A stretch of DNA of 51,499 nt from a virus: UHGV virus genome UHGV-1870764; one strand, written 5' to 3'. The notes beneath the pieces were generated by a model. The model did no database searches, was not told the DNA's origin, and saw only the letters and a list, made by a program, of their open reading frames with translations. Below are positions 1 to 51,499 of the stretch, piece by piece. The first letter of the stretch is position 1. Every line of letters begins with the position of its first letter. Both the position numbers and the translations under genes were made by a program.

Positions 1-2
1 AA

Positions 3-95
3 GAAGTGTATGGAGAATCTTATGAAGAACTGTTTAAAACAATGGATAAAGTAGTTAATAATCTTGGAGATATTTTAGATAAAATATTCAAGTAA
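3..95 (+). CDS. 3' end of upstream gene (partial, unknown; possibly terminase small subunit)
   Basis: An open frame runs in from the window edge to TAA at 93-95. The function is inferred only from its position immediately upstream of terL. Confidence 0.3.
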   Translation, partial: EVYGESYEELFKTMDKVVNNLGDILDKIFK

Positions 96-99
96 AGCA

Positions 100-128
100 T
101 TGACGTATAAAATATAATATGGTATAAT
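100..128 (+). promoter_or_regulatory. sigma-A type promoter (TTGACG-N17-TGnTATAAT) upstream of terminase
   Basis: TTGACG at 100-105, a 17-nt spacer, and an extended -10 TGgTATAAT at 120-128. Confidence 0.6.
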
Positions 129-215
129 TAATTCAAACAGAAAGGCAGATGCACAGTGATGTATCTGTCCTTTTCTGCTATTACAAACAAATTAAAACAA
201 AAGGAGAGAAGAAGC

Positions 216-1574
216 ATGGATGTTAATATTGATGTTTCGAAAAGGTTCTCCACTTTTTTAACAGATTGGAATTATGAACAATACCTTTTATTCGGTGGAT
301 ATGGTAGCGGTAAGAGTTACCATGTCGCACTTAAAATCATATTAAAACTATTAGAAGAAAGAAGAACGTGCCTTGTTGTAAGGCAAGTATATGGAACAAT
401 AAAAGAATCATGTTTTGCATTATTTAAAGAAATATTAGAAAAGATGAATATGCTAAGTGATGAATCGTTACCTAATCAACACTTGCCTAAGAATGGAAAG
501 GCTGTAGCGGTTATGTCACCAATGGAAGTGAGATTTTCAAATGGTAGCAGAATTATATTTAGAGGAATGGACAATGTAGAGAAGATAAAGTCCATACATG
601 GTGTTTCTATCGTTTGGATGGAAGAATGTAGTGAAATACGTTATGATGCTTATACAGAACTTTTAGGACGTATCAGAGAGCCTAAAATGTCACTACATTT
701 TATCATGACAACAAACCCAGTAGGGAAAGAGAATTGGGTATACAATACATTCTTTGTTCATACAGATGATAAAGGAAAAGAACACGTAATACAGGAAGAA
801 CAGGAGATATACAAAAGAAGAACACTAGTAAATAAAAAGAATGGAGTATATTATCATCATAGTATTGCAGATGATAACCCTTTCTTGCCAGCATCATATA
901 TAAAGCGTCTTGATGGATTAAAGATAAATGACCCGCATTTATGGGCGGTAGCAAGGTGGGGAAGATTCGGAGCAAGTGGAACAAGAGTGTTACCACAATT
1001 TACGATTGCAACAAACGCAAAACAGTTTACAAATACAATAACAAACATACCAAGTAAATATCATTTCTTTGGTTTGGACTTTGGTTTTGAAACAAGTTAT
1101 AATGCACTAATTAGCTGTGCAGTAGATGATAAAAACAAAATACTTTATATCTATGATGAAGTGTATAGAAACCATATGACGGACAATAAGTTTATTTTAT
1201 TAGATGGAGTGCAGAGAACAAAACAAAGAGCAGAGAATTGTAAGAAACCTATATTTGCAGATAGTGCATCACCAAAAGATATACAGTACTATAGGCAAGA
1301 GGGATTCAACATGTATGCATGTAGGAAATACCCGGGAAGTAGGTTACAGAACACAAAGAAGATAAAGAGGTTTAAGAAAATAGTATGCTCACCAAAATGT
1401 AGGAATGCAATAAGGGAACTAAAAGACTTAACGTATGCCAAGGATTCAAAGGGAAATGTAATATATGATGAGTTCAATATCGATTCACATTGCATGAGTG
1501 CTTTATGGTATGCGTTAGACCAGTATACAGTAGCTGATATTAAGCAAATAAAGACAAACAGTAAGAGTGGTTAG
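216..1574 (+). CDS. terL: terminase large subunit
   Basis: Walker A motif FGGYGSGKS near the N-terminus and a C-terminal nuclease-like region. The length is about 450 aa. An AAGGAG RBS precedes the ATG at 216; the longer ORF from 156 lacks an RBS. Confidence 0.85.
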   Translation: MDVNIDVSKRFSTFLTDWNYEQYLLFGGYGSGKSYHVALKIILKLLEERRTCLVVRQVYGTIKESCFALFKEILEKMNMLSDESLPNQHLPKNGKAVAVMSPMEVRFSNGSRIIFRGMDNVEKIKSIHGVSIVWMEECSEIRYDAYTELLGRIREPKMSLHFIMTTNPVGKENWVYNTFFVHTDDKGKEHVIQEEQEIYKRRTLVNKKNGVYYHHSIADDNPFLPASYIKRLDGLKINDPHLWAVARWGRFGASGTRVLPQFTIATNAKQFTNTITNIPSKYHFFGLDFGFETSYNALISCAVDDKNKILYIYDEVYRNHMTDNKFILLDGVQRTKQRAENCKKPIFADSASPKDIQYYRQEGFNMYACRKYPGSRLQNTKKIKRFKKIVCSPKCRNAIRELKDLTYAKDSKGNVIYDEFNIDSHCMSALWYALDQYTVADIKQIKTNSKSG

Positions 1575-1641
1575 TATTTATAGGCTAAGTAAATAAAATG
1601 GCATATAGGCGGTAAATAGAAGCTCACAGGAGGTGTTAAGA

Positions 1642-1893
1642 ATGTTGAGAAGTTGGAAGAAACTAAAAACAATTAAGAACAGTATAAAACAGTTAAAAGG
1701 AATGCAAGAGCAAAACATTGGTGATGATTATAGTTGTGGAATATATAATGGAATAGAGCTGTGCATGGCAATCATAGAAGAAAGAGAACCAGTATTTGCA
1801 ACGTATGATTCAGAACCATTGAACATAGAACATGATGAAACAGTAGAAAGAACAGTAGCAAGCGGAATAATTAGAAGAGGTGGAAAGCAATGA
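1642..1893 (+). CDS. hypothetical protein
   Basis: ORF with an AGGAGG RBS 9 nt upstream of the ATG at 1642. Confidence 0.4.
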   Translation: MLRSWKKLKTIKNSIKQLKGMQEQNIGDDYSCGIYNGIELCMAIIEEREPVFATYDSEPLNIEHDETVERTVASGIIRRGGKQ

Positions 1894-2198
1894 GAGAATT
1901 ACACTTTGATGTTACTGGTCAGTTATTAAGAAGAAACAAACAATGTGATTTTGAAAACATTGTAAGGGGTTCAGATAATTATTTGTGTTTGGTATTTCAT
2001 TTTAACCAAGAGTGGCAAGGAACAAAAAGGGTTATAAGCATGTATGATGTAGATGGAAAACAAACAAATGAAATCATACAAGATAGAGTTACAGTGCCAG
2101 TAAATGTAACACATGGAAGTATGTTTTATTTTGAACTAACAGGAAAGAGCAACAAAACAAGAATAACAACAAATAGAGCATATATAGAACAAACATAA
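1890..2198 (+). CDS. hypothetical protein
   Basis: ORF whose start overlaps the preceding stop (ATGA), with a GGTGGAAAG RBS. Confidence 0.4.
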   Translation: MRELHFDVTGQLLRRNKQCDFENIVRGSDNYLCLVFHFNQEWQGTKRVISMYDVDGKQTNEIIQDRVTVPVNVTHGSMFYFELTGKSNKTRITTNRAYIEQT

Positions 2199-2212
2199 AG
2201 GAGGTGTTTGAA

Positions 2213-4132
2213 GTGCCTAGTGTAGATGAATTATTAAATATGGCAGAAGTAGCAGAGGTAACATTGACAGAAACAAATGATAAAATAGAAATAGATGCAG
2301 ATACAAGAACAATGATTATTCCAGACACAGAAAGAATATTCGGTGTTATGAGTGATGAAAAAGGTGAAAGAAAATATTTCAGATGTAAAAGGTTTGTTGG
2401 AAATGGAATAGATTTAAGTAAACTAGATTTAAGAGTTATTTATCAAAATGCAAGTGGTTTTGAAACAGGAAGAGATAAATATATTGTAACAGACCTAGCA
2501 ACAGATGGAGAAGATTATGTAACATTCAGTTGGGAACTAAGTAGAAAAGTAACAGCATATAAAGGTATTATATCTTTTATTGTTTGTGCGGTTAAAACCG
2601 GAACGGATGGCATTATAACAAATGAATGGAATACTACACTTGCAAATGGTGTAGTATTAGATGGTTTAGAAGTAAGCGGAACACAGGAGCAAGAAAAAGA
2701 AGCGTATGACTATTATAAACAACTTGAAGCAGAATTAGAAAAGAAAGCACAAGAGGTAATAGGAACAATTCCAAGTGACTATACGCAAACATTAAAAGAT
2801 GTTAATAATTTAAAGGGAGAAGTTGCAGATGGAAGAACGGATGTAGATGGGAACGTCCATAAAAACATCGGAGATGCCATGAGAGGACAGGCAAGAAAAC
2901 TAAGGGAGAATCTTGTTGTCCGTCAGAAAGAACAGCCAACAGACCCGAACAATAATGTATGGATTTCAGATGAAGATGATGAAGTGGAAGTGCCGGATAT
3001 GGTGGAATTTAATTCTCTCAAGGAAGGTTTGGGTAATAAAACCAAAAACTTAAAACAGTGGAATTTAATTGATATATCAAAAGTAAAAGAGGGATATGGT
3101 TATACGAATTCCATTGGATATCCGCCAACGCTGGTCGCACAAACGGGATATAATGCTATAGATGATATTATTCCGTGTGAGGCAGGAGAAACTTATACAG
3201 TTAATTGGTTGTATGGTGCTATTGGTATATATGATTCTAGTATAAAAAGAATACAACATATATATATAGATAGTATACCGAAAACATTCGTTGTGCCTGA
3301 TGGTGGATGCTATATGACCTTGTTTGGTGGTACTAAAAGAATGGTTGATATTATGCTCGTTGAAGGAAACGAGATTCCAGATGAATATATACCACATAGC
3401 ATTTTTGATATAGAAAGCAAAAAAGACTATGAGCAAGATAAAATATTAGAAAGTATTTTACATCCATTAAAAGGGGTGAAATGGTGTGCTTATGGAAATA
3501 GTTTGACAGATAGTGCAACACTCGCTGGTCAAACAACTGGTACTAAAAATTATGTTGATTACGTTTCGGAATCATTAGGACTAAATGTTGTTAACTGTGG
3601 TTCTGGTGGGACAGGATTTCTCAAAAACAATAATAAGGGAACTTTTGTAGATAGAGTATCAAGTATTCCTTTGGACACAGAAATTCTAACTGTATTCGGG
3701 TCTTTTAATGATTATGAGTATATATCTGAACACTTAGGGACTATTGGAGATACCGGAACCGACACTATTTACGGGGCAATATATAATTTTATACATGATG
3801 TGTATACAAGATGCCCTAATGCAATAATTGGTATTATTACACCTACGAAATGGGGGTATTTGTCTGATTGGAAAGATGTGTCTGCGGGAGGTTTATGTGA
3901 TTCGTATGTTGAAGCACTGTTGAAAACAGCAGACAAATGGTCAATTCCGGTATTAGACTTATATCATGATAGCGGGTTAAGACCTTGGGATTCAAATTTT
4001 GCACAGTTATATTATAAAGATGATGATGGAAACGGCACTGCAAATACAGTCCATCCTTTAGATGCGGCGCACAAGCGTTTTATAGCACCTAAGGTAGAAG
4101 CGTTTATAAAACAGATTTACCATGTTTACTAA
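2213..4132 (+). CDS. tail fibre-like structural protein with C-terminal SGNH/GDSL hydrolase (esterase/deacetylase) domain
   Basis: GTG start 8 nt after AGGAGG. The motif IPSDYTQTLKDVNNLKGEV is typical of phage fibre N-regions. The SGNH blocks are YGNSLTDS (Ser block), GSFNDY (GxND) and HPLDAAH (DxxH). Confidence 0.65.
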   Translation: MPSVDELLNMAEVAEVTLTETNDKIEIDADTRTMIIPDTERIFGVMSDEKGERKYFRCKRFVGNGIDLSKLDLRVIYQNASGFETGRDKYIVTDLATDGEDYVTFSWELSRKVTAYKGIISFIVCAVKTGTDGIITNEWNTTLANGVVLDGLEVSGTQEQEKEAYDYYKQLEAELEKKAQEVIGTIPSDYTQTLKDVNNLKGEVADGRTDVDGNVHKNIGDAMRGQARKLRENLVVRQKEQPTDPNNNVWISDEDDEVEVPDMVEFNSLKEGLGNKTKNLKQWNLIDISKVKEGYGYTNSIGYPPTLVAQTGYNAIDDIIPCEAGETYTVNWLYGAIGIYDSSIKRIQHIYIDSIPKTFVVPDGGCYMTLFGGTKRMVDIMLVEGNEIPDEYIPHSIFDIESKKDYEQDKILESILHPLKGVKWCAYGNSLTDSATLAGQTTGTKNYVDYVSESLGLNVVNCGSGGTGFLKNNNKGTFVDRVSSIPLDTEILTVFGSFNDYEYISEHLGTIGDTGTDTIYGAIYNFIHDVYTRCPNAIIGIITPTKWGYLSDWKDVSAGGLCDSYVEALLKTADKWSIPVLDLYHDSGLRPWDSNFAQLYYKDDDGNGTANTVHPLDAAHKRFIAPKVEAFIKQIYHVY

Positions 4133-4224
4133 AGAGGGCATAAAGCAAAAATTAGGAGAGGTTAATGTCTTTCTTTTTCTATGCAAAAATTTAGTAAACC
4201 AACCGCAGAAAGGAGAAGTAAAAC

Positions 4225-4509
4225 ATGAGTATATTCATAAAGAAATCCAAACTAAGAGTAAAAAATGAAGATGGAACAAGTTATACCGGAGTAATGAATG
4301 CCATAGCAGAAGAGAGTACAGAAGAATTAATCAAACAGATTGAAGCCAAGGGAAAGAAGACACTGGAGAGCATCCCAAAGGATTATACAGTACTGGAAGG
4401 GAATGTGGATAAACTTAAGGAAGATAAAGTTGATAAACCGTCAGTCAATGATAACAATAAAATACCAAGAGCAAAAGATGGAGAAGTTGAGTGGGTAGAA
4501 GTAGGGTAA
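4225..4509 (+). CDS. tail fibre N-terminal segment, in frame with 4510-5934 across a single TAA
   Basis: A strong RBS GAAAGGAGAAG precedes the ATG. It contains the fibre-like motif IPKDYTVLEGNVDKLKEDK. The frame is the same as the downstream pectate-lyase ORF, and the TAA at 4507-4509 is the only interruption. Confidence 0.55.
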   Translation: MSIFIKKSKLRVKNEDGTSYTGVMNAIAEESTEELIKQIEAKGKKTLESIPKDYTVLEGNVDKLKEDKVDKPSVNDNNKIPRAKDGEVEWVEVG

Positions 4510-5934
4510 CCAACAGATGAACAAACAAACAATGCAGTAAAAAGTTGGCTAAATGAGCATCCAGAAGCAACTACAACCGTACAAGATGGAAGTATTGAGG
4601 AAATAAAAATAAATAAAAAATTCTTACCGTATATTAAAAATAACTATGCTACACCTGAAATGTTCGGTGCGATTGGTGATGGCAAAACAGATGATACGCA
4701 GTCTTTTTTAAAGGCTATTGCAACAGGATATCCAATAGTAGGTTTTAAAGATTCAAAATATGTTGTAAAAGAACAGCTAGAATTTAAAAATTATTGCAAT
4801 ATCAGAAATGTATATTTAATTGCCGAAGAATCAATGAATAGTGTTATAAAATATAACAAACGTCATACAATTATTGATAATGTTAGTATAGATTGTAATA
4901 ATTTAGCGAGTTATGGAATATTAGGGTCTGATTCTGTCCCAATAGATACACTATATGTTTCAAATATAAGTAATTCGTCTGTGACAAATGCTCTAATAGA
5001 TGGATTTAACACAGGAAAAGTACGCACATATTATAATAATTGTTTTGCAAAATTATGTAAAAATGCAGGATTTTATATAGCAACAAGTGATACAAAACAT
5101 GATTGCTTAGTTCCGATTGATTGTAAGTATGGCGTATATGTTGAAAGCGGAAATACAAATATTGATAGATTTCATCCTTGGAGTTGGGAAACAAAGCAGA
5201 CCGGATTATACATAAAAAGTGGAAAATTAGTAAACATACAATATTATTATAATGATACCAATAACATTGGTATTGGTTATGATGGCGGTGTTAAGCTTGC
5301 CATTCACACACTTGCAAATTATAACAATCAAAATGCTCCTAGTGCTGTTGACGAAAAAAGTAGAATGATGGTTAAAGTTGGCGAAGATGGTGGTTCGCCA
5401 TTAATAGTTATAAATAATATTATAGGCTCTTTTAGAGGGTGTGATGATTATTTTGATTATCCTACTACAAGTATAAGATATATAAGGGTAGACAATATAT
5501 CATTCGAAAGAAATGATGTAAAGTTTGGCAGAAAATTTCGTTCGTCATATATAGACCCATATTTATATGAGATTTTTTTGAATAATTTTAGCATAATTAG
5601 TTCTGTATTAGATGTTAAGAAAGTAAGTATTAGAAGTTTAATGTCTAGTTTAGATGGTTATAGGGTAGATTTTGATATTAAGTTTGAACAAGCTAAATTA
5701 ACTGTAAATAATATGACAGATATTCTACAAATATATTATTTAGGTGAAGAAACGAATTCAGTTAGGTATAAGTTGTGTAGTAGTTCGGGTTCATTTTCTG
5801 GTATGTCATTTCATGTAGCGGTAAAAAAAGACGATAGTAATAATGAAAAAGGTTGTTCTGTTCGTTCAAATACTGATTTCACGTTTGATGGAATTCTACT
5901 GTTAAGATTAGATATTAAAATGGAATTGTACTAA
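4510..5934 (+). CDS. pectate-lyase-fold (right-handed beta-helix) tailspike/depolymerase domain protein; annotated ATG at 4660 but coding-like sequence extends in frame to 4510
   Basis: FGAIGDGKTDDTQSFLKAI is the pectate-lyase-superfamily N-terminal signature. The in-frame upstream stretch KSWLNEHPEATTTVQDGS is a conserved fibre motif, and no start codon lies between 4510 and the ATG at 4660. Confidence 0.6.
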   Translation, partial: PTDEQTNNAVKSWLNEHPEATTTVQDGSIEEIKINKKFLPYIKNNYATPEMFGAIGDGKTDDTQSFLKAIATGYPIVGFKDSKYVVKEQLEFKNYCNIRNVYLIAEESMNSVIKYNKRHTIIDNVSIDCNNLASYGILGSDSVPIDTLYVSNISNSSVTNALIDGFNTGKVRTYYNNCFAKLCKNAGFYIATSDTKHDCLVPIDCKYGVYVESGNTNIDRFHPWSWETKQTGLYIKSGKLVNIQYYYNDTNNIGIGYDGGVKLAIHTLANYNNQNAPSAVDEKSRMMVKVGEDGGSPLIVINNIIGSFRGCDDYFDYPTTSIRYIRVDNISFERNDVKFGRKFRSSYIDPYLYEIFLNNFSIISSVLDVKKVSIRSLMSSLDGYRVDFDIKFEQAKLTVNNMTDILQIYYLGEETNSVRYKLCSSSGSFSGMSFHVAVKKDDSNNEKGCSVRSNTDFTFDGILLLRLDIKMELY

Positions 5935-6017
5935 ACCAATTAAATGACACTTTAATTATCTAAAAAAAGTTGGTGTGATATTCTGTATAACTAAAAAATA
6001 ACAGGAGGTATAACAAT

Positions 6018-6344
6018 GTGACAACTGCGGAAATGATTGGTATTGTGGTAATAGGGTTAAGTTCTTTAATCGGAGTATTCACAGCAATATACAGACCATT
6101 AAGCGAAAACACAAAAGCAATGACAAAATTAACACTAAGGGTTGAACAGTTGGCAAAAGAAATAAGAGAACAAAATGAGAAACTAGAGAAACAGAACAAA
6201 GAAATAGAAGAATACAAAGAACATGTGAGAAAAGGACAGAAACAACAGTGGGATGCAATAGAGAGAAATGAAAAAGAAATAGATGAAACAAAACATGCAT
6301 TAGAATTATGTAAATTAGAAAATGGAGGTAAAAAACATGTTTAA
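6018..6344 (+). CDS. lysis-associated membrane protein (N-terminal TM helix plus coiled coil; holin-like/XhlA-like)
   Basis: GTG start 10 nt after AGGAGG. The hydrophobic segment IGIVVIGLSSLIGVFTAIY is followed by a long charged coiled coil. It sits directly upstream of the holin and endolysin. Confidence 0.45.
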   Translation: MTTAEMIGIVVIGLSSLIGVFTAIYRPLSENTKAMTKLTLRVEQLAKEIREQNEKLEKQNKEIEEYKEHVRKGQKQQWDAIERNEKEIDETKHALELCKLENGGKKHV

Positions 6345-6570
6345 GAATTGTGTATTTAAGATTTCGGTAAACACACAGCAATGGATTAAAGCGGCTAGTG
6401 TAAGAGCTGTTAAAACAATGGCACAGGCGGCTATTGGTGCAATCGGAGCGGGAACACTAATCAGTTCTGTAGATTGGAAGATGGTGGTAAGTACTGCGAT
6501 TGTTGCGGGAGTTGTGAGCGTTCTAACGAGCGTTGCGGGTATTCCAGAGGTTGAGTCTAAGGAAGTCTAA
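6337..6570 (+). CDS. holin (two predicted TM segments)
   Basis: A 77-aa protein with two hydrophobic stretches (AAIGAIGAGTLISSV and VSTAIVAGVVSVLTSVAGI). A GGAGGT RBS precedes the ATG at 6337, and the gene is adjacent to the endolysin. Confidence 0.55.
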   Translation: MFKNCVFKISVNTQQWIKAASVRAVKTMAQAAIGAIGAGTLISSVDWKMVVSTAIVAGVVSVLTSVAGIPEVESKEV

Positions 6571-6628
6571 GGGTAGCATATTAAAATTGATTCTAGGGCA
6601 TAAATAGAAGCCCACAGAGGTATATATA

Positions 6629-7543
6629 ATGAGTAAAACAGCACAAGGATTAATTGAGTTTGCAAAAAGTAAAATTGGAACAGCTTATGTATATGGAGCA
6701 AAAGGAACTGTACTAAGTTTGGAACAGATACGGCAACTAAGAAGAACGTATGGTTCTAACTGTGTTTGGTACAGTGACGACAACAAGGCGGGCAAAGTCT
6801 GTGTAGATTGTAGTGGACTTATTAGTTGGTACACTGGTATTGTAAGAGGTAGTGGACAATATAGGAGTACAGCGGTAGAAGTTATTCCAATCTCACAGAG
6901 AACAAATAACCATATTGGTTGGGCGGTATGGATGAAAGGACATATTGGAATTTATCTTGGTAATGATATATACATTGCCGCAGATGGTTCAGCACATGGA
7001 GTAAGAATCGCAAACCTCTCACAAAACAATTTTACACACTTGTTAAAGCTCTGTGATATTGATTATGGTGAGGGAACAAAACAACCAGTAACAGAAAAAC
7101 CACAGCCAAGTGGAGGACATTACAATGTTCCAGTTAATTTTACATATGCAGTAAGAGTTGAGGGTGGAACAATTTATCCATTTGTTAGAAATTTACAGGA
7201 CTTTGCGGGAGTACAAGGTAGGAAGATAACAGACATTGCAATTAAGTGTGATGTTGGCTCTGTTAGTTACCGAGTTCATGTTCTTGGAAAAGGATGGTTG
7301 CCTTTTGTTTCAGGATGTAATTGGAGTGATGGAAACAATGGATATGCGGGCAATGGAAGAGTGATTGACGCAGTACAAGTTATTTATCATCCGCCAGTAG
7401 GAAGTTGGCAGAAAGCACAGTATAGAATCTCACCAGTAAAACGGGGATACTATTCATGGCAATATAATGACGAAACAACAGGTGGACAGGATGGTTATGC
7501 GGGTGCTTTTGGAGTTCCAATGGACAGATTCCAGTTATTCTAA
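6629..7543 (+). CDS. endolysin: N-terminal NlpC/P60 cysteine peptidase plus C-terminal ChW-type cell-wall-binding repeats
   Basis: Catalytic Cys context VDCSGLISW and His context GHIGIYLG. Two ~40-aa repeats (YRVHVLGKGWLPFVSGCNWSDGNNGYAGNGRVIDAVQVIY and YRISPVKRGYYSWQYNDETTGGQDGYAGAFGVPMDRFQLF) resemble ChW repeats. Confidence 0.7.
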   Translation: MSKTAQGLIEFAKSKIGTAYVYGAKGTVLSLEQIRQLRRTYGSNCVWYSDDNKAGKVCVDCSGLISWYTGIVRGSGQYRSTAVEVIPISQRTNNHIGWAVWMKGHIGIYLGNDIYIAADGSAHGVRIANLSQNNFTHLLKLCDIDYGEGTKQPVTEKPQPSGGHYNVPVNFTYAVRVEGGTIYPFVRNLQDFAGVQGRKITDIAIKCDVGSVSYRVHVLGKGWLPFVSGCNWSDGNNGYAGNGRVIDAVQVIYHPPVGSWQKAQYRISPVKRGYYSWQYNDETTGGQDGYAGAFGVPMDRFQLF

Positions 7544-7568
7544 AACAAACTAAAACAAACATTTAGGG

Positions 7569-7593
7569 TGGAGAAATCCACCCTTTTGTTATA
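7569..7593 (+). terminator. rho-independent terminator after endolysin
   Basis: Stem GGGTGG/CCACCC with a 6-nt loop, followed by TTTTGTT. Confidence 0.7.
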
Positions 7594-7636
7594 TATAAAA
7601 ACATAAAATATTTATTGCTTATTTTAATAATAAATA

Positions 7637-7665
7637 TTGACATATATATATTTATATATTATAAT
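7637..7665 (+). promoter_or_regulatory. consensus sigma-A promoter (TTGACA-N17-TATAAT) driving the portal/morphogenesis operon
   Basis: Perfect TTGACA at 7637-7642, exactly 17 nt of AT-rich spacer, and TATAAT at 7660-7665. Confidence 0.7.
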
Positions 7666-7697
7666 ATATTATATAATAGAAAGGAGTATAATATTAA

Positions 7698-9296
7698 ATG
7701 GCTAGTAAACAACATAGTGTTGAAGTAATACAAGCATTAAGAAACTTTCCTTATTTTGTTTTAAAGAATGAAATAGAAGAGGGATACAATTTATATACAC
7801 AGGAACTTTTACAAATACAACAAAATTATATGGACTATAAAAAAGGTGCTGAATTTGTAACAGAGGGAACAGCAGGAGATTATGTAGCATCAGATGTTAG
7901 GTTTAAGATTGCTAAAACATTAATTGATAAAGAAGCAAGATTCATGTTCAGCCAAACACCAGATTTTTTAATTCAGCAGAATTATGTTGATGAAGAAAAT
8001 GAAGAACAGGTACAGCAATACCAAACATTAGTAAACAAAGTTTTGAAAAAAAGTAGTTTTTCAAGAACACTGTTACAAAGCGCAAAAGATTGTTTTATCG
8101 GAAAGCGTGTAGCGTGTTTAGTTGACTTTTCAGAACAAGATGGAATACAAACACATTTTTATAATAGTTTACAGTTCTATTATGAGACAGATTATGGTTC
8201 AGACAGATTAACAAAGTTTATAAGTTTTGAAAGTGTGAACAGAACAAAACAAACAAGTCAAAAGAAATACTTAGTAAACAGATATGAAGAGATAAATGGA
8301 CAAATACATTTTAGTTCAACATTGTATAATGGAATCGGTAATGTAGAACAGGAAGTTGTAAAAGAACAGATAATCGAACTTGATTATATTCCAGCAGTTG
8401 TTATTTTAAATGATGGAACATTGATTGACAAACAAGGAGTATCAGAGATTGAAGATTTAGCATTGTATGAATCTGCATACAGTAGACTTGGAAATGCAGA
8501 TGTAGACACCGAGAGAAAAGGAATGAATCCTATACGTTTTACAGTTGATATGAATGCAGAGACAACAGCTAATCTAAGCAGTGGAGCCGGTGCATACTGG
8601 GATTTACGCTCAGAACAAAATCAAAATGAAGTTCATCCATCTGTCGGAACACTAGCACCACCAATGAACCATACAGAGAGTGTTAAGACAACATTGGAAA
8701 GAATTAAAACAACAATGTATGGAGAACTTGATATACCAAACATTTCAGAAGAAACAATGGTTGGAACAATAACAAGTGGGAAAGCATTGAAAGCATTATA
8801 TTATCCATTGCAAGTAAGATGTGATGAAAAGATGAAAGCATGGATACAAGCATTAGAGTTTATTGTTGAGTGTATTTTAGATATTGCAATGTTAAACAAA
8901 GATGAAGTTGTTTCAAAATATGTTTTAACAGGATTGGACGAAATACAGTATAACATTAATATTTTAGAACACTATGCATTAATGGAAGATGAAGATGACG
9001 AAAAAGCGTCTGACCTTTCAGAGATTGCGGCAAATGCAAGAAGTAGAAAGTCATACATTAAGAAGTGGAGAAGAAACGAATTTAAAACAGATGCACAGAT
9101 TGATGATGAACTTATGCAGATTGCAATAGAAAACAATATGTTTGATAGTATGAGCATGAATGCACAAGTACAGGGAGAACTTGGAAACCTTGAAACAAAA
9201 CAGCAAGTGGAAAAGAATGTACAACAAATTGAAACACAAACAAAACTTGGGGAGCAGAATGGACAGGGTGATGTAAATAATGGCGCAGAAGTTTAG
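7698..9296 (+). CDS. portal protein
   Basis: A 532-aa protein in the position immediately before the MuF-like gene. An acidic C-terminus is typical of SPP1-type portals. An AAAGGAG RBS precedes it. Confidence 0.65.
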   Translation: MASKQHSVEVIQALRNFPYFVLKNEIEEGYNLYTQELLQIQQNYMDYKKGAEFVTEGTAGDYVASDVRFKIAKTLIDKEARFMFSQTPDFLIQQNYVDEENEEQVQQYQTLVNKVLKKSSFSRTLLQSAKDCFIGKRVACLVDFSEQDGIQTHFYNSLQFYYETDYGSDRLTKFISFESVNRTKQTSQKKYLVNRYEEINGQIHFSSTLYNGIGNVEQEVVKEQIIELDYIPAVVILNDGTLIDKQGVSEIEDLALYESAYSRLGNADVDTERKGMNPIRFTVDMNAETTANLSSGAGAYWDLRSEQNQNEVHPSVGTLAPPMNHTESVKTTLERIKTTMYGELDIPNISEETMVGTITSGKALKALYYPLQVRCDEKMKAWIQALEFIVECILDIAMLNKDEVVSKYVLTGLDEIQYNINILEHYALMEDEDDEKASDLSEIAANARSRKSYIKKWRRNEFKTDAQIDDELMQIAIENNMFDSMSMNAQVQGELGNLETKQQVEKNVQQIETQTKLGEQNGQGDVNNGAEV

Positions 9297-10275
9297 TCTA
9301 AAAAATGCAGAACAAGTAAGACAAGCAGCAACGATACAGATGCAAAAAGACATAAAACAAATGTACGAGCATCTGTATCAAGATGTTACAAAACAAATAG
9401 CAAGCATGGGAAATGGAAACATGCAAAAACAAAACCTTGTATTGTTAAAGCGGAGTATAACAAAAAGAATAGAACAATTAAACAAAGATATTAAGAATGG
9501 AGTTGTTAGAAATATGACAACAGTATCAGAAGCAGTTGTGTATGATACACGAACATTCTTAAAATATTGTGGTTTTAAAGATTCTGACATACATGAAGCA
9601 TTTAAGTTTGTTCCAGATCAAGTTGTTAGAAACATAATAACAGGAAATGTATATCAAGATAACTGGACATTGAGTAAAGCAATATGGGGATATAATAAAC
9701 AGACACAAGAAAGTATAAACAAAATAATATCAATAGGAACAGCACAAGGCAAAAGCGCATACGAGATTGCACTTGATATTGAAAGCTATGTAGACCCACA
9801 GGCAAGGAAAGCAAGCAAAATTATATACAGTACAAGGAAAGCAAGAATAACAGATGTACAAGCAAAAAGGGCGAAATATGTTGGTGAAGAAATTCAAGAC
9901 AAGTTTCGTTTTGGAAAAGTTGATTACAACGCACAGAGACTTGCTAGAACATTGGTATCACATGCATATCAACAGAGTTTTGAAGCGGTGAACAAGAATG
10001 ACCCTTTTGTTATTGGCTACAGATGGATAACAAGTAATTTTCATGGGAGAGTTTGTAGGATATGTGAGAACAGAGCTAAAGAAGATAAATATGGACTAGG
10101 ACAGGGAGTATATCCGAAAGATGCATTACCGTTAGACCATCCAAACGGAATGTGTACTTTTGAAGCTGTGATTCCTGATAGTATGTCAGATATAGCTAAG
10201 AAGATAGGAATGTGGTATAATTCACCAGTTGGAACGTTCCCGGAGATTGATAGATATGCATTAGATTTTATGTAG
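9280..10275 (+). CDS. head morphogenesis protein (Mu F / SPP1 gp7 family)
   Basis: ARTLVSHAY region and a conserved C-terminal H...CRIC...HPNGMCT block typical of the Phage_Mu_F domain. The gene immediately follows the portal. Confidence 0.7.
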   Translation: MAQKFSLKNAEQVRQAATIQMQKDIKQMYEHLYQDVTKQIASMGNGNMQKQNLVLLKRSITKRIEQLNKDIKNGVVRNMTTVSEAVVYDTRTFLKYCGFKDSDIHEAFKFVPDQVVRNIITGNVYQDNWTLSKAIWGYNKQTQESINKIISIGTAQGKSAYEIALDIESYVDPQARKASKIIYSTRKARITDVQAKRAKYVGEEIQDKFRFGKVDYNAQRLARTLVSHAYQQSFEAVNKNDPFVIGYRWITSNFHGRVCRICENRAKEDKYGLGQGVYPKDALPLDHPNGMCTFEAVIPDSMSDIAKKIGMWYNSPVGTFPEIDRYALDFM

Positions 10276-10290
10276 AACAGGAGAGAGAAC

Positions 10291-10704
10291 ATGGAAGTAA
10301 AAAGAGTATGTAACAGATGTGGAGAAGTAAATAGTTTGGATTCAAAGTCGTTACTGAAAAAAGATGTATATGACGAAGATAAAAAACATTATGTTATTTT
10401 GTATTTTGAATGTGCAAGGTGTAAGGAAGTCGAAGTCGTTCAGATAGATGATAATGAGTCCATACAGACGTTTAAAGAGATTAAGGCACTATTTATCAAG
10501 GCAATGAGAAAACGCCTTAAAAAGGAAACTGTGAGTCCTAGAGAGGTAAAGAAAAAGGATAGACTTATAAAAAAACTTAATGAAAAAAGAAAGTTGCTCA
10601 ATGATGTTTCAAAAGGAAAAACTTTTTATGATGAAAATGGAAAAATATTTATAAAAGAGTTGACAATGTATACAGGAGGTGATATAATTGAAAGTGACAT
10701 GTGA
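10291..10704 (+). CDS. Zn-ribbon (CxxC...CxxC) plus Lys-rich coiled-coil protein, paralog A
   Basis: CNRCGE...CARCKE followed by a K-rich helix. A GGAGAG RBS precedes it. Confidence 0.5.
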   Translation: MEVKRVCNRCGEVNSLDSKSLLKKDVYDEDKKHYVILYFECARCKEVEVVQIDDNESIQTFKEIKALFIKAMRKRLKKETVSPREVKKKDRLIKKLNEKRKLLNDVSKGKTFYDENGKIFIKELTMYTGGDIIESDM

Positions 10705-10993
10705 TAAGTGTCAAATATCCTTTTATCCAATGATAAAGGAAGAAAACAAACAAGTTGGAAAACAAAACATAACAAGGACTTTTCTAGTGTGTCCGAATTG
10801 TGGAAAACAATATGATTCTTATTATGATAACCAAAAAACATTGATTTTGAAAAAACAAATAAGAAAAGCAACAGCAAACATGAACAGTGAAACAAATGAA
10901 ACAGAAAAGGCGAGATTTTTAAAAGGTATTGAGAAAAAGAAAAGACAGTTACAAAAAGAAGAGAGAATTTTACAAACATTATATAATAAATAA
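10688..10993 (+). CDS. Zn-ribbon (CxxC...CxxC) plus Lys-rich coiled-coil protein, paralog B
   Basis: CDKCQ...CPNCGK followed by a K-rich helix. TTG start 7 nt after GGAGGTG. Confidence 0.45.
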   Translation: MKVTCDKCQISFYPMIKEENKQVGKQNITRTFLVCPNCGKQYDSYYDNQKTLILKKQIRKATANMNSETNETEKARFLKGIEKKKRQLQKEERILQTLYNK

Positions 10994-11008
10994 AGGAGAA
11001 TAGAACAA

Positions 11009-11686
11009 ATGTCAGAAACAAATACAAACACGAATGGAACAAATGGAGAAACAAATGCGCAGAATAACATAAACAATAACAATACACAGCAGAACAATAA
11101 CACAAACCAGCAGACAAGTACACAGCAGAATGCAAATAATGTTGATGTTGAAAAAGTAAAAGGTGATGCTGTAGCAGAATATCTTAAATCTTTAGGAGTT
11201 GAAGATTCAGAGTCTTTACAGGCAATCGTAAAGAAAGCTAAAGAAGATGAAGAAGCAAACAAAACTGATTTACAGAAAAAGGATGATGCATTAACAGCAA
11301 CAACAAAAGAACTTGTTACAGAGCGTGAAGCAAGAGTTATTGCAGAAGCTAAATTGTCAGCTATTCAGTTAGGAGCAAAACCGGAGCTTGTGGATGATTT
11401 AGTTATTGTTGCAAAAGCAAAGGTAACAAAAGAAAAAGACATTAATGCTGTAATTGCAGAAATGAAAGACAGTACAAATGGAAAGATTTATTTTGCAACT
11501 GATGAAGATGAGAATGAAACAAACAAAAAGGGAACAGTAACACGTTCAAGAGTGAAGAAAACAACAGAGCAAAATAAACAGGGTACAAACGGAGATTCAA
11601 ACAATGGAGATTCAAAGTATGCCGGAACAATGGCTGAAAGATTACTTGCTGGAAGAAAAGCAGTAAAGAGCCATTATTTTAAATAA
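11009..11686 (+). CDS. scaffolding protein (putative)
   Basis: Position between the MuF-like and capsid genes. It has an N/Q-rich low-complexity N-terminus followed by a charged helical region. Confidence 0.5.
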   Translation: MSETNTNTNGTNGETNAQNNINNNNTQQNNNTNQQTSTQQNANNVDVEKVKGDAVAEYLKSLGVEDSESLQAIVKKAKEDEEANKTDLQKKDDALTATTKELVTEREARVIAEAKLSAIQLGAKPELVDDLVIVAKAKVTKEKDINAVIAEMKDSTNGKIYFATDEDENETNKKGTVTRSRVKKTTEQNKQGTNGDSNNGDSKYAGTMAERLLAGRKAVKSHYFK

Positions 11687-11701
11687 AGGAGGGTAAAACA
11701 A

Positions 11702-12097
11702 ATGTTAAATCAAACAGGAGTTAGAAAAGAAACATATGGAAATACAAATCAAATTCTTTTTGCAGTAGAACACCAAGTTTCTATGGGTGTAGTAGTAAGT
11801 AAGGCACTCGGAGTTGCAGAGGGAACAAAGAAAGTTGTTAAAGCTGGAACACCACTTACAGGAAATCTTGATGCAAGAACAACAGCATTCACAGCGGCAA
11901 CAGATGGTAGCTCTACAGAAGCGTCTGACGCAGTAGGAGTTCTTCTACATGATGTGGATGTTACAACAGGTGATGCAAATGGAACATTGCTTTTGTTTGG
12001 ATTCGTAAATACAAATAGAATTGATGCAACAACAAAAGCGAAACTTACAGATACAGTAAAGAAAGCAATGCCAATGATTAAATTCGTTGCTTGCTAA
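11702..12097 (+). CDS. head decoration-like protein (DUF2190-like, putative)
   Basis: A 131-aa Gly/Thr/Ala-rich protein immediately upstream of the major capsid gene. Confidence 0.35.
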   Translation: MLNQTGVRKETYGNTNQILFAVEHQVSMGVVVSKALGVAEGTKKVVKAGTPLTGNLDARTTAFTAATDGSSTEASDAVGVLLHDVDVTTGDANGTLLLFGFVNTNRIDATTKAKLTDTVKKAMPMIKFVAC

Positions 12098-12122
12098 TTA
12101 AGAAATAGGAGGAAAACAAAAC

Positions 12123-13157
12123 ATGACAATTTATGACCTTATTATTAGTTCTGAAATTACATCATATTGGGAATTGTTACAACAGGATAGAGATCCATAC
12201 CTAGGAGAAGAGCTGTTTCCGAACGATAAGAAACTCGGACTCACGCTTAAATGGTTGAAAGGTTCTAATGGACTTCCAGTAGTTTTGAAAGCATCAGCGT
12301 TTGATGTACAGGCTATTCCAAGACCGAGAATTGGATTTGAGAAGTTAAGCGCAGATATGCCATTCTTTAAAGAGTCTAAGTATATTGATGAAGAATTAAG
12401 ACAGGAACTTAACAAAATCATTGAGAGTGGAAACCAAGCATACATTGATGCAATCGTAAACAGAATCTTTGCAGACGAGGTTGAACTTCTTGAGGGTGCT
12501 TCCGCACAGAGAGAGCGCATGAGAATGATGATGCTCACAACAGGAACAATTTCTATGAAAGGAAATGGACAGGTTTATGAGTATGATTATGGTGTAGATG
12601 AAAGCCATAAAGTAACAGTAACAAAGAGTTGGAGTGACCCATCAGCAACAATTCTTGATGATATCAGAACAGGTATTACAAAAATCGTTGATGATACTGG
12701 TGTGACAGTTGAAAGAGCAATATGCTCTTCAAAGGTGTTCGGATATATCAGAGCAAATACAGAAATTAAGAAATCTATCTATGTTATGACGGATGGTGTT
12801 GGTTTTGTATCAGATGCAAAAGTTAAACAGTTCATTAAAGATGAACTCGGAATTGACATTGTAGTATATGACAAACGATACAAAGATGAAGAGGGAGCAG
12901 TTCAGAGATATGTTCCAGAAGATGTTTTTGTTATGTTCCCAACAGGAAAACTCGGAAACACATGGTTTGGTACAACACCGGAAGAGTCAGACCTTATGTC
13001 AAGTAATGTTGCAAATGTGTCTATTACAGATACAGGAGTAGCAGTTACAACAATGACAAAGGTTGACCCGGTAAATGTTGAAACAAAAGTTACAATGATT
13101 TGTCTGCCAGACTTCCCAACAGCAGACCAAGTATATATTCTTGATGTAGTAGCGTAA
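12123..13157 (+). CDS. major capsid protein
   Basis: A 344-aa protein downstream of scaffold and decoration genes, with a strong AGGAGG RBS. The assignment rests on position and size. Confidence 0.6.
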   Translation: MTIYDLIISSEITSYWELLQQDRDPYLGEELFPNDKKLGLTLKWLKGSNGLPVVLKASAFDVQAIPRPRIGFEKLSADMPFFKESKYIDEELRQELNKIIESGNQAYIDAIVNRIFADEVELLEGASAQRERMRMMMLTTGTISMKGNGQVYEYDYGVDESHKVTVTKSWSDPSATILDDIRTGITKIVDDTGVTVERAICSSKVFGYIRANTEIKKSIYVMTDGVGFVSDAKVKQFIKDELGIDIVVYDKRYKDEEGAVQRYVPEDVFVMFPTGKLGNTWFGTTPEESDLMSSNVANVSITDTGVAVTTMTKVDPVNVETKVTMICLPDFPTADQVYILDVVA

Positions 13158-13170
13158 GGGAGGAATAAAC

Positions 13171-13473
13171 ATGGCAATGGTTAATATTATGAAAGGTGAG
13201 CATACCGTTAAGGTAAGCCGCCAATCATATGAAACAATGTTCAAGAAGAATGGTTATGTTATTGTTGATGAAACAGAACAGAACATTGATGATATTGTAG
13301 AAGATGAACAGATTGAAGAAGATGATTCAGTTGATACAATTCCGATTTCTGAAATGAACAAAGAACAGCTTATGGAGTATGCAGAGAAACATAACATTGA
13401 TACTTCAAAAGCTAAAAATGTAAGAGAAGCAAGACAGATTATTCAGAAAGCAATTCAACAGAGTAAGATGTAA
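13171..13473 (+). CDS. HeH/Rho-N-terminal-domain-like protein (head module)
   Basis: MNKEQLMEYAEKHNIDTSKAKNVREARQIIQKAI matches the Rho_N/HeH consensus. An acidic central region is present. Confidence 0.5.
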   Translation: MAMVNIMKGEHTVKVSRQSYETMFKKNGYVIVDETEQNIDDIVEDEQIEEDDSVDTIPISEMNKEQLMEYAEKHNIDTSKAKNVREARQIIQKAIQQSKM

Positions 13474-13494
13474 ACAAAAGTGGGAGGTGAGTAT

Positions 13495-13743
13495 ATGGAT
13501 AATCTAGAACAGTTAAAATTCAACTTGAGAGAAAAACAAGCACCATATTTTGAAGTGGATGAATTGCAATATCTATTAGAAAAAAATAATGGTGATGTTA
13601 GAAAAGCAAGCTATGATGGGTTAATAATCAAAGCAGAAGTAACAGGGTTGGATGTAAGTGGTTTAACTACAAAAGACAGTTCTAGTTATTTCAAGATGCT
13701 TGCATCCCACTTTGTTTCTGTAAACAGTGGGGTGCTAAGATGA
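13495..13743 (+). CDS. head-tail connector (gp6-like adaptor, putative)
   Basis: Small protein after the capsid genes. A GGGAGGTG RBS precedes the ATG at 13495. Confidence 0.4.
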   Translation: MDNLEQLKFNLREKQAPYFEVDELQYLLEKNNGDVRKASYDGLIIKAEVTGLDVSGLTTKDSSSYFKMLASHFVSVNSGVLR

Positions 13744-14120
13744 ATGAGAAAATGTTACAGATAGAGCTAAACAAAGTAAAACGAGAGATAAAAACACATG
13801 GCAGAAGTTATGTAGTTAAAAGAACAATATTAAACAGCTATGGAGAAGATACAGACAAACAAGAGGAAGTTGTAGAAGTACAAGGATTGTTTCATACACA
13901 AAAAGGATATATAACAAAAAGCATTTCAGATGGTTCTAAAACGCATTCAAAAGGACAGCCGAAATTAATGGTTGCATATGATGATTCTGTTCTAATTAAA
14001 AATGGAGATATGATACAAATAAATGAAAACACTTATAAGGTTATTGAGAAAAATAATATACAAGAGTTTAACATTATTTGCGATATATCAATGGAGTTGG
14101 TGTTGAATGGGAACAATTAG
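13740..14120 (+). CDS. head closure / head-tail joining protein (putative)
   Basis: Position and size; the start overlaps the preceding stop. Confidence 0.4.
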   Translation: MNEKMLQIELNKVKREIKTHGRSYVVKRTILNSYGEDTDKQEEVVEVQGLFHTQKGYITKSISDGSKTHSKGQPKLMVAYDDSVLIKNGDMIQINENTYKVIEKNNIQEFNIICDISMELVLNGNN

Positions 14121-14463
14121 AATTGATGCGAAACAGTTACTTAATAATTTAGAGAGAGCTGAAACAAAATCGCAAGTTGCAATTAAAATGTTTGCGACAA
14201 GCGGTGCAAAAAAGTTTCAGAACTATGCTAAGAGGAACAGACCATGGACAGACAGAACAGGACATGCAAGGCAAAGGCTAACAGGATGGGTTGAACAAAT
14301 AGGAAAAATGCGAACAAGAATATATATAGGACATGGAGTTGATTATGGTATATATTTAGAGTTATGTAATGAAAGAAGATTTGCGATTCTACAGCCAACT
14401 GTTAATGCGTGTTCTAAGGAAGTATTAGATGGGTATAAGGATTTATTGAGGTATATCAAATGA
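14107..14463 (+). CDS. HK97 gp10-like tail-component protein (putative)
   Basis: Position, size and a TGxxR-like motif (RTGHARQRLTGW). Confidence 0.4.
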   Translation: MGTIRIDAKQLLNNLERAETKSQVAIKMFATSGAKKFQNYAKRNRPWTDRTGHARQRLTGWVEQIGKMRTRIYIGHGVDYGIYLELCNERRFAILQPTVNACSKEVLDGYKDLLRYIK

Positions 14464-14819
14464 AAAGCATTATAGAGCAAATTAGGGATGCTATAGCGGT
14501 AGATGGAACAGAAGTGTATTATCCATCACAGCATAAAGGCGAATGTTTGAAAGAGTATGTTGTCGTAAAGTCAGAGGGAACATACGAGCAACAATCAGTT
14601 TCAAGTGAAAGACCACTATATACAATTATGTTATATGTTCCAGTAAACAGATATGGAAGAATTGAAAGCTTCATGTTTGAAACAAAACAAAAAATGAAAA
14701 ATATATTTCCACTTGTTATGTATGTAGGAAATGAAACAGCAAGTTTTTATGATGAAGATAAAAACGCACATATGGTATCATTTCAATACCAAGGCTGTAG
14801 AAAAATAGAAAATTATTAG
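14460..14819 (+). CDS. tail completion protein (putative)
   Basis: Position between the connector genes and the major tail gene. Confidence 0.35.
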   Translation: MKSIIEQIRDAIAVDGTEVYYPSQHKGECLKEYVVVKSEGTYEQQSVSSERPLYTIMLYVPVNRYGRIESFMFETKQKMKNIFPLVMYVGNETASFYDEDKNAHMVSFQYQGCRKIENY

Positions 14820-14832
14820 GAGGAATTGAGCA

Positions 14833-15468
14833 ATGCCGAAAGCACAGAAAAAAGCAGTTGGAATCCCAACCATTGATGTTGCACTTGTAGTTGTAAGAAC
14901 AGGGATGGCTGGTGGTGATGATTCTAACGCAACAGAGATTGCGGTAGATACAGCAAATAAAATCGCAGTTGAACCGCAGACAGAAACAACAGACGCAATT
15001 AAACTTGTAAAACTTGGAAGATTGATTGCACAGAAGCCAGCAACTACGACAATTACTGGACATCAAATTACAATGACAGACAATGTATTCATTCCAGAAC
15101 TTGTTAAGATTCTGCAAGGAGGAACAGTAGAGGGAACAGGTGATACATTAACATATACACCACCAGTTGCTGGAAGTACAGACAAAGGACAAGTATTTGA
15201 ACTCGATTGTTATTCAGCACAATATGATGCAAGTGGTCAGATTGTTAGATATGAGAAAATCACATATCCTAACTGTCAAGGAACACCAGTTGCAATGAGT
15301 TCAGAAGATGATGTGTTCCGTGTACCGGAGTATACAATCAACTCTGCACCAAAAGAGGGAGAAGTACCATATAAGATTTCTTATGTAAAAACACTCCCAC
15401 AGTTCACAGATGCGTCTGCATTGTCAGATGATTTTGAAACAGAAGAAACAGGTTTGGCAGTAAATTAA
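14833..15468 (+). CDS. major tail protein
   Basis: A 211-aa protein immediately upstream of the chaperone and TMP, with a strong AGGAGG RBS. Confidence 0.55.
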   Translation: MPKAQKKAVGIPTIDVALVVVRTGMAGGDDSNATEIAVDTANKIAVEPQTETTDAIKLVKLGRLIAQKPATTTITGHQITMTDNVFIPELVKILQGGTVEGTGDTLTYTPPVAGSTDKGQVFELDCYSAQYDASGQIVRYEKITYPNCQGTPVAMSSEDDVFRVPEYTINSAPKEGEVPYKISYVKTLPQFTDASALSDDFETEETGLAVN

Positions 15469-15493
15469 ATAAAAAAGATAGGAGAGAAAGAAC

Positions 15494-15901
15494 ATGGCAA
15501 GAACAGCAAAAACAGAGCAGGTAACAAGTTTGGAACAGTTGAAGCAATATGCAGATGGTAATATCGTAAGACTTCCAGATTTTGCAGAGGGTCAGCCTTT
15601 TGTTGCAAAACTTAAAAGACCATCTATTTTAGGAATGGCAAAACGGGGAAGGATTCCAAACTCATTACTTGTTAAAGCAAATGAGTTATTCGTGCAGAGT
15701 GGAAGTCTTGATACAGAAGAAAACAGTATGATGCAAGAAATTTATGACGTAATTGATTTAATTGCAAGCGAAACTTTTGTAGAGCCAACATATAATGAAA
15801 TCAAAAGTACAGGGATTGAGCTTACAGATGAACAGATGATGTTCATTTTTAACTACTCACAGCAGGGGGTAAAAGCATTAGAATCCTTTCGTACAGAGTA
15901 A
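15494..15901 (+). CDS. tail assembly chaperone (gpG-like)
   Basis: An acidic 135-aa protein directly upstream of the TMP. No overlapping -1 frame extension is present. Confidence 0.5.
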   Translation: MARTAKTEQVTSLEQLKQYADGNIVRLPDFAEGQPFVAKLKRPSILGMAKRGRIPNSLLVKANELFVQSGSLDTEENSMMQEIYDVIDLIASETFVEPTYNEIKSTGIELTDEQMMFIFNYSQQGVKALESFRTE

Positions 15902-15928
15902 AAAGGTAGAAAGCGTATTAGCAATATC

Positions 15929-15995
15929 AAGGCAGTATAAATGTTTACCTAGTGAAGTGCTAGGGATAGAGGACAGTTATACTGCCTTTTGTTTT
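15929..15995 (+). other. structured intergenic element: 12-bp perfect stem with 36-nt loop containing a nested 5-bp hairpin, followed by U-tract
   Basis: AAGGCAGTATAA (15929-15940) pairs with TTATACTGCCTT (15977-15988). The inner hairpin is CCTAG...CTAGG, and TTGTTTT follows. Confidence 0.5.
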
Positions 15996-16149
15996 AACGA
16001 AGCATGTTGTGAATTAACATTGAGACTAACAGAGGGAGAAAAACCTCGTTACATAGAACAGAACAAAAAAGCGGAAACAAAACACTATAACAATTTTAAA
16101 GATTTTTATAAACAGTACGAATAAAAGTATTGTTTGAAAGGAGAAACAA

Positions 16150-19053
16150 ATGGCGGTTAATATGGGAACTGCTGTGGCATATTTGGAACTTGATTCAAGT
16201 AAGTTTCAAAAAGGGTTTAAATCCGCTTATAATGACCTAAAAGTTTTTGGGGATAAATCAGCCACAGCAGAACAAAAGTTTAAAGGACTTTCAAGTGCTT
16301 TTGCCACAGTTGGAAGTACAATGTCAAGAAATGTAACATTGCCACTTGCAGGAGTAGGAGCGGCGGCACTTAAAGCAGGAACAGATTTTGAGAGTGCTAT
16401 GTCACAAGTTGCCGCAACAATGGGAACAACAACAGATAAGATTCAAAACCTTTCAAAGTTTGCACAGCATATGGGTGCTACAACAGCGTTTAGTGCAACG
16501 CAAGCGGCAGAGGGATTAAATGTATTAGCGCAGAGTGGATTAACGGCAGAAGAGCAAATGACAGCACTTCCAGAGGTGTTGAACCTTGCGGCGGCTGGTA
16601 ACTTAAGTCTTGCTGATTCCTCAACATATGTCGTAGGTACTCTTAAAGGATTCGGCAAGGGAATGGACGAAGCAAAGCGTGTTACAGATTTAGTTGCTAA
16701 AGGAGCAACAATGGCGAACACAGATGTTAGAGGATTAGGAACAGCACTTTCTTCTTCATCCGCAACAGCTAAGAGCTATGGACAGAATATGGACAGTGTA
16801 ACATTAAGTTTGTTACGATTAGCAGAACAAAACATAACAGGAGAAGAAGCGGCAACATCATTAAACAGAGCAATGATGGATTTGTACACACCTACAAGTA
16901 CAGCCAAGAAAGCACTTGATGAATTAGGTGTTTCAGTGTATGATGCACAAGGCAATGCAAGAGATTTTAATGACGTTGTAGATGAATTAAATGGCAAACT
17001 AAGTGGGATGTCAGAGGAAGAAAGAAACGCATATAAAAACACCATATTCACAACATATGGATTGCAAGCGTTCAACAAAATGACAGTTTCATCAACAGAG
17101 AAAGTTAATGATTTTAAAGAGGGACTAAAAGATGCAAACGATTCAGCACTAAAACAAGCACAAACACAGCTTGATAATTTAAAGGGTGATATAACACTTT
17201 TTAAATCAGCATTAGAGGGTGCGGGAATTGTTATATCAAATGTATTAATACCAAACATAAGAAATTTTATTAAGTGGCTTACAAATCTTGTAACAAAGTT
17301 CAATGAATTGTCAGAAGAACAACAGAATTTTATTGTAAAAGCGGGTCTTGTAATTGCCGCAATCGGTCCAGTTTTGCTTATTTTGTCAAAAGTGGCAAGC
17401 ACAATAGGTACTATAATTACAATTGTTAAAACAGCAAGTGGAGTTATTGGAAGTGTAACAAAAACGATACAGCTTCTTAGTATGGGGCAATCAGAACTGA
17501 TAGCAAGCATGGGTGGAATACCAAGTGTTATAACAAAAATCGCAACGACTTTTAGTTCGGTAATAGCACCGATTTTAGGAGTTGTTGCAGTTATTGGAAC
17601 ATTGGTTGCAATGTTTGTTACATTGTGGAAAACAAATGAAGAATTTAGAACTAACATAACAAATACATTCAATGAATTAAAGAAAGTGTTTTCAGATTTT
17701 GCGAATGAATTTGTAAGTAAGATAAATGAATTAGGTTTTAATTTTGAAAGTATCACAGATGTAATTAAAACAGCATGGGAGACACTATGTGATATATTTG
17801 CACCAGTATTTGAGGGTGCTTTTTCTACAGTTGTAGATATTATACAGCTTGTTTTAAACAATGTTCTAAGTATAATGGATATATTCATTGGAATATTTAC
17901 AGGAGATTTTGAACAAGTTGCAGATGGCATAAAAGGATTGTTTGACAATATAGTAGAAACATTCACAAGTATTGGAAGCACAATTTTAAGCACTATAGGA
18001 GACATAGGAGCGGAGATATTAGAGAAGTTTGGACTTGATGAAGCAGCACAAAAGTTTCAAGAGTTCTTTGACAAAGTGTCTGACATTTTCAGCAGACTTC
18101 CAGAAATCATTTTGGGAGCGTTTGATAGTGTTAAGACATTCTTTACCGAAACAATTCCGGAGGTATTTAACAATGCAGTTGAAGCAATACAAGGTTTTGT
18201 TAATAATGTGATTAGTTTCTTTACCGAAACAATACCAAATGCATTCAATATTTTTGCGAATGAAACAATACCAAACACAATAAATGCGATTGTAACATGG
18301 TTTGCACAGCTACCAAGTAGGATATGGGAATGGTTGCTGAACACAATAAACAAAGTTATTGAGTGGGGTTCAAATATGTTACAAATCGGAATAGAAGCCG
18401 CTTCAAACTTTTTAACGAATGTAGTACAGTGGTTTTCTCAACTACCAAGCAGAGTGTGGACATGGTTATCAAATACATTGAGCAAAATTATTTCATGGGG
18501 TTCACAGCTTGTACAAAGTGGAACAAGAACAGCTTCTAATTTTGTTTCAAGATTTATTTCATTTATGCAACAGTTACCTAGTAAGGTTTGGAGTATAGTA
18601 TCACAGATACCTAGTAAAATACTTGCAATAGGCGGTCAGATGTACAGTGCTGGTAGAAATATTCTGTCACAGCTGTGGAATGGATTAAAGAGTATAGGAA
18701 ACAGCATCCTCGGATGGGTAAGCGATTTTGCTGGGAAGATTGGAAGTTTTGTCAGTGGGATTGTTAGTGGATTCAAGAATGTTGTGAGTGGTGCAAATGA
18801 AGCAAAGTCAGCCGCAAGAAGTGTAAATGGTAAACATGCAAATGGTTTGGATTATGTACCTTTTAATGGATATGTAGCAGAGTTACATAAAGGAGAAAGG
18901 GTATTGACAAAACAGGAGAATGAAGAGTATAATAACAGTAGAGGTAAAAATAGTAGTGGAGACACATTCAACTTCTACAATACAAAACCAAACGCATATG
19001 AGTATGCAAGACAAATGAAAAAAGCAAAAAGGGAGTTATTGTTAGGGTTTTAA
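16150..19053 (+). CDS. tail tape measure protein
   Basis: A 967-aa protein with a TM-rich central region and internal W/F-containing tandem repeats (WFSQLPSRVWTWL... repeated). Its position is after the chaperone gene. Confidence 0.8.
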   Translation: MAVNMGTAVAYLELDSSKFQKGFKSAYNDLKVFGDKSATAEQKFKGLSSAFATVGSTMSRNVTLPLAGVGAAALKAGTDFESAMSQVAATMGTTTDKIQNLSKFAQHMGATTAFSATQAAEGLNVLAQSGLTAEEQMTALPEVLNLAAAGNLSLADSSTYVVGTLKGFGKGMDEAKRVTDLVAKGATMANTDVRGLGTALSSSSATAKSYGQNMDSVTLSLLRLAEQNITGEEAATSLNRAMMDLYTPTSTAKKALDELGVSVYDAQGNARDFNDVVDELNGKLSGMSEEERNAYKNTIFTTYGLQAFNKMTVSSTEKVNDFKEGLKDANDSALKQAQTQLDNLKGDITLFKSALEGAGIVISNVLIPNIRNFIKWLTNLVTKFNELSEEQQNFIVKAGLVIAAIGPVLLILSKVASTIGTIITIVKTASGVIGSVTKTIQLLSMGQSELIASMGGIPSVITKIATTFSSVIAPILGVVAVIGTLVAMFVTLWKTNEEFRTNITNTFNELKKVFSDFANEFVSKINELGFNFESITDVIKTAWETLCDIFAPVFEGAFSTVVDIIQLVLNNVLSIMDIFIGIFTGDFEQVADGIKGLFDNIVETFTSIGSTILSTIGDIGAEILEKFGLDEAAQKFQEFFDKVSDIFSRLPEIILGAFDSVKTFFTETIPEVFNNAVEAIQGFVNNVISFFTETIPNAFNIFANETIPNTINAIVTWFAQLPSRIWEWLLNTINKVIEWGSNMLQIGIEAASNFLTNVVQWFSQLPSRVWTWLSNTLSKIISWGSQLVQSGTRTASNFVSRFISFMQQLPSKVWSIVSQIPSKILAIGGQMYSAGRNILSQLWNGLKSIGNSILGWVSDFAGKIGSFVSGIVSGFKNVVSGANEAKSAARSVNGKHANGLDYVPFNGYVAELHKGERVLTKQENEEYNNSRGKNSSGDTFNFYNTKPNAYEYARQMKKAKRELLLGF

Positions 19054-19068
19054 AAGGTGGTGAAAACA

Positions 19069-20001
19069 ATGGTCAAAAAAGTTACACTAACAAATAGCGT
19101 AACAAAAGACAGTATTGTTATTGATTCAAAAGATGGTTATTATATCATTGATGAAATTGATTGGGATACACCTAGCGTAGAAATGTCAGCATATAGAGTA
19201 CCTTATCAAATAGGGCAGTCTTATGCTGGTTTAACAGTTGGAACAAGAAAACCAACTATAACAGGATATGTTGTTGCTAAGGATGTAGAACAGGCAAATA
19301 CATGGGAGCAATACTGGGAGAATTGCGAAACAGCAGTACAAGACAAAAAGGAAGAACTTGATAGAATGATTTCTATATACCAAGAAATTGTGATTGAAGC
19401 AAATGGATTTTATTTAGATGCAAGACCAACAGCACCACCAAAATATTCTAATACTTATAAAGAAAACAATGAGGTTTTATGTAAGTTTATTTTGGAGTTT
19501 GAATGTTTCAATCCAATGTTTTATAAGGAAACAAAAACAATTAATTTTTCTGTTCTTGAAAATAAGTTTAAATTTCCACTAACGATTCCTAAAACAAAAG
19601 GAATAACAATGGGCGTTGAGCATAGGCAGAAAATTATATTGTTTGAAAATAATGGTGATGTTCCAGTCGGTTGTATTATACGAATGAAAGCAATTAGTGA
19701 TTCATTAATAACACAGCAAGTAAATAGCATAACAGAAGATGCAAAAATTATATTTTCTGATTTGAGCATGTCTGCCGGTGATGAAATTGTTATAAATACT
19801 AACATTGGAGAAGAAAGTGTTAAACTGCATACACAAAGCGGTGATGAAGTTTCTATTGTTGGAAACATGGAAGTTGGCTACAAACTATTTAAAATTCTTA
19901 TAGGAAAAAACTATTATTCATATGAAACACAGCCTAGTGATGGTGTCATGGATGTTAGTTTTGAATATAGGGAGCAATATTTTAACATAAGGGGGATGTA
20001 G
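19069..20001 (+). CDS. distal tail protein (Dit)
   Basis: A ~310-aa protein immediately after the TMP. AAGGTGGTG RBS. Confidence 0.5.
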   Translation: MVKKVTLTNSVTKDSIVIDSKDGYYIIDEIDWDTPSVEMSAYRVPYQIGQSYAGLTVGTRKPTITGYVVAKDVEQANTWEQYWENCETAVQDKKEELDRMISIYQEIVIEANGFYLDARPTAPPKYSNTYKENNEVLCKFILEFECFNPMFYKETKTINFSVLENKFKFPLTIPKTKGITMGVEHRQKIILFENNGDVPVGCIIRMKAISDSLITQQVNSITEDAKIIFSDLSMSAGDEIVINTNIGEESVKLHTQSGDEVSIVGNMEVGYKLFKILIGKNYYSYETQPSDGVMDVSFEYREQYFNIRGM

Positions 20002-20005
20002 AATT

Positions 20006-21586
20006 ATGGTAACAATATTAGATGATACGATGTGCATAGTTGACATTCTCCGCAAATATGAATATTCACAGTATGAGTTTAAGGCAAGAGAAATAGGAAC
20101 ATTTACAATTAATGCAATGCTTGATAAAGAAAATTTATATTTGATGGATAAAACAAAGAATTATTATGTTTTGTTTGACAATGATGTTTTCGGAGTCATT
20201 GAGTCAGTAAAGCGTGAAAGTGATAGTGAAACAAGTAAGGTATTTACGATAAAAGGTAGCCTTGCATTAAAACTGTTGGAATATAGAGTTATCAAAGGGC
20301 AAGTGACATTTAAAGGAAAAAGCTATAAATACATTGAAGAGTTGGTAAAACAAAACCTTATAATGTCAGATGATGAAAATAGAAACATTGCACTTGCCGT
20401 TGAGTTTGAAAATGAAGAAAGATTAAAACAAATATGTAGCACAATAGATAAACAAGTAACAGGTGGTTCTTTGTGGGATGAAATTAGTGAAGTCGCAGAA
20501 GCCGATAAACTAAGAATCGCATTAAGACCAAACGTTGTAGTTATTAATACAGAGCATCCGCAGAACATTGATGGATGGACATTGATAATTGGAGCTGGTG
20601 AAGATAGAACAAGGCATAGAACAAACAAGGCGGTTAGTTCTGTTGTGTTTTCTCAATCATTAAGTAATATAGCAAACACAGATTATACAGTTGATAGAAG
20701 TAAGTTAAGAAATACAGTATATATTGCAGGAGAGGGAGAGGGAACAGACAGAAAGTGGTATAATATAGATGTTAATTCAGACGTTACTTTTGGAGAGCGT
20801 AAAGGGTGGAATAGGAAAGAACTATGGGTTGATGCAAGAGATGTTCAAAGTGAACAGGATAACAAAAAGCTAACAGATGCAGAGTATGAAGAGCTTATGA
20901 AACAAAGGGCAGATGAAAAAGCCAAAGATAATGATTTAAGTGAAGAGTACACAGCAACAGTTACAGATATAACAAAACAGTATACATATAAAAAAGATTA
21001 TAACATTGGTGATTTTGTTACAGTAGCGGATGAAGAACTGGGAATGGAAATTGATGCACAGATTACAAACGTAATAGTAACAATACAAAATGATAGAGAT
21101 ATTGTTGACATAGAATTTACGTATGGGTCAAGAATTCAAGACGTAACAGACATTATACAAGATGTTATAAACAAAGTTCAAAACAATTCAACAACAGTTA
21201 AATATTTAGAGAACAGAAGTGGTAAAACAGCAACACAAGTTTTTGAATACATTGTTGAAGAGGGCGAAAATGAAAACGGACATTATAGGAAGTGGAGTTC
21301 TGGCTTGTTGGAACAATGGGTTTCGGACAAGCTAACAACAGCGGCAATAAATAATAAATATAACAGTTTATATCAAGGTATATTTTCATGGAAATTTCCT
21401 ATACAGTTCTTAGAACAACCGGAAATTGTAATATGTTCAAAAGCGCAATATGGGAATGGTGCTTCATGGGGAACTGTATATAATTGGTCAGTAAGCTTGG
21501 CAAACATAAGAGCCTTTGATACAGTTTCAAGGGAATCAGCAAATGAAATGAAGTTCACAGCATATGCAAAAGGTAGATGGAAATAA
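20006..21586 (+). CDS. tail-associated protein (Tal / tail endopeptidase-like)
   Basis: A 526-aa protein following Dit, in the canonical siphovirus order. Confidence 0.5.
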   Translation: MVTILDDTMCIVDILRKYEYSQYEFKAREIGTFTINAMLDKENLYLMDKTKNYYVLFDNDVFGVIESVKRESDSETSKVFTIKGSLALKLLEYRVIKGQVTFKGKSYKYIEELVKQNLIMSDDENRNIALAVEFENEERLKQICSTIDKQVTGGSLWDEISEVAEADKLRIALRPNVVVINTEHPQNIDGWTLIIGAGEDRTRHRTNKAVSSVVFSQSLSNIANTDYTVDRSKLRNTVYIAGEGEGTDRKWYNIDVNSDVTFGERKGWNRKELWVDARDVQSEQDNKKLTDAEYEELMKQRADEKAKDNDLSEEYTATVTDITKQYTYKKDYNIGDFVTVADEELGMEIDAQITNVIVTIQNDRDIVDIEFTYGSRIQDVTDIIQDVINKVQNNSTTVKYLENRSGKTATQVFEYIVEEGENENGHYRKWSSGLLEQWVSDKLTTAAINNKYNSLYQGIFSWKFPIQFLEQPEIVICSKAQYGNGASWGTVYNWSVSLANIRAFDTVSRESANEMKFTAYAKGRWK

Positions 21587-21606
21587 AAAGAAAGGAGTGA
21601 TTTGTT

Positions 21607-22317
21607 ATGGCAGAAAGATATGGGTTTTTTAATGCGGTTGAAACAAGTAGCGGTGTGTATGACAGAACATATAATGCAGAAGATTTTGCAAGCTATTTTT
21701 CAAAGTTTATCAGCAATGGCGTGTTCGTTAATCCAACAGATGGTTTAAAAGTATCAGCGCAAAGTGGATTAAAAGTAATTGTTAAAGCTGGAAGCGCATA
21801 TATAGATGGTTACTATTATGAATTGACAGAAGATACAGCGTTAACAATTCAAGTTAATAGTTCCTCGTATGTTCAAACAGATTCAGTTGTAATAAGATTG
21901 GATAAAACAAATAGAAAAATGTCGTTGGAAGTAAAACAGAATGATACAAGCGTTTCAAACACAACAACAATTAAGGAATTGCAATTAGCAACAATTAAAA
22001 AGGGTGTAGGCGCATCTAGTGTGAGTGCCGCTGATATAACAGACAAAAGACCATATAATGAGGTATGTGGATTTGTAACAGGTGTTGTTCAGCAAATAAG
22101 CACATCTGATTTGTTTTCACAGTTTGAAGAAATTTTTAATAATTGGTTTGATACAATAAAGGATAGGTTGGGAAGTGACCCGGCAACAAGTCTACAAAAT
22201 CAGATTAATGAAATTAATACAAAGATAGATGCAATGCCTACAATTCGACAAGGAACAGCCGCACCAAGCGACTCAACAGGAAAAGACGGAGATATCTATA
22301 TCCGTATTACTGGTTAG
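21607..22317 (+). CDS. baseplate upper protein / tail fibre N-terminal domain protein (BppU-like)
   Basis: The N-terminus MAERYGFFNAVETSSGVYDRTYNAEDFASYF matches the conserved N-terminus of Firmicute phage fibre/BppU proteins. Confidence 0.55.
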   Translation: MAERYGFFNAVETSSGVYDRTYNAEDFASYFSKFISNGVFVNPTDGLKVSAQSGLKVIVKAGSAYIDGYYYELTEDTALTIQVNSSSYVQTDSVVIRLDKTNRKMSLEVKQNDTSVSNTTTIKELQLATIKKGVGASSVSAADITDKRPYNEVCGFVTGVVQQISTSDLFSQFEEIFNNWFDTIKDRLGSDPATSLQNQINEINTKIDAMPTIRQGTAAPSDSTGKDGDIYIRITG

Positions 22318-22329
22318 GAGGTGTAATAA

Positions 22330-23319
22330 ATGTCAGCACCAAGTGGTACACAGTGGAGCTCTCCATCAACAGGTACACAATATCAAGGTAGAATTGGACT
22401 CTATGTAACATCTTCAAACGGCAAAACACAAACAAAAGTAACAGTACAAATATGGTATTGGTCACAATACTCATGTCAAGATAGTTCTAATACATTTTAT
22501 TTTGATTGGGATAGTTCTGCAAAATCTAGCATAGGAAGTAAAGACATTAATACAAGTTCAAATAACAGTTGGAATACTGCAAACCAAGTTCTAATCGGAA
22601 CGTATAGTGAAATATATAATAGAGGAACATCTAGTTCACAAGGAATATGTTCTGCAAGATTTACAGGTATAGAATACGGTGGAGGAAATTCATATACAGC
22701 AAGCGTAAACTTCACAATTCCAGCAAGAGATAGACAATCAATATCATATAATGCAAATGGTGGAACTGGTGCGCCAAGTACACAATATTATTATTATGGT
22801 TATGATACTGAGCTTTCAAACACTATTCCAAAAAGAACAGGTTATACGTTTTTAGGATGGTCATTATCAAGAACAGCAACCTCACCATCATATAGTGCAG
22901 GGCAAGCATGGGGCGGTACAAATGAGGGTAACTTTATTCTATATGCAGTATGGGAGAGAATAAGTTGTGCTGTCAAATTTGATGCCGGTTCAAATGGTGG
23001 AATTGTTGGTACTTCTGATTCAGTTATTAGAATTTACTATTATGGTGATAAGATAGGAACGCTTCCAACAGCAGAAAGATTGAACTATGAATTTTTAGGT
23101 TGGAATACGAACCAAAATGGAAGTGGCTCATATGTTAGCGAAACATATGTAGTAAAAGCAAATATAACATTATATGCAATATTCAAGTTACAAGCTAATT
23201 GTTATGCAAAACAAAGTAGTAAGTACAAAACTGGTATGATGTATAGAAAAGATGGGAAATACAGTACAGGAATTGTGAAAGTAAAAGTAAACGGAAAATA
23301 TAAAGATGCAACAATTTAA
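22330..23319 (+). CDS. receptor-binding/adhesin-like protein with Listeria-Bacteroides (Flg_new) repeats
   Basis: Repeated G-Y-x-F-x-GW motifs (TGYTFLGWS, LNYEFLGWN) spaced ~70 aa apart. Confidence 0.55.
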   Translation: MSAPSGTQWSSPSTGTQYQGRIGLYVTSSNGKTQTKVTVQIWYWSQYSCQDSSNTFYFDWDSSAKSSIGSKDINTSSNNSWNTANQVLIGTYSEIYNRGTSSSQGICSARFTGIEYGGGNSYTASVNFTIPARDRQSISYNANGGTGAPSTQYYYYGYDTELSNTIPKRTGYTFLGWSLSRTATSPSYSAGQAWGGTNEGNFILYAVWERISCAVKFDAGSNGGIVGTSDSVIRIYYYGDKIGTLPTAERLNYEFLGWNTNQNGSGSYVSETYVVKANITLYAIFKLQANCYAKQSSKYKTGMMYRKDGKYSTGIVKVKVNGKYKDATI

Positions 23320-23334
23320 GGAAGTGAAACAAGT

Positions 23335-23631
23335 ATGGAAGAATTTAGTGAAGTTCTATTGGATGTACAGAAAGAGTATAAACGCTCTAACAAACTAAAA
23401 GATATTATAATTATCATTCTAATTGTCTTAATGTTCTTGCAATCAGCATTTAGTTTTGGTTGTTTTGTTTGGTATGAGTCACAATTTGAATATTATGATA
23501 CAGCGCAAGAAACGAATGCAAAAGATGTTGACATTGAAACGAGCGGAGACAGTGCAAATGCAGAATACAATGATGTAAGCGGAAATCAGTATAATGACAA
23601 TGCAGTTCATAACCAAGGTGGTGAGAATTAA
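23335..23631 (+). CDS. small membrane protein (one TM helix, acidic C-terminus)
   Basis: The hydrophobic segment IIIIILIVLMFLQSAFSFGCFVW is followed by a D/E/N-rich tail. Confidence 0.4.
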   Translation: MEEFSEVLLDVQKEYKRSNKLKDIIIIILIVLMFLQSAFSFGCFVWYESQFEYYDTAQETNAKDVDIETSGDSANAEYNDVSGNQYNDNAVHNQGGEN

Positions 23632-23773
23632 GGATGGCGAAAGCAAGCATACACGTAACAAAAAACAAGAACTATAACAAGGTCAAAGGTTAAAGTTCCG
23701 AAGGGTAGAAATAAGCAAGGTGGTAATTCTAAGAAATGTCCAGTATGCGGAAAGTTTATGGGAAGTGGTAAGC

Positions 23774-24007
23774 ATGGATAAAAAGAACGCAGAAACTCGG
23801 ACGAAATTAAAGAATATAAGTTCTGTAAAAGAGTTTGGTGATTTGATGGAACAAACAATGTTAAGTGATGAAGAAAAGCAGATCTTATGGATGCATTATA
23901 AGGAAAAGAAAACCTTACAATGTATAGCGGATGAAATTGGATTATCAGAAATTGCAGTTAAAAAGAAACATAGAAAGATGCTTATGAAAATAGGTAGAAT
24001 GATTTGA
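23774..24007 (+). CDS. sigma-70 region-4-like HTH protein (putative late-gene regulator)
   Basis: A 77-aa protein. TLQCIADEIGLSEIAVKKKHRKMLMKI resembles a sigma region 4.2 HTH. The ATG at 23774 is preferred over the GTG at 23720. Confidence 0.45.
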   Translation: MDKKNAETRTKLKNISSVKEFGDLMEQTMLSDEEKQILWMHYKEKKTLQCIADEIGLSEIAVKKKHRKMLMKIGRMI

Positions 24008-24032
24008 GGGAGTGCGAAAGCACTCCTTTTTT
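24008..24032 (+). terminator. rho-independent terminator ending the morphogenesis operon
   Basis: GGAGTGC-GAAA-GCACTCC (GNRA tetraloop) followed by TTTTTT. Confidence 0.8.
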
Positions 24033-24076
24033 ATTGCACATATTCTTTAAGGTTATTCCTAGTATACTTTGTTTAT

Positions 24077-24105
24077 ATTTCAAAACATTAAAAGTGTGAT
24101 ATATT
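24077..24105 (+). promoter_or_regulatory. putative extended -10 promoter
   Basis: TGaTATATT at 24097-24105 with a weak -35 TTCAAA 17 nt upstream. Confidence 0.3.
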
Positions 24106-24130
24106 AAAAGCATGAAAGGAGTGGTGATTG

Positions 24131-24562
24131 ATGTACAATTATACAGGGTATGGAATGAATCCATATCAGCAACAATTAACACAAAATAGAATTGCACAGA
24201 TGGAACAGCAATATAATTACCAACAGCCATATATGCAGAATCAGAGTCAAACACAGATGCTAAAAGGTAGACCAGTTTCAAGTTATGATGAAGCGAAAGC
24301 AAGCATGATTGACTTAGATGGCAGTTTATTTGTCTTTACAGATATCGCAAATGGTTGTATTTACACAAAGCAAATATTGTTAGATGGTTCAGCAGAACTT
24401 AAAACATATATATTAAAACCAACAGAAAATAAAGTAAATATTGAATATGTATCTAAACAGCAGTTTGAAAATGTTGTAAGTGAATTGAAACAAAGAATAA
24501 AAGAACTCAAGGAGGGTGTGGCTTATGTTTCAGAAGTTGAGCAAACAAATGATGCAGAATAA
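24131..24562 (+). CDS. hypothetical protein with Q/N/Y-rich low-complexity N-terminus
   Basis: An AAAGGAG RBS precedes it. The first ~45 residues are Q/N/Y-rich, followed by a globular region. Confidence 0.45.
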   Translation: MYNYTGYGMNPYQQQLTQNRIAQMEQQYNYQQPYMQNQSQTQMLKGRPVSSYDEAKASMIDLDGSLFVFTDIANGCIYTKQILLDGSAELKTYILKPTENKVNIEYVSKQQFENVVSELKQRIKELKEGVAYVSEVEQTNDAE

Positions 24563-24713
24563 TCCGCTTTTTAAAAGGGCAGAAGAAATGGCACAAGGTA
24601 AATCAGAACAAGAACTTGAGCAAGTAGCTAGAAATTTATGTAAGCAAAGAGGAATAGATATAGAACAGGCTTATAAACAGTTTCAAGCATTTATGGGTGG
24701 TATGAGCCGCTAA
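24525..24713 (+). CDS. hypothetical small protein
   Basis: A 62-aa protein with an AAGGAGGGTG RBS. It overlaps the 3' end of the previous gene. Confidence 0.35.
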   Translation: MFQKLSKQMMQNNPLFKRAEEMAQGKSEQELEQVARNLCKQRGIDIEQAYKQFQAFMGGMSR

Positions 24714-24762
24714 AGTGTACATATAGTGGTTTATATAAATATTATTAATGGAGGTAACAATA

Positions 24763-25455
24763 ATGGGAATGGATGGAAATGGATTGAGTGTAGCTGATGC
24801 ATTAGCACTCGGGAAAGAAAACAATGGAATGTTCGGAGATGGCAATGGAAGTTGGATTTTCTTCTTATTCTTCCTACTCGCGTGGGGAGGTAACTTTGGA
24901 AACTGGGGTGGAAATGGTATGAATAGTACAGCAAGCGCATATACAGATAGTGCAATTCAGAGAGGGTTCGATAATCAAGCAGTAATGAACAAGCTGAATG
25001 GTTTGGAGAATGGAATTTGTGATGGATTCTATGCAGTGAATACTTCGCTTCTGAATGGTTTTAATGGAACACAGCAAGCAATCAATAATGTAGCAGTAGC
25101 GGGAATGCAGAACACAAATGCACTTGCTTCACAGCTTGCGGATTGTTGTTGCACAACGCAGAGAAGTATTGATTCTGTAAGATATGAGAATGCAAGAAAT
25201 ACTTGTGATATTGTGAACGCTATTAAAGCAGATGGTGATGCAACAAGAGCATTAATGACACAGAATGAGATTCAGAGTTTACGTGACCAGTTACAGACAG
25301 CAAACTTCCAGTTGAGCCAACAGGCACAGAACGCAACACTTATTTCAACATTAAGACCAACACCAATTCCAGCATATCAGACTTGTAGTCCATATGAAAG
25401 CGCACGGATGTTTTCACATTTTGGAACAGCTTGCAATAATGCATGTGGATGTTAA
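24763..25455 (+). CDS. Gly/Asn/Trp-rich membrane protein with Cys-rich C-terminus (unknown function)
   Basis: GNGSWIFFLFFLLAWGGNFGNWGGNG is a TM segment flanked by GN repeats. CCC and C-x-x-x-C-x-C clusters lie near the C-terminus. Confidence 0.45.
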   Translation: MGMDGNGLSVADALALGKENNGMFGDGNGSWIFFLFFLLAWGGNFGNWGGNGMNSTASAYTDSAIQRGFDNQAVMNKLNGLENGICDGFYAVNTSLLNGFNGTQQAINNVAVAGMQNTNALASQLADCCCTTQRSIDSVRYENARNTCDIVNAIKADGDATRALMTQNEIQSLRDQLQTANFQLSQQAQNATLISTLRPTPIPAYQTCSPYESARMFSHFGTACNNACGC

Positions 25456-25510
25456 AGGTGTTTATTTGATAATTTAAGGCATTTTCCGCTTATGCGTGAT
25501 ATATTTGTAG

Positions 25511-25539
25511 GGGCGGCATAAAAACCGCCCTATTCGTTT
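25511..25539 (+). terminator. rho-independent terminator
   Basis: GGGCGG-CATAAAAA-CCGCCC followed by TATTCGTTT. Confidence 0.6.
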
Positions 25540-25569
25540 AATTAAAAGGGTTAGAAAGGGTGATATAAA

Positions 25570-25944
25570 ATGGCATGTAGTTTATATAATAATAATGGAT
25601 ATGGATGCGGTGGTTGCGTACATTTTGTTAAAACAAACAGTGTAGTAGTTCAAGATGGTGTTTTGATTTTGAACATACCACAGGCAAGTTATAGTAATAA
25701 AGAAAGAGTATGTATTTGTATTGCACAGGCAATTCCAACAGTAACAAGTGCAGAAACGGTAGCTATAACAATCGGAGCAGGAACAACACAATATGTACTT
25801 AGAACAAAGTGCGGAAATAATGTTCATGCAGACCAGTTAAGAAGTAGAAAAGTATACCATACAAATGTTGCAACAGATGTCGGAACTTTCATGGTTAGTA
25901 GCTGTGAGTTATGCGGAACAAGCTATAATTTCCCAGTAATATAA
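25570..25944 (+). CDS. Cys-rich hypothetical protein
   Basis: GCGGCVHF and CICIAQ near the N-terminus and CELCGT near the C-terminus. AAAGGGTG RBS. Confidence 0.4.
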   Translation: MACSLYNNNGYGCGGCVHFVKTNSVVVQDGVLILNIPQASYSNKERVCICIAQAIPTVTSAETVAITIGAGTTQYVLRTKCGNNVHADQLRSRKVYHTNVATDVGTFMVSSCELCGTSYNFPVI

Positions 25945-25957
25945 GGAGGGTAAAACA

Positions 25958-26689
25958 ATGTATGAAGTAAATGGTGTGAAATATGACGAAAACGTAAATA
26001 CAAGCAAAACAAACACAGAACAAGGATGGAATACACAGGAACAGCAATCATATATGGGAACACAAAGAAACAAACGTATGCAAGAAAACATTGCAGAAGA
26101 AGTGTATATAAAACTTGATGAACACATGCAGAAAGCATTAAGTTTCCATGAACAGCTTGCAGACTATTTCTGTTTCCTCGGCTTACAAGGATTTAAAAGA
26201 AAGTTAGAATGCCAGTATATGGATGAATGTGCAAATAAAAGAAAGCTACACCACAAGTACATAAATCTTCATCAGAAGTTAATCCCATTAAGACAAGTGC
26301 AGTTTCCACAGATGATTCCAAGAGATTGGAGTAAATACACAACAGATGATGTGAATGACAGTGTTCTTCCTAAATTTGTGAAAAATGCAATGGAACAGTA
26401 TAAACAGTGGGAACACGAAACAAAAGAACTGTATGAAGAACAGTGGCAGAAATGTATGAACAATGGAATGGGAGCAGATGCAGAGTATATTTCAAAACTC
26501 ATACAGGATGTAACAAAAGAGCTAAAAGAGATAAACAGAATGTGTGAACAGCTTAATGGCACTGGATATGATGTAATAGCAATTCATAACATGCAAGACA
26601 AATACCACAAGAAGTATAAGGATAAATACAATGATACTTATACAGATAAGTGGAAGAAAGAAACGAAACACAACAAAACAAATAAATAA
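25958..26689 (+). CDS. hypothetical protein (helical, His/Cys-containing core; Lys-rich tail)
   Basis: A strong AAGGAGGG RBS. 243 aa. Confidence 0.45.
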   Translation: MYEVNGVKYDENVNTSKTNTEQGWNTQEQQSYMGTQRNKRMQENIAEEVYIKLDEHMQKALSFHEQLADYFCFLGLQGFKRKLECQYMDECANKRKLHHKYINLHQKLIPLRQVQFPQMIPRDWSKYTTDDVNDSVLPKFVKNAMEQYKQWEHETKELYEEQWQKCMNNGMGADAEYISKLIQDVTKELKEINRMCEQLNGTGYDVIAIHNMQDKYHKKYKDKYNDTYTDKWKKETKHNKTNK

Positions 26690-26784
26690 AACAAAGCATA
26701 AGGCTATATATTATATATAATATAATTAATATATTTATATATTTTATATAGCTTTATTTATTTTAAAATATTTTATAAAAAGTA

Positions 26785-26812
26785 TTGACTTTTGTTTTAT
26801 ATATGTTATAAT
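26785..26812 (+). promoter_or_regulatory. sigma-A promoter (TTGACT-N16-TGtTATAAT)
   Basis: TTGACT at 26785-26790 and an extended -10 at 26804-26812. Confidence 0.6.
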
Positions 26813-26869
26813 GTAATCAAGTTAAATGAAAGCAGTTAATAAAGAAAACAAACTAGGAGGATAAAACAA

Positions 26870-27205
26870 ATGAAAACAATAACAGTAGATGGAAGAACAT
26901 ATGAAGTTGTTAAGAAAATGCCAAAAGGATTTGTAGTTTGGAACATTGGAGTTATGAAAGGGTATGAAGAATATTTACCATTATGCGAAACGATTGGAAA
27001 GAGCTTTGATGTAAATATTAAAACATTGAAAGTAATTAAACTAGATACAGAGGGTGTAAAGATTTTAAATAGAGCTTCTGGTTATGGTGTTGATTGTTTA
27101 AGAAAAGTAAAAACAACATTGAATAGAGTTGCAAAAAGTAACATGATGAAAAGAAAACAAGAACTTGCTGAAATGGCATTACCAATATTTGAAAAGATTT
27201 CATAA
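26870..27205 (+). CDS. hypothetical early protein
   Basis: AGGAGG RBS. 111 aa. Confidence 0.45.
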   Translation: MKTITVDGRTYEVVKKMPKGFVVWNIGVMKGYEEYLPLCETIGKSFDVNIKTLKVIKLDTEGVKILNRASGYGVDCLRKVKTTLNRVAKSNMMKRKQELAEMALPIFEKIS

Positions 27206-27231
27206 TTTAATAAAAAGTTTTAATTATGCTA

Positions 27232-27260
27232 TTGACAAAACAAAATGTTAGTAGTATAAT
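27232..27260 (+). promoter_or_regulatory. consensus sigma-A promoter (TTGACA-N17-TATAAT)
   Basis: TTGACA at 27232-27237 and TATAAT at 27255-27260. Confidence 0.65.
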
Positions 27261-27309
27261 TAAATCAAGTTAAGAGATAACAAACAAAACAGAAAAGGAG
27301 ATAACAAAG

Positions 27310-27462
27310 ATGAAGAAAGAATTTATTAAAAATAATAATTTAACAGGAATGGTTATAGAGCTTGTTGATGGTTTGGGAATGAGCAGTGCAGATGCTATTG
27401 AATATGTTTACGATATGAAAACAATGAGCAATGAAGAATTTGCTAAAAAATATTTAAAATAA
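27310..27462 (+). CDS. small hypothetical protein (50 aa), absent from ORF track because <60 aa
   Basis: A perfect promoter lies upstream, and an AAAAGGAG RBS sits 8 nt before the ATG. The protein is MKKEFIKNNNLTGMVIELVDGLGMSSADAIEYVYDMKTMSNEEFAKKYLK. Confidence 0.5.
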   Translation: MKKEFIKNNNLTGMVIELVDGLGMSSADAIEYVYDMKTMSNEEFAKKYLK

Positions 27463-27465
27463 ATG

Positions 27466-27494
27466 TTGACAGTATTAGAAATATATGTTAATAT
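27466..27494 (+). promoter_or_regulatory. sigma-A promoter (TTGACA-N17-TGtTAATAT)
   Basis: TTGACA at 27466-27471 and an extended -10 ending at 27494. Confidence 0.6.
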
Positions 27495-27537
27495 AGTTTT
27501 ATAAACAAGAAAGAAAACAAATTAGGAGGAAACAAAA

Positions 27538-27735
27538 ATGGTAAAATATGCAGAGTTTGAAACAATCGTATTAGCAACATACAGAAGAGGACTAGTTAGC
27601 TTTGAAGAAGCGGAAAACAAATTATATGGGTATCTGAAATGCATGACAGATATAGGAGTGTTAGAAGTGCATAGAGCAAGTGAGGAATTTCAGATTTCAG
27701 TAAAGAAACTTTTAGATATTTCAAATAGAAAATAG
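27538..27735 (+). CDS. hypothetical small protein
   Basis: AGGAGG RBS. 65 aa. Confidence 0.45.
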   Translation: MVKYAEFETIVLATYRRGLVSFEEAENKLYGYLKCMTDIGVLEVHRASEEFQISVKKLLDISNRK

Positions 27736-27748
27736 GAGATAAAACAAA

Positions 27749-27940
27749 ATGACACCATACAATTATAGAAAGCTACAGAGAAAAATTAGAAGAAAGGTTA
27801 GAACGTTCAAAAGGGCGTTCAGAACCTTTTGGAAAGAGTGGGGAATAACAAAACAGGATTTCAATGATACCATAGCTTGTTTGTCATTGTTTGGAATGAT
27901 TTATATGCTATCAGTAATTTGCATAATCGTTTTAAAATAG
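27749..27940 (+). CDS. small membrane protein (basic N-terminus, C-terminal TM helix)
   Basis: RKLQRKIRRKVRTFKRAFR followed by IACLSLFGMIYMLSVICIIVL. AGGAG RBS. Confidence 0.45.
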   Translation: MTPYNYRKLQRKIRRKVRTFKRAFRTFWKEWGITKQDFNDTIACLSLFGMIYMLSVICIIVLK

Positions 27941-27943
27941 ATA

Positions 27944-27972
27944 TTGACAAAGAAAAAGCAAAGTGATATAAT
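27944..27972 (+). promoter_or_regulatory. consensus sigma-A promoter (TTGACA-N17-TGaTATAAT)
   Basis: TTGACA at 27944-27949 and TATAAT at 27967-27972. Confidence 0.65.
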
Positions 27973-28004
27973 TAAGACATAAAAAGAAAAGGAGAACAAA
28001 ACAA

Positions 28005-28649
28005 ATGAGATTTGAAGAAATGAAAGTTGCAGAGTTAAAACAGGAGTCAAGAAACAGAGGACTCACATTAGAAAGCAAAGGACATAAGTTTACAAAACAG
28101 GAGCTGATTGACAGACTTAATGCTTATGAGAATGAAGTTGTTGAAAAACATCCAGAATCAAACAACGAGGATAATGAAGCATGGATTGAAGTAAAAAGCG
28201 AAACAAAGGTAGAAAAACAAGTTGAAACAAAAGAGGTTAAAACAAGCACAGATGAAACAGAAGAAAGAAAATTTGCAACACTTGAAGAAATCGAAATGAA
28301 ATATGGTTCAAGAAAAGAGCAGAGAATTTATGATAATGTTTTACAGGTTGGGTGCATGATTTGTTATGTTAGATTTATTGAAACAAAACACGGAAAACTT
28401 TTAAAGAAGTTGGGAACAGCAAAAGTTGTCGGAGTAAATAGAAGAAAGGAGCTTGTAAGAGTACAGACACCAGTAGGAGAAGAGAAAGAACTAACATTTG
28501 ATGAACTTATTTTCATTCGTGATGTAAATGTCAGAACATATCCGAAAGATATCAATTCAGTATTATATGCACAGAGACAGGCAGCAAAAGAATACAAGGA
28601 AAGGACAGGACAGAAGAATGAATACAGCACAGATAGAACAGAGCGTTAG
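28005..28649 (+). CDS. HeH/Rho-N-domain protein (N-terminal SAP-like DNA-binding motif)
   Basis: MKVAELKQESRNRGLTLESKGHKFTKQELIDRLNAYE fits the Rho_N/HeH consensus. AAAGGAG RBS. Confidence 0.5.
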   Translation: MRFEEMKVAELKQESRNRGLTLESKGHKFTKQELIDRLNAYENEVVEKHPESNNEDNEAWIEVKSETKVEKQVETKEVKTSTDETEERKFATLEEIEMKYGSRKEQRIYDNVLQVGCMICYVRFIETKHGKLLKKLGTAKVVGVNRRKELVRVQTPVGEEKELTFDELIFIRDVNVRTYPKDINSVLYAQRQAAKEYKERTGQKNEYSTDRTER

Positions 28650-29154
28650 AAGATTATATGAAGCACAGCAAGAAAAAAAGAAGTTTGACCAATATTACGA
28701 TGAAGTGAGAAAAAAGGAACAGCTTGCAGTTACAAATTTTATGTTTACAAATCTTCCAAAAGGAGAAGAAACTTTTGATATTGAGTTAAAAGATGGGATG
28801 AACTATTACACAAACCATGTGAAACTTAAAGTAACAAAAGTTAGAAGAAAGAAGCTAACATGGAAGTTTGAAAAGTTAAAACAAAACATTTCAAAGCAGT
28901 TGTATAAAACAGTTATAAACAAAACATACAAAGTGAATGATATGGATGGACTTATTAAGTATTTGAAACAGTGTGGAGTAGATGCGAAGAAGTTCAAAAA
29001 GTTCATTGATGTTGAAGAAAGTATGGACGAAACAAAGCTAGATAGAATGTATGAAACAGGCAAAATAAGTAAAGAAGATAAAGCACAGCTAGGAAAATGT
29101 TGTGATGTTGAAATATCAGAGCCATACATTAAGATAACAGAACAGAAAGGCTAG
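28618..29154 (+). CDS. hypothetical protein
   Basis: ORF starting at an internal ATG of track ORF 28528. It overlaps the preceding gene by 32 nt. GGAAAGGA RBS-like element. Confidence 0.35.
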   Translation: MNTAQIEQSVRRLYEAQQEKKKFDQYYDEVRKKEQLAVTNFMFTNLPKGEETFDIELKDGMNYYTNHVKLKVTKVRRKKLTWKFEKLKQNISKQLYKTVINKTYKVNDMDGLIKYLKQCGVDAKKFKKFIDVEESMDETKLDRMYETGKISKEDKAQLGKCCDVEISEPYIKITEQKG

Positions 29155-29164
29155 AACAAGATGC

Positions 29165-30127
29165 ATGATAAGAACATATGGAGGAAAGGAACTTGCGAAA
29201 GTATTAATCTATTATGGAATTGTTGAAGAAATAACAACAACAGAGTTTAATATTATATGTCCTTTCCATGATGATATAAACCCATCAATGCGAATTTGTT
29301 TAGATGATGGAACATTTTTTTGTTTTGGATGCGAAGCGAAAGGCAATGCATTAGATTTTGTTATGAAAGCACATCCGGAGCTAAATGACCTACAGGCATG
29401 TTGTTTGTTAGAACAAATATTACATAGTGATAAGATAGAAAAGCTACAAATAAAGGTAAAAAGAAAGCGCAAGAAACAAAGTAAGCAAGCACTGATTGAA
29501 GCAAAGGATTATTATTATGGATTAAAAACAACAGACTGGAATGAAGCAAACAGCAAGGATGAAAAACAAATAATTGAATATATGAAGAAACGTGGATTCA
29601 ACAAACGTGCATTGAATGTTTCAAAGTGTAAATACAATTACAATGTTGCATATCCATTTATATTCCCAATATTGGACAATGGAAAGTTTATGGGATGGGT
29701 GGGGAGAACAATGAACCCGCATGTTGAAAAGAAAAGAAAGTATTTATACAATGAGGGATTCAGAAAGCGTGATACATTATGTGGAACATACGAAGAGAAC
29801 TGCATTCCATATATATGCGAGGGATACATGGATTATTTAAGCCTTAAAACAAGAGGTCATATAAAAAATGTTGTTGCAATTCTCGGATGGCATATATCAG
29901 ACGAACAAGTAAACAAATTAAAACAAAAAGGAATTACTACAGTAATGTCTGCACTAGATAATGATGAATGCGGAATAAAAGGAACAGAGTATTTAAAGCG
30001 GTTTTTTAATGTGATACGCTTTGATTATCCAGTTGATAAAAAGGATGTAGGGGAAATGTCAGAGGAAGAAATAAAAGCTGCTAAACAGCGTTTTAGGAGG
30101 GTCAGAAAGCATGGTGCTGAAATATAA
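29165..30127 (+). CDS. DNA primase (CHC2 zinc finger plus Toprim)
   Basis: CPFHDDINPSMRI...CFGC zinc finger. Toprim-like EGYMDYLSL...ALDNDECG. Confidence 0.7.
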   Translation: MIRTYGGKELAKVLIYYGIVEEITTTEFNIICPFHDDINPSMRICLDDGTFFCFGCEAKGNALDFVMKAHPELNDLQACCLLEQILHSDKIEKLQIKVKRKRKKQSKQALIEAKDYYYGLKTTDWNEANSKDEKQIIEYMKKRGFNKRALNVSKCKYNYNVAYPFIFPILDNGKFMGWVGRTMNPHVEKKRKYLYNEGFRKRDTLCGTYEENCIPYICEGYMDYLSLKTRGHIKNVVAILGWHISDEQVNKLKQKGITTVMSALDNDECGIKGTEYLKRFFNVIRFDYPVDKKDVGEMSEEEIKAAKQRFRRVRKHGAEI

Positions 30128-30494
30128 AGTAACTTGTAAAATGAATTTGTATCATAAAGATACATTGGAAAAATTAACGATTGACAGAACGGTACATGGA
30201 GAGTATAATGAAGAAAGTGAAGAGTACAAACTGATTTGTAGTGAATACGAAACAAAATTCGGATTTATGCGTAATGAGGACAAAGCAAGTTTTGATGAAA
30301 TGCTTTTAACCGAACTTGTAAAACAAGCAAAACAAGTTGTGAAAGATTCAGTTAGTAATATAGCAAATGTTATAAAACAATGTTATCTTAAAGATGCAAA
30401 TGCATATATAGAGTTCGGTGGCTATATCATAAATCCAAAACAGTTTTGTGCGGTAGAAATCGGTGAGTATAAAACAAACATATCAAAAGAATAA
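30111..30494 (+). CDS. hypothetical protein
   Basis: An AGGAGGG RBS 10 nt upstream of the ATG. Confidence 0.4.
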   Translation: MVLKYKVTCKMNLYHKDTLEKLTIDRTVHGEYNEESEEYKLICSEYETKFGFMRNEDKASFDEMLLTELVKQAKQVVKDSVSNIANVIKQCYLKDANAYIEFGGYIINPKQFCAVEIGEYKTNISKE

Positions 30495-30507
30495 AAGGAG
30501 AAACAAC

Positions 30508-31311
30508 ATGGGAAAAATTAAGTTATCAGACATTAAAAGTGAAATCAGTAAGAGTGGAACAAGTAAAGGAAAATTCATGTTTTTCAAAGAGGATTCTAAA
30601 GCAAGAGTTCGTTTCTTAACAGATATGGAAGATGGTTTAGAAATCAAGTTCCATGATAGTTTTGTTTTAGGTGTAAACGTTCCATGCCAAGAGGAATTTG
30701 GCAGAACTTGTGAGTATTGCGAAGATGAGAATCTGAGAACACGGAAAATGTACCTTTGGAGTGTATACGATTACGAAAGTAAAGAAGTAAAACTGTTAAT
30801 GGCGGCAGTTAATAATTGTTCACCAGTTCCAGCACTTGCTTCATTGTATGGAACATATGGAACACTTCTTGATAGAGACTATGAAATTAAGAGAATTGGT
30901 AAAGGCCAGAACACAACATATTCTGTTATTCCATTAGACAAAGCAAAGTTTAGAAATAACAAAGTAAAGCCATTGTCTGATTCAGCAATTTTAAAATATA
31001 TTGACAAGGCATATCCATCTGATAACAATGAAGATTTTGATGAAGAGGATGAACCTAAGAAGAAATCAAACAAAACAAAAACAAAAGCTAAAACAAAAGT
31101 CGAAGAAACAGATGACTGGGACGAAGAAGAGGAAGAAACAAACGATTATGAAAGCATGAAACCACAGGAGCTTTACAAGCTGTGTAAAGAGCGTGACATT
31201 GATTGTAAACCGAAGAAATCAAAAGAATATTACATTGACCTTTTGGAAGAAGCAGACGAAGAAAATGATTCTGACGATTGGGATGAAGAAGAGGACGATT
31301 GGGAAGAGTAA
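30508..31311 (+). CDS. single-stranded DNA-binding protein, T4 gp32-like (Zn-binding) with C-terminal HeH motif and acidic tail
   Basis: H-x11-C-x8-C-x2-C (HDSFVLGVNVPCQEEFGRTCEYCED) matches the gp32 Zn site. C-terminal KPQELYKLCKERDIDCKPKKSKEYYIDLLEE HeH motif, ending DDWDEEEDDWEE. Confidence 0.5.
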   Translation: MGKIKLSDIKSEISKSGTSKGKFMFFKEDSKARVRFLTDMEDGLEIKFHDSFVLGVNVPCQEEFGRTCEYCEDENLRTRKMYLWSVYDYESKEVKLLMAAVNNCSPVPALASLYGTYGTLLDRDYEIKRIGKGQNTTYSVIPLDKAKFRNNKVKPLSDSAILKYIDKAYPSDNNEDFDEEDEPKKKSNKTKTKAKTKVEETDDWDEEEEETNDYESMKPQELYKLCKERDIDCKPKKSKEYYIDLLEEADEENDSDDWDEEEDDWEE

Positions 31312-31334
31312 AACAAAATAAAGTTATATGTTAG

Positions 31335-31360
31335 GGGTTGACAAAATCAACCCTTTTGTT
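31335..31360 (+). terminator. rho-independent terminator overlapping next promoter
   Basis: GGGTTGA-CAAAA-TCAACCC followed by TTTTGTT. Confidence 0.6.
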
Positions 31361-31365
31361 ATAAT
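31338..31365 (+). promoter_or_regulatory. sigma-A promoter (TTGACA-N16-TGtTATAAT) embedded in terminator hairpin
   Basis: TTGACA at 31338-31343 and TATAAT at 31360-31365. Confidence 0.55.
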
Positions 31366-31400
31366 TAAGTAGAACATAGAGAACAGAAAGGAAGATATAA

Positions 31401-32594
31401 ATGGGAAATTTTTTCGATTTACACAGGCACACAGAATATTCATTGTTTGATGGGTTTGGAAAGTCTATAAATTTAGCAAAACACGCAAAGGAATTAGGCT
31501 ACAGAGCATTAGGGATAAGTGACCATGGAACAATCAGTGGATTAATAAAACATTATCAAGCATGTAATGAAGTTGGAATAAAACCAGTTATGGGATGCGA
31601 AATATATTTCCAACCAAAATTCAATAAAGAAAATCCAAAAAGAAAGAGTTACCATTTGAACTTGTTTGTGAAGAATTTGCAAGGATATAAAAATTTATGT
31701 CACATTATGACAGAAGCAAACACAAAACAGTTCTATTATAAACCAATAGTTGATTTTAAGTTACTTGAAAAATATTCGGATGGACTTATATGTACGACAG
31801 CTTGTATAGCAAGCGCAACGTCACAAGCTATTTTAAATGGTCATAGAAGCACAGCAGAGCGTTTATTGGATAAGTTTAAGGAAATATTCAAAGATGATTT
31901 GTACGTTGAAATACAGCCATATAAGATAGATGCACAGGGTACACAGCAAAGAACAGACTATGAACTTATGGGAATGGCAAAAAGAAAGAAAATAAAATGT
32001 ATTCTAACAAGTGATTCACATTTTGGAAGTAAAGAAGATTTTGACACATATTGTAAAATGCACGAAATCGGAAAAACAACATTGGATGTAAAAAGAACAT
32101 ACAGTGAAAGGTATATGCCTACAGAATATGAGATAACAGAACGATTTGCAAACATCTATAAAAAGAAGTTTAAAAAGCCAATGGAACTTGCAGAACGATT
32201 TGCAGATAACATGAAAGAAATATATAACAAAGTAGAAGATAACATACTAGATGGGTTAGAGCTAGAACTTCCTAAAATATCAGATGATGGAGCAAAACAA
32301 CTCGAAACATTAACAAAACAAGGATTGAAAAACAGAAACAAATGGAATAAAGAATATTGGAAAAGATGTAAAGAAGAATTGGAAGTAATCAATTATCATG
32401 GTTTTGCAGACTATTTCCTTATTGTTAGAGATTACATAACATGGGCGAAAGAAAATGGAATTGAAACAGGAAAGGGAAGAGGTTCTGTATGTAATTGCCT
32501 CGTAGCTTATGCAGTAGGAATTACAGAAGTAGACAGTATAAAATATAACCTTGATTTTAGCAGATTTATGAGAAAGGAAAAGAAGTCATTGCCT
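31401..32594 (+). CDS. dnaE: DNA polymerase III alpha (DnaE-type) exon 1: PHP domain and palm N-part
   Basis: PHP motif DLHRHTEYSLFDG. It ends ...FMRKEKKSLP, immediately before the conserved PDIDLDF block, which resumes at 33418. Confidence 0.7.
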
Positions 32595-33417
32595 AAACTT
32601 AATTGGGCATCATTCGTGAACATTGCTTAATGGTGTGTATTATTATAATATGCTAACGGTATCAGAAAAATAAGACTCCTTATTGAAATGTTACAACAGG
32701 ATAATAGGGCATAGACCATAGACGAATAATCTGACTAAGAAACCCTAAACCAGTGACGGTGAGATAGAGGGAATACCGTGCCAAGTCTATATAGAAAGGA
32801 AGTGAATTAGATGTTTAAAAGTATGGAAGAGTTTGACCACCATTCAATAGATGAATATGGAAATGTTTTAAATGAGAAAACAGGAAATATATTAAAACCT
32901 TATGTTGGAAGTGGCGGTTATTTATATGTGAAGCCATGTGAAAACAATATAACAAAACATTTGTCAATACATAGAGCAGTAGCAAAATATTTTTGCAAAG
33001 GATACAAACCAGAGCTAGTTGTTGACCACATAGATGGGAATGTAAAGAACAACTATTATGAAAATCTTAGATGGTGTAAGCAAGCAGACAATTTGAAGTA
33101 TGGATATGAGAGAAGAAAAGATACACCATTCAGAAATTATAGACCATGTAAATTGTATGTTGGAAATAAATTGATAGATGAATTTCTAAGTATAACAGAA
33201 GCTGTGGAATATGCAGAAAAACACTACAATGTTAAAAGAGCAATGTTACACAAACATCTAGTTTATGGAAATGTTCGTATAGAAAGGTGTAACGACTAGT
33301 TTGTGAAGAGAGTAACAAGTGTAGGAATGGAGATAAGCACCATTCCGAAGTGCGAATGCCACAATAGTGGAAGATATAGTCTAGCCTTGATAGTTTGGAA
33401 ACGAACGACTAAGGTAG
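32595..33417 (+). mobile_element. group I intron 1 in dnaE carrying HNH homing endonuclease (boundaries approximate)
   Basis: The exon ends in U. A candidate internal guide sequence GGGCA ~14 nt into the intron pairs with the exon end TGCCT. The intron ends in G just before GATATTGAC. About 180 nt of non-coding sequence flanks the ORF with stops in all frames. Confidence 0.6.
32811..33299 (+). CDS. HNH homing endonuclease (intron-encoded)
   Basis: VVDHIDGNVKNNYYENLRWCKQADN is an HNH motif. It has its own RBS AAAGGAAGTG. Confidence 0.7.
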   Translation: MFKSMEEFDHHSIDEYGNVLNEKTGNILKPYVGSGGYLYVKPCENNITKHLSIHRAVAKYFCKGYKPELVVDHIDGNVKNNYYENLRWCKQADNLKYGYERRKDTPFRNYRPCKLYVGNKLIDEFLSITEAVEYAEKHYNVKRAMLHKHLVYGNVRIERCND

Positions 33418-34494
33418 GATATTGACTTAGATTTCGAACGAGATAGGAGACAGGAAGTAATTGATTATGTTATAAACAAATACCCAAACAAAGCAATACA
33501 AATTTGTTCTTATGGTATGTATGGAGTTGATAATCTTGTGAATGATTTGGCTAGTGTTTGTAATCTAAAAACAACAAAAGATGTTGATTGGTTTGAAGCA
33601 GATGAAAATAAAAAAGTGATTGCAGAAATTAAGTCATATATTAAGGGATTCATAGTAGATGATGAACTGAATATGAGTAACCTATTAAATGGATACAGAA
33701 CAGAAGAGTTTAATGAAAAATATGATAATATTATAAAACATTTCTCAAAACTTTATGGCAAAATAAAGTACCTTGGAAAACATGCGGCTGGTGTTGCAGT
33801 AGTCGGTACAGACATAAGTGACTATACTTGCATTATTATGCGAGATAGAAAGACAGGAGCGTTAAGCAGTTGTTTTGACAAAGATGATTTAGAGCATATT
33901 AATTGTGTAAAGTTTGATATGCTTGGACTTAAAACAATGTCAGAAATGCGTGAGCTAAGAGAGAAAACAGGGCATGAGATAACAGAAGAGGATGAAGAAA
34001 GCGAAGAAGTTATAGAGGGATTCAGAGAGGGAAGAACAGATGGAATATTTCAGATGGAGAAGTCAGCACCTAAAAAGATTCTTGACATGATTCAGTGTGA
34101 TTGCATTAATGATATTATAGCGGTGAATGCATTAAACAGACCAGCACCATTACAGTTACATATGCATGAAACGTACGCACATAACAAACTCTCTGATAAT
34201 GTTGATAAGAACACGCCGTATTATAAATATACACAAGAAACATATGGAACAATGTTATACCAAGAGCAAACAGTTGAAGTAGCACAAAAGGTTGGACATT
34301 TAACACCACAGCAGAGTTTTGATATGTTAAAGATTATGAAGAAAGCAGAGAACTTAACAAAGCCGGAGTATATTCCAATCATTGAACAAATGAAAAAAGA
34401 TTTCTTTAGAGGATGCAAAAAAGAGGGACTGACAAAAGAACAAACAAATAGTATATGGGCGAGTATGCTCATATATGGATTTAACCGCGGGCAT
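33418..34494 (+). CDS. dnaE: DNA polymerase III alpha exon 2 (boundaries approximate)
   Basis: It begins DIDLDFERDRRQEVIDYVINKY, in frame with track ORF 33517, and ends ...IYGFNRGH, corresponding to the E. coli GYGFNKSH block. Confidence 0.65.
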
Positions 34495-35640
34495 AGACTT
34501 AAAAAGTTGAGTGCAGTATACATGAAAGTGTGTGCTTAAAATCTCCGAAAATGCTGGGAATCCTTAAAGCCAAGTGGACTAAAACATATGCTGAAAAGCA
34601 AAGTGTGAATGTTGAAGAAATTCAGAAAAAATCATTTGGATGCTATAGGCTGAAATAAAATCAATTGACAAATTGTGCTAAGTAGTATATAGTATATGTG
34701 AAAGCATAAACTAAACAATAGGTAATCAGCAGTCAAGTTTACGGAGGTATTATATAATGTGTAAAAGAAAGCTAACTATAGAACAAGAGTATGAACTAAA
34801 GGAGCAGTATGAAAGCGGTTATACTGTTCAGCAGTTAATGGCTAAATATGGATTTAAAACAAAGAAAAGTATTTATGATATTGTGACAAGACGTGGTGGA
34901 CAAATGAGAACTTTTCAAGAAACACTTACAGTGAAGAATCCGAAGAGAGATGTAAGTTTTAAAAGATTGGATGAACCTTTTAAGGCATATTTTGTTGGAC
35001 TGATGATGACAGATGGTTGGGTACATGGGAATCAAGTATATTTATCAATGACCGACAAAGATGTAATTGAATTTGTGTGTAATTATTTTGGGAAAGAGCC
35101 ATACATTGTGCATAAAGATGGTAATCGAAAATTACAGTATCGTTTTGGATTTGGTTCTAAGAAATTAGTTCAAGAACTAAAAAGATTTGGAATTGTAGAA
35201 AGAAAGAGTCTGACATTACAGCCGCCTAAATTGAAGAAATCAGAAGTCAAGTATGTTAATTATCTTATTAGAGGGGCGATTGATGGAGATGGATGGATTC
35301 GGAAAGATGGTGGGGAGTTTTTCTTGTGCTCAATGTCAAAAGATTTTCTTGAATGGTGTAAACGGGTATTGGAAAATCATTTTAATTTTGTACCATTAAA
35401 TTTCAGAAGAGAGCAAAATGGAGTTTGGGTTATACGAACTTCTGATGAAAGAAATATGATGCTTTTATATATTCATATTTATTATAGTAGTTTCGGAATG
35501 GCACGAAAATATAATAAACTCGTGAAAAGATTCAGAGAGCATAATGGAGAGGACTAAGGGCATAATGCCTATGTCTTAGGTGTGCTCCAAACCTTAACAC
35601 ATTTAGCGTAGTGTGGCTTGTGAAAGCAAGTGAGGTATTG
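34495..35640 (+). mobile_element. group I intron 2 in dnaE carrying LAGLIDADG homing endonuclease (boundaries approximate)
   Basis: It interrupts the conserved GFNKSH|SAAYALVSYQ region. The exon ends in U, and the intron ends in G before TCAACAGGATAC. Confidence 0.55.
34757..35557 (+). CDS. LAGLIDADG homing endonuclease (double-motif) with N-terminal HTH (intron-encoded)
   Basis: Two LAGLIDADG motifs: AYFVGLMMTDGWV and YLIRGAIDGDGWI. Own RBS GGAGGT. Confidence 0.7.
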   Translation: MCKRKLTIEQEYELKEQYESGYTVQQLMAKYGFKTKKSIYDIVTRRGGQMRTFQETLTVKNPKRDVSFKRLDEPFKAYFVGLMMTDGWVHGNQVYLSMTDKDVIEFVCNYFGKEPYIVHKDGNRKLQYRFGFGSKKLVQELKRFGIVERKSLTLQPPKLKKSEVKYVNYLIRGAIDGDGWIRKDGGEFFLCSMSKDFLEWCKRVLENHFNFVPLNFRREQNGVWVIRTSDERNMMLLYIHIYYSSFGMARKYNKLVKRFREHNGED

Positions 35641-36090
35641 TCAACAGGATACGCTTTAATATCAATAGACCAGATGTATTACAAAGTACATTACCCAACA
35701 CAGTTTTGGTATGTTAAAATGAAGTATGCAGATAATGATGCAGATATATTTAAGTATTCGCAATTTGCAGTAAAAGATGGTGCTGTGGTTATGCTACCGC
35801 ATGTAAACTACTCAGCTAAAACTTCATTGCGTAAAATGGATGGAGAGGACGTTATACAGCAAGGGTTGAGTATTATTAAGGGTATCGGAGAAAAAGCCGC
35901 AGAAACAATAGAAGAAGAGCGTAGAAAGGGTGTGTTTAAATCATATGATGATTTCTATGATAGATGCAAAGGAAGAAGCGTTACAACAAGAGTGATTGAT
36001 ATTCTAAAAGAACAGGGCGCACTTGAATTTAATAAAAACAAATATATGAGCAGAGTTGTAAAATATAACAGCACATTAATGGCGAGGTGA
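35641..36090 (+). CDS. dnaE: DNA polymerase III alpha exon 3 (C-terminal part; start approximate)
   Basis: STGYALISIDQMYYKVHYP aligns to the E. coli SAAYALVSYQTLWLKAHYP block. Track ORF 35611 starts with GTG inside the intron. Confidence 0.6.
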   Translation, partial: STGYALISIDQMYYKVHYPTQFWYVKMKYADNDADIFKYSQFAVKDGAVVMLPHVNYSAKTSLRKMDGEDVIQQGLSIIKGIGEKAAETIEEERRKGVFKSYDDFYDRCKGRSVTTRVIDILKEQGALEFNKNKYMSRVVKYNSTLMAR

Positions 36091-36249
36091 AACAAATGGA
36101 TAGATGTGGAGGTTGCGAGTACGAAAATGATGGAATATGCACAGCAAAAGGGAGAGAGTGTAATTCAATAGTTTTTTTGTGACGTAATAACAAATAAAGT
36201 GAGAGAGGAAGTGTCGAAAGCACCTACTATTGAAAAGGAGAAAACAGAT

Positions 36250-36582
36250 ATGAAAAGAATAGAAACAAACAAACATGATAATGTAAACCACCCAAAACAT
36301 TATGATGGGAATTGTAGCATTGAATGTATTGATAACATGAGATTGATTTTTGGGAATCAGAGAGTAACTGATTTTTGTATTGTAAATGCATATAAGTATT
36401 TGAGCAGATATAAATATAAAAATGGTCATGAGGATTTAAAAAAAGCAAAATGGTATCTCGACGAAGCAGAGGTTTTGAAATTAACAATGGAAACAGATTT
36501 TGATTATGGAATATTTGACAAGCTCGTAGATTTATGTAACAGATATATGGAGGAATATACACATGTCAAAGGGAATGAATAA
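36250..36582 (+). CDS. DUF3310-like phage protein
   Basis: NHPKHYDG...IECID...NAYKYLSRYKYK...DLKKAKWYL matches the conserved HPxHY / NAxKYL pattern. AAAAGGAG RBS. Confidence 0.55.
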   Translation: MKRIETNKHDNVNHPKHYDGNCSIECIDNMRLIFGNQRVTDFCIVNAYKYLSRYKYKNGHEDLKKAKWYLDEAEVLKLTMETDFDYGIFDKLVDLCNRYMEEYTHVKGNE

Positions 36583-37483
36583 AGATGGAATATTAAAACT
36601 TATGTCAGAGATTGACAAAAAGGAAAAAGGAAGTGTTTACAGTTTAGGAAGTAAATCGGATGCACTTAAAATTCCAAGATGGAGTACAGGACTTGTTGAC
36701 CTTGATAACATTATTGGTGGTGGAGTTCCTAAAGGAAGAGTCATAGAGATATTTGGTGCAGAGAGTGCTGGAAAAACAACATTAGGTTATCAGCTATGCG
36801 CCCAGCATGATATGTGTTTGGATATTCCGATCGAGGGAACATTCGATGGAGAGAGAGCAAAGCTATTCGGAAACAGACCAAAACAAATGATTGTATATAG
36901 AGCAAGATATGGAGAAAAAGCATTTAACAGGGCAATAAGGTTTGCGGAAGAGGGAATACCGCTTGTTATGATTGATAGTGTACCATCAATGCAACCAAAG
37001 GATGATATCGACAAAATCAGAAAAGCGGTAAATACAGACAGTGAACAGGAAATGCGTATCGGTGGTGTAGCTAGGTTGATGGACAAGTATTTACCAACAC
37101 TTGAGGATGTAATAGAACAGACAGGAACAACAGTTATATTCATTAATCAGATTAGAGACAAAATGAATGCATTACCTTTTGGAGATAATATACAAACTCC
37201 GGGCGGTCATAAATTAAAACATAGTGCATCACTCAGAATACAAGTAGCAAGAAAAGGTTATATTGAAATTCCTAATCATAATCCATTCAATACAGAAGCG
37301 AAAGAGCGTATAGGAATGATTATGAAAGTTAAAGTTGTAAAAAGTAAAGTTTGTAATCCAATGCAGAGCTGTGAAATCCCATTATTCTATGAACGTGGTT
37401 TTGTTGATTTTGCAGACCTCGATTCTGTTAGAAAAGAAATTATGGATGAACATAAGAAAAAGTACAAGGAAATGTTAGAGTGA
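36563..37483 (+). CDS. RecA-family recombinase (UvsX/Sak4-like)
   Basis: LDNIIGGGVPKGRVIEIFGAESAGKTTLGYQL is the canonical RecA N-terminal core with Walker A. Confidence 0.75.
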   Translation: MSKGMNKDGILKLMSEIDKKEKGSVYSLGSKSDALKIPRWSTGLVDLDNIIGGGVPKGRVIEIFGAESAGKTTLGYQLCAQHDMCLDIPIEGTFDGERAKLFGNRPKQMIVYRARYGEKAFNRAIRFAEEGIPLVMIDSVPSMQPKDDIDKIRKAVNTDSEQEMRIGGVARLMDKYLPTLEDVIEQTGTTVIFINQIRDKMNALPFGDNIQTPGGHKLKHSASLRIQVARKGYIEIPNHNPFNTEAKERIGMIMKVKVVKSKVCNPMQSCEIPLFYERGFVDFADLDSVRKEIMDEHKKKYKEMLE

Positions 37484-37648
37484 TATTTTATTGTATAGTA
37501 TTTAAGCGAACTTATACAAGCGGTGGAAGTGCAGAACATAAATTCTTCTGTTATGCTGAGACAGAAAAGAAAGCAAGAACAAGATTCTGTACAACTACTG
37601 GTTTGAAACAAACAAACATATTATCTATTTCAGAACAGGGAGAAGAAA

Positions 37649-38506
37649 ATGGGAATAATAGACGATATTAAAAAGGATGCAGACAAAACATTTACGAAAG
37701 TACAAAGTACACAGGAAAAAGAAATAGAACAAATGTTAAATGGTTTATTCTATTTAGATAAAGACATTCCGAAAGAACTTAAGTTTTTAAAAAGTGTAAT
37801 GACAAGGGGTGCAGAAACAACAGAAAGAAAAGGGTTACACGCCAGTGCAGTAATTGTATCAGATGATAAGTTTTGTATACGACAGCAAGTGTTATCATTA
37901 TTTTACAAACAGTTACAAGGAGAACAAGTACCAGTAGGATTAAGGAGAATATTCAGTGAGGGTGATGCAATCCATGAAAAATGGCAAAGGTTATTTATTA
38001 GGGGTGGCTTGTGTAAGCCACTAGATTGCGATTATAGCCGTTTTGCAGAAGAGTTCGACTTATCCTATACCCCCGATATAATATGCGAAATACCAGCAGA
38101 TTACAAGCTTGAAAGTGTATATGATGATAGTGTGGAAAAGATACCGTATATTGTAGAAATTAAAAGTGTAAATACATTTACATTTAAGAAACAAAAGTAT
38201 CATGCAAGCGGTAGAAAACAATGCCAGCTTTATATGTATTTAACAGGAATACACCATGGAATAGTTTTGTGTGATGATAAAAACACACAGGAATTTAAAG
38301 TATACCATTATGAATATAATCCGAGTGAAATTGCACAATACATTGGAAGATTGGAAAGAATACAGGAAAGTAAAACAAAGCTATTAGAACAAAACAAACT
38401 TGTAAAAAGGCACAAGAAATGTACAGGGTATAATTGTAAGATGGCAGAAGAATGTAACATGAAAGATATATGCTATGGAAAAACAAAAGAAAGGCTATCT
38501 AATTAA
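37649..38506 (+). CDS. PD-(D/E)XK nuclease, Cas4-like (C-terminal Cys cluster)
   Basis: YIVEIKSV is an (E)-x-K motif. The C-terminus carries CTGYNC...EECN...DICYG cysteines, as in Cas4/AddB-type nucleases. Confidence 0.5.
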   Translation: MGIIDDIKKDADKTFTKVQSTQEKEIEQMLNGLFYLDKDIPKELKFLKSVMTRGAETTERKGLHASAVIVSDDKFCIRQQVLSLFYKQLQGEQVPVGLRRIFSEGDAIHEKWQRLFIRGGLCKPLDCDYSRFAEEFDLSYTPDIICEIPADYKLESVYDDSVEKIPYIVEIKSVNTFTFKKQKYHASGRKQCQLYMYLTGIHHGIVLCDDKNTQEFKVYHYEYNPSEIAQYIGRLERIQESKTKLLEQNKLVKRHKKCTGYNCKMAEECNMKDICYGKTKERLSN

Positions 38507-38907
38507 TGGCAAAATATTGTAAAGCGTACGCACTCCGTGTAACATATTTAGATTGCATGGAGTGTGAAACAAAGGAGTGCAAAGGAATGCAGAATGTACA
38601 TAAAACATATTTACGATTACTTCCAGAACAGGAATGTTTTCTTGTATTTGTAAGTAAAAGGGAAAAGGCAAAGAAAAATGTTGTTTTAAAATGTATTGTA
38701 AAAGAATGTATAGTACGCAAAGAAGAAACATTGTATAATTTAAAACCAATTAAATGTGTAACAGATAAAAAGGAAAACATAGAAAGCTATAAACAAAACT
38801 TTTTATGTATTAACAGTACAATAGATACAGGAATAAGAAAAACACAAAGAGACATTTATCCAGTATTTACAAGCAAAGAAAAATGTTTGGAGTGGTTGAA
38901 AGCATGA
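38506..38907 (+). CDS. Cys-rich hypothetical protein
   Basis: CKAY...CMECETKECKG...KCIVKECIV and other cysteines. Confidence 0.35.
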   Translation: MAKYCKAYALRVTYLDCMECETKECKGMQNVHKTYLRLLPEQECFLVFVSKREKAKKNVVLKCIVKECIVRKEETLYNLKPIKCVTDKKENIESYKQNFLCINSTIDTGIRKTQRDIYPVFTSKEKCLEWLKA

Positions 38908-39362
38908 GGAAAATAAGTTGTGCAGAATGTTGTTATTTGAACAAAAACAAAAAGGAACAAACAAAGGAACAAAAGTTCTATAGATATGGATGCAGTAACA
39001 ATTTATTAAGTGGCTACATTATAGGATGGATTTCAAAAGACAGCGAACTTAAAACAATGGGATGTAGTGATTGCAACAGAATAGAAAATGGAACGCTGTT
39101 TAAATTAAAATCAGAAATTAACACATATACGATTCTGTATTGTGGTAAAGTAGGCAACAAATATCTTTTATATAACCAAAATCTTAAAACATTTAAACTT
39201 GTAAAAAGTACATGGGTTTCTGAACATATAAAAAGAATTCAGTTTTGTGAATGCAACGATACAAAGATGAACACAAAGAAAGATAAAATAGAATTTAGAA
39301 AGAAACTTGCAAAAGCTAAAAAGGAAAGGTATATAAGGGAGTATGGTTGTAATAGGAATTGA
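38904..39362 (+). CDS. Cys-rich hypothetical protein
   Basis: CAECCY, GCSNN, GCSDCN and FCECN motifs. GGAGTGG RBS. Confidence 0.35.
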   Translation: MRKISCAECCYLNKNKKEQTKEQKFYRYGCSNNLLSGYIIGWISKDSELKTMGCSDCNRIENGTLFKLKSEINTYTILYCGKVGNKYLLYNQNLKTFKLVKSTWVSEHIKRIQFCECNDTKMNTKKDKIEFRKKLAKAKKERYIREYGCNRN

Positions 39363-39969
39363 TGAAAGTTATACACGAACAGGAATTACAGTATTAGAAG
39401 ATAAAAAGCTGTTGAAAATGTATAGTATAGATTTTACGAGATGCAAAAATAACTATGATAAGCGTAAAGACCTTAGAAGCGTCCTAGAATCAATTTTAAA
39501 TGAGCTATTAAGGGAATATAAGCCTATTGAAATAAAATGTATTATAGAGCGAATTAGAACGTTTAGTGGTGGACATATGAGTTCACAGTATTTAATTACA
39601 ACAGGTGGTTTAATCGTAACAATATTAGATGTATTTCTAGCACATAATATAAAAGTCTATAGTGTAGAAACTAATAGTTGGAAAACACAGGTAGTTGGAA
39701 CAAATAAACCAAAAGAGAATAAATATGGAATAAATCCTAACAAATATCCTACAATCTTGTATTTAAAGCAGAAAGGACTTTTAAAATATATAGCCGAGGA
39801 ATATAAGGGGAGGGGTAAGAAAGGCGTTATAAACGTTAAAATAGGAACAGAGAAAGGCACTGTAAGTGTTCCTTGTAAAATAAATGATGATATGGCAGAT
39901 AGCTATTGTATTGCTATGTATGGGTTCATTCATAAAACAAAACAAAAACTAAAAGAAGAAACATTTTAG
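39343..39969 (+). CDS. RuvC-like Holliday junction resolvase
   Basis: N-terminal VIGIDESYTRTGITVL (catalytic Asp/Glu) and C-terminal NDDMADSYCIAMYG (DDxAD-like). Confidence 0.55.
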   Translation: MVVIGIDESYTRTGITVLEDKKLLKMYSIDFTRCKNNYDKRKDLRSVLESILNELLREYKPIEIKCIIERIRTFSGGHMSSQYLITTGGLIVTILDVFLAHNIKVYSVETNSWKTQVVGTNKPKENKYGINPNKYPTILYLKQKGLLKYIAEEYKGRGKKGVINVKIGTEKGTVSVPCKINDDMADSYCIAMYGFIHKTKQKLKEETF

Positions 39970-40000
39970 GGAACGTATAAAAAGCGTTCCTTTTTTTTGT
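39970..40000 (+). terminator. rho-independent terminator
   Basis: GGAACG-TATAAAAAG-CGTTCC followed by TTTTTTTT. Confidence 0.75.
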
Positions 40001-40013
40001 TAACAAAAAGTAT

Positions 40014-40042
40014 TTGACAAAACATTAAAATTATAGTATTAT
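40014..40042 (+). promoter_or_regulatory. sigma-A promoter (TTGACA-N17-TATTAT)
   Basis: TTGACA at 40014-40019 and TATTAT at 40037-40042. Confidence 0.5.
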
Positions 40043-40089
40043 ATGTACAGAAACGAATAGTAGTCATAAACAAAATAGGAGTGATATGC

Positions 40090-40305
40090 ATGAAATTAAA
40101 AACAGAAAAAGAAATAAACAATTATATCGAAGCTTGCAAAAAATTAATTGCTAAAAATAATAACAGACCTTGTATTGAATGGCAATGCGGAGAATCATTA
40201 GTCAAAAGGTGCGATAAAGAGCCTTGTAAATGGTGCTGTTATTATAATTGTTCTTGTTGTATTCATAGAGATGAGTGTGTTTTAAAAATGTTAAATAAAT
40301 CATAA
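40090..40305 (+). CDS. small Cys-rich protein, paralog 1 (NNxPC-x-W-x-C family)
   Basis: AKNNNRPCIEWQCGESLVKRCDKEPCKWCCYYNCSCCIHRDECV. AGGAGTG RBS. Confidence 0.5.
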   Translation: MKLKTEKEINNYIEACKKLIAKNNNRPCIEWQCGESLVKRCDKEPCKWCCYYNCSCCIHRDECVLKMLNKS

Positions 40306-40331
40306 GTAATACAAATATATATTGAATTTAA

Positions 40332-40357
40332 GGTAGCCTAAAAAGCTGCCTTTTATT
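40332..40357 (+). terminator. rho-independent terminator
   Basis: GGTAGC-CTAAAAA-GCTGCC followed by TTTTATT. Confidence 0.55.
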
Positions 40358-40468
40358 ATACCTTTAGAGCTTGTATTTTACGTTTCTAGCGTATTTACAT
40401 AGTTCAGTAATAAAAATATAGGGCAAAGGTATAAAGTGTCTTAAATCGTTAAATAGGAGGGTTAGGGA

Positions 40469-41068
40469 ATGGAGAAATTCACAGGCAAAACATATGAAGA
40501 ATATAAAGAGTATGCAAAGAAAAGAAGAAGTAAAAGTGCTATTTGTAGAAAGTATGATAGGGAGTTTATTGAGTACAAACAAAAACATGATGATGTTCCA
40601 ATGATAAATGGTGGCATAATGAGCAATAAAACAAATGATCCATACATGTATTTTTGTACTATTGGTGATGGTTTTGTAGAAGATAATAAAACATATATGA
40701 CCTCAAACTATTACACGATTGAATTCTATAGTGGTATTAAGGGATGCACAATATACAAAGCTATGAATGGTAGTATACACTATAAATGTTTTATTTGTGG
40801 AGGTAGTGTTGACATATTTGGTAAAAACCATTGGAGTGCCGGATGTAGAGTGTATGAGGATTTGGAAATTGAAGAGATTGTTAAAAAGTTAGTTAATAAA
40901 GATTGGACAACATTTTATAATGTAAAACATAACAAAAACAAACCAAACTATATATTTCTAAAACAAATGAAACAAAGATTAATAAAAACATTAGTGTATA
41001 ACAAAATAATATATAAACGTAAAAATGGAACATATGAAGAATACAAGTATTATGGATTGCTAGAATAA
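40469..41068 (+). CDS. hypothetical protein
   Basis: An AGGAGGG RBS. 199 aa with several cysteines. Confidence 0.45.
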   Translation: MEKFTGKTYEEYKEYAKKRRSKSAICRKYDREFIEYKQKHDDVPMINGGIMSNKTNDPYMYFCTIGDGFVEDNKTYMTSNYYTIEFYSGIKGCTIYKAMNGSIHYKCFICGGSVDIFGKNHWSAGCRVYEDLEIEEIVKKLVNKDWTTFYNVKHNKNKPNYIFLKQMKQRLIKTLVYNKIIYKRKNGTYEEYKYYGLLE

Positions 41069-41138
41069 ATTTTCTTTTTGTATATATATTTATATATATA
41101 TTTTTCTTTATAAAGCTATACAGCTTATATTATAAAAG

Positions 41139-41175
41139 TTAAAATAGTTATTGTTTATTTTTAAAATAGTTATTG
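41139..41175 (+). repeat. 15-nt direct repeat TTAAAATAGTTATTG x2 in AT-rich intergenic region
   Basis: Identical copies at 41139-41153 and 41161-41175. The second overlaps the -35 element. Confidence 0.6.
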
Positions 41176-41201
41176 ACATATAATAACAAATGTATTATAG
41201 T
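41173..41201 (+). promoter_or_regulatory. sigma-A promoter (TTGACA-N17-TATAGT)
   Basis: TTGACA at 41173-41178 and TATAGT at 41196-41201. Confidence 0.45.
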
Positions 41202-41291
41202 ATTATTTGTAAACAAGATAACAGTGATATAAACAAATAAGAAGAATAAAACAGATTAGAAGAAAATATAATAACAAAGGAGGAATAACAA

Positions 41292-41606
41292 ATGTATATT
41301 TTTCCATCATATTGGACAGATAAATTAAAAATAGATTTCCTACAAAGAGTTGTTCTAATACATAGTTATTTGTACTATGAAGAGGATAATCCAAAATGGA
41401 GTGATAAAAAGTTTGATGAAGTAGCGAAACAGTTAGTAAGAGAACAAGAACAATATTCACAGAAAACAATTAGAATAAATACACAGTATGGATATGTTTT
41501 CTATGATTTTGATGGAACAACAGGTTTTGATTTGTTTAGTAGGCTGAATGGGATGGATAAACAGTTCATTGGTAAACTAGCAAAACAAATTATAAAAGGT
41601 GAATAG
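41292..41606 (+). CDS. hypothetical protein
   Basis: AAAGGAGG RBS. Confidence 0.45.
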   Translation: MYIFPSYWTDKLKIDFLQRVVLIHSYLYYEEDNPKWSDKKFDEVAKQLVREQEQYSQKTIRINTQYGYVFYDFDGTTGFDLFSRLNGMDKQFIGKLAKQIIKGE

Positions 41607-41648
41607 GTAAAACAAAATGGTGTGATGGAATAAGTAGGGGTGAAGTAA

Positions 41649-41879
41649 ATGGTAAATAAACATCCATTACAGAAAGACATAGAACAGGAAAGAATAAAAG
41701 GCGCAATAAATATTTTATTAAAAAGGCATAATAATCTTCCTTGTTTGAAATGGGAATGTAGGAATGGTAATTGTTTAGCACGTAAACATAAAGACTGTGG
41801 TAGAGAATGCCAGTTCTTTAGCTGTTTAGGTTGTAAATATGTTAGTGAATGTGTAGGAGAAATAACAAAAGTACAATAG
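41649..41879 (+). CDS. small Cys-rich protein, paralog 2 (NNxPC-x-W-x-C family)
   Basis: LKRHNNLPCLKWECRNGNCLARKHKDCGRECQFFSCLGCKYVSECV. It aligns with the 40090 protein. Confidence 0.5.
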   Translation: MVNKHPLQKDIEQERIKGAINILLKRHNNLPCLKWECRNGNCLARKHKDCGRECQFFSCLGCKYVSECVGEITKVQ

Positions 41880-41894
41880 GAAGGTAAAACAAAC

Positions 41895-42419
41895 ATGGAA
41901 CAGAACATACTAAAAAGGTATAATGAAATACATATAATGCTTTGGGAAGAAGTAATAAAAGTATTTGCGGCTAGAACAAAAGAAAGTATTGAATATTTTA
42001 GAGAAAATCAAGAACAAATAGAAACATTATATATTACATCATTAAAAAGAACAGCATTATTTAATTTATTTGTTAGAGGACAGATAACAGAACAAGAAAA
42101 GAACAATTTGTTAATGAATGCTGATTGTGCCGCTTGTTATGTTGCTGATGCTGTACAGTCAATAGAGTTCAGAAGAGGTAATGTTAATTGGGATGGTATT
42201 CGTTGTGTATATTGTCCAATAAAGAAATGGAACACTACGAATATGCATTGTAATGATTACCACACAGTAGAGGACAAACTAGACTATTTAATTAATCGCA
42301 TAGTAAATTGTATTACTCACAGAGAAAAGTTCAATCTAGGGGCATATATGAAGCTTAGAAAGGACATTATAAAGAAGATATATATAGTAGCACATTTAGA
42401 ATGGAGGTATGAAGAGTAA
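41895..42419 (+). CDS. hypothetical protein
   Basis: GGAAGG RBS. 174 aa. Confidence 0.45.
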   Translation: MEQNILKRYNEIHIMLWEEVIKVFAARTKESIEYFRENQEQIETLYITSLKRTALFNLFVRGQITEQEKNNLLMNADCAACYVADAVQSIEFRRGNVNWDGIRCVYCPIKKWNTTNMHCNDYHTVEDKLDYLINRIVNCITHREKFNLGAYMKLRKDIIKKIYIVAHLEWRYEE

Positions 42420-42632
42420 ATGTTAAATGGAAAAGGAAGTAACTATAGTTATGTTATAGTACAAACAGAAACAAAATTCAGAGACTTGTTTGGAACAGCA
42501 GAACTAAATGAAGCAAGAAAGAATTATAGAACAAAAAGCACACATAAACTTGGTTTAGGTTATATAAAATACCTTGAAGCATTAACAAAACAAAAACTAA
42601 AAGAACAGGATGGAGAAGAAAATGAGGATTGA
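42420..42632 (+). CDS. hypothetical small protein
   Basis: GGAGGT RBS. Confidence 0.4.
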   Translation: MLNGKGSNYSYVIVQTETKFRDLFGTAELNEARKNYRTKSTHKLGLGYIKYLEALTKQKLKEQDGEENED

Positions 42633-43110
42633 AAAAGAATATTGTGTACAGGAACTTGCAAACAAAGTAAAGGAAGAAATTGGAAATTGTGGAACAAGGT
42701 GTGTTGGTATTGATATTATAGTAGCACAGAAGATTGTAGATGTTTTGGAAACAGTAGCAAGTTGGGAAAACAAAAGAACAAAACTAAGAGATATAAGGGA
42801 AGAAATATTAAAACAAAATTGTTTTGGAACGTATGAGGATAATAACTTGGAATGTCAATGTTGTGATAGTAAAAAAGAATGTGTGAATGAGACAGAAGAA
42901 AGAGAGGAATGTGAAAAGAAAAGAACGTTGTGTGATGATTGTTTGATGCGTAGTTATTGTAATGCAGATTGTACAAATGAACATATCACAAAACAAATGT
43001 TAGGAGATTTAGAAAATTGTTTTGGAAAATCTTATGGTAGAAGATACGCTACTGCATGTAAGACTTGCAAATATAAAGAGCAATGTAAGGAGCTAACAAA
43101 ACATGAATAA
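42622..43110 (+). CDS. Cys-rich hypothetical protein
   Basis: Many CxxC/CxC pairs (CQCCDSKKEC, CDDCLMRSYCNADC, CKTCKYKEQC). Confidence 0.4.
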   Translation: MRIEKEYCVQELANKVKEEIGNCGTRCVGIDIIVAQKIVDVLETVASWENKRTKLRDIREEILKQNCFGTYEDNNLECQCCDSKKECVNETEEREECEKKRTLCDDCLMRSYCNADCTNEHITKQMLGDLENCFGKSYGRRYATACKTCKYKEQCKELTKHE

Positions 43111-43792
43111 ACGTAGTACAAAATGGTATAGAAAGAATGAAGCAGAAGTAATGCATCGGTTAGGTTTAAAGCCTACAAAAAACAGTGGTGCTGGATGGAT
43201 AGAAAAATGTGACGGTGAAAATGAACATTTCCTTTGTGAACTTAAAAGTACAGACCATGAAAGTTTCAGTATTAAACAAAGTGTACTCCATGTATTAGAG
43301 CATCATGCTTTAGAAGCTCATAAAATACCTCTATTTGCCTTTCAATTCATTAACAGGGATGAAGTATGGGTTGCAATAAAAGAAGAGGATATACAGGCAT
43401 ATAGGGAGATTATAGAGCGTGATGTATTAAACAAGCTTGCAGAAGAAAATGAAGAATTCTTAAAAAAATATAAAATCTGCAAAAAGGGTATTGACAACCA
43501 AAGTGAAGAAGAGTATTATAAGGGGGAGAAAGAAAGAGGGGGTTCTGAAGCTGTTAGCTTCATGCCCAACACAGATAAGTTAAACAGCTTAGATTCTAAC
43601 TCAACACAAAGAAATAGTAATATAAAACAAAGTATTGATGTTATAGATGTTAATAAAGTAAAACATAACATAAATGCTAGAAATAACTATTTCAAACAAA
43701 AAGAACAAGAAAGAAGAAAACAAGAACAGAAGTTTAGAACAGAAAGGAGAAAAACAAAACAGTGGAAAGAAAGTTACAACAAAAAGGGATAG
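43103..43792 (+). CDS. PD-(D/E)XK nuclease-like protein with basic C-terminal tail
   Basis: GAGWIEKCDGENEHFLCELKS has a D...E-x-K arrangement. K/R-rich C-terminus. Confidence 0.4.
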   Translation: MNKRSTKWYRKNEAEVMHRLGLKPTKNSGAGWIEKCDGENEHFLCELKSTDHESFSIKQSVLHVLEHHALEAHKIPLFAFQFINRDEVWVAIKEEDIQAYREIIERDVLNKLAEENEEFLKKYKICKKGIDNQSEEEYYKGEKERGGSEAVSFMPNTDKLNSLDSNSTQRNSNIKQSIDVIDVNKVKHNINARNNYFKQKEQERRKQEQKFRTERRKTKQWKESYNKKG

Positions 43793-44148
43793 CTACTTTT
43801 GAGGGTTTAACTATTGGGAAAAACAAAACAGTACAAGTTAAGTTTAAACTCCGATATGATGAAATCCTAACAAGTGTAGAACTGTTACAAGGGCTAAACA
43901 ATGATATTACTTTACATGCAAAAGGAGCTACAAGTAGAGCAGTAAACTTGGGTATGTTTACTATTGGAGCAATCAACTTTGACAAAGATGGAAATGCAAC
44001 AATCCCATTTAAGTCACTTGTGGAAAATGTAAATTTAGATAATATTTGTTCATTGGTGGATGAAGAATATATCATGCTCAAGTTTATGGCAGTATTAGAA
44101 CTTCCAGACAATGGAGAAGAGGGAGGTGGAGAAGAATGGGAAGATTAA
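43762..44148 (+). CDS. hypothetical protein with acidic C-terminus (start uncertain)
   Basis: GTG start overlapping the previous gene. It ends PDNGEEGGGEEWED. Confidence 0.35.
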   Translation: MERKLQQKGIATFEGLTIGKNKTVQVKFKLRYDEILTSVELLQGLNNDITLHAKGATSRAVNLGMFTIGAINFDKDGNATIPFKSLVENVNLDNICSLVDEEYIMLKFMAVLELPDNGEEGGGEEWED

Positions 44149-44432
44149 CATTTAGAGAACTTTCCTCAAAGCGTTTTAAGGACAGAAGAAACGTAGTAAT
44201 TTCAGAAGCATACAACAGTGAAACAAACAAAGTAGGTTATAGTGTTGCAGAACAGCTTGTAACAGAAGAGGATGGAAAAGAAACAAAGGTATTTCTTAAA
44301 GGCAGTTTGGGAATCCTTGATGAAGATGGTCTAATTGCTTTAGCAGATTGTGTTCTTGAAGCATGTGAAGCTGTTGGGCTTGTAGACCCTTTCATTGATG
44401 TTAGAACACAGTCCGAAGAAGAAAGCAAATAA
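44136..44432 (+). CDS. hypothetical protein
   Basis: GGAGGTGGAG RBS. Confidence 0.4.
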   Translation: MGRLTFRELSSKRFKDRRNVVISEAYNSETNKVGYSVAEQLVTEEDGKETKVFLKGSLGILDEDGLIALADCVLEACEAVGLVDPFIDVRTQSEEESK

Positions 44433-44448
44433 AAAGTTTAAATAACTG

Positions 44449-44477
44449 TTGACAAAACATAAACAATATGTTAATAT
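44449..44477 (+). promoter_or_regulatory. sigma-A promoter (TTGACA-N17-TGtTAATAT)
   Basis: TTGACA at 44449-44454 and an extended -10 ending at 44477. Confidence 0.55.
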
Positions 44478-44539
44478 TTAAGAGTAAACAAAATAAATCA
44501 AACAAGACAAAATCAAAGAGAAAAAAAGGAGAATGAAAG

Positions 44540-45232
44540 ATGGCAAAGAATTGGACAGCCTATGAAGCGGCAAAAGAAATTATTGATGGAAAGAACAAAG
44601 AAAACATCTGTGAGATTGGTTCACGTTATCCAATGCTTACAAGAGAGGTAGCAGTTGCGGGAGATAAGATTCTTGTAATTCTTAAAGCACTTCCAAAGGT
44701 TACAGCAAGAGTTCTTGAAACAGGACTTAAAGATGGTGTGGAAGTTGAAACAGAAGTAGAAGAGGAAACAAAAGAAGCTGAAACAGAAGTAGAGGATGAT
44801 GAACTTGACTACACTGATATGACAGGTGCAAACCTTTACAAACTCTGTTGTGCAAGAGGAATCTCTTCTAAGTGTAAATCAAGAAAGAAAGATGCGCTGA
44901 TTGAACTTCTTGAAAAGTTCGATAGAGGTGAACTTGACGAGGAAGAGCCTAAGAAAGAAACAAAGAAAGCTAAAGCAACATCTAAGAAACAGGCTAAGAA
45001 AGAAGAAGAGCCAGTTGATGAAGATGATGATTGGGATACAGAGGATGAAGAAGAGAAAGACCCATATGATGGTAAAACAGCAATGGAGCTTTTCAAAATG
45101 TGTAAAGAACGTGGCATCAAAGCAAAAACAAAGATGAAAGCAGATGCATATGTTAAACTTCTGAAAGCCGCTGATGCAGAGTCCGAAGCAGAAGAAGTAG
45201 AGGATGATGAAGATGATGATTGGGAAATCTAA
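44540..45232 (+). CDS. protein with two HeH/Rho-N motifs and acidic DDDWEI C-terminus (paralogous to SSB C-terminal region)
   Basis: TGANLYKLCCARGISSKCKSRKKDALIELLEK and TAMELFKMCKERGIKAKTKMKADAYVKLLKA. C-terminal EDDEDDDWEI. Confidence 0.5.
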   Translation: MAKNWTAYEAAKEIIDGKNKENICEIGSRYPMLTREVAVAGDKILVILKALPKVTARVLETGLKDGVEVETEVEEETKEAETEVEDDELDYTDMTGANLYKLCCARGISSKCKSRKKDALIELLEKFDRGELDEEEPKKETKKAKATSKKQAKKEEEPVDEDDDWDTEDEEEKDPYDGKTAMELFKMCKERGIKAKTKMKADAYVKLLKAADAESEAEEVEDDEDDDWEI

Positions 45233-45271
45233 AACAAATAAATAAAACAAACGTTGCATAGATGTTGATAA

Positions 45272-45311
45272 AAGGCAGGGGGTAGGAATTATTCTATTTC
45301 TTGCCTTTTTA
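45272..45311 (+). terminator. weak/putative terminator (6-bp stem, 24-nt loop, T-run)
   Basis: AAGGCA...TGCCTT followed by TTTTAATT. Confidence 0.3.
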
Positions 45312-45329
45312 ATTAAGAGGAATAAAACA

Positions 45330-45725
45330 ATGAAAACAGAAGAGATTTTAAACTTAGATTGCACAAAACAGGAGAACATAAAAACATTAAACAATTTTCT
45401 TTGGAAAGTAAAACCAGTTGCAAAGATGCTTGAAAAACAAAACTATACAAAAACAGAGATTGCACCACTTGAAATATTAGAAAAAGCAATGCAAGGAATT
45501 TGTATAAGATATAACTACAGAACACAGAGTTTTATGCCATATTATGAACAGCTTAATGAAACAAGAAAGTTTGTATTCTATTCATGCTGTTGCATAAAGG
45601 TAAGAGAAAAGCATGATTGGATTGGAACAGTGTATGGTAAAACATTGTGGGAGTTAGTTGCAAAGATTATTGTGAAATTATATGCAGACATTAAAGCAGA
45701 TGCAAAGAAAGGAACAAATGAATGA
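45330..45725 (+). CDS. hypothetical protein
   Basis: AGAGGAAT RBS. Confidence 0.4.
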   Translation: MKTEEILNLDCTKQENIKTLNNFLWKVKPVAKMLEKQNYTKTEIAPLEILEKAMQGICIRYNYRTQSFMPYYEQLNETRKFVFYSCCCIKVREKHDWIGTVYGKTLWELVAKIIVKLYADIKADAKKGTNE

Positions 45726-46189
45726 AAGAATTGATATTTTATACAGATGGTGCTTGTAGTGGAAACCCCGGTATAGGTGGATGGAGCTATGTTGAACTTG
45801 TAAAATGTGACAGCGGATTCAAAACAAGTGTAACAAAAGGGAACAAACGAAACACAACAAACAATGAAATGGAATTAACAGGGGTATATATGGCATTAGT
45901 AAAAGCCTTTAAGAGTAAAGCAAAAAAGGTGACAGTATATTGTGATAGTGCGTATGTTGTGAATGCTATAATAAAAGGGTGGCTTTTAAACTGGTATAAA
46001 AACGGATGGAAAACAAAAGAGGATAAGCCAGTGAAAAATAAACACATATGGGAAAAGATGTTCAAGTTAGTGTATGAAAAGAAAATGGTGATAAACATGG
46101 TACACGTAAAAGGACATAATGGAGACCCACTAAATGAGCTTGCAGATAGAAGTGCAGTAGAAGCAAAGCAAGAGTTATCGGAGGATTAA
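45722..46189 (+). CDS. rnhA: ribonuclease H (type 1)
   Basis: FYTDGACSGNPGIGGWSYV, YCDSAYVVNAI and HVKGHNGDPLNELADRSA are canonical RNase HI blocks. Confidence 0.8.
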   Translation: MKELIFYTDGACSGNPGIGGWSYVELVKCDSGFKTSVTKGNKRNTTNNEMELTGVYMALVKAFKSKAKKVTVYCDSAYVVNAIIKGWLLNWYKNGWKTKEDKPVKNKHIWEKMFKLVYEKKMVINMVHVKGHNGDPLNELADRSAVEAKQELSED

Positions 46190-46193
46190 AGCC

Positions 46194-46559
46194 ATGTTAA
46201 TAGCAGAAAAGATTATAAGTAAACAGTTCAAAGCTAAAACAATGAAACAGGCATACCTTGAATGCTGTAAATGGATATCAACAAACATTATAGCAAAGAA
46301 TAATTCTAAAAACATAAGCTACAGCATAAAGAAAAATGAAAGTAGTGGAATTGGTTGTGTAGAATTAGAAGTATATGTTATGGCAGATGAAAAAGAAGTG
46401 TTTGAGCATAACTGTGAAATATGCAAAGAGTTTGCCGGAGCATTCTTTAACAAAGAAAATAAATACAGATGTGAAGTTTGCAAAACTCCACCATACAGAA
46501 AAAGGCTTGAAACAAAATTGGAAACATTAAAAATGGGATTGAAAGGCAAGGTACTATGA
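46194..46559 (+). CDS. hypothetical protein with C-terminal zinc ribbon
   Basis: CEICKEF...CEVCK. Confidence 0.4.
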   Translation: MLIAEKIISKQFKAKTMKQAYLECCKWISTNIIAKNNSKNISYSIKKNESSGIGCVELEVYVMADEKEVFEHNCEICKEFAGAFFNKENKYRCEVCKTPPYRKRLETKLETLKMGLKGKVL

Positions 46560-46930
46560 ATAAACTATTTGAAGCAGTAGCAAGCTCTACAAAGGAAACT
46601 ATTGTACAGGCTCGTAATTGGCTTGTAGGGCATTTTGAAGAACTTGTATGTATTATTTATATATTACTCCCATATGCGCTGATAAAAAGCCATATAGGGG
46701 CATTAGAAAGCATTGTAATAACATTGGTTGTAGTATTCATATTAAACTTTATAACAAAAGTAAAGCGAAAGTTAAAGAATGAAACAAAAGAGGGATTCCC
46801 AATATCAGAATACAGGTACACAGTAAAAGATACAGATGGAATAGTAAGTATTAGGGAACAGGATACACAGGAAGCAATATTATATTTATGTGATGTAGAG
46901 GATTACTTAAGGAGAAAAGGGTTGATATGA
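46556..46930 (+). CDS. membrane protein (two TM helices)
   Basis: LVCIIYILLPYALI and LESIVITLVVVFILNFI. Confidence 0.4.
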   Translation: MNKLFEAVASSTKETIVQARNWLVGHFEELVCIIYILLPYALIKSHIGALESIVITLVVVFILNFITKVKRKLKNETKEGFPISEYRYTVKDTDGIVSIREQDTQEAILYLCDVEDYLRRKGLI

Positions 46931-47103
46931 TGTTACACAGTCCATGCAAGGATTGCAAAGAAAGAATATTACATTGCCATGAAACGTGTACCAAGTATTT
47001 AAAATACTATGAAGCAAATGAAAAGGCGAAAGCAGAAAGGATAAAAGCCAAGAAAGAAAGAGATTTACTTTTTAGGCAAAACAAACAAAGGAAACACAAA
47101 TAA
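46927..47103 (+). CDS. small zinc-finger protein (58 aa), below ORF-track size cutoff
   Basis: MMLHSPCKDCKERILHCHETCTKY followed by a basic tail. AAGGAG sits 12 nt upstream. Confidence 0.4.
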   Translation: MMLHSPCKDCKERILHCHETCTKYLKYYEANEKAKAERIKAKKERDLLFRQNKQRKHK

Positions 47104-47127
47104 AAGCAAAATAAATTAAATTTTACA

Positions 47128-47156
47128 TTGACAAATAGATAGTAACATGCTATAAT
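47128..47156 (+). promoter_or_regulatory. consensus sigma-A promoter (TTGACA-N17-TGcTATAAT)
   Basis: TTGACA at 47128-47133 and TATAAT at 47151-47156. Confidence 0.65.
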
Positions 47157-47456
47157 AAAATGGAACTAAGGAAATATTCTAGGATAGGAATGTATAAGTA
47201 ACAGCCATAAATGTTAGCCAAAATATAAAAGGATAAAAACAGTGGACGTATAAAACAAAACAATAAAAAGCCATGTTTGTACTTATAAAATAATTTCGTT
47301 CATATATACACATAAACCTCGTATACTTGATGGTTTTATATGTTCATTGTTTTTATATAAAAGAAATATTGGTGAGGAAGAAGCGAAACAAAGCGTTCTT
47401 CCTTGCCTTATTTGGTATTATGGAACAAAAAGTAAAAGGAGTGTGAAAAGAAACAA

Positions 47457-47981
47457 GTGGCAACAAATAAGAAGTCTCCAAAAGTATTGCGTAATGGAGT
47501 AGAAAATTTAATTCCGATGAATGAGAGAACACCGGAAGAAAGAAAAAGGATTGGGCAGTTAGGTGTTGAAGCAAGAAAAAAGAAACGTGAAGAAAAAATG
47601 GCATTACAGCAAGCTATGAAAGCATTACTAACAATGGATATAACAACACAAAAACAAAAACAAGTTTTAATGCATATGGGTTTCAAAAGTGGCGAACTAA
47701 CAAACCAAAACTTATTAATGGTAGCATTGTTTAAAAAAGGTTTAACAGGCGATGTGGGAGCAATCAAAGAAATCGTAAACATGATGGACAAGTTAGATAT
47801 GTTTAAACAAACAGGTAAGGTACAGAATGAAGTAACAATCAACCTAATAACACAGGGTGATGTATATGAACCAAACAAACAGGATGATGAAGAAATATGG
47901 GATGCAGAAAATGGAACAGACTGGCTTGAAGAAGAAAGCGAAGAGGAAGAATGGGGAAATGATGTATATGGTGGTAAATAA
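47457..47981 (+). CDS. hypothetical protein (basic N-half, acidic C-tail)
   Basis: GTG start. A ~290-nt leader separates it from the promoter. Confidence 0.4.
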   Translation: MATNKKSPKVLRNGVENLIPMNERTPEERKRIGQLGVEARKKKREEKMALQQAMKALLTMDITTQKQKQVLMHMGFKSGELTNQNLLMVALFKKGLTGDVGAIKEIVNMMDKLDMFKQTGKVQNEVTINLITQGDVYEPNKQDDEEIWDAENGTDWLEEESEEEEWGNDVYGGK

Positions 47982-48069
47982 GCCTATATAAGCGTTTTAA
48001 ATCACATACCCTATAAAGTATAAGCGCATATAAATAAAAAGGCTAGAAAAGGCAGATAGGAGGTTTAGA

Positions 48070-48345
48070 ATGGGTATTGCTAATAAAACATATTTAAAAG
48101 CAAAAGAAGAATTAGAAGAGTTAGAAAAATTAAATATGCAAATGGATGAAGAAAAACAAAGTAAGTATTTAGTAGTATATACAAAGTTAGATGATTTCGG
48201 TAAGGAAACAGAACAAACAAATAAAACACTATGCTATGCAGAAAACATACATGAAGCAAAACATAAAAGTATAATGTTACTATCATTAAAAAACTGTAAG
48301 GTTAAAAGCGTAAAATACATGGGTAAGCTACTAAGCTGTATGTAA
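48070..48345 (+). CDS. hypothetical protein
   Basis: AGGAGG RBS. Confidence 0.45.
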   Translation: MGIANKTYLKAKEELEELEKLNMQMDEEKQSKYLVVYTKLDDFGKETEQTNKTLCYAENIHEAKHKSIMLLSLKNCKVKSVKYMGKLLSCM

Positions 48346-48484
48346 ATAAAATAAACAGAACACCATGTGAATAATAAAAAGCTATATAGTAAAACATAGA
48401 ACAAACACAAAACAGAACATAGGCAAGCATAACAAAGAAGTATAGAACATATATATAATAAAACATAAGAAAGGATAGAAGAAC

Positions 48485-49108
48485 ATGGAAGAACTAAATA
48501 TTGTTTATAAACAAATAAAAGAACTAAAACCATATAAGAAGAATGCAAAGAAACATAGTAAAGAACAAGTAGAACAAATAGCAAACAGTATTAAAGAGTT
48601 TGGTTTTACACAGCCAGTAATAATAGACAAAAACAATAGCGTAGTAGCTGGACATGGTAGAATACTAGGAGCAAAGAAAGCAGGATTAAAACAAGTCCCT
48701 ACAGTTTGTTTAGAAGAACTCACAGAAGAACAAATAAAAGCATACAGGTTAGTAGATAACAAACTGAATGAGAGTGAATGGGATTCAGATTTATTAAAAC
48801 AGAGTTTAGATGAAATAGCAGAAATGGATATGGAAGTATTCGGATTTGCAATGGATTCATTAGCAGATGAAGAATTAGAAATAGAACCAGAAGTACCATT
48901 CACAGAAATATTGAATGAAGAAAATAATTACATTGTTTTAAAGTTCGATAACAAGGTGGATTGGATAAATGCACTTGGAGTGTTAGGTATTGAAAAAGTA
49001 AAAGCATTCCCAACAAAGAAGAATGGAAACAAGAAAACATTCGGAGAAAGAGCGGGAGTTGGAAGAGTAATAGATGGTGTTAAGGCATTGGAGAAGATGA
49101 AAGAATGA
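48485..49108 (+). CDS. ParB-like nuclease domain protein
   Basis: LKPYKKNAKKHSKEQVEQIANSIKEFGFTQPVIIDKNNSVVAGHGR matches the ParB N-terminal/Srx fold, including the GxGR arginine motif. Confidence 0.6.
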   Translation: MEELNIVYKQIKELKPYKKNAKKHSKEQVEQIANSIKEFGFTQPVIIDKNNSVVAGHGRILGAKKAGLKQVPTVCLEELTEEQIKAYRLVDNKLNESEWDSDLLKQSLDEIAEMDMEVFGFAMDSLADEELEIEPEVPFTEILNEENNYIVLKFDNKVDWINALGVLGIEKVKAFPTKKNGNKKTFGERAGVGRVIDGVKALEKMKE

Positions 49109-49914
49109 AGTACAAAGATAAAGAAATTGTTATAGTGTGTCCATCATATAAAAGACCTGTTGTTGAAACATTAAAATATATTCCTTTTTGCAAAGTATAT
49201 GTTTCACCAGAAGAATATAAAACATATTTAGAGTTTAACCCAAAACATAAAGAAAACATTGTTAAGTGTAAGAAAGGAATACAAGGGAATTTGTGTAGAG
49301 TAAGAAATTATATCCTTGATGAAGAATTTAATCATGGTGCTGATATAGTCCTTATTATAGATGATGATTTACGGTGTATAGAGCATTTTGAAATGTCAGA
49401 GGATAAAAGTTATGCGTATGAAAAAGTAAAGCTGAAATCAGCGGATATATTAGATTTCATATATCGTTATTCATTGTTATGTGAAGAATGGGGTTTTAAG
49501 TTTTGGGGAATAAATTGTAACAGTGATACAATGAGCTATAGGCAGTATTCACCGTTCAGTACTACAAGTTATATAGGAGGTCCATTTCAATGTTTTACAA
49601 AGGGCAATGAGTTAAGATATGATGAAATGTTACCTTTGAAAGAAGATTATGACATGACATTACAGAACATGAATAAGTATCGTGGAGCATTGAGAGTTAA
49701 TAAATACCATTATGTTTGTAGGCAATCAGAACAAAAAGGTGGATGTGCAATTTATAGAAACATGGAAAAGGAAAAAGAACAATTCGAATTGCTACAAAAG
49801 AAATGGGGAAGTAATATTGTGAGGTTGGATACATCAAACAAAGGAAGAAGCAAGAAGAACAGGAAATATATTGATTATAACCCAATTATAAAAATACCAA
49901 TAAAAGGAATTTAA
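49105..49914 (+). CDS. GT-A-fold nucleotide-sugar transferase-like protein (putative)
   Basis: The pattern IVIVCPSYKRP...ADIVLIIDDDL resembles GT2-type Rossmann/DxD motifs. Confidence 0.35.
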   Translation: MKYKDKEIVIVCPSYKRPVVETLKYIPFCKVYVSPEEYKTYLEFNPKHKENIVKCKKGIQGNLCRVRNYILDEEFNHGADIVLIIDDDLRCIEHFEMSEDKSYAYEKVKLKSADILDFIYRYSLLCEEWGFKFWGINCNSDTMSYRQYSPFSTTSYIGGPFQCFTKGNELRYDEMLPLKEDYDMTLQNMNKYRGALRVNKYHYVCRQSEQKGGCAIYRNMEKEKEQFELLQKKWGSNIVRLDTSNKGRSKKNRKYIDYNPIIKIPIKGI

Positions 49915-49942
49915 GCACTCATTTTAGGGTGCTTATTTTATT
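49913..49942 (+). terminator. rho-independent terminator
   Basis: AAGCACTC-ATTTTA-GGGTGCTT (8 bp, one G.U pair) followed by ATTTTATT. Confidence 0.65.
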
Positions 49943-49977
49943 ATATAAATAAATATAAAATATTATATAAAAACATA

Positions 49978-50005
49978 TTGACTTTTTGTTATATTGTGTT
50001 ATAAT
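49978..50005 (+). promoter_or_regulatory. sigma-A promoter (TTGACT-N16-TGtTATAAT)
   Basis: TTGACT at 49978-49983 and TATAAT at 50000-50005. Confidence 0.6.
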
Positions 50006-50061
50006 ATAATCAAAGTTAAGGAAAACAAAAACAGAGTAAACAAACTAGGAGGAAAATAAAA

Positions 50062-50244
50062 ATGACAGGAAGAACAATTAAAACAAGAATTTATGCAGGA
50101 TATACAATCGAACAGAAAGTAAGTTGCAAATATAGATTCACTATTACAAAAGGTTCAAAGGTTATCAGAACAAATGAACCAACAAACATTATTGAAGCAA
50201 TGGATTGGGTAGATGTTCAGTTAAGAGGTTTTGAGGAGGTATAA
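50062..50244 (+). CDS. hypothetical small protein
   Basis: AGGAGG RBS. Confidence 0.45.
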   Translation: MTGRTIKTRIYAGYTIEQKVSCKYRFTITKGSKVIRTNEPTNIIEAMDWVDVQLRGFEEV

Positions 50245-50245
50245 A

Positions 50246-50434
50246 ATGAAAAGATATTATATTTTAATAGGGCATTTAAGAGCCTTAGAAAATGAACCAT
50301 TAGAATCATGGGGCTTAACAACGTATATTGACACAATAGAAGCAGAAAATAAGAAGCAAGCCAGAAAGCAAGTAAATAAAAGACTCAAAAAGAAAAGTGA
50401 TAAAAAACATAAATATGTTATAGTGTGTAATTAA
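50246..50434 (+). CDS. hypothetical small basic protein
   Basis: A GAGGAGG RBS precedes the ATG at 50246. Confidence 0.4.
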   Translation: MKRYYILIGHLRALENEPLESWGLTTYIDTIEAENKKQARKQVNKRLKKKSDKKHKYVIVCN

Positions 50435-50483
50435 GAAATAAACAAGAGATAACAAAAAGAGTAAAAGTCTTAAAAAAAGTAGT

Positions 50484-50511
50484 TGACAAACACAAGTAAT
50501 TATGTTAATAT
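50484..50511 (+). promoter_or_regulatory. sigma-A promoter (TTGACA-N16-TGtTAATAT) upstream of tRNA pair
   Basis: TTGACA at 50484-50489 and TAATAT at 50506-50511. Confidence 0.55.
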
Positions 50512-50713
50512 ATAATCAGAAACAAGGAAAACAGTAAAAGATAACAAATAAGGAGAACAGAAATGGAAAATACAATGAAATAAGAGAAGAACCAAAAAGA
50601 ACAAAGATTCATGATTGGGATACAAGAGAAGTGTTCTTCGCAAATGGTTGTTTATTAGAAGCATAGGACAATATGACAGGTGTTAAAGTCATTAAAACAC
50701 AGGCTTTTCTTAT

Positions 50714-50773
50714 ATTGTGATTTGTAAGCTGTAAAGAAAAAGAATCACTTATGCAGTAGTATTTACAGCTTAC
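50714..50773 (+). other. long inverted repeat (12-bp arms, 36-nt loop) immediately 5' of tRNA-Gln
   Basis: GTAAGCTGTAAA (50714-50725) is near-complementary to TTTACAGCTTAC (50762-50773). Confidence 0.5.
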
Positions 50774-50777
50774 GCAT

Positions 50778-50849
50778 TGCCTTATGGTGAAATGGTAACA
50801 CACAGGACTTTGACTCCTGTATTTGTTGGTTCGAGTCCAACTGGGGCAG
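50778..50849 (+). tRNA. tRNA-Gln (anticodon UUG)
   Basis: Manual cloverleaf. Acceptor TGCCTTA/TGGGGCA with U1-A72 and G73 (Gln identity elements). D-loop AATGGTA, anticodon stem CAGGA/TCCTG, loop CTTTGAC, T-arm GTTGG-TTCGAGT-CCAAC. No encoded CCA. Confidence 0.75.
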
Positions 50850-50939
50850 TTGCACACTATAAAAGGTGTGCGAAACAAATATTTCTTTTCTTGCTAAAGT
50901 GTTGTGAGTAGTGTTCAAGCGCATGAAAGCAACACATAA

Positions 50940-51011
50940 GGAGCATTAGTTCAATGGTAGAGCAACCGCCTCATAAGCGGTAAGTTGTAGGTTCGAGTCC
51001 CACATGCTCCA
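50940..51011 (+). tRNA. tRNA-Met elongator-type or tRNA-Ile2 (anticodon CAU)
   Basis: Acceptor GGAGCAT/ATGCTCC, D-arm GTTC-AATGGTA-GAGC, anticodon arm ACCGC-CTCATAA-GCGGT, T-arm GTAGG-TTCGAGT-CCCAC (one A.C mismatch). G1-C72 and a non-GGG anticodon stem argue against an initiator. Confidence 0.7.
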
Positions 51012-51071
51012 TTAGGTAGTAAAGCCTAAAAGAAAACAAATAAATATTTATTTCAGAAAGGAAGTACAAAA

Positions 51072-51499
51072 CATGTGTGAATATGAAAAGAAAATACCAG
51101 TGTATGATATTAAGATAATTGTAGATGATGCGATTCTTGTAGACAGTAAACTCAAGCCATATTATGAAATTATGTATAGGAAAGTTGGAAGAAAGTATCA
51201 TAACATTGGGTTTGGCTCATACTATTTAGAGAATGTAATTAAATGGAGAAAAGAAGTGTTCGAAGTTGTTGAAAGTAAAAGTGAGCAGCAGAGAGAAGAA
51301 ATGAAAGAAACAAAAGAAATTAATGAAGAAAGCAAGTTAGATGTATTAAAGAGAAAGATTGACACTCTGCTTGAAAGTCAAGCAACAATTATGAATGCAA
51401 TCGGTTCAGTGATATGCATGAGCGAAATTAAAGATGAAGATTTGAAAATGAAAAATGCAACACTTGAGAATCTTATTAATCACAGAGATGAATGCATGT
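51072..51499 (+). CDS. hypothetical protein (5' partial, runs off window end)
   Basis: ATG at 51072 with a GAAAGGAAG RBS. The frame stays open to the end of the window. Confidence 0.45.

Follow-up and report, generated by a model that had tools for sequence, protein, structure and literature searches.

The window, that is, the whole stretch of 51,499 nucleotides that was analysed (UHGV-1870764), belongs to a ~51.5 kb phage of gut Clostridia and carries a cassette of two adjacent RBP genes, flanked by the large terminase gene on one side and by the lysis and portal genes on the other. The first gene (2213-4132) bears a long anchor and the second (4225-5934) a short N-terminal peptide, a layout that recurs in the related loci L001, L044, L046, L047, L049, and L050 (Table 1). 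Sequence searches with the first fibre recognised nothing beyond the SGNH domain (PDB) and a PHROG without assigned function, with no match to a T4gp10-like branching domain of the kind that docks the second RBP in anchor-branch systems. Among the public phage genomes of INPHARED, megablast and tblastn gave no match for the fibre region, and the only link was through the portal protein, which shares 75% amino acid identity with Clostridium phages CS266P1-4, where the fibre cassette is absent from the equivalent place. Exact-protein look-ups of the 94-aa ORF, the 424-aa ORF, and the endolysin likewise yielded no record.

Table 1. Features of the two-spike cassette and the phage tRNA-Gln, in positions of the window
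Feature	Position	Strand	Remarks
First fibre: long N-terminal anchor (VPSVDELL...) and SGNH/GDSL esterase	2213..4132	+	Start GTG 2213, not 2204, by homology
Shine-Dalgarno AGGAG	4211..4215	+	9 nt 5' of ATG 4225; kept in L001 and L002
N-terminal "second-spike" anchor module, codons 1-66, MSIFIKKSKLRVKNEDG...IPKDYTVLEGNVDKLKED	4225..4422	+	Heads intact genes in 7 contigs
Conserved linker, codons 67-145, KVDKPSVNDNNKIPRAKDGEVEWVEVG[stop]PTDEQTNNAVKSWLNEHPEATTTVQDGSIEEIKI...TPE	4423..4659	+	Joins many differing N- and C-terminal modules
In-frame TAA, codon 95	4507..4509	+	CAA or CAG (Gln) in relatives; one C-to-T at 4507
Right-handed beta-helix (pectate-lyase-3-like) catalytic/receptor-binding domain, predicted	4660..5510	+	AlphaFold2, Foldseek
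C-terminal beta-sandwich and natural TAA stop	5587..5934	+	Model strands 360-473
Phage tRNA-Gln, anticodon UUG, ordinary, no suppressor	50777..50850	+	Same tRNA and anticodon in relative L042

The second RBP gene occupies one frame, in which ORF 4225-4509 is followed by an open frame at 4510-5934 with the TAA at 4507-4509 as the sole interruption. This agrees with the preliminary description, where the two ORFs were said to share a frame and to be split by this TAA alone, and the frame indeed stays open to the TAA at 5932-5934. With a stop probability of 0.089 per codon derived from base composition, 50 open codons would arise by chance with p ~0.01 and 474 open codons with p ~7e-20, while the two other frames of the same stretch contain 60 and 83 stops. 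Two long same-frame segments joined at a stop with no start nearby occur only here in the whole window, and no further broken genes were found in it. The + strand is strongly depleted in C (12% C against 21% G), in line with a C-to-T pressure that has acted on the coding strand over the long term.

The absence of an in-frame start from the 150 nt between the TAA and position 4660, also claimed at the outset, was confirmed by the lack of any ATG, GTG, or TTG among the 50 codons at 4510-4659, in which only ATT or ATA is present (at 4594, 4603, 4609, and 4633). In contrast, the reference to an "annotated" ATG at 4660 has to be withdrawn, since no annotation exists there and the codon is merely the first in-frame ATG. 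No Shine-Dalgarno sequence was detected at ATG 4660, and a search for an internal promoter, terminator, or start that could serve a separate downstream gene gave only consensus noise without a Shine-Dalgarno sequence. Judged from the sequence, ATG 4660 is a conserved internal methionine of TPEMFGAxGDG and not a start codon.

These features bear directly on a deliberate split of the gene, in which a 94-aa adaptor would accompany a free or separately assembled depolymerase produced from ATG 4660 or by reinitiation. Such a product from 4660 would hold the entire beta-helix, and in another group of phages (L054-L057, at least 10 contigs) this anchor module does form a stand-alone 99-aa gene that is followed by a separate 504-aa gene. 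Moreover, the proteins of many phages begin ~25-30 codons before AVxxWLxxHPEATTTV, which places the stop near a natural module boundary. However, the downstream gene of L054 starts 12 nt after the stop with its own GGAGG-N7-ATG, whereas the next start here lies 150 nt away, has no Shine-Dalgarno sequence, and coincides with the internal methionine of the domain. A split would also leave 50 conserved codons, from the stop to 4660, without use, and no relative with the same linker is split at this point, so that two deliberately separate proteins are regarded as an improbable outcome.

Short proteins matching the 94-aa query were considered as candidates for a conserved stand-alone product and were rejected, as they are deletion stubs (L053, L058, L059), the separate RBS-bearing gene (L054-L057), or fragments on very short contigs. 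Homologs with an RBS and a start at the equivalent of 4660 had been named beforehand as the observation that would contradict a single interrupted gene. One apparent case was encountered, P0018, which is itself a broken gene with an in-frame TAG 25 codons upstream, at TTTV[Q]DG, and no RBS.

Comparison with relatives identified the codon that the stop replaces. At this position, the 38 other loci with the same linker carry Gln (CAA/CAG) in 30 cases, Leu in five, Thr in two, His in one, and a stop in none. The nearest alleles read GGG CAA CCA where the window reads GGG TAA CCA, so that the difference is a single C-to-T change; GGG CAA is present in L022, L039, and L017, and further aligned alleles have GGT CAA or GGA CAG. 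In the alignment to homologous fibres that had been suggested as a check, these proved to be uninterrupted, with Gln at the stop position in P0007 (573 aa, 100% coverage), P0029, P0001, P0002, and P0005. In a set of 124 distinct loci that share the HPEATTTV motif, the window alone has a stop at this codon, and only L060 has one elsewhere in the linker, where a TAG replaces another Gln codon, 25 codons further along, in an unrelated phage. When the JGI metagenome collection was scanned specifically for the stop, no hit was obtained. Over the 1425 nt that follow the stop, identity to the intact gene is 98.1% for L039 and 97.9% for L012.

The modules on both sides of the stop are also known from intact genes. 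The 66-aa anchor module opens uninterrupted genes of 543-738 aa with differing C-terminal parts (L001, L002, L044, L046, L047, L049, L050), and this short anchor was found on three different C-terminal modules. The N-terminus is exchangeable, with a C-terminal module of the window type carried on the long anchor in P0001, P0002, and P0005; in relatives the long first-fibre anchor is fused directly to a depolymerase of this type. The segment following the stop (PTDEQTNNAVKSWLNEHPEATTTVQDGSIEEIKI), initially described as conserved-looking, displays strong DNA and protein conservation over dozens of loci, and in the beta-helix domain residues M51, F52, G53, and D61 are invariant or nearly so among homologs. 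The IPxDYT...LKED motif that had been noticed both here and in the neighbouring SGNH fibre was confirmed, although the similarity is weak (29% identity over 51 aa, E 3e-4). The anchor module may serve to attach the spike, either to the virion itself or to the first fibre. As the first 140 residues have no confident fold in the AlphaFold2 monomer of a full-length homolog, we infer this mechanism of attachment.

The assignment of a pectate-lyase fold to the downstream part gained support from an AlphaFold2 model, from Foldseek matches to tailspikes, and from the presence of PF12708 in homologs, on which PF13229 and PF05048 were found as well. The model of 4510-5931 (pLDDT 87, pTM 0.80) has a right-handed parallel beta-helix as its body, and the best PDB matches are the beta-helix tailspikes of phages Det7 (gp208) and Sf6 together with Klebsiella phage depolymerases; the matched entries comprise 6f7k (E 1.9e-9), 2vbk, 7xyc, 9k4a, and 3gq8. 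Confidence is low for the linker, where the stop falls between a beta-hairpin and a helix.

Programmed readthrough, giving a short and a long product from one gene, had been the headline of the preliminary description and did not find support, while its fallback of a recent nonsense mutation or sequencing error stood up to the analysis. A weaker form would be leaky readthrough, in which a near-cognate tRNA reads the UAA at 4507 with low efficiency. The most plausible one is the phage tRNA-Gln(UUG), which would restore the ancestral Gln; much 94-aa stub and little full-length spike would result. The stop does stand in place of a Gln codon in a phage encoding tRNA-Gln(UUG), the ORF downstream of it is intact, and the linker of L060 likewise has a Gln codon changed to TAG. 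The C that follows the stop (UAAC) provides a weaker termination context and is the only mildly favourable feature; this tetranucleotide ends one of the 57 ORFs tallied, namely ORF 4225-4509 at the interrupting stop itself. Against this, UAA is the least leaky stop in bacteria and the main terminator of this genome, ending 35 of the 57 genes in the window, and the stop is conserved in none of the 38 homologous loci. Folding of the 100 nt that begin with the stop is no more stable than that of shuffled sequence (z -0.2), so that no stimulatory RNA structure is apparent. An Rfam scan returned just tRNA-Gln(UUG) and tRNA-Met(CAU), the only tRNAs in the window, where no suppressor tRNA and no UUA anticodon were found, and the UUG anticodon of the former is the normal one, identical in L042. 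No precedent for readthrough in tail-fibre genes came up in a search of the literature. Taken together, leaky decoding is considered very unlikely.

Some observations run counter to an account by nonsense mutation. An undamaged downstream ORF is equally expected of a gene that is still expressed, and the Gln-to-TAG change of L060 and the presence in the window of a tRNA-Gln(UUG) near-cognate to UAA would both be coincidences under purely random mutation. A speculative idea of slight probability is that Gln-to-stop changes in the tailspike linker (TAA here, TAG in L060) are tolerated or used by way of low-frequency decoding by Gln tRNAs; in this phage, decoding by tRNA-Gln(UUG) might then equip part of the virions with a second spike in sub-stoichiometric amounts, which would act as a simple bet-hedging switch for host range.

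A more radical form of recoding would be the reassignment of TAA to an amino acid in this phage, for which we know of no description in phages. The Gln expected at the stop position would suit such an alternative genetic code, and TAG-to-Gln recoding is known in human-gut phages (PMC9523058), but the TAA that closes 35 of the 57 ORFs, the single in-frame TAA interrupting a conserved gene in 51.5 kb, and the lack of a tRNA with anticodon UUA make this reassignment next to negligible. Stop-codon usage effectively refutes an alternative code, and a suppressor tRNA was likewise rejected, since the window has Gln(UUG) and Met tRNAs only. The locus reveals no new recoding mechanism and represents an ordinary kind of event.

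The locus is best accounted for by a nonsense mutation of recent date, or by a consensus error, with a 94-aa anchor stub as the result, in agreement with the fallback of the preliminary description: one C-to-T change separates CAA from TAA, and the 1425 nt downstream are 98% identical to intact genes. With a sequencing, consensus, or assembly artefact, the true codon at 4507-4509 would be CAA and the 569-aa tailspike would be intact; the T would stem from faulty base calling or polishing, or from a minority variant that entered the consensus. The stop codon is exactly one base away from the closest alleles and the remainder of the gene is perfect, as such an artefact would have it, and lesions that look plainly technical are present in other public assemblies for this gene family (in L003 and L004, A-runs with two +1 A insertions; in the 1.2 kb contig L025, a frameshift). 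A TAGT-like glycosyltransferase in the window also hints at modified DNA, which may disturb base calling on some platforms. However, the change is a substitution and not a homopolymer indel, which is unusual for a long-read consensus and rare in a short-read consensus; moreover, no other gene of the window is broken, and relatives have real truncations of the same slot. An artefact therefore remains a serious but clearly less likely explanation, and the lesion is provisionally taken as a real mutation in preference to a consensus error.

A recent, real nonsense mutation of the second tailspike gene, with the distal part unexpressed and one working spike left, is thus considered the probable origin of the stop. 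As in a recent pseudogene, orthologs are intact with a sense codon, a single mutational step separates them from the window, and the distal part has no independent start. The recent date is suggested by the downstream sequence, which is undamaged and 98% identical to intact genes. Briefly, 4225-5934 constitutes one 569-codon gene, the second tailspike of a two-spike cassette, whose protein would consist of an attachment module of ~66 aa, a widely shared linker of ~80 aa, and a beta-helix domain for polysaccharide depolymerisation or binding with its beta-sandwich. A C-to-T transition at 4507 would have converted the conserved Gln codon 95 from CAA to TAA, so that translation would end after 94 residues with the anchor stub only, and the 475 downstream codons, lacking a start and RBS of their own, would be essentially unexpressed. 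The second spike would then be lost from the particles, and the phage would in effect have one working spike, the SGNH esterase fibre.

Such a lesion would be in keeping with a lineage that has exchanged, truncated, or lost its second spike on repeated occasions. The second-spike slot of L053 holds a 161-aa stub with a holin-like gene directly after it, L058 and L059 have a 79-aa stub and ~500 nt of debris, the second-spike gene of L003 and L004 has two +1 frameshifts, L001 retains a 3' remnant, and L060 adds its own Gln-to-stop change. These stubs, frameshifts, and remnants show that loss of the second-spike gene is recurrent and, together with the lesion in the window, that the slot turns over quickly in this lineage of gut Clostridia phages, which is relevant when host ranges are predicted from phage genomes in metagenomes. 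Provided that the change is real, the SGNH-esterase fibre is probably the only one on display, which may give this phage a narrower host range than its relatives have. In annotation, one disrupted tailspike gene (pseudogene or nonsense allele) should be entered for 4225-5934, and not a 94-aa protein plus a 424-aa "depolymerase" from 4660.

In its predicted fold and its modular N-terminal attachment part, the product resembles Det7 gp208, the Sf6 tailspike, the Klebsiella K2/K64 depolymerases, and phi29 gp12, although the identity of 4660-5934 to these beta-helix tailspikes is merely 9-16%. The A1 minor coat protein of phage Q-beta, a case of programmed readthrough, similarly derives from one ORF with an in-frame stop and the potential for a short and a long product; however, Q-beta uses a leaky UGA that is conserved and cannot do without the long product, whereas the UAA described here is found in no relative and is accompanied by no stimulatory signal. 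Gut phages that recode TAG to Gln ("code 15", PMC9523058) share with this phage the human-gut origin and an in-frame stop at a Gln position of a late structural gene, but the codon concerned here is TAA, which is the main terminator, interrupts a gene only once, and has no suppressor tRNA.

Closer parallels are offered by inactivated accessory fibres. As described in PMC12617516 (citing Hendrix & Duda 1992), the stf gene of the laboratory strain lambda PaPa, which likewise encodes an accessory fibre, lost its function through a point lesion, a frameshift, in a phage that is otherwise viable and in whose relatives the gene is intact, while here a nonsense substitution is seen in an apparently environmental genome and dispensability of the spike is presumed. 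The "anchor-branch" dual-RBP system of the Klebsiella KP32viruses (PMC6872550) also comprises two adjacent RBP genes, the first long-anchored and the second with a short group-conserved peptide and an exchangeable depolymerase, and in some members the second gene, located just upstream of the lysis genes, is reduced to the conserved peptide. The present phage differs in its Gram-positive gut Clostridia hosts, its long tail with a tape-measure protein, and the position of the cassette between large terminase and portal. In KpV767 of KP32viruses group C, the second RBP is cut to 69 aa and retains the conserved N-terminal peptide only (Latka et al. 2019, PMC6872550); in comparison, one nonsense codon that leaves the depolymerase complete downstream would represent an earlier stage than deletion.

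The second tailspike gene (+ strand) opens with an ATG at 4225, preceded nine bases upstream by a good AGGAG, and runs for 94 codons to a TAA at 4507-4509, after which the same frame stays open for 474 codons up to the TAA at 5932-5934. This strand is A-rich, and at its per-codon stop probability of 0.089 an open run of that length has a chance expectation of about 7e-20, while the other two frames of the same stretch contain 60 and 83 stops. ATG, GTG and TTG are absent from the 50 codons after the internal TAA, and the first start codon beyond it, ATG 4660, is without a Shine-Dalgarno sequence. The preliminary description was therefore correct in placing both parts in one frame with no start before 4660.

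A search with the fused translation retrieved 418 relatives, and in the close ones a single protein continues without interruption over the stop site, with ...EWVEVGQPTDEQ... there. The homologous proteins P0007 (573 aa) and P0029 (543 aa) begin with the same short N-terminal module, and P0001, P0002 and P0005 (694 aa) carry the depolymerase of the window (82-91% in all; 98% for the portion after the stop in P0001) fused to the long anchor that here heads the SGNH fibre. At the DNA level, GGG TAA CCA in the window corresponds to GGT CAA CCA and GGA CAG CCT in the related contigs L001 and L002, and to GGG CAA CCA in L017, L022 and L039, from which it differs by one C-to-T change at 4507. A degenerate linker pattern with this codon left free, applied to IMG/VR, public metagenomes and contigs fetched by protein, recovered 38 other loci (including a few contigs that two collections share) with CAG in 17, CAA in 13, a Leu codon in five, Thr in two and His in one; TAA is found in the window only. 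The pattern restricted to TAA, TAG, TGA or TGG had no match in the metagenome collection, and among 124 distinct loci with HPEATTTVxDG an in-frame stop within the linker occurs only in the window and in contig L060. Over the 1425 nt past the stop, the window differs at 27 positions from the intact gene of L039 and at 30 from that of L012, which indicates a young lesion.

The leading and probable explanation is a genuine nonsense mutation of recent date, from CAA to TAA, which would leave a 94-aa anchor stub and silence the depolymerase. Depletion of C in the coding (+) strand of the whole window (A 41%, T 26%, G 21%, C 12%) fits with pressure towards C-to-T change. A consensus error or minority variant, which would give the same single-base difference, comes second and is rather unlikely. 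The earlier suggestion of a recent nonsense mutation or a sequencing error thus stands as a pair, given the CAA-to-TAA difference and the intact downstream frame, with the nonsense change ranked first.

Programmed readthrough, also proposed at that stage, did not hold up, since the stop is unique to the window at this codon, TAA terminates 35 of the 57 ORFs (TAG 12, TGA 10), folding of the 100 nt that begin at the stop is no more stable than that of shuffled controls (-10.4 kcal/mol, z -0.2), and the only tRNAs in the window are Gln(UUG) and Met(CAU). A scan for long same-frame pairs joined by one stop picked out this site as the only one in the window with no start codon immediately after the stop. 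With TAA in such general use as a terminator, codon reassignment is most improbable. Leaky readthrough by the phage tRNA-Gln, for which the chance is also slight, is kept above zero by this tRNA (relative L042 encodes the same one, with the same anticodon) and by a second Gln-to-stop change in the linker, in L060. The coincidence is weak evidence because transition nonsense mutations are possible only at CAA, CAG, CGA and TGG codons and because the searches were aimed at this linker. L060 (3218-5287; ENA ERZ28634297 scaffold_2929) comes from a phage that is not related to the one in the window and has another type of terminase and portal; its in-frame TAG falls 25 codons past the place of the window's TAA, and among the 10 called genes of the 9.3-kb locus TAG serves as a stop solely at the interruption, with no other in-frame TAG.

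A deliberate split yielding a free depolymerase is likewise very unlikely. The Met encoded by ATG 4660 belongs to TPEMFGAxGDG, a nearly invariant motif at the beta-helix entrance, and is an internal residue in all homologs. The one candidate for a homolog starting there, P0018 (428 aa, MFGAVGDG), comes from L060, where a full fibre upstream is broken by the TAG at HPEATTTV[Q]DG and no RBS is present; P0018 is another broken gene and sets no precedent for a start. A fibre made naturally as two proteins does exist in a different phage group (L054-L057, at least 10 contigs), in which the anchor module is a separate 99-aa gene ending in TAG and, in L054 (4001-5827), a same-frame 504-aa gene from another family (phrog_17147) follows 12 nt after the stop with its own GGAGG-N7-ATG. 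The window lacks exactly such an RBS and nearby ATG. This group also has XkdX and a GH25 lysin.

Codons 1-66 make up a separate module (MSIFIKKSKLRVKNEDG...IPKDYTVLEGNVDKLKED), found at the head of intact 543-738 aa genes on seven contigs, and codons 67-145 a linker (KVDKPSVNDNNKIPRAKDGEVEWVEVG-Q-PTDEQTNNAVKSWLNEHPEATTTVQDGS...) whose DNA is nearly identical among phages with completely different flanking modules. The AlphaFold2 model of 4510-5931 (mean pLDDT 87, pTM 0.80) shows a predicted short helical linker, long right-handed beta-helix and C-terminal beta-sandwich. Its top Foldseek matches in the PDB are phage tailspikes and depolymerases (Det7 gp208, Sf6 tailspike, Klebsiella Kp7, K2 and K64 depolymerases, CBA120 TSP4, phi29 gp12), and PF12708, PF13229 and PF05048 are present in homologs. 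On many viral contigs (L072, L100, L117, L126, L136, L137, L161, L166), proteins start only about 25-30 codons before AVxxWLxxHPEATTTVxDGSI, so an autonomous module begins at this motif; the window's TAA lies close to that natural boundary.

At about 51.5 kb and 33% G+C, the window has the look of a complete, one-strand phage genome. Gene order in 1633-7543 is unusual, as a receptor-binding protein cassette (two small ORFs and the tailspikes), holin and endolysin lie between large terminase and portal, all of them at a great distance from the tail genes; in the isolated relatives CS266P1-4, lysis genes occupy the same place without spikes. Mechanical ORF calling puts the start of the SGNH fibre at GTG 2204, but the M/VPSVDELL N-terminus of homologs points to GTG 2213, nine bases past AAGGAG, as the probable true start. 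In L001 (590-2789) and Clostridium phage CS266P3 an HNH/I-HmuI-type endonuclease insertion divides the terminase gene, and in many relatives a 244-aa HNH_3 gene directly follows the terminase gene (compared: L001, L041, L043-L052).

Features of the window and damaged second-spike loci of related contigs
Feature	Location	Remarks
Large terminase gene	156-1574	intact, 472 aa, no HNH gene after it
Two small conserved ORFs		between large terminase gene and SGNH fibre
SGNH/GDSL-esterase fibre	2204/2213-4132	
Disrupted second-spike gene	4225-5934	
Holin-like gene	6018-6344	
Endolysin	6629-7543	
Portal gene	7698-9296	remaining head and tail genes downstream
Tape-measure gene	16150-19053	
Sipho_Gp37-like gene	20006-21586	
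DnaE piece	31401-32630	PHP + NTPase-N
HNH_3 ORF	32811-33299	between DnaE pieces
DnaE piece	33517-34539	NTPase-C + fingers
LAGLIDADG ORF	34757-35557	between DnaE pieces
DnaE piece	35611-36090	HhH
ParB_N-domain ORF	48485-49108	
Weak TAGT match	49105-49914	31 bits, cut-off 27.5
tRNA-Gln(UUG), tRNA-Met(CAU)	50777-51011	otherwise ORF-poor right end
L053 stub		161 aa, ends just inside beta-helix, abuts holin-like gene
L058, L059 stub		79 aa, then ~500 nt non-coding debris
L001 remnant	7633-7962	~330-nt non-coding 3' remnant of window-type depolymerase, past stop of different second-spike gene
L003 insertions (same in L004)	6020-6045, 7436-7445	two single-A insertions (+1) in A-runs, A5->A6 and A7->A8

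Elsewhere, the DnaE-type DNA polymerase III alpha gene (31401-36090) is in three pieces, and the interruptions look like two insertions with homing endonucleases (introns or similar); Rfam at the gathering threshold gave no group I intron. At the ParB_N/TAGT site, relatives carry ParB_N with an N6/N4 methyltransferase, or TAGT (TET-associated glycosyltransferase), and 48485-49914 may be a variable DNA-modification module.

Contigs with the window's 102-aa ORF have one fibre gene or two at the cassette site, and damaged forms are found beside intact second spikes in relatives. The L001 remnant is the footprint of a module replacement, while the A-run insertions in L003, whose depolymerase is the closest copy (97% aa identity), and in L004 are either homopolymer sequencing errors or slippage. 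The nonsense change in the window may represent an early stage on the way to the gene loss that relatives display. Taken together, the finding is an ordinary one, involving no new kind of system, and 4225-5934 is correctly annotated as a single disrupted tailspike gene.

The gene layout corresponds to the anchor-branch model of Klebsiella phages, in which a long-anchor first receptor-binding protein is accompanied by a second with a short group-conserved peptide, and in some members the second is truncated to the conserved peptide, as in KpV767 at 69 aa (PMC6872550). A classic precedent is stf of lambda PaPa, likewise an accessory fibre inactivated by a point lesion (PMC12617516).
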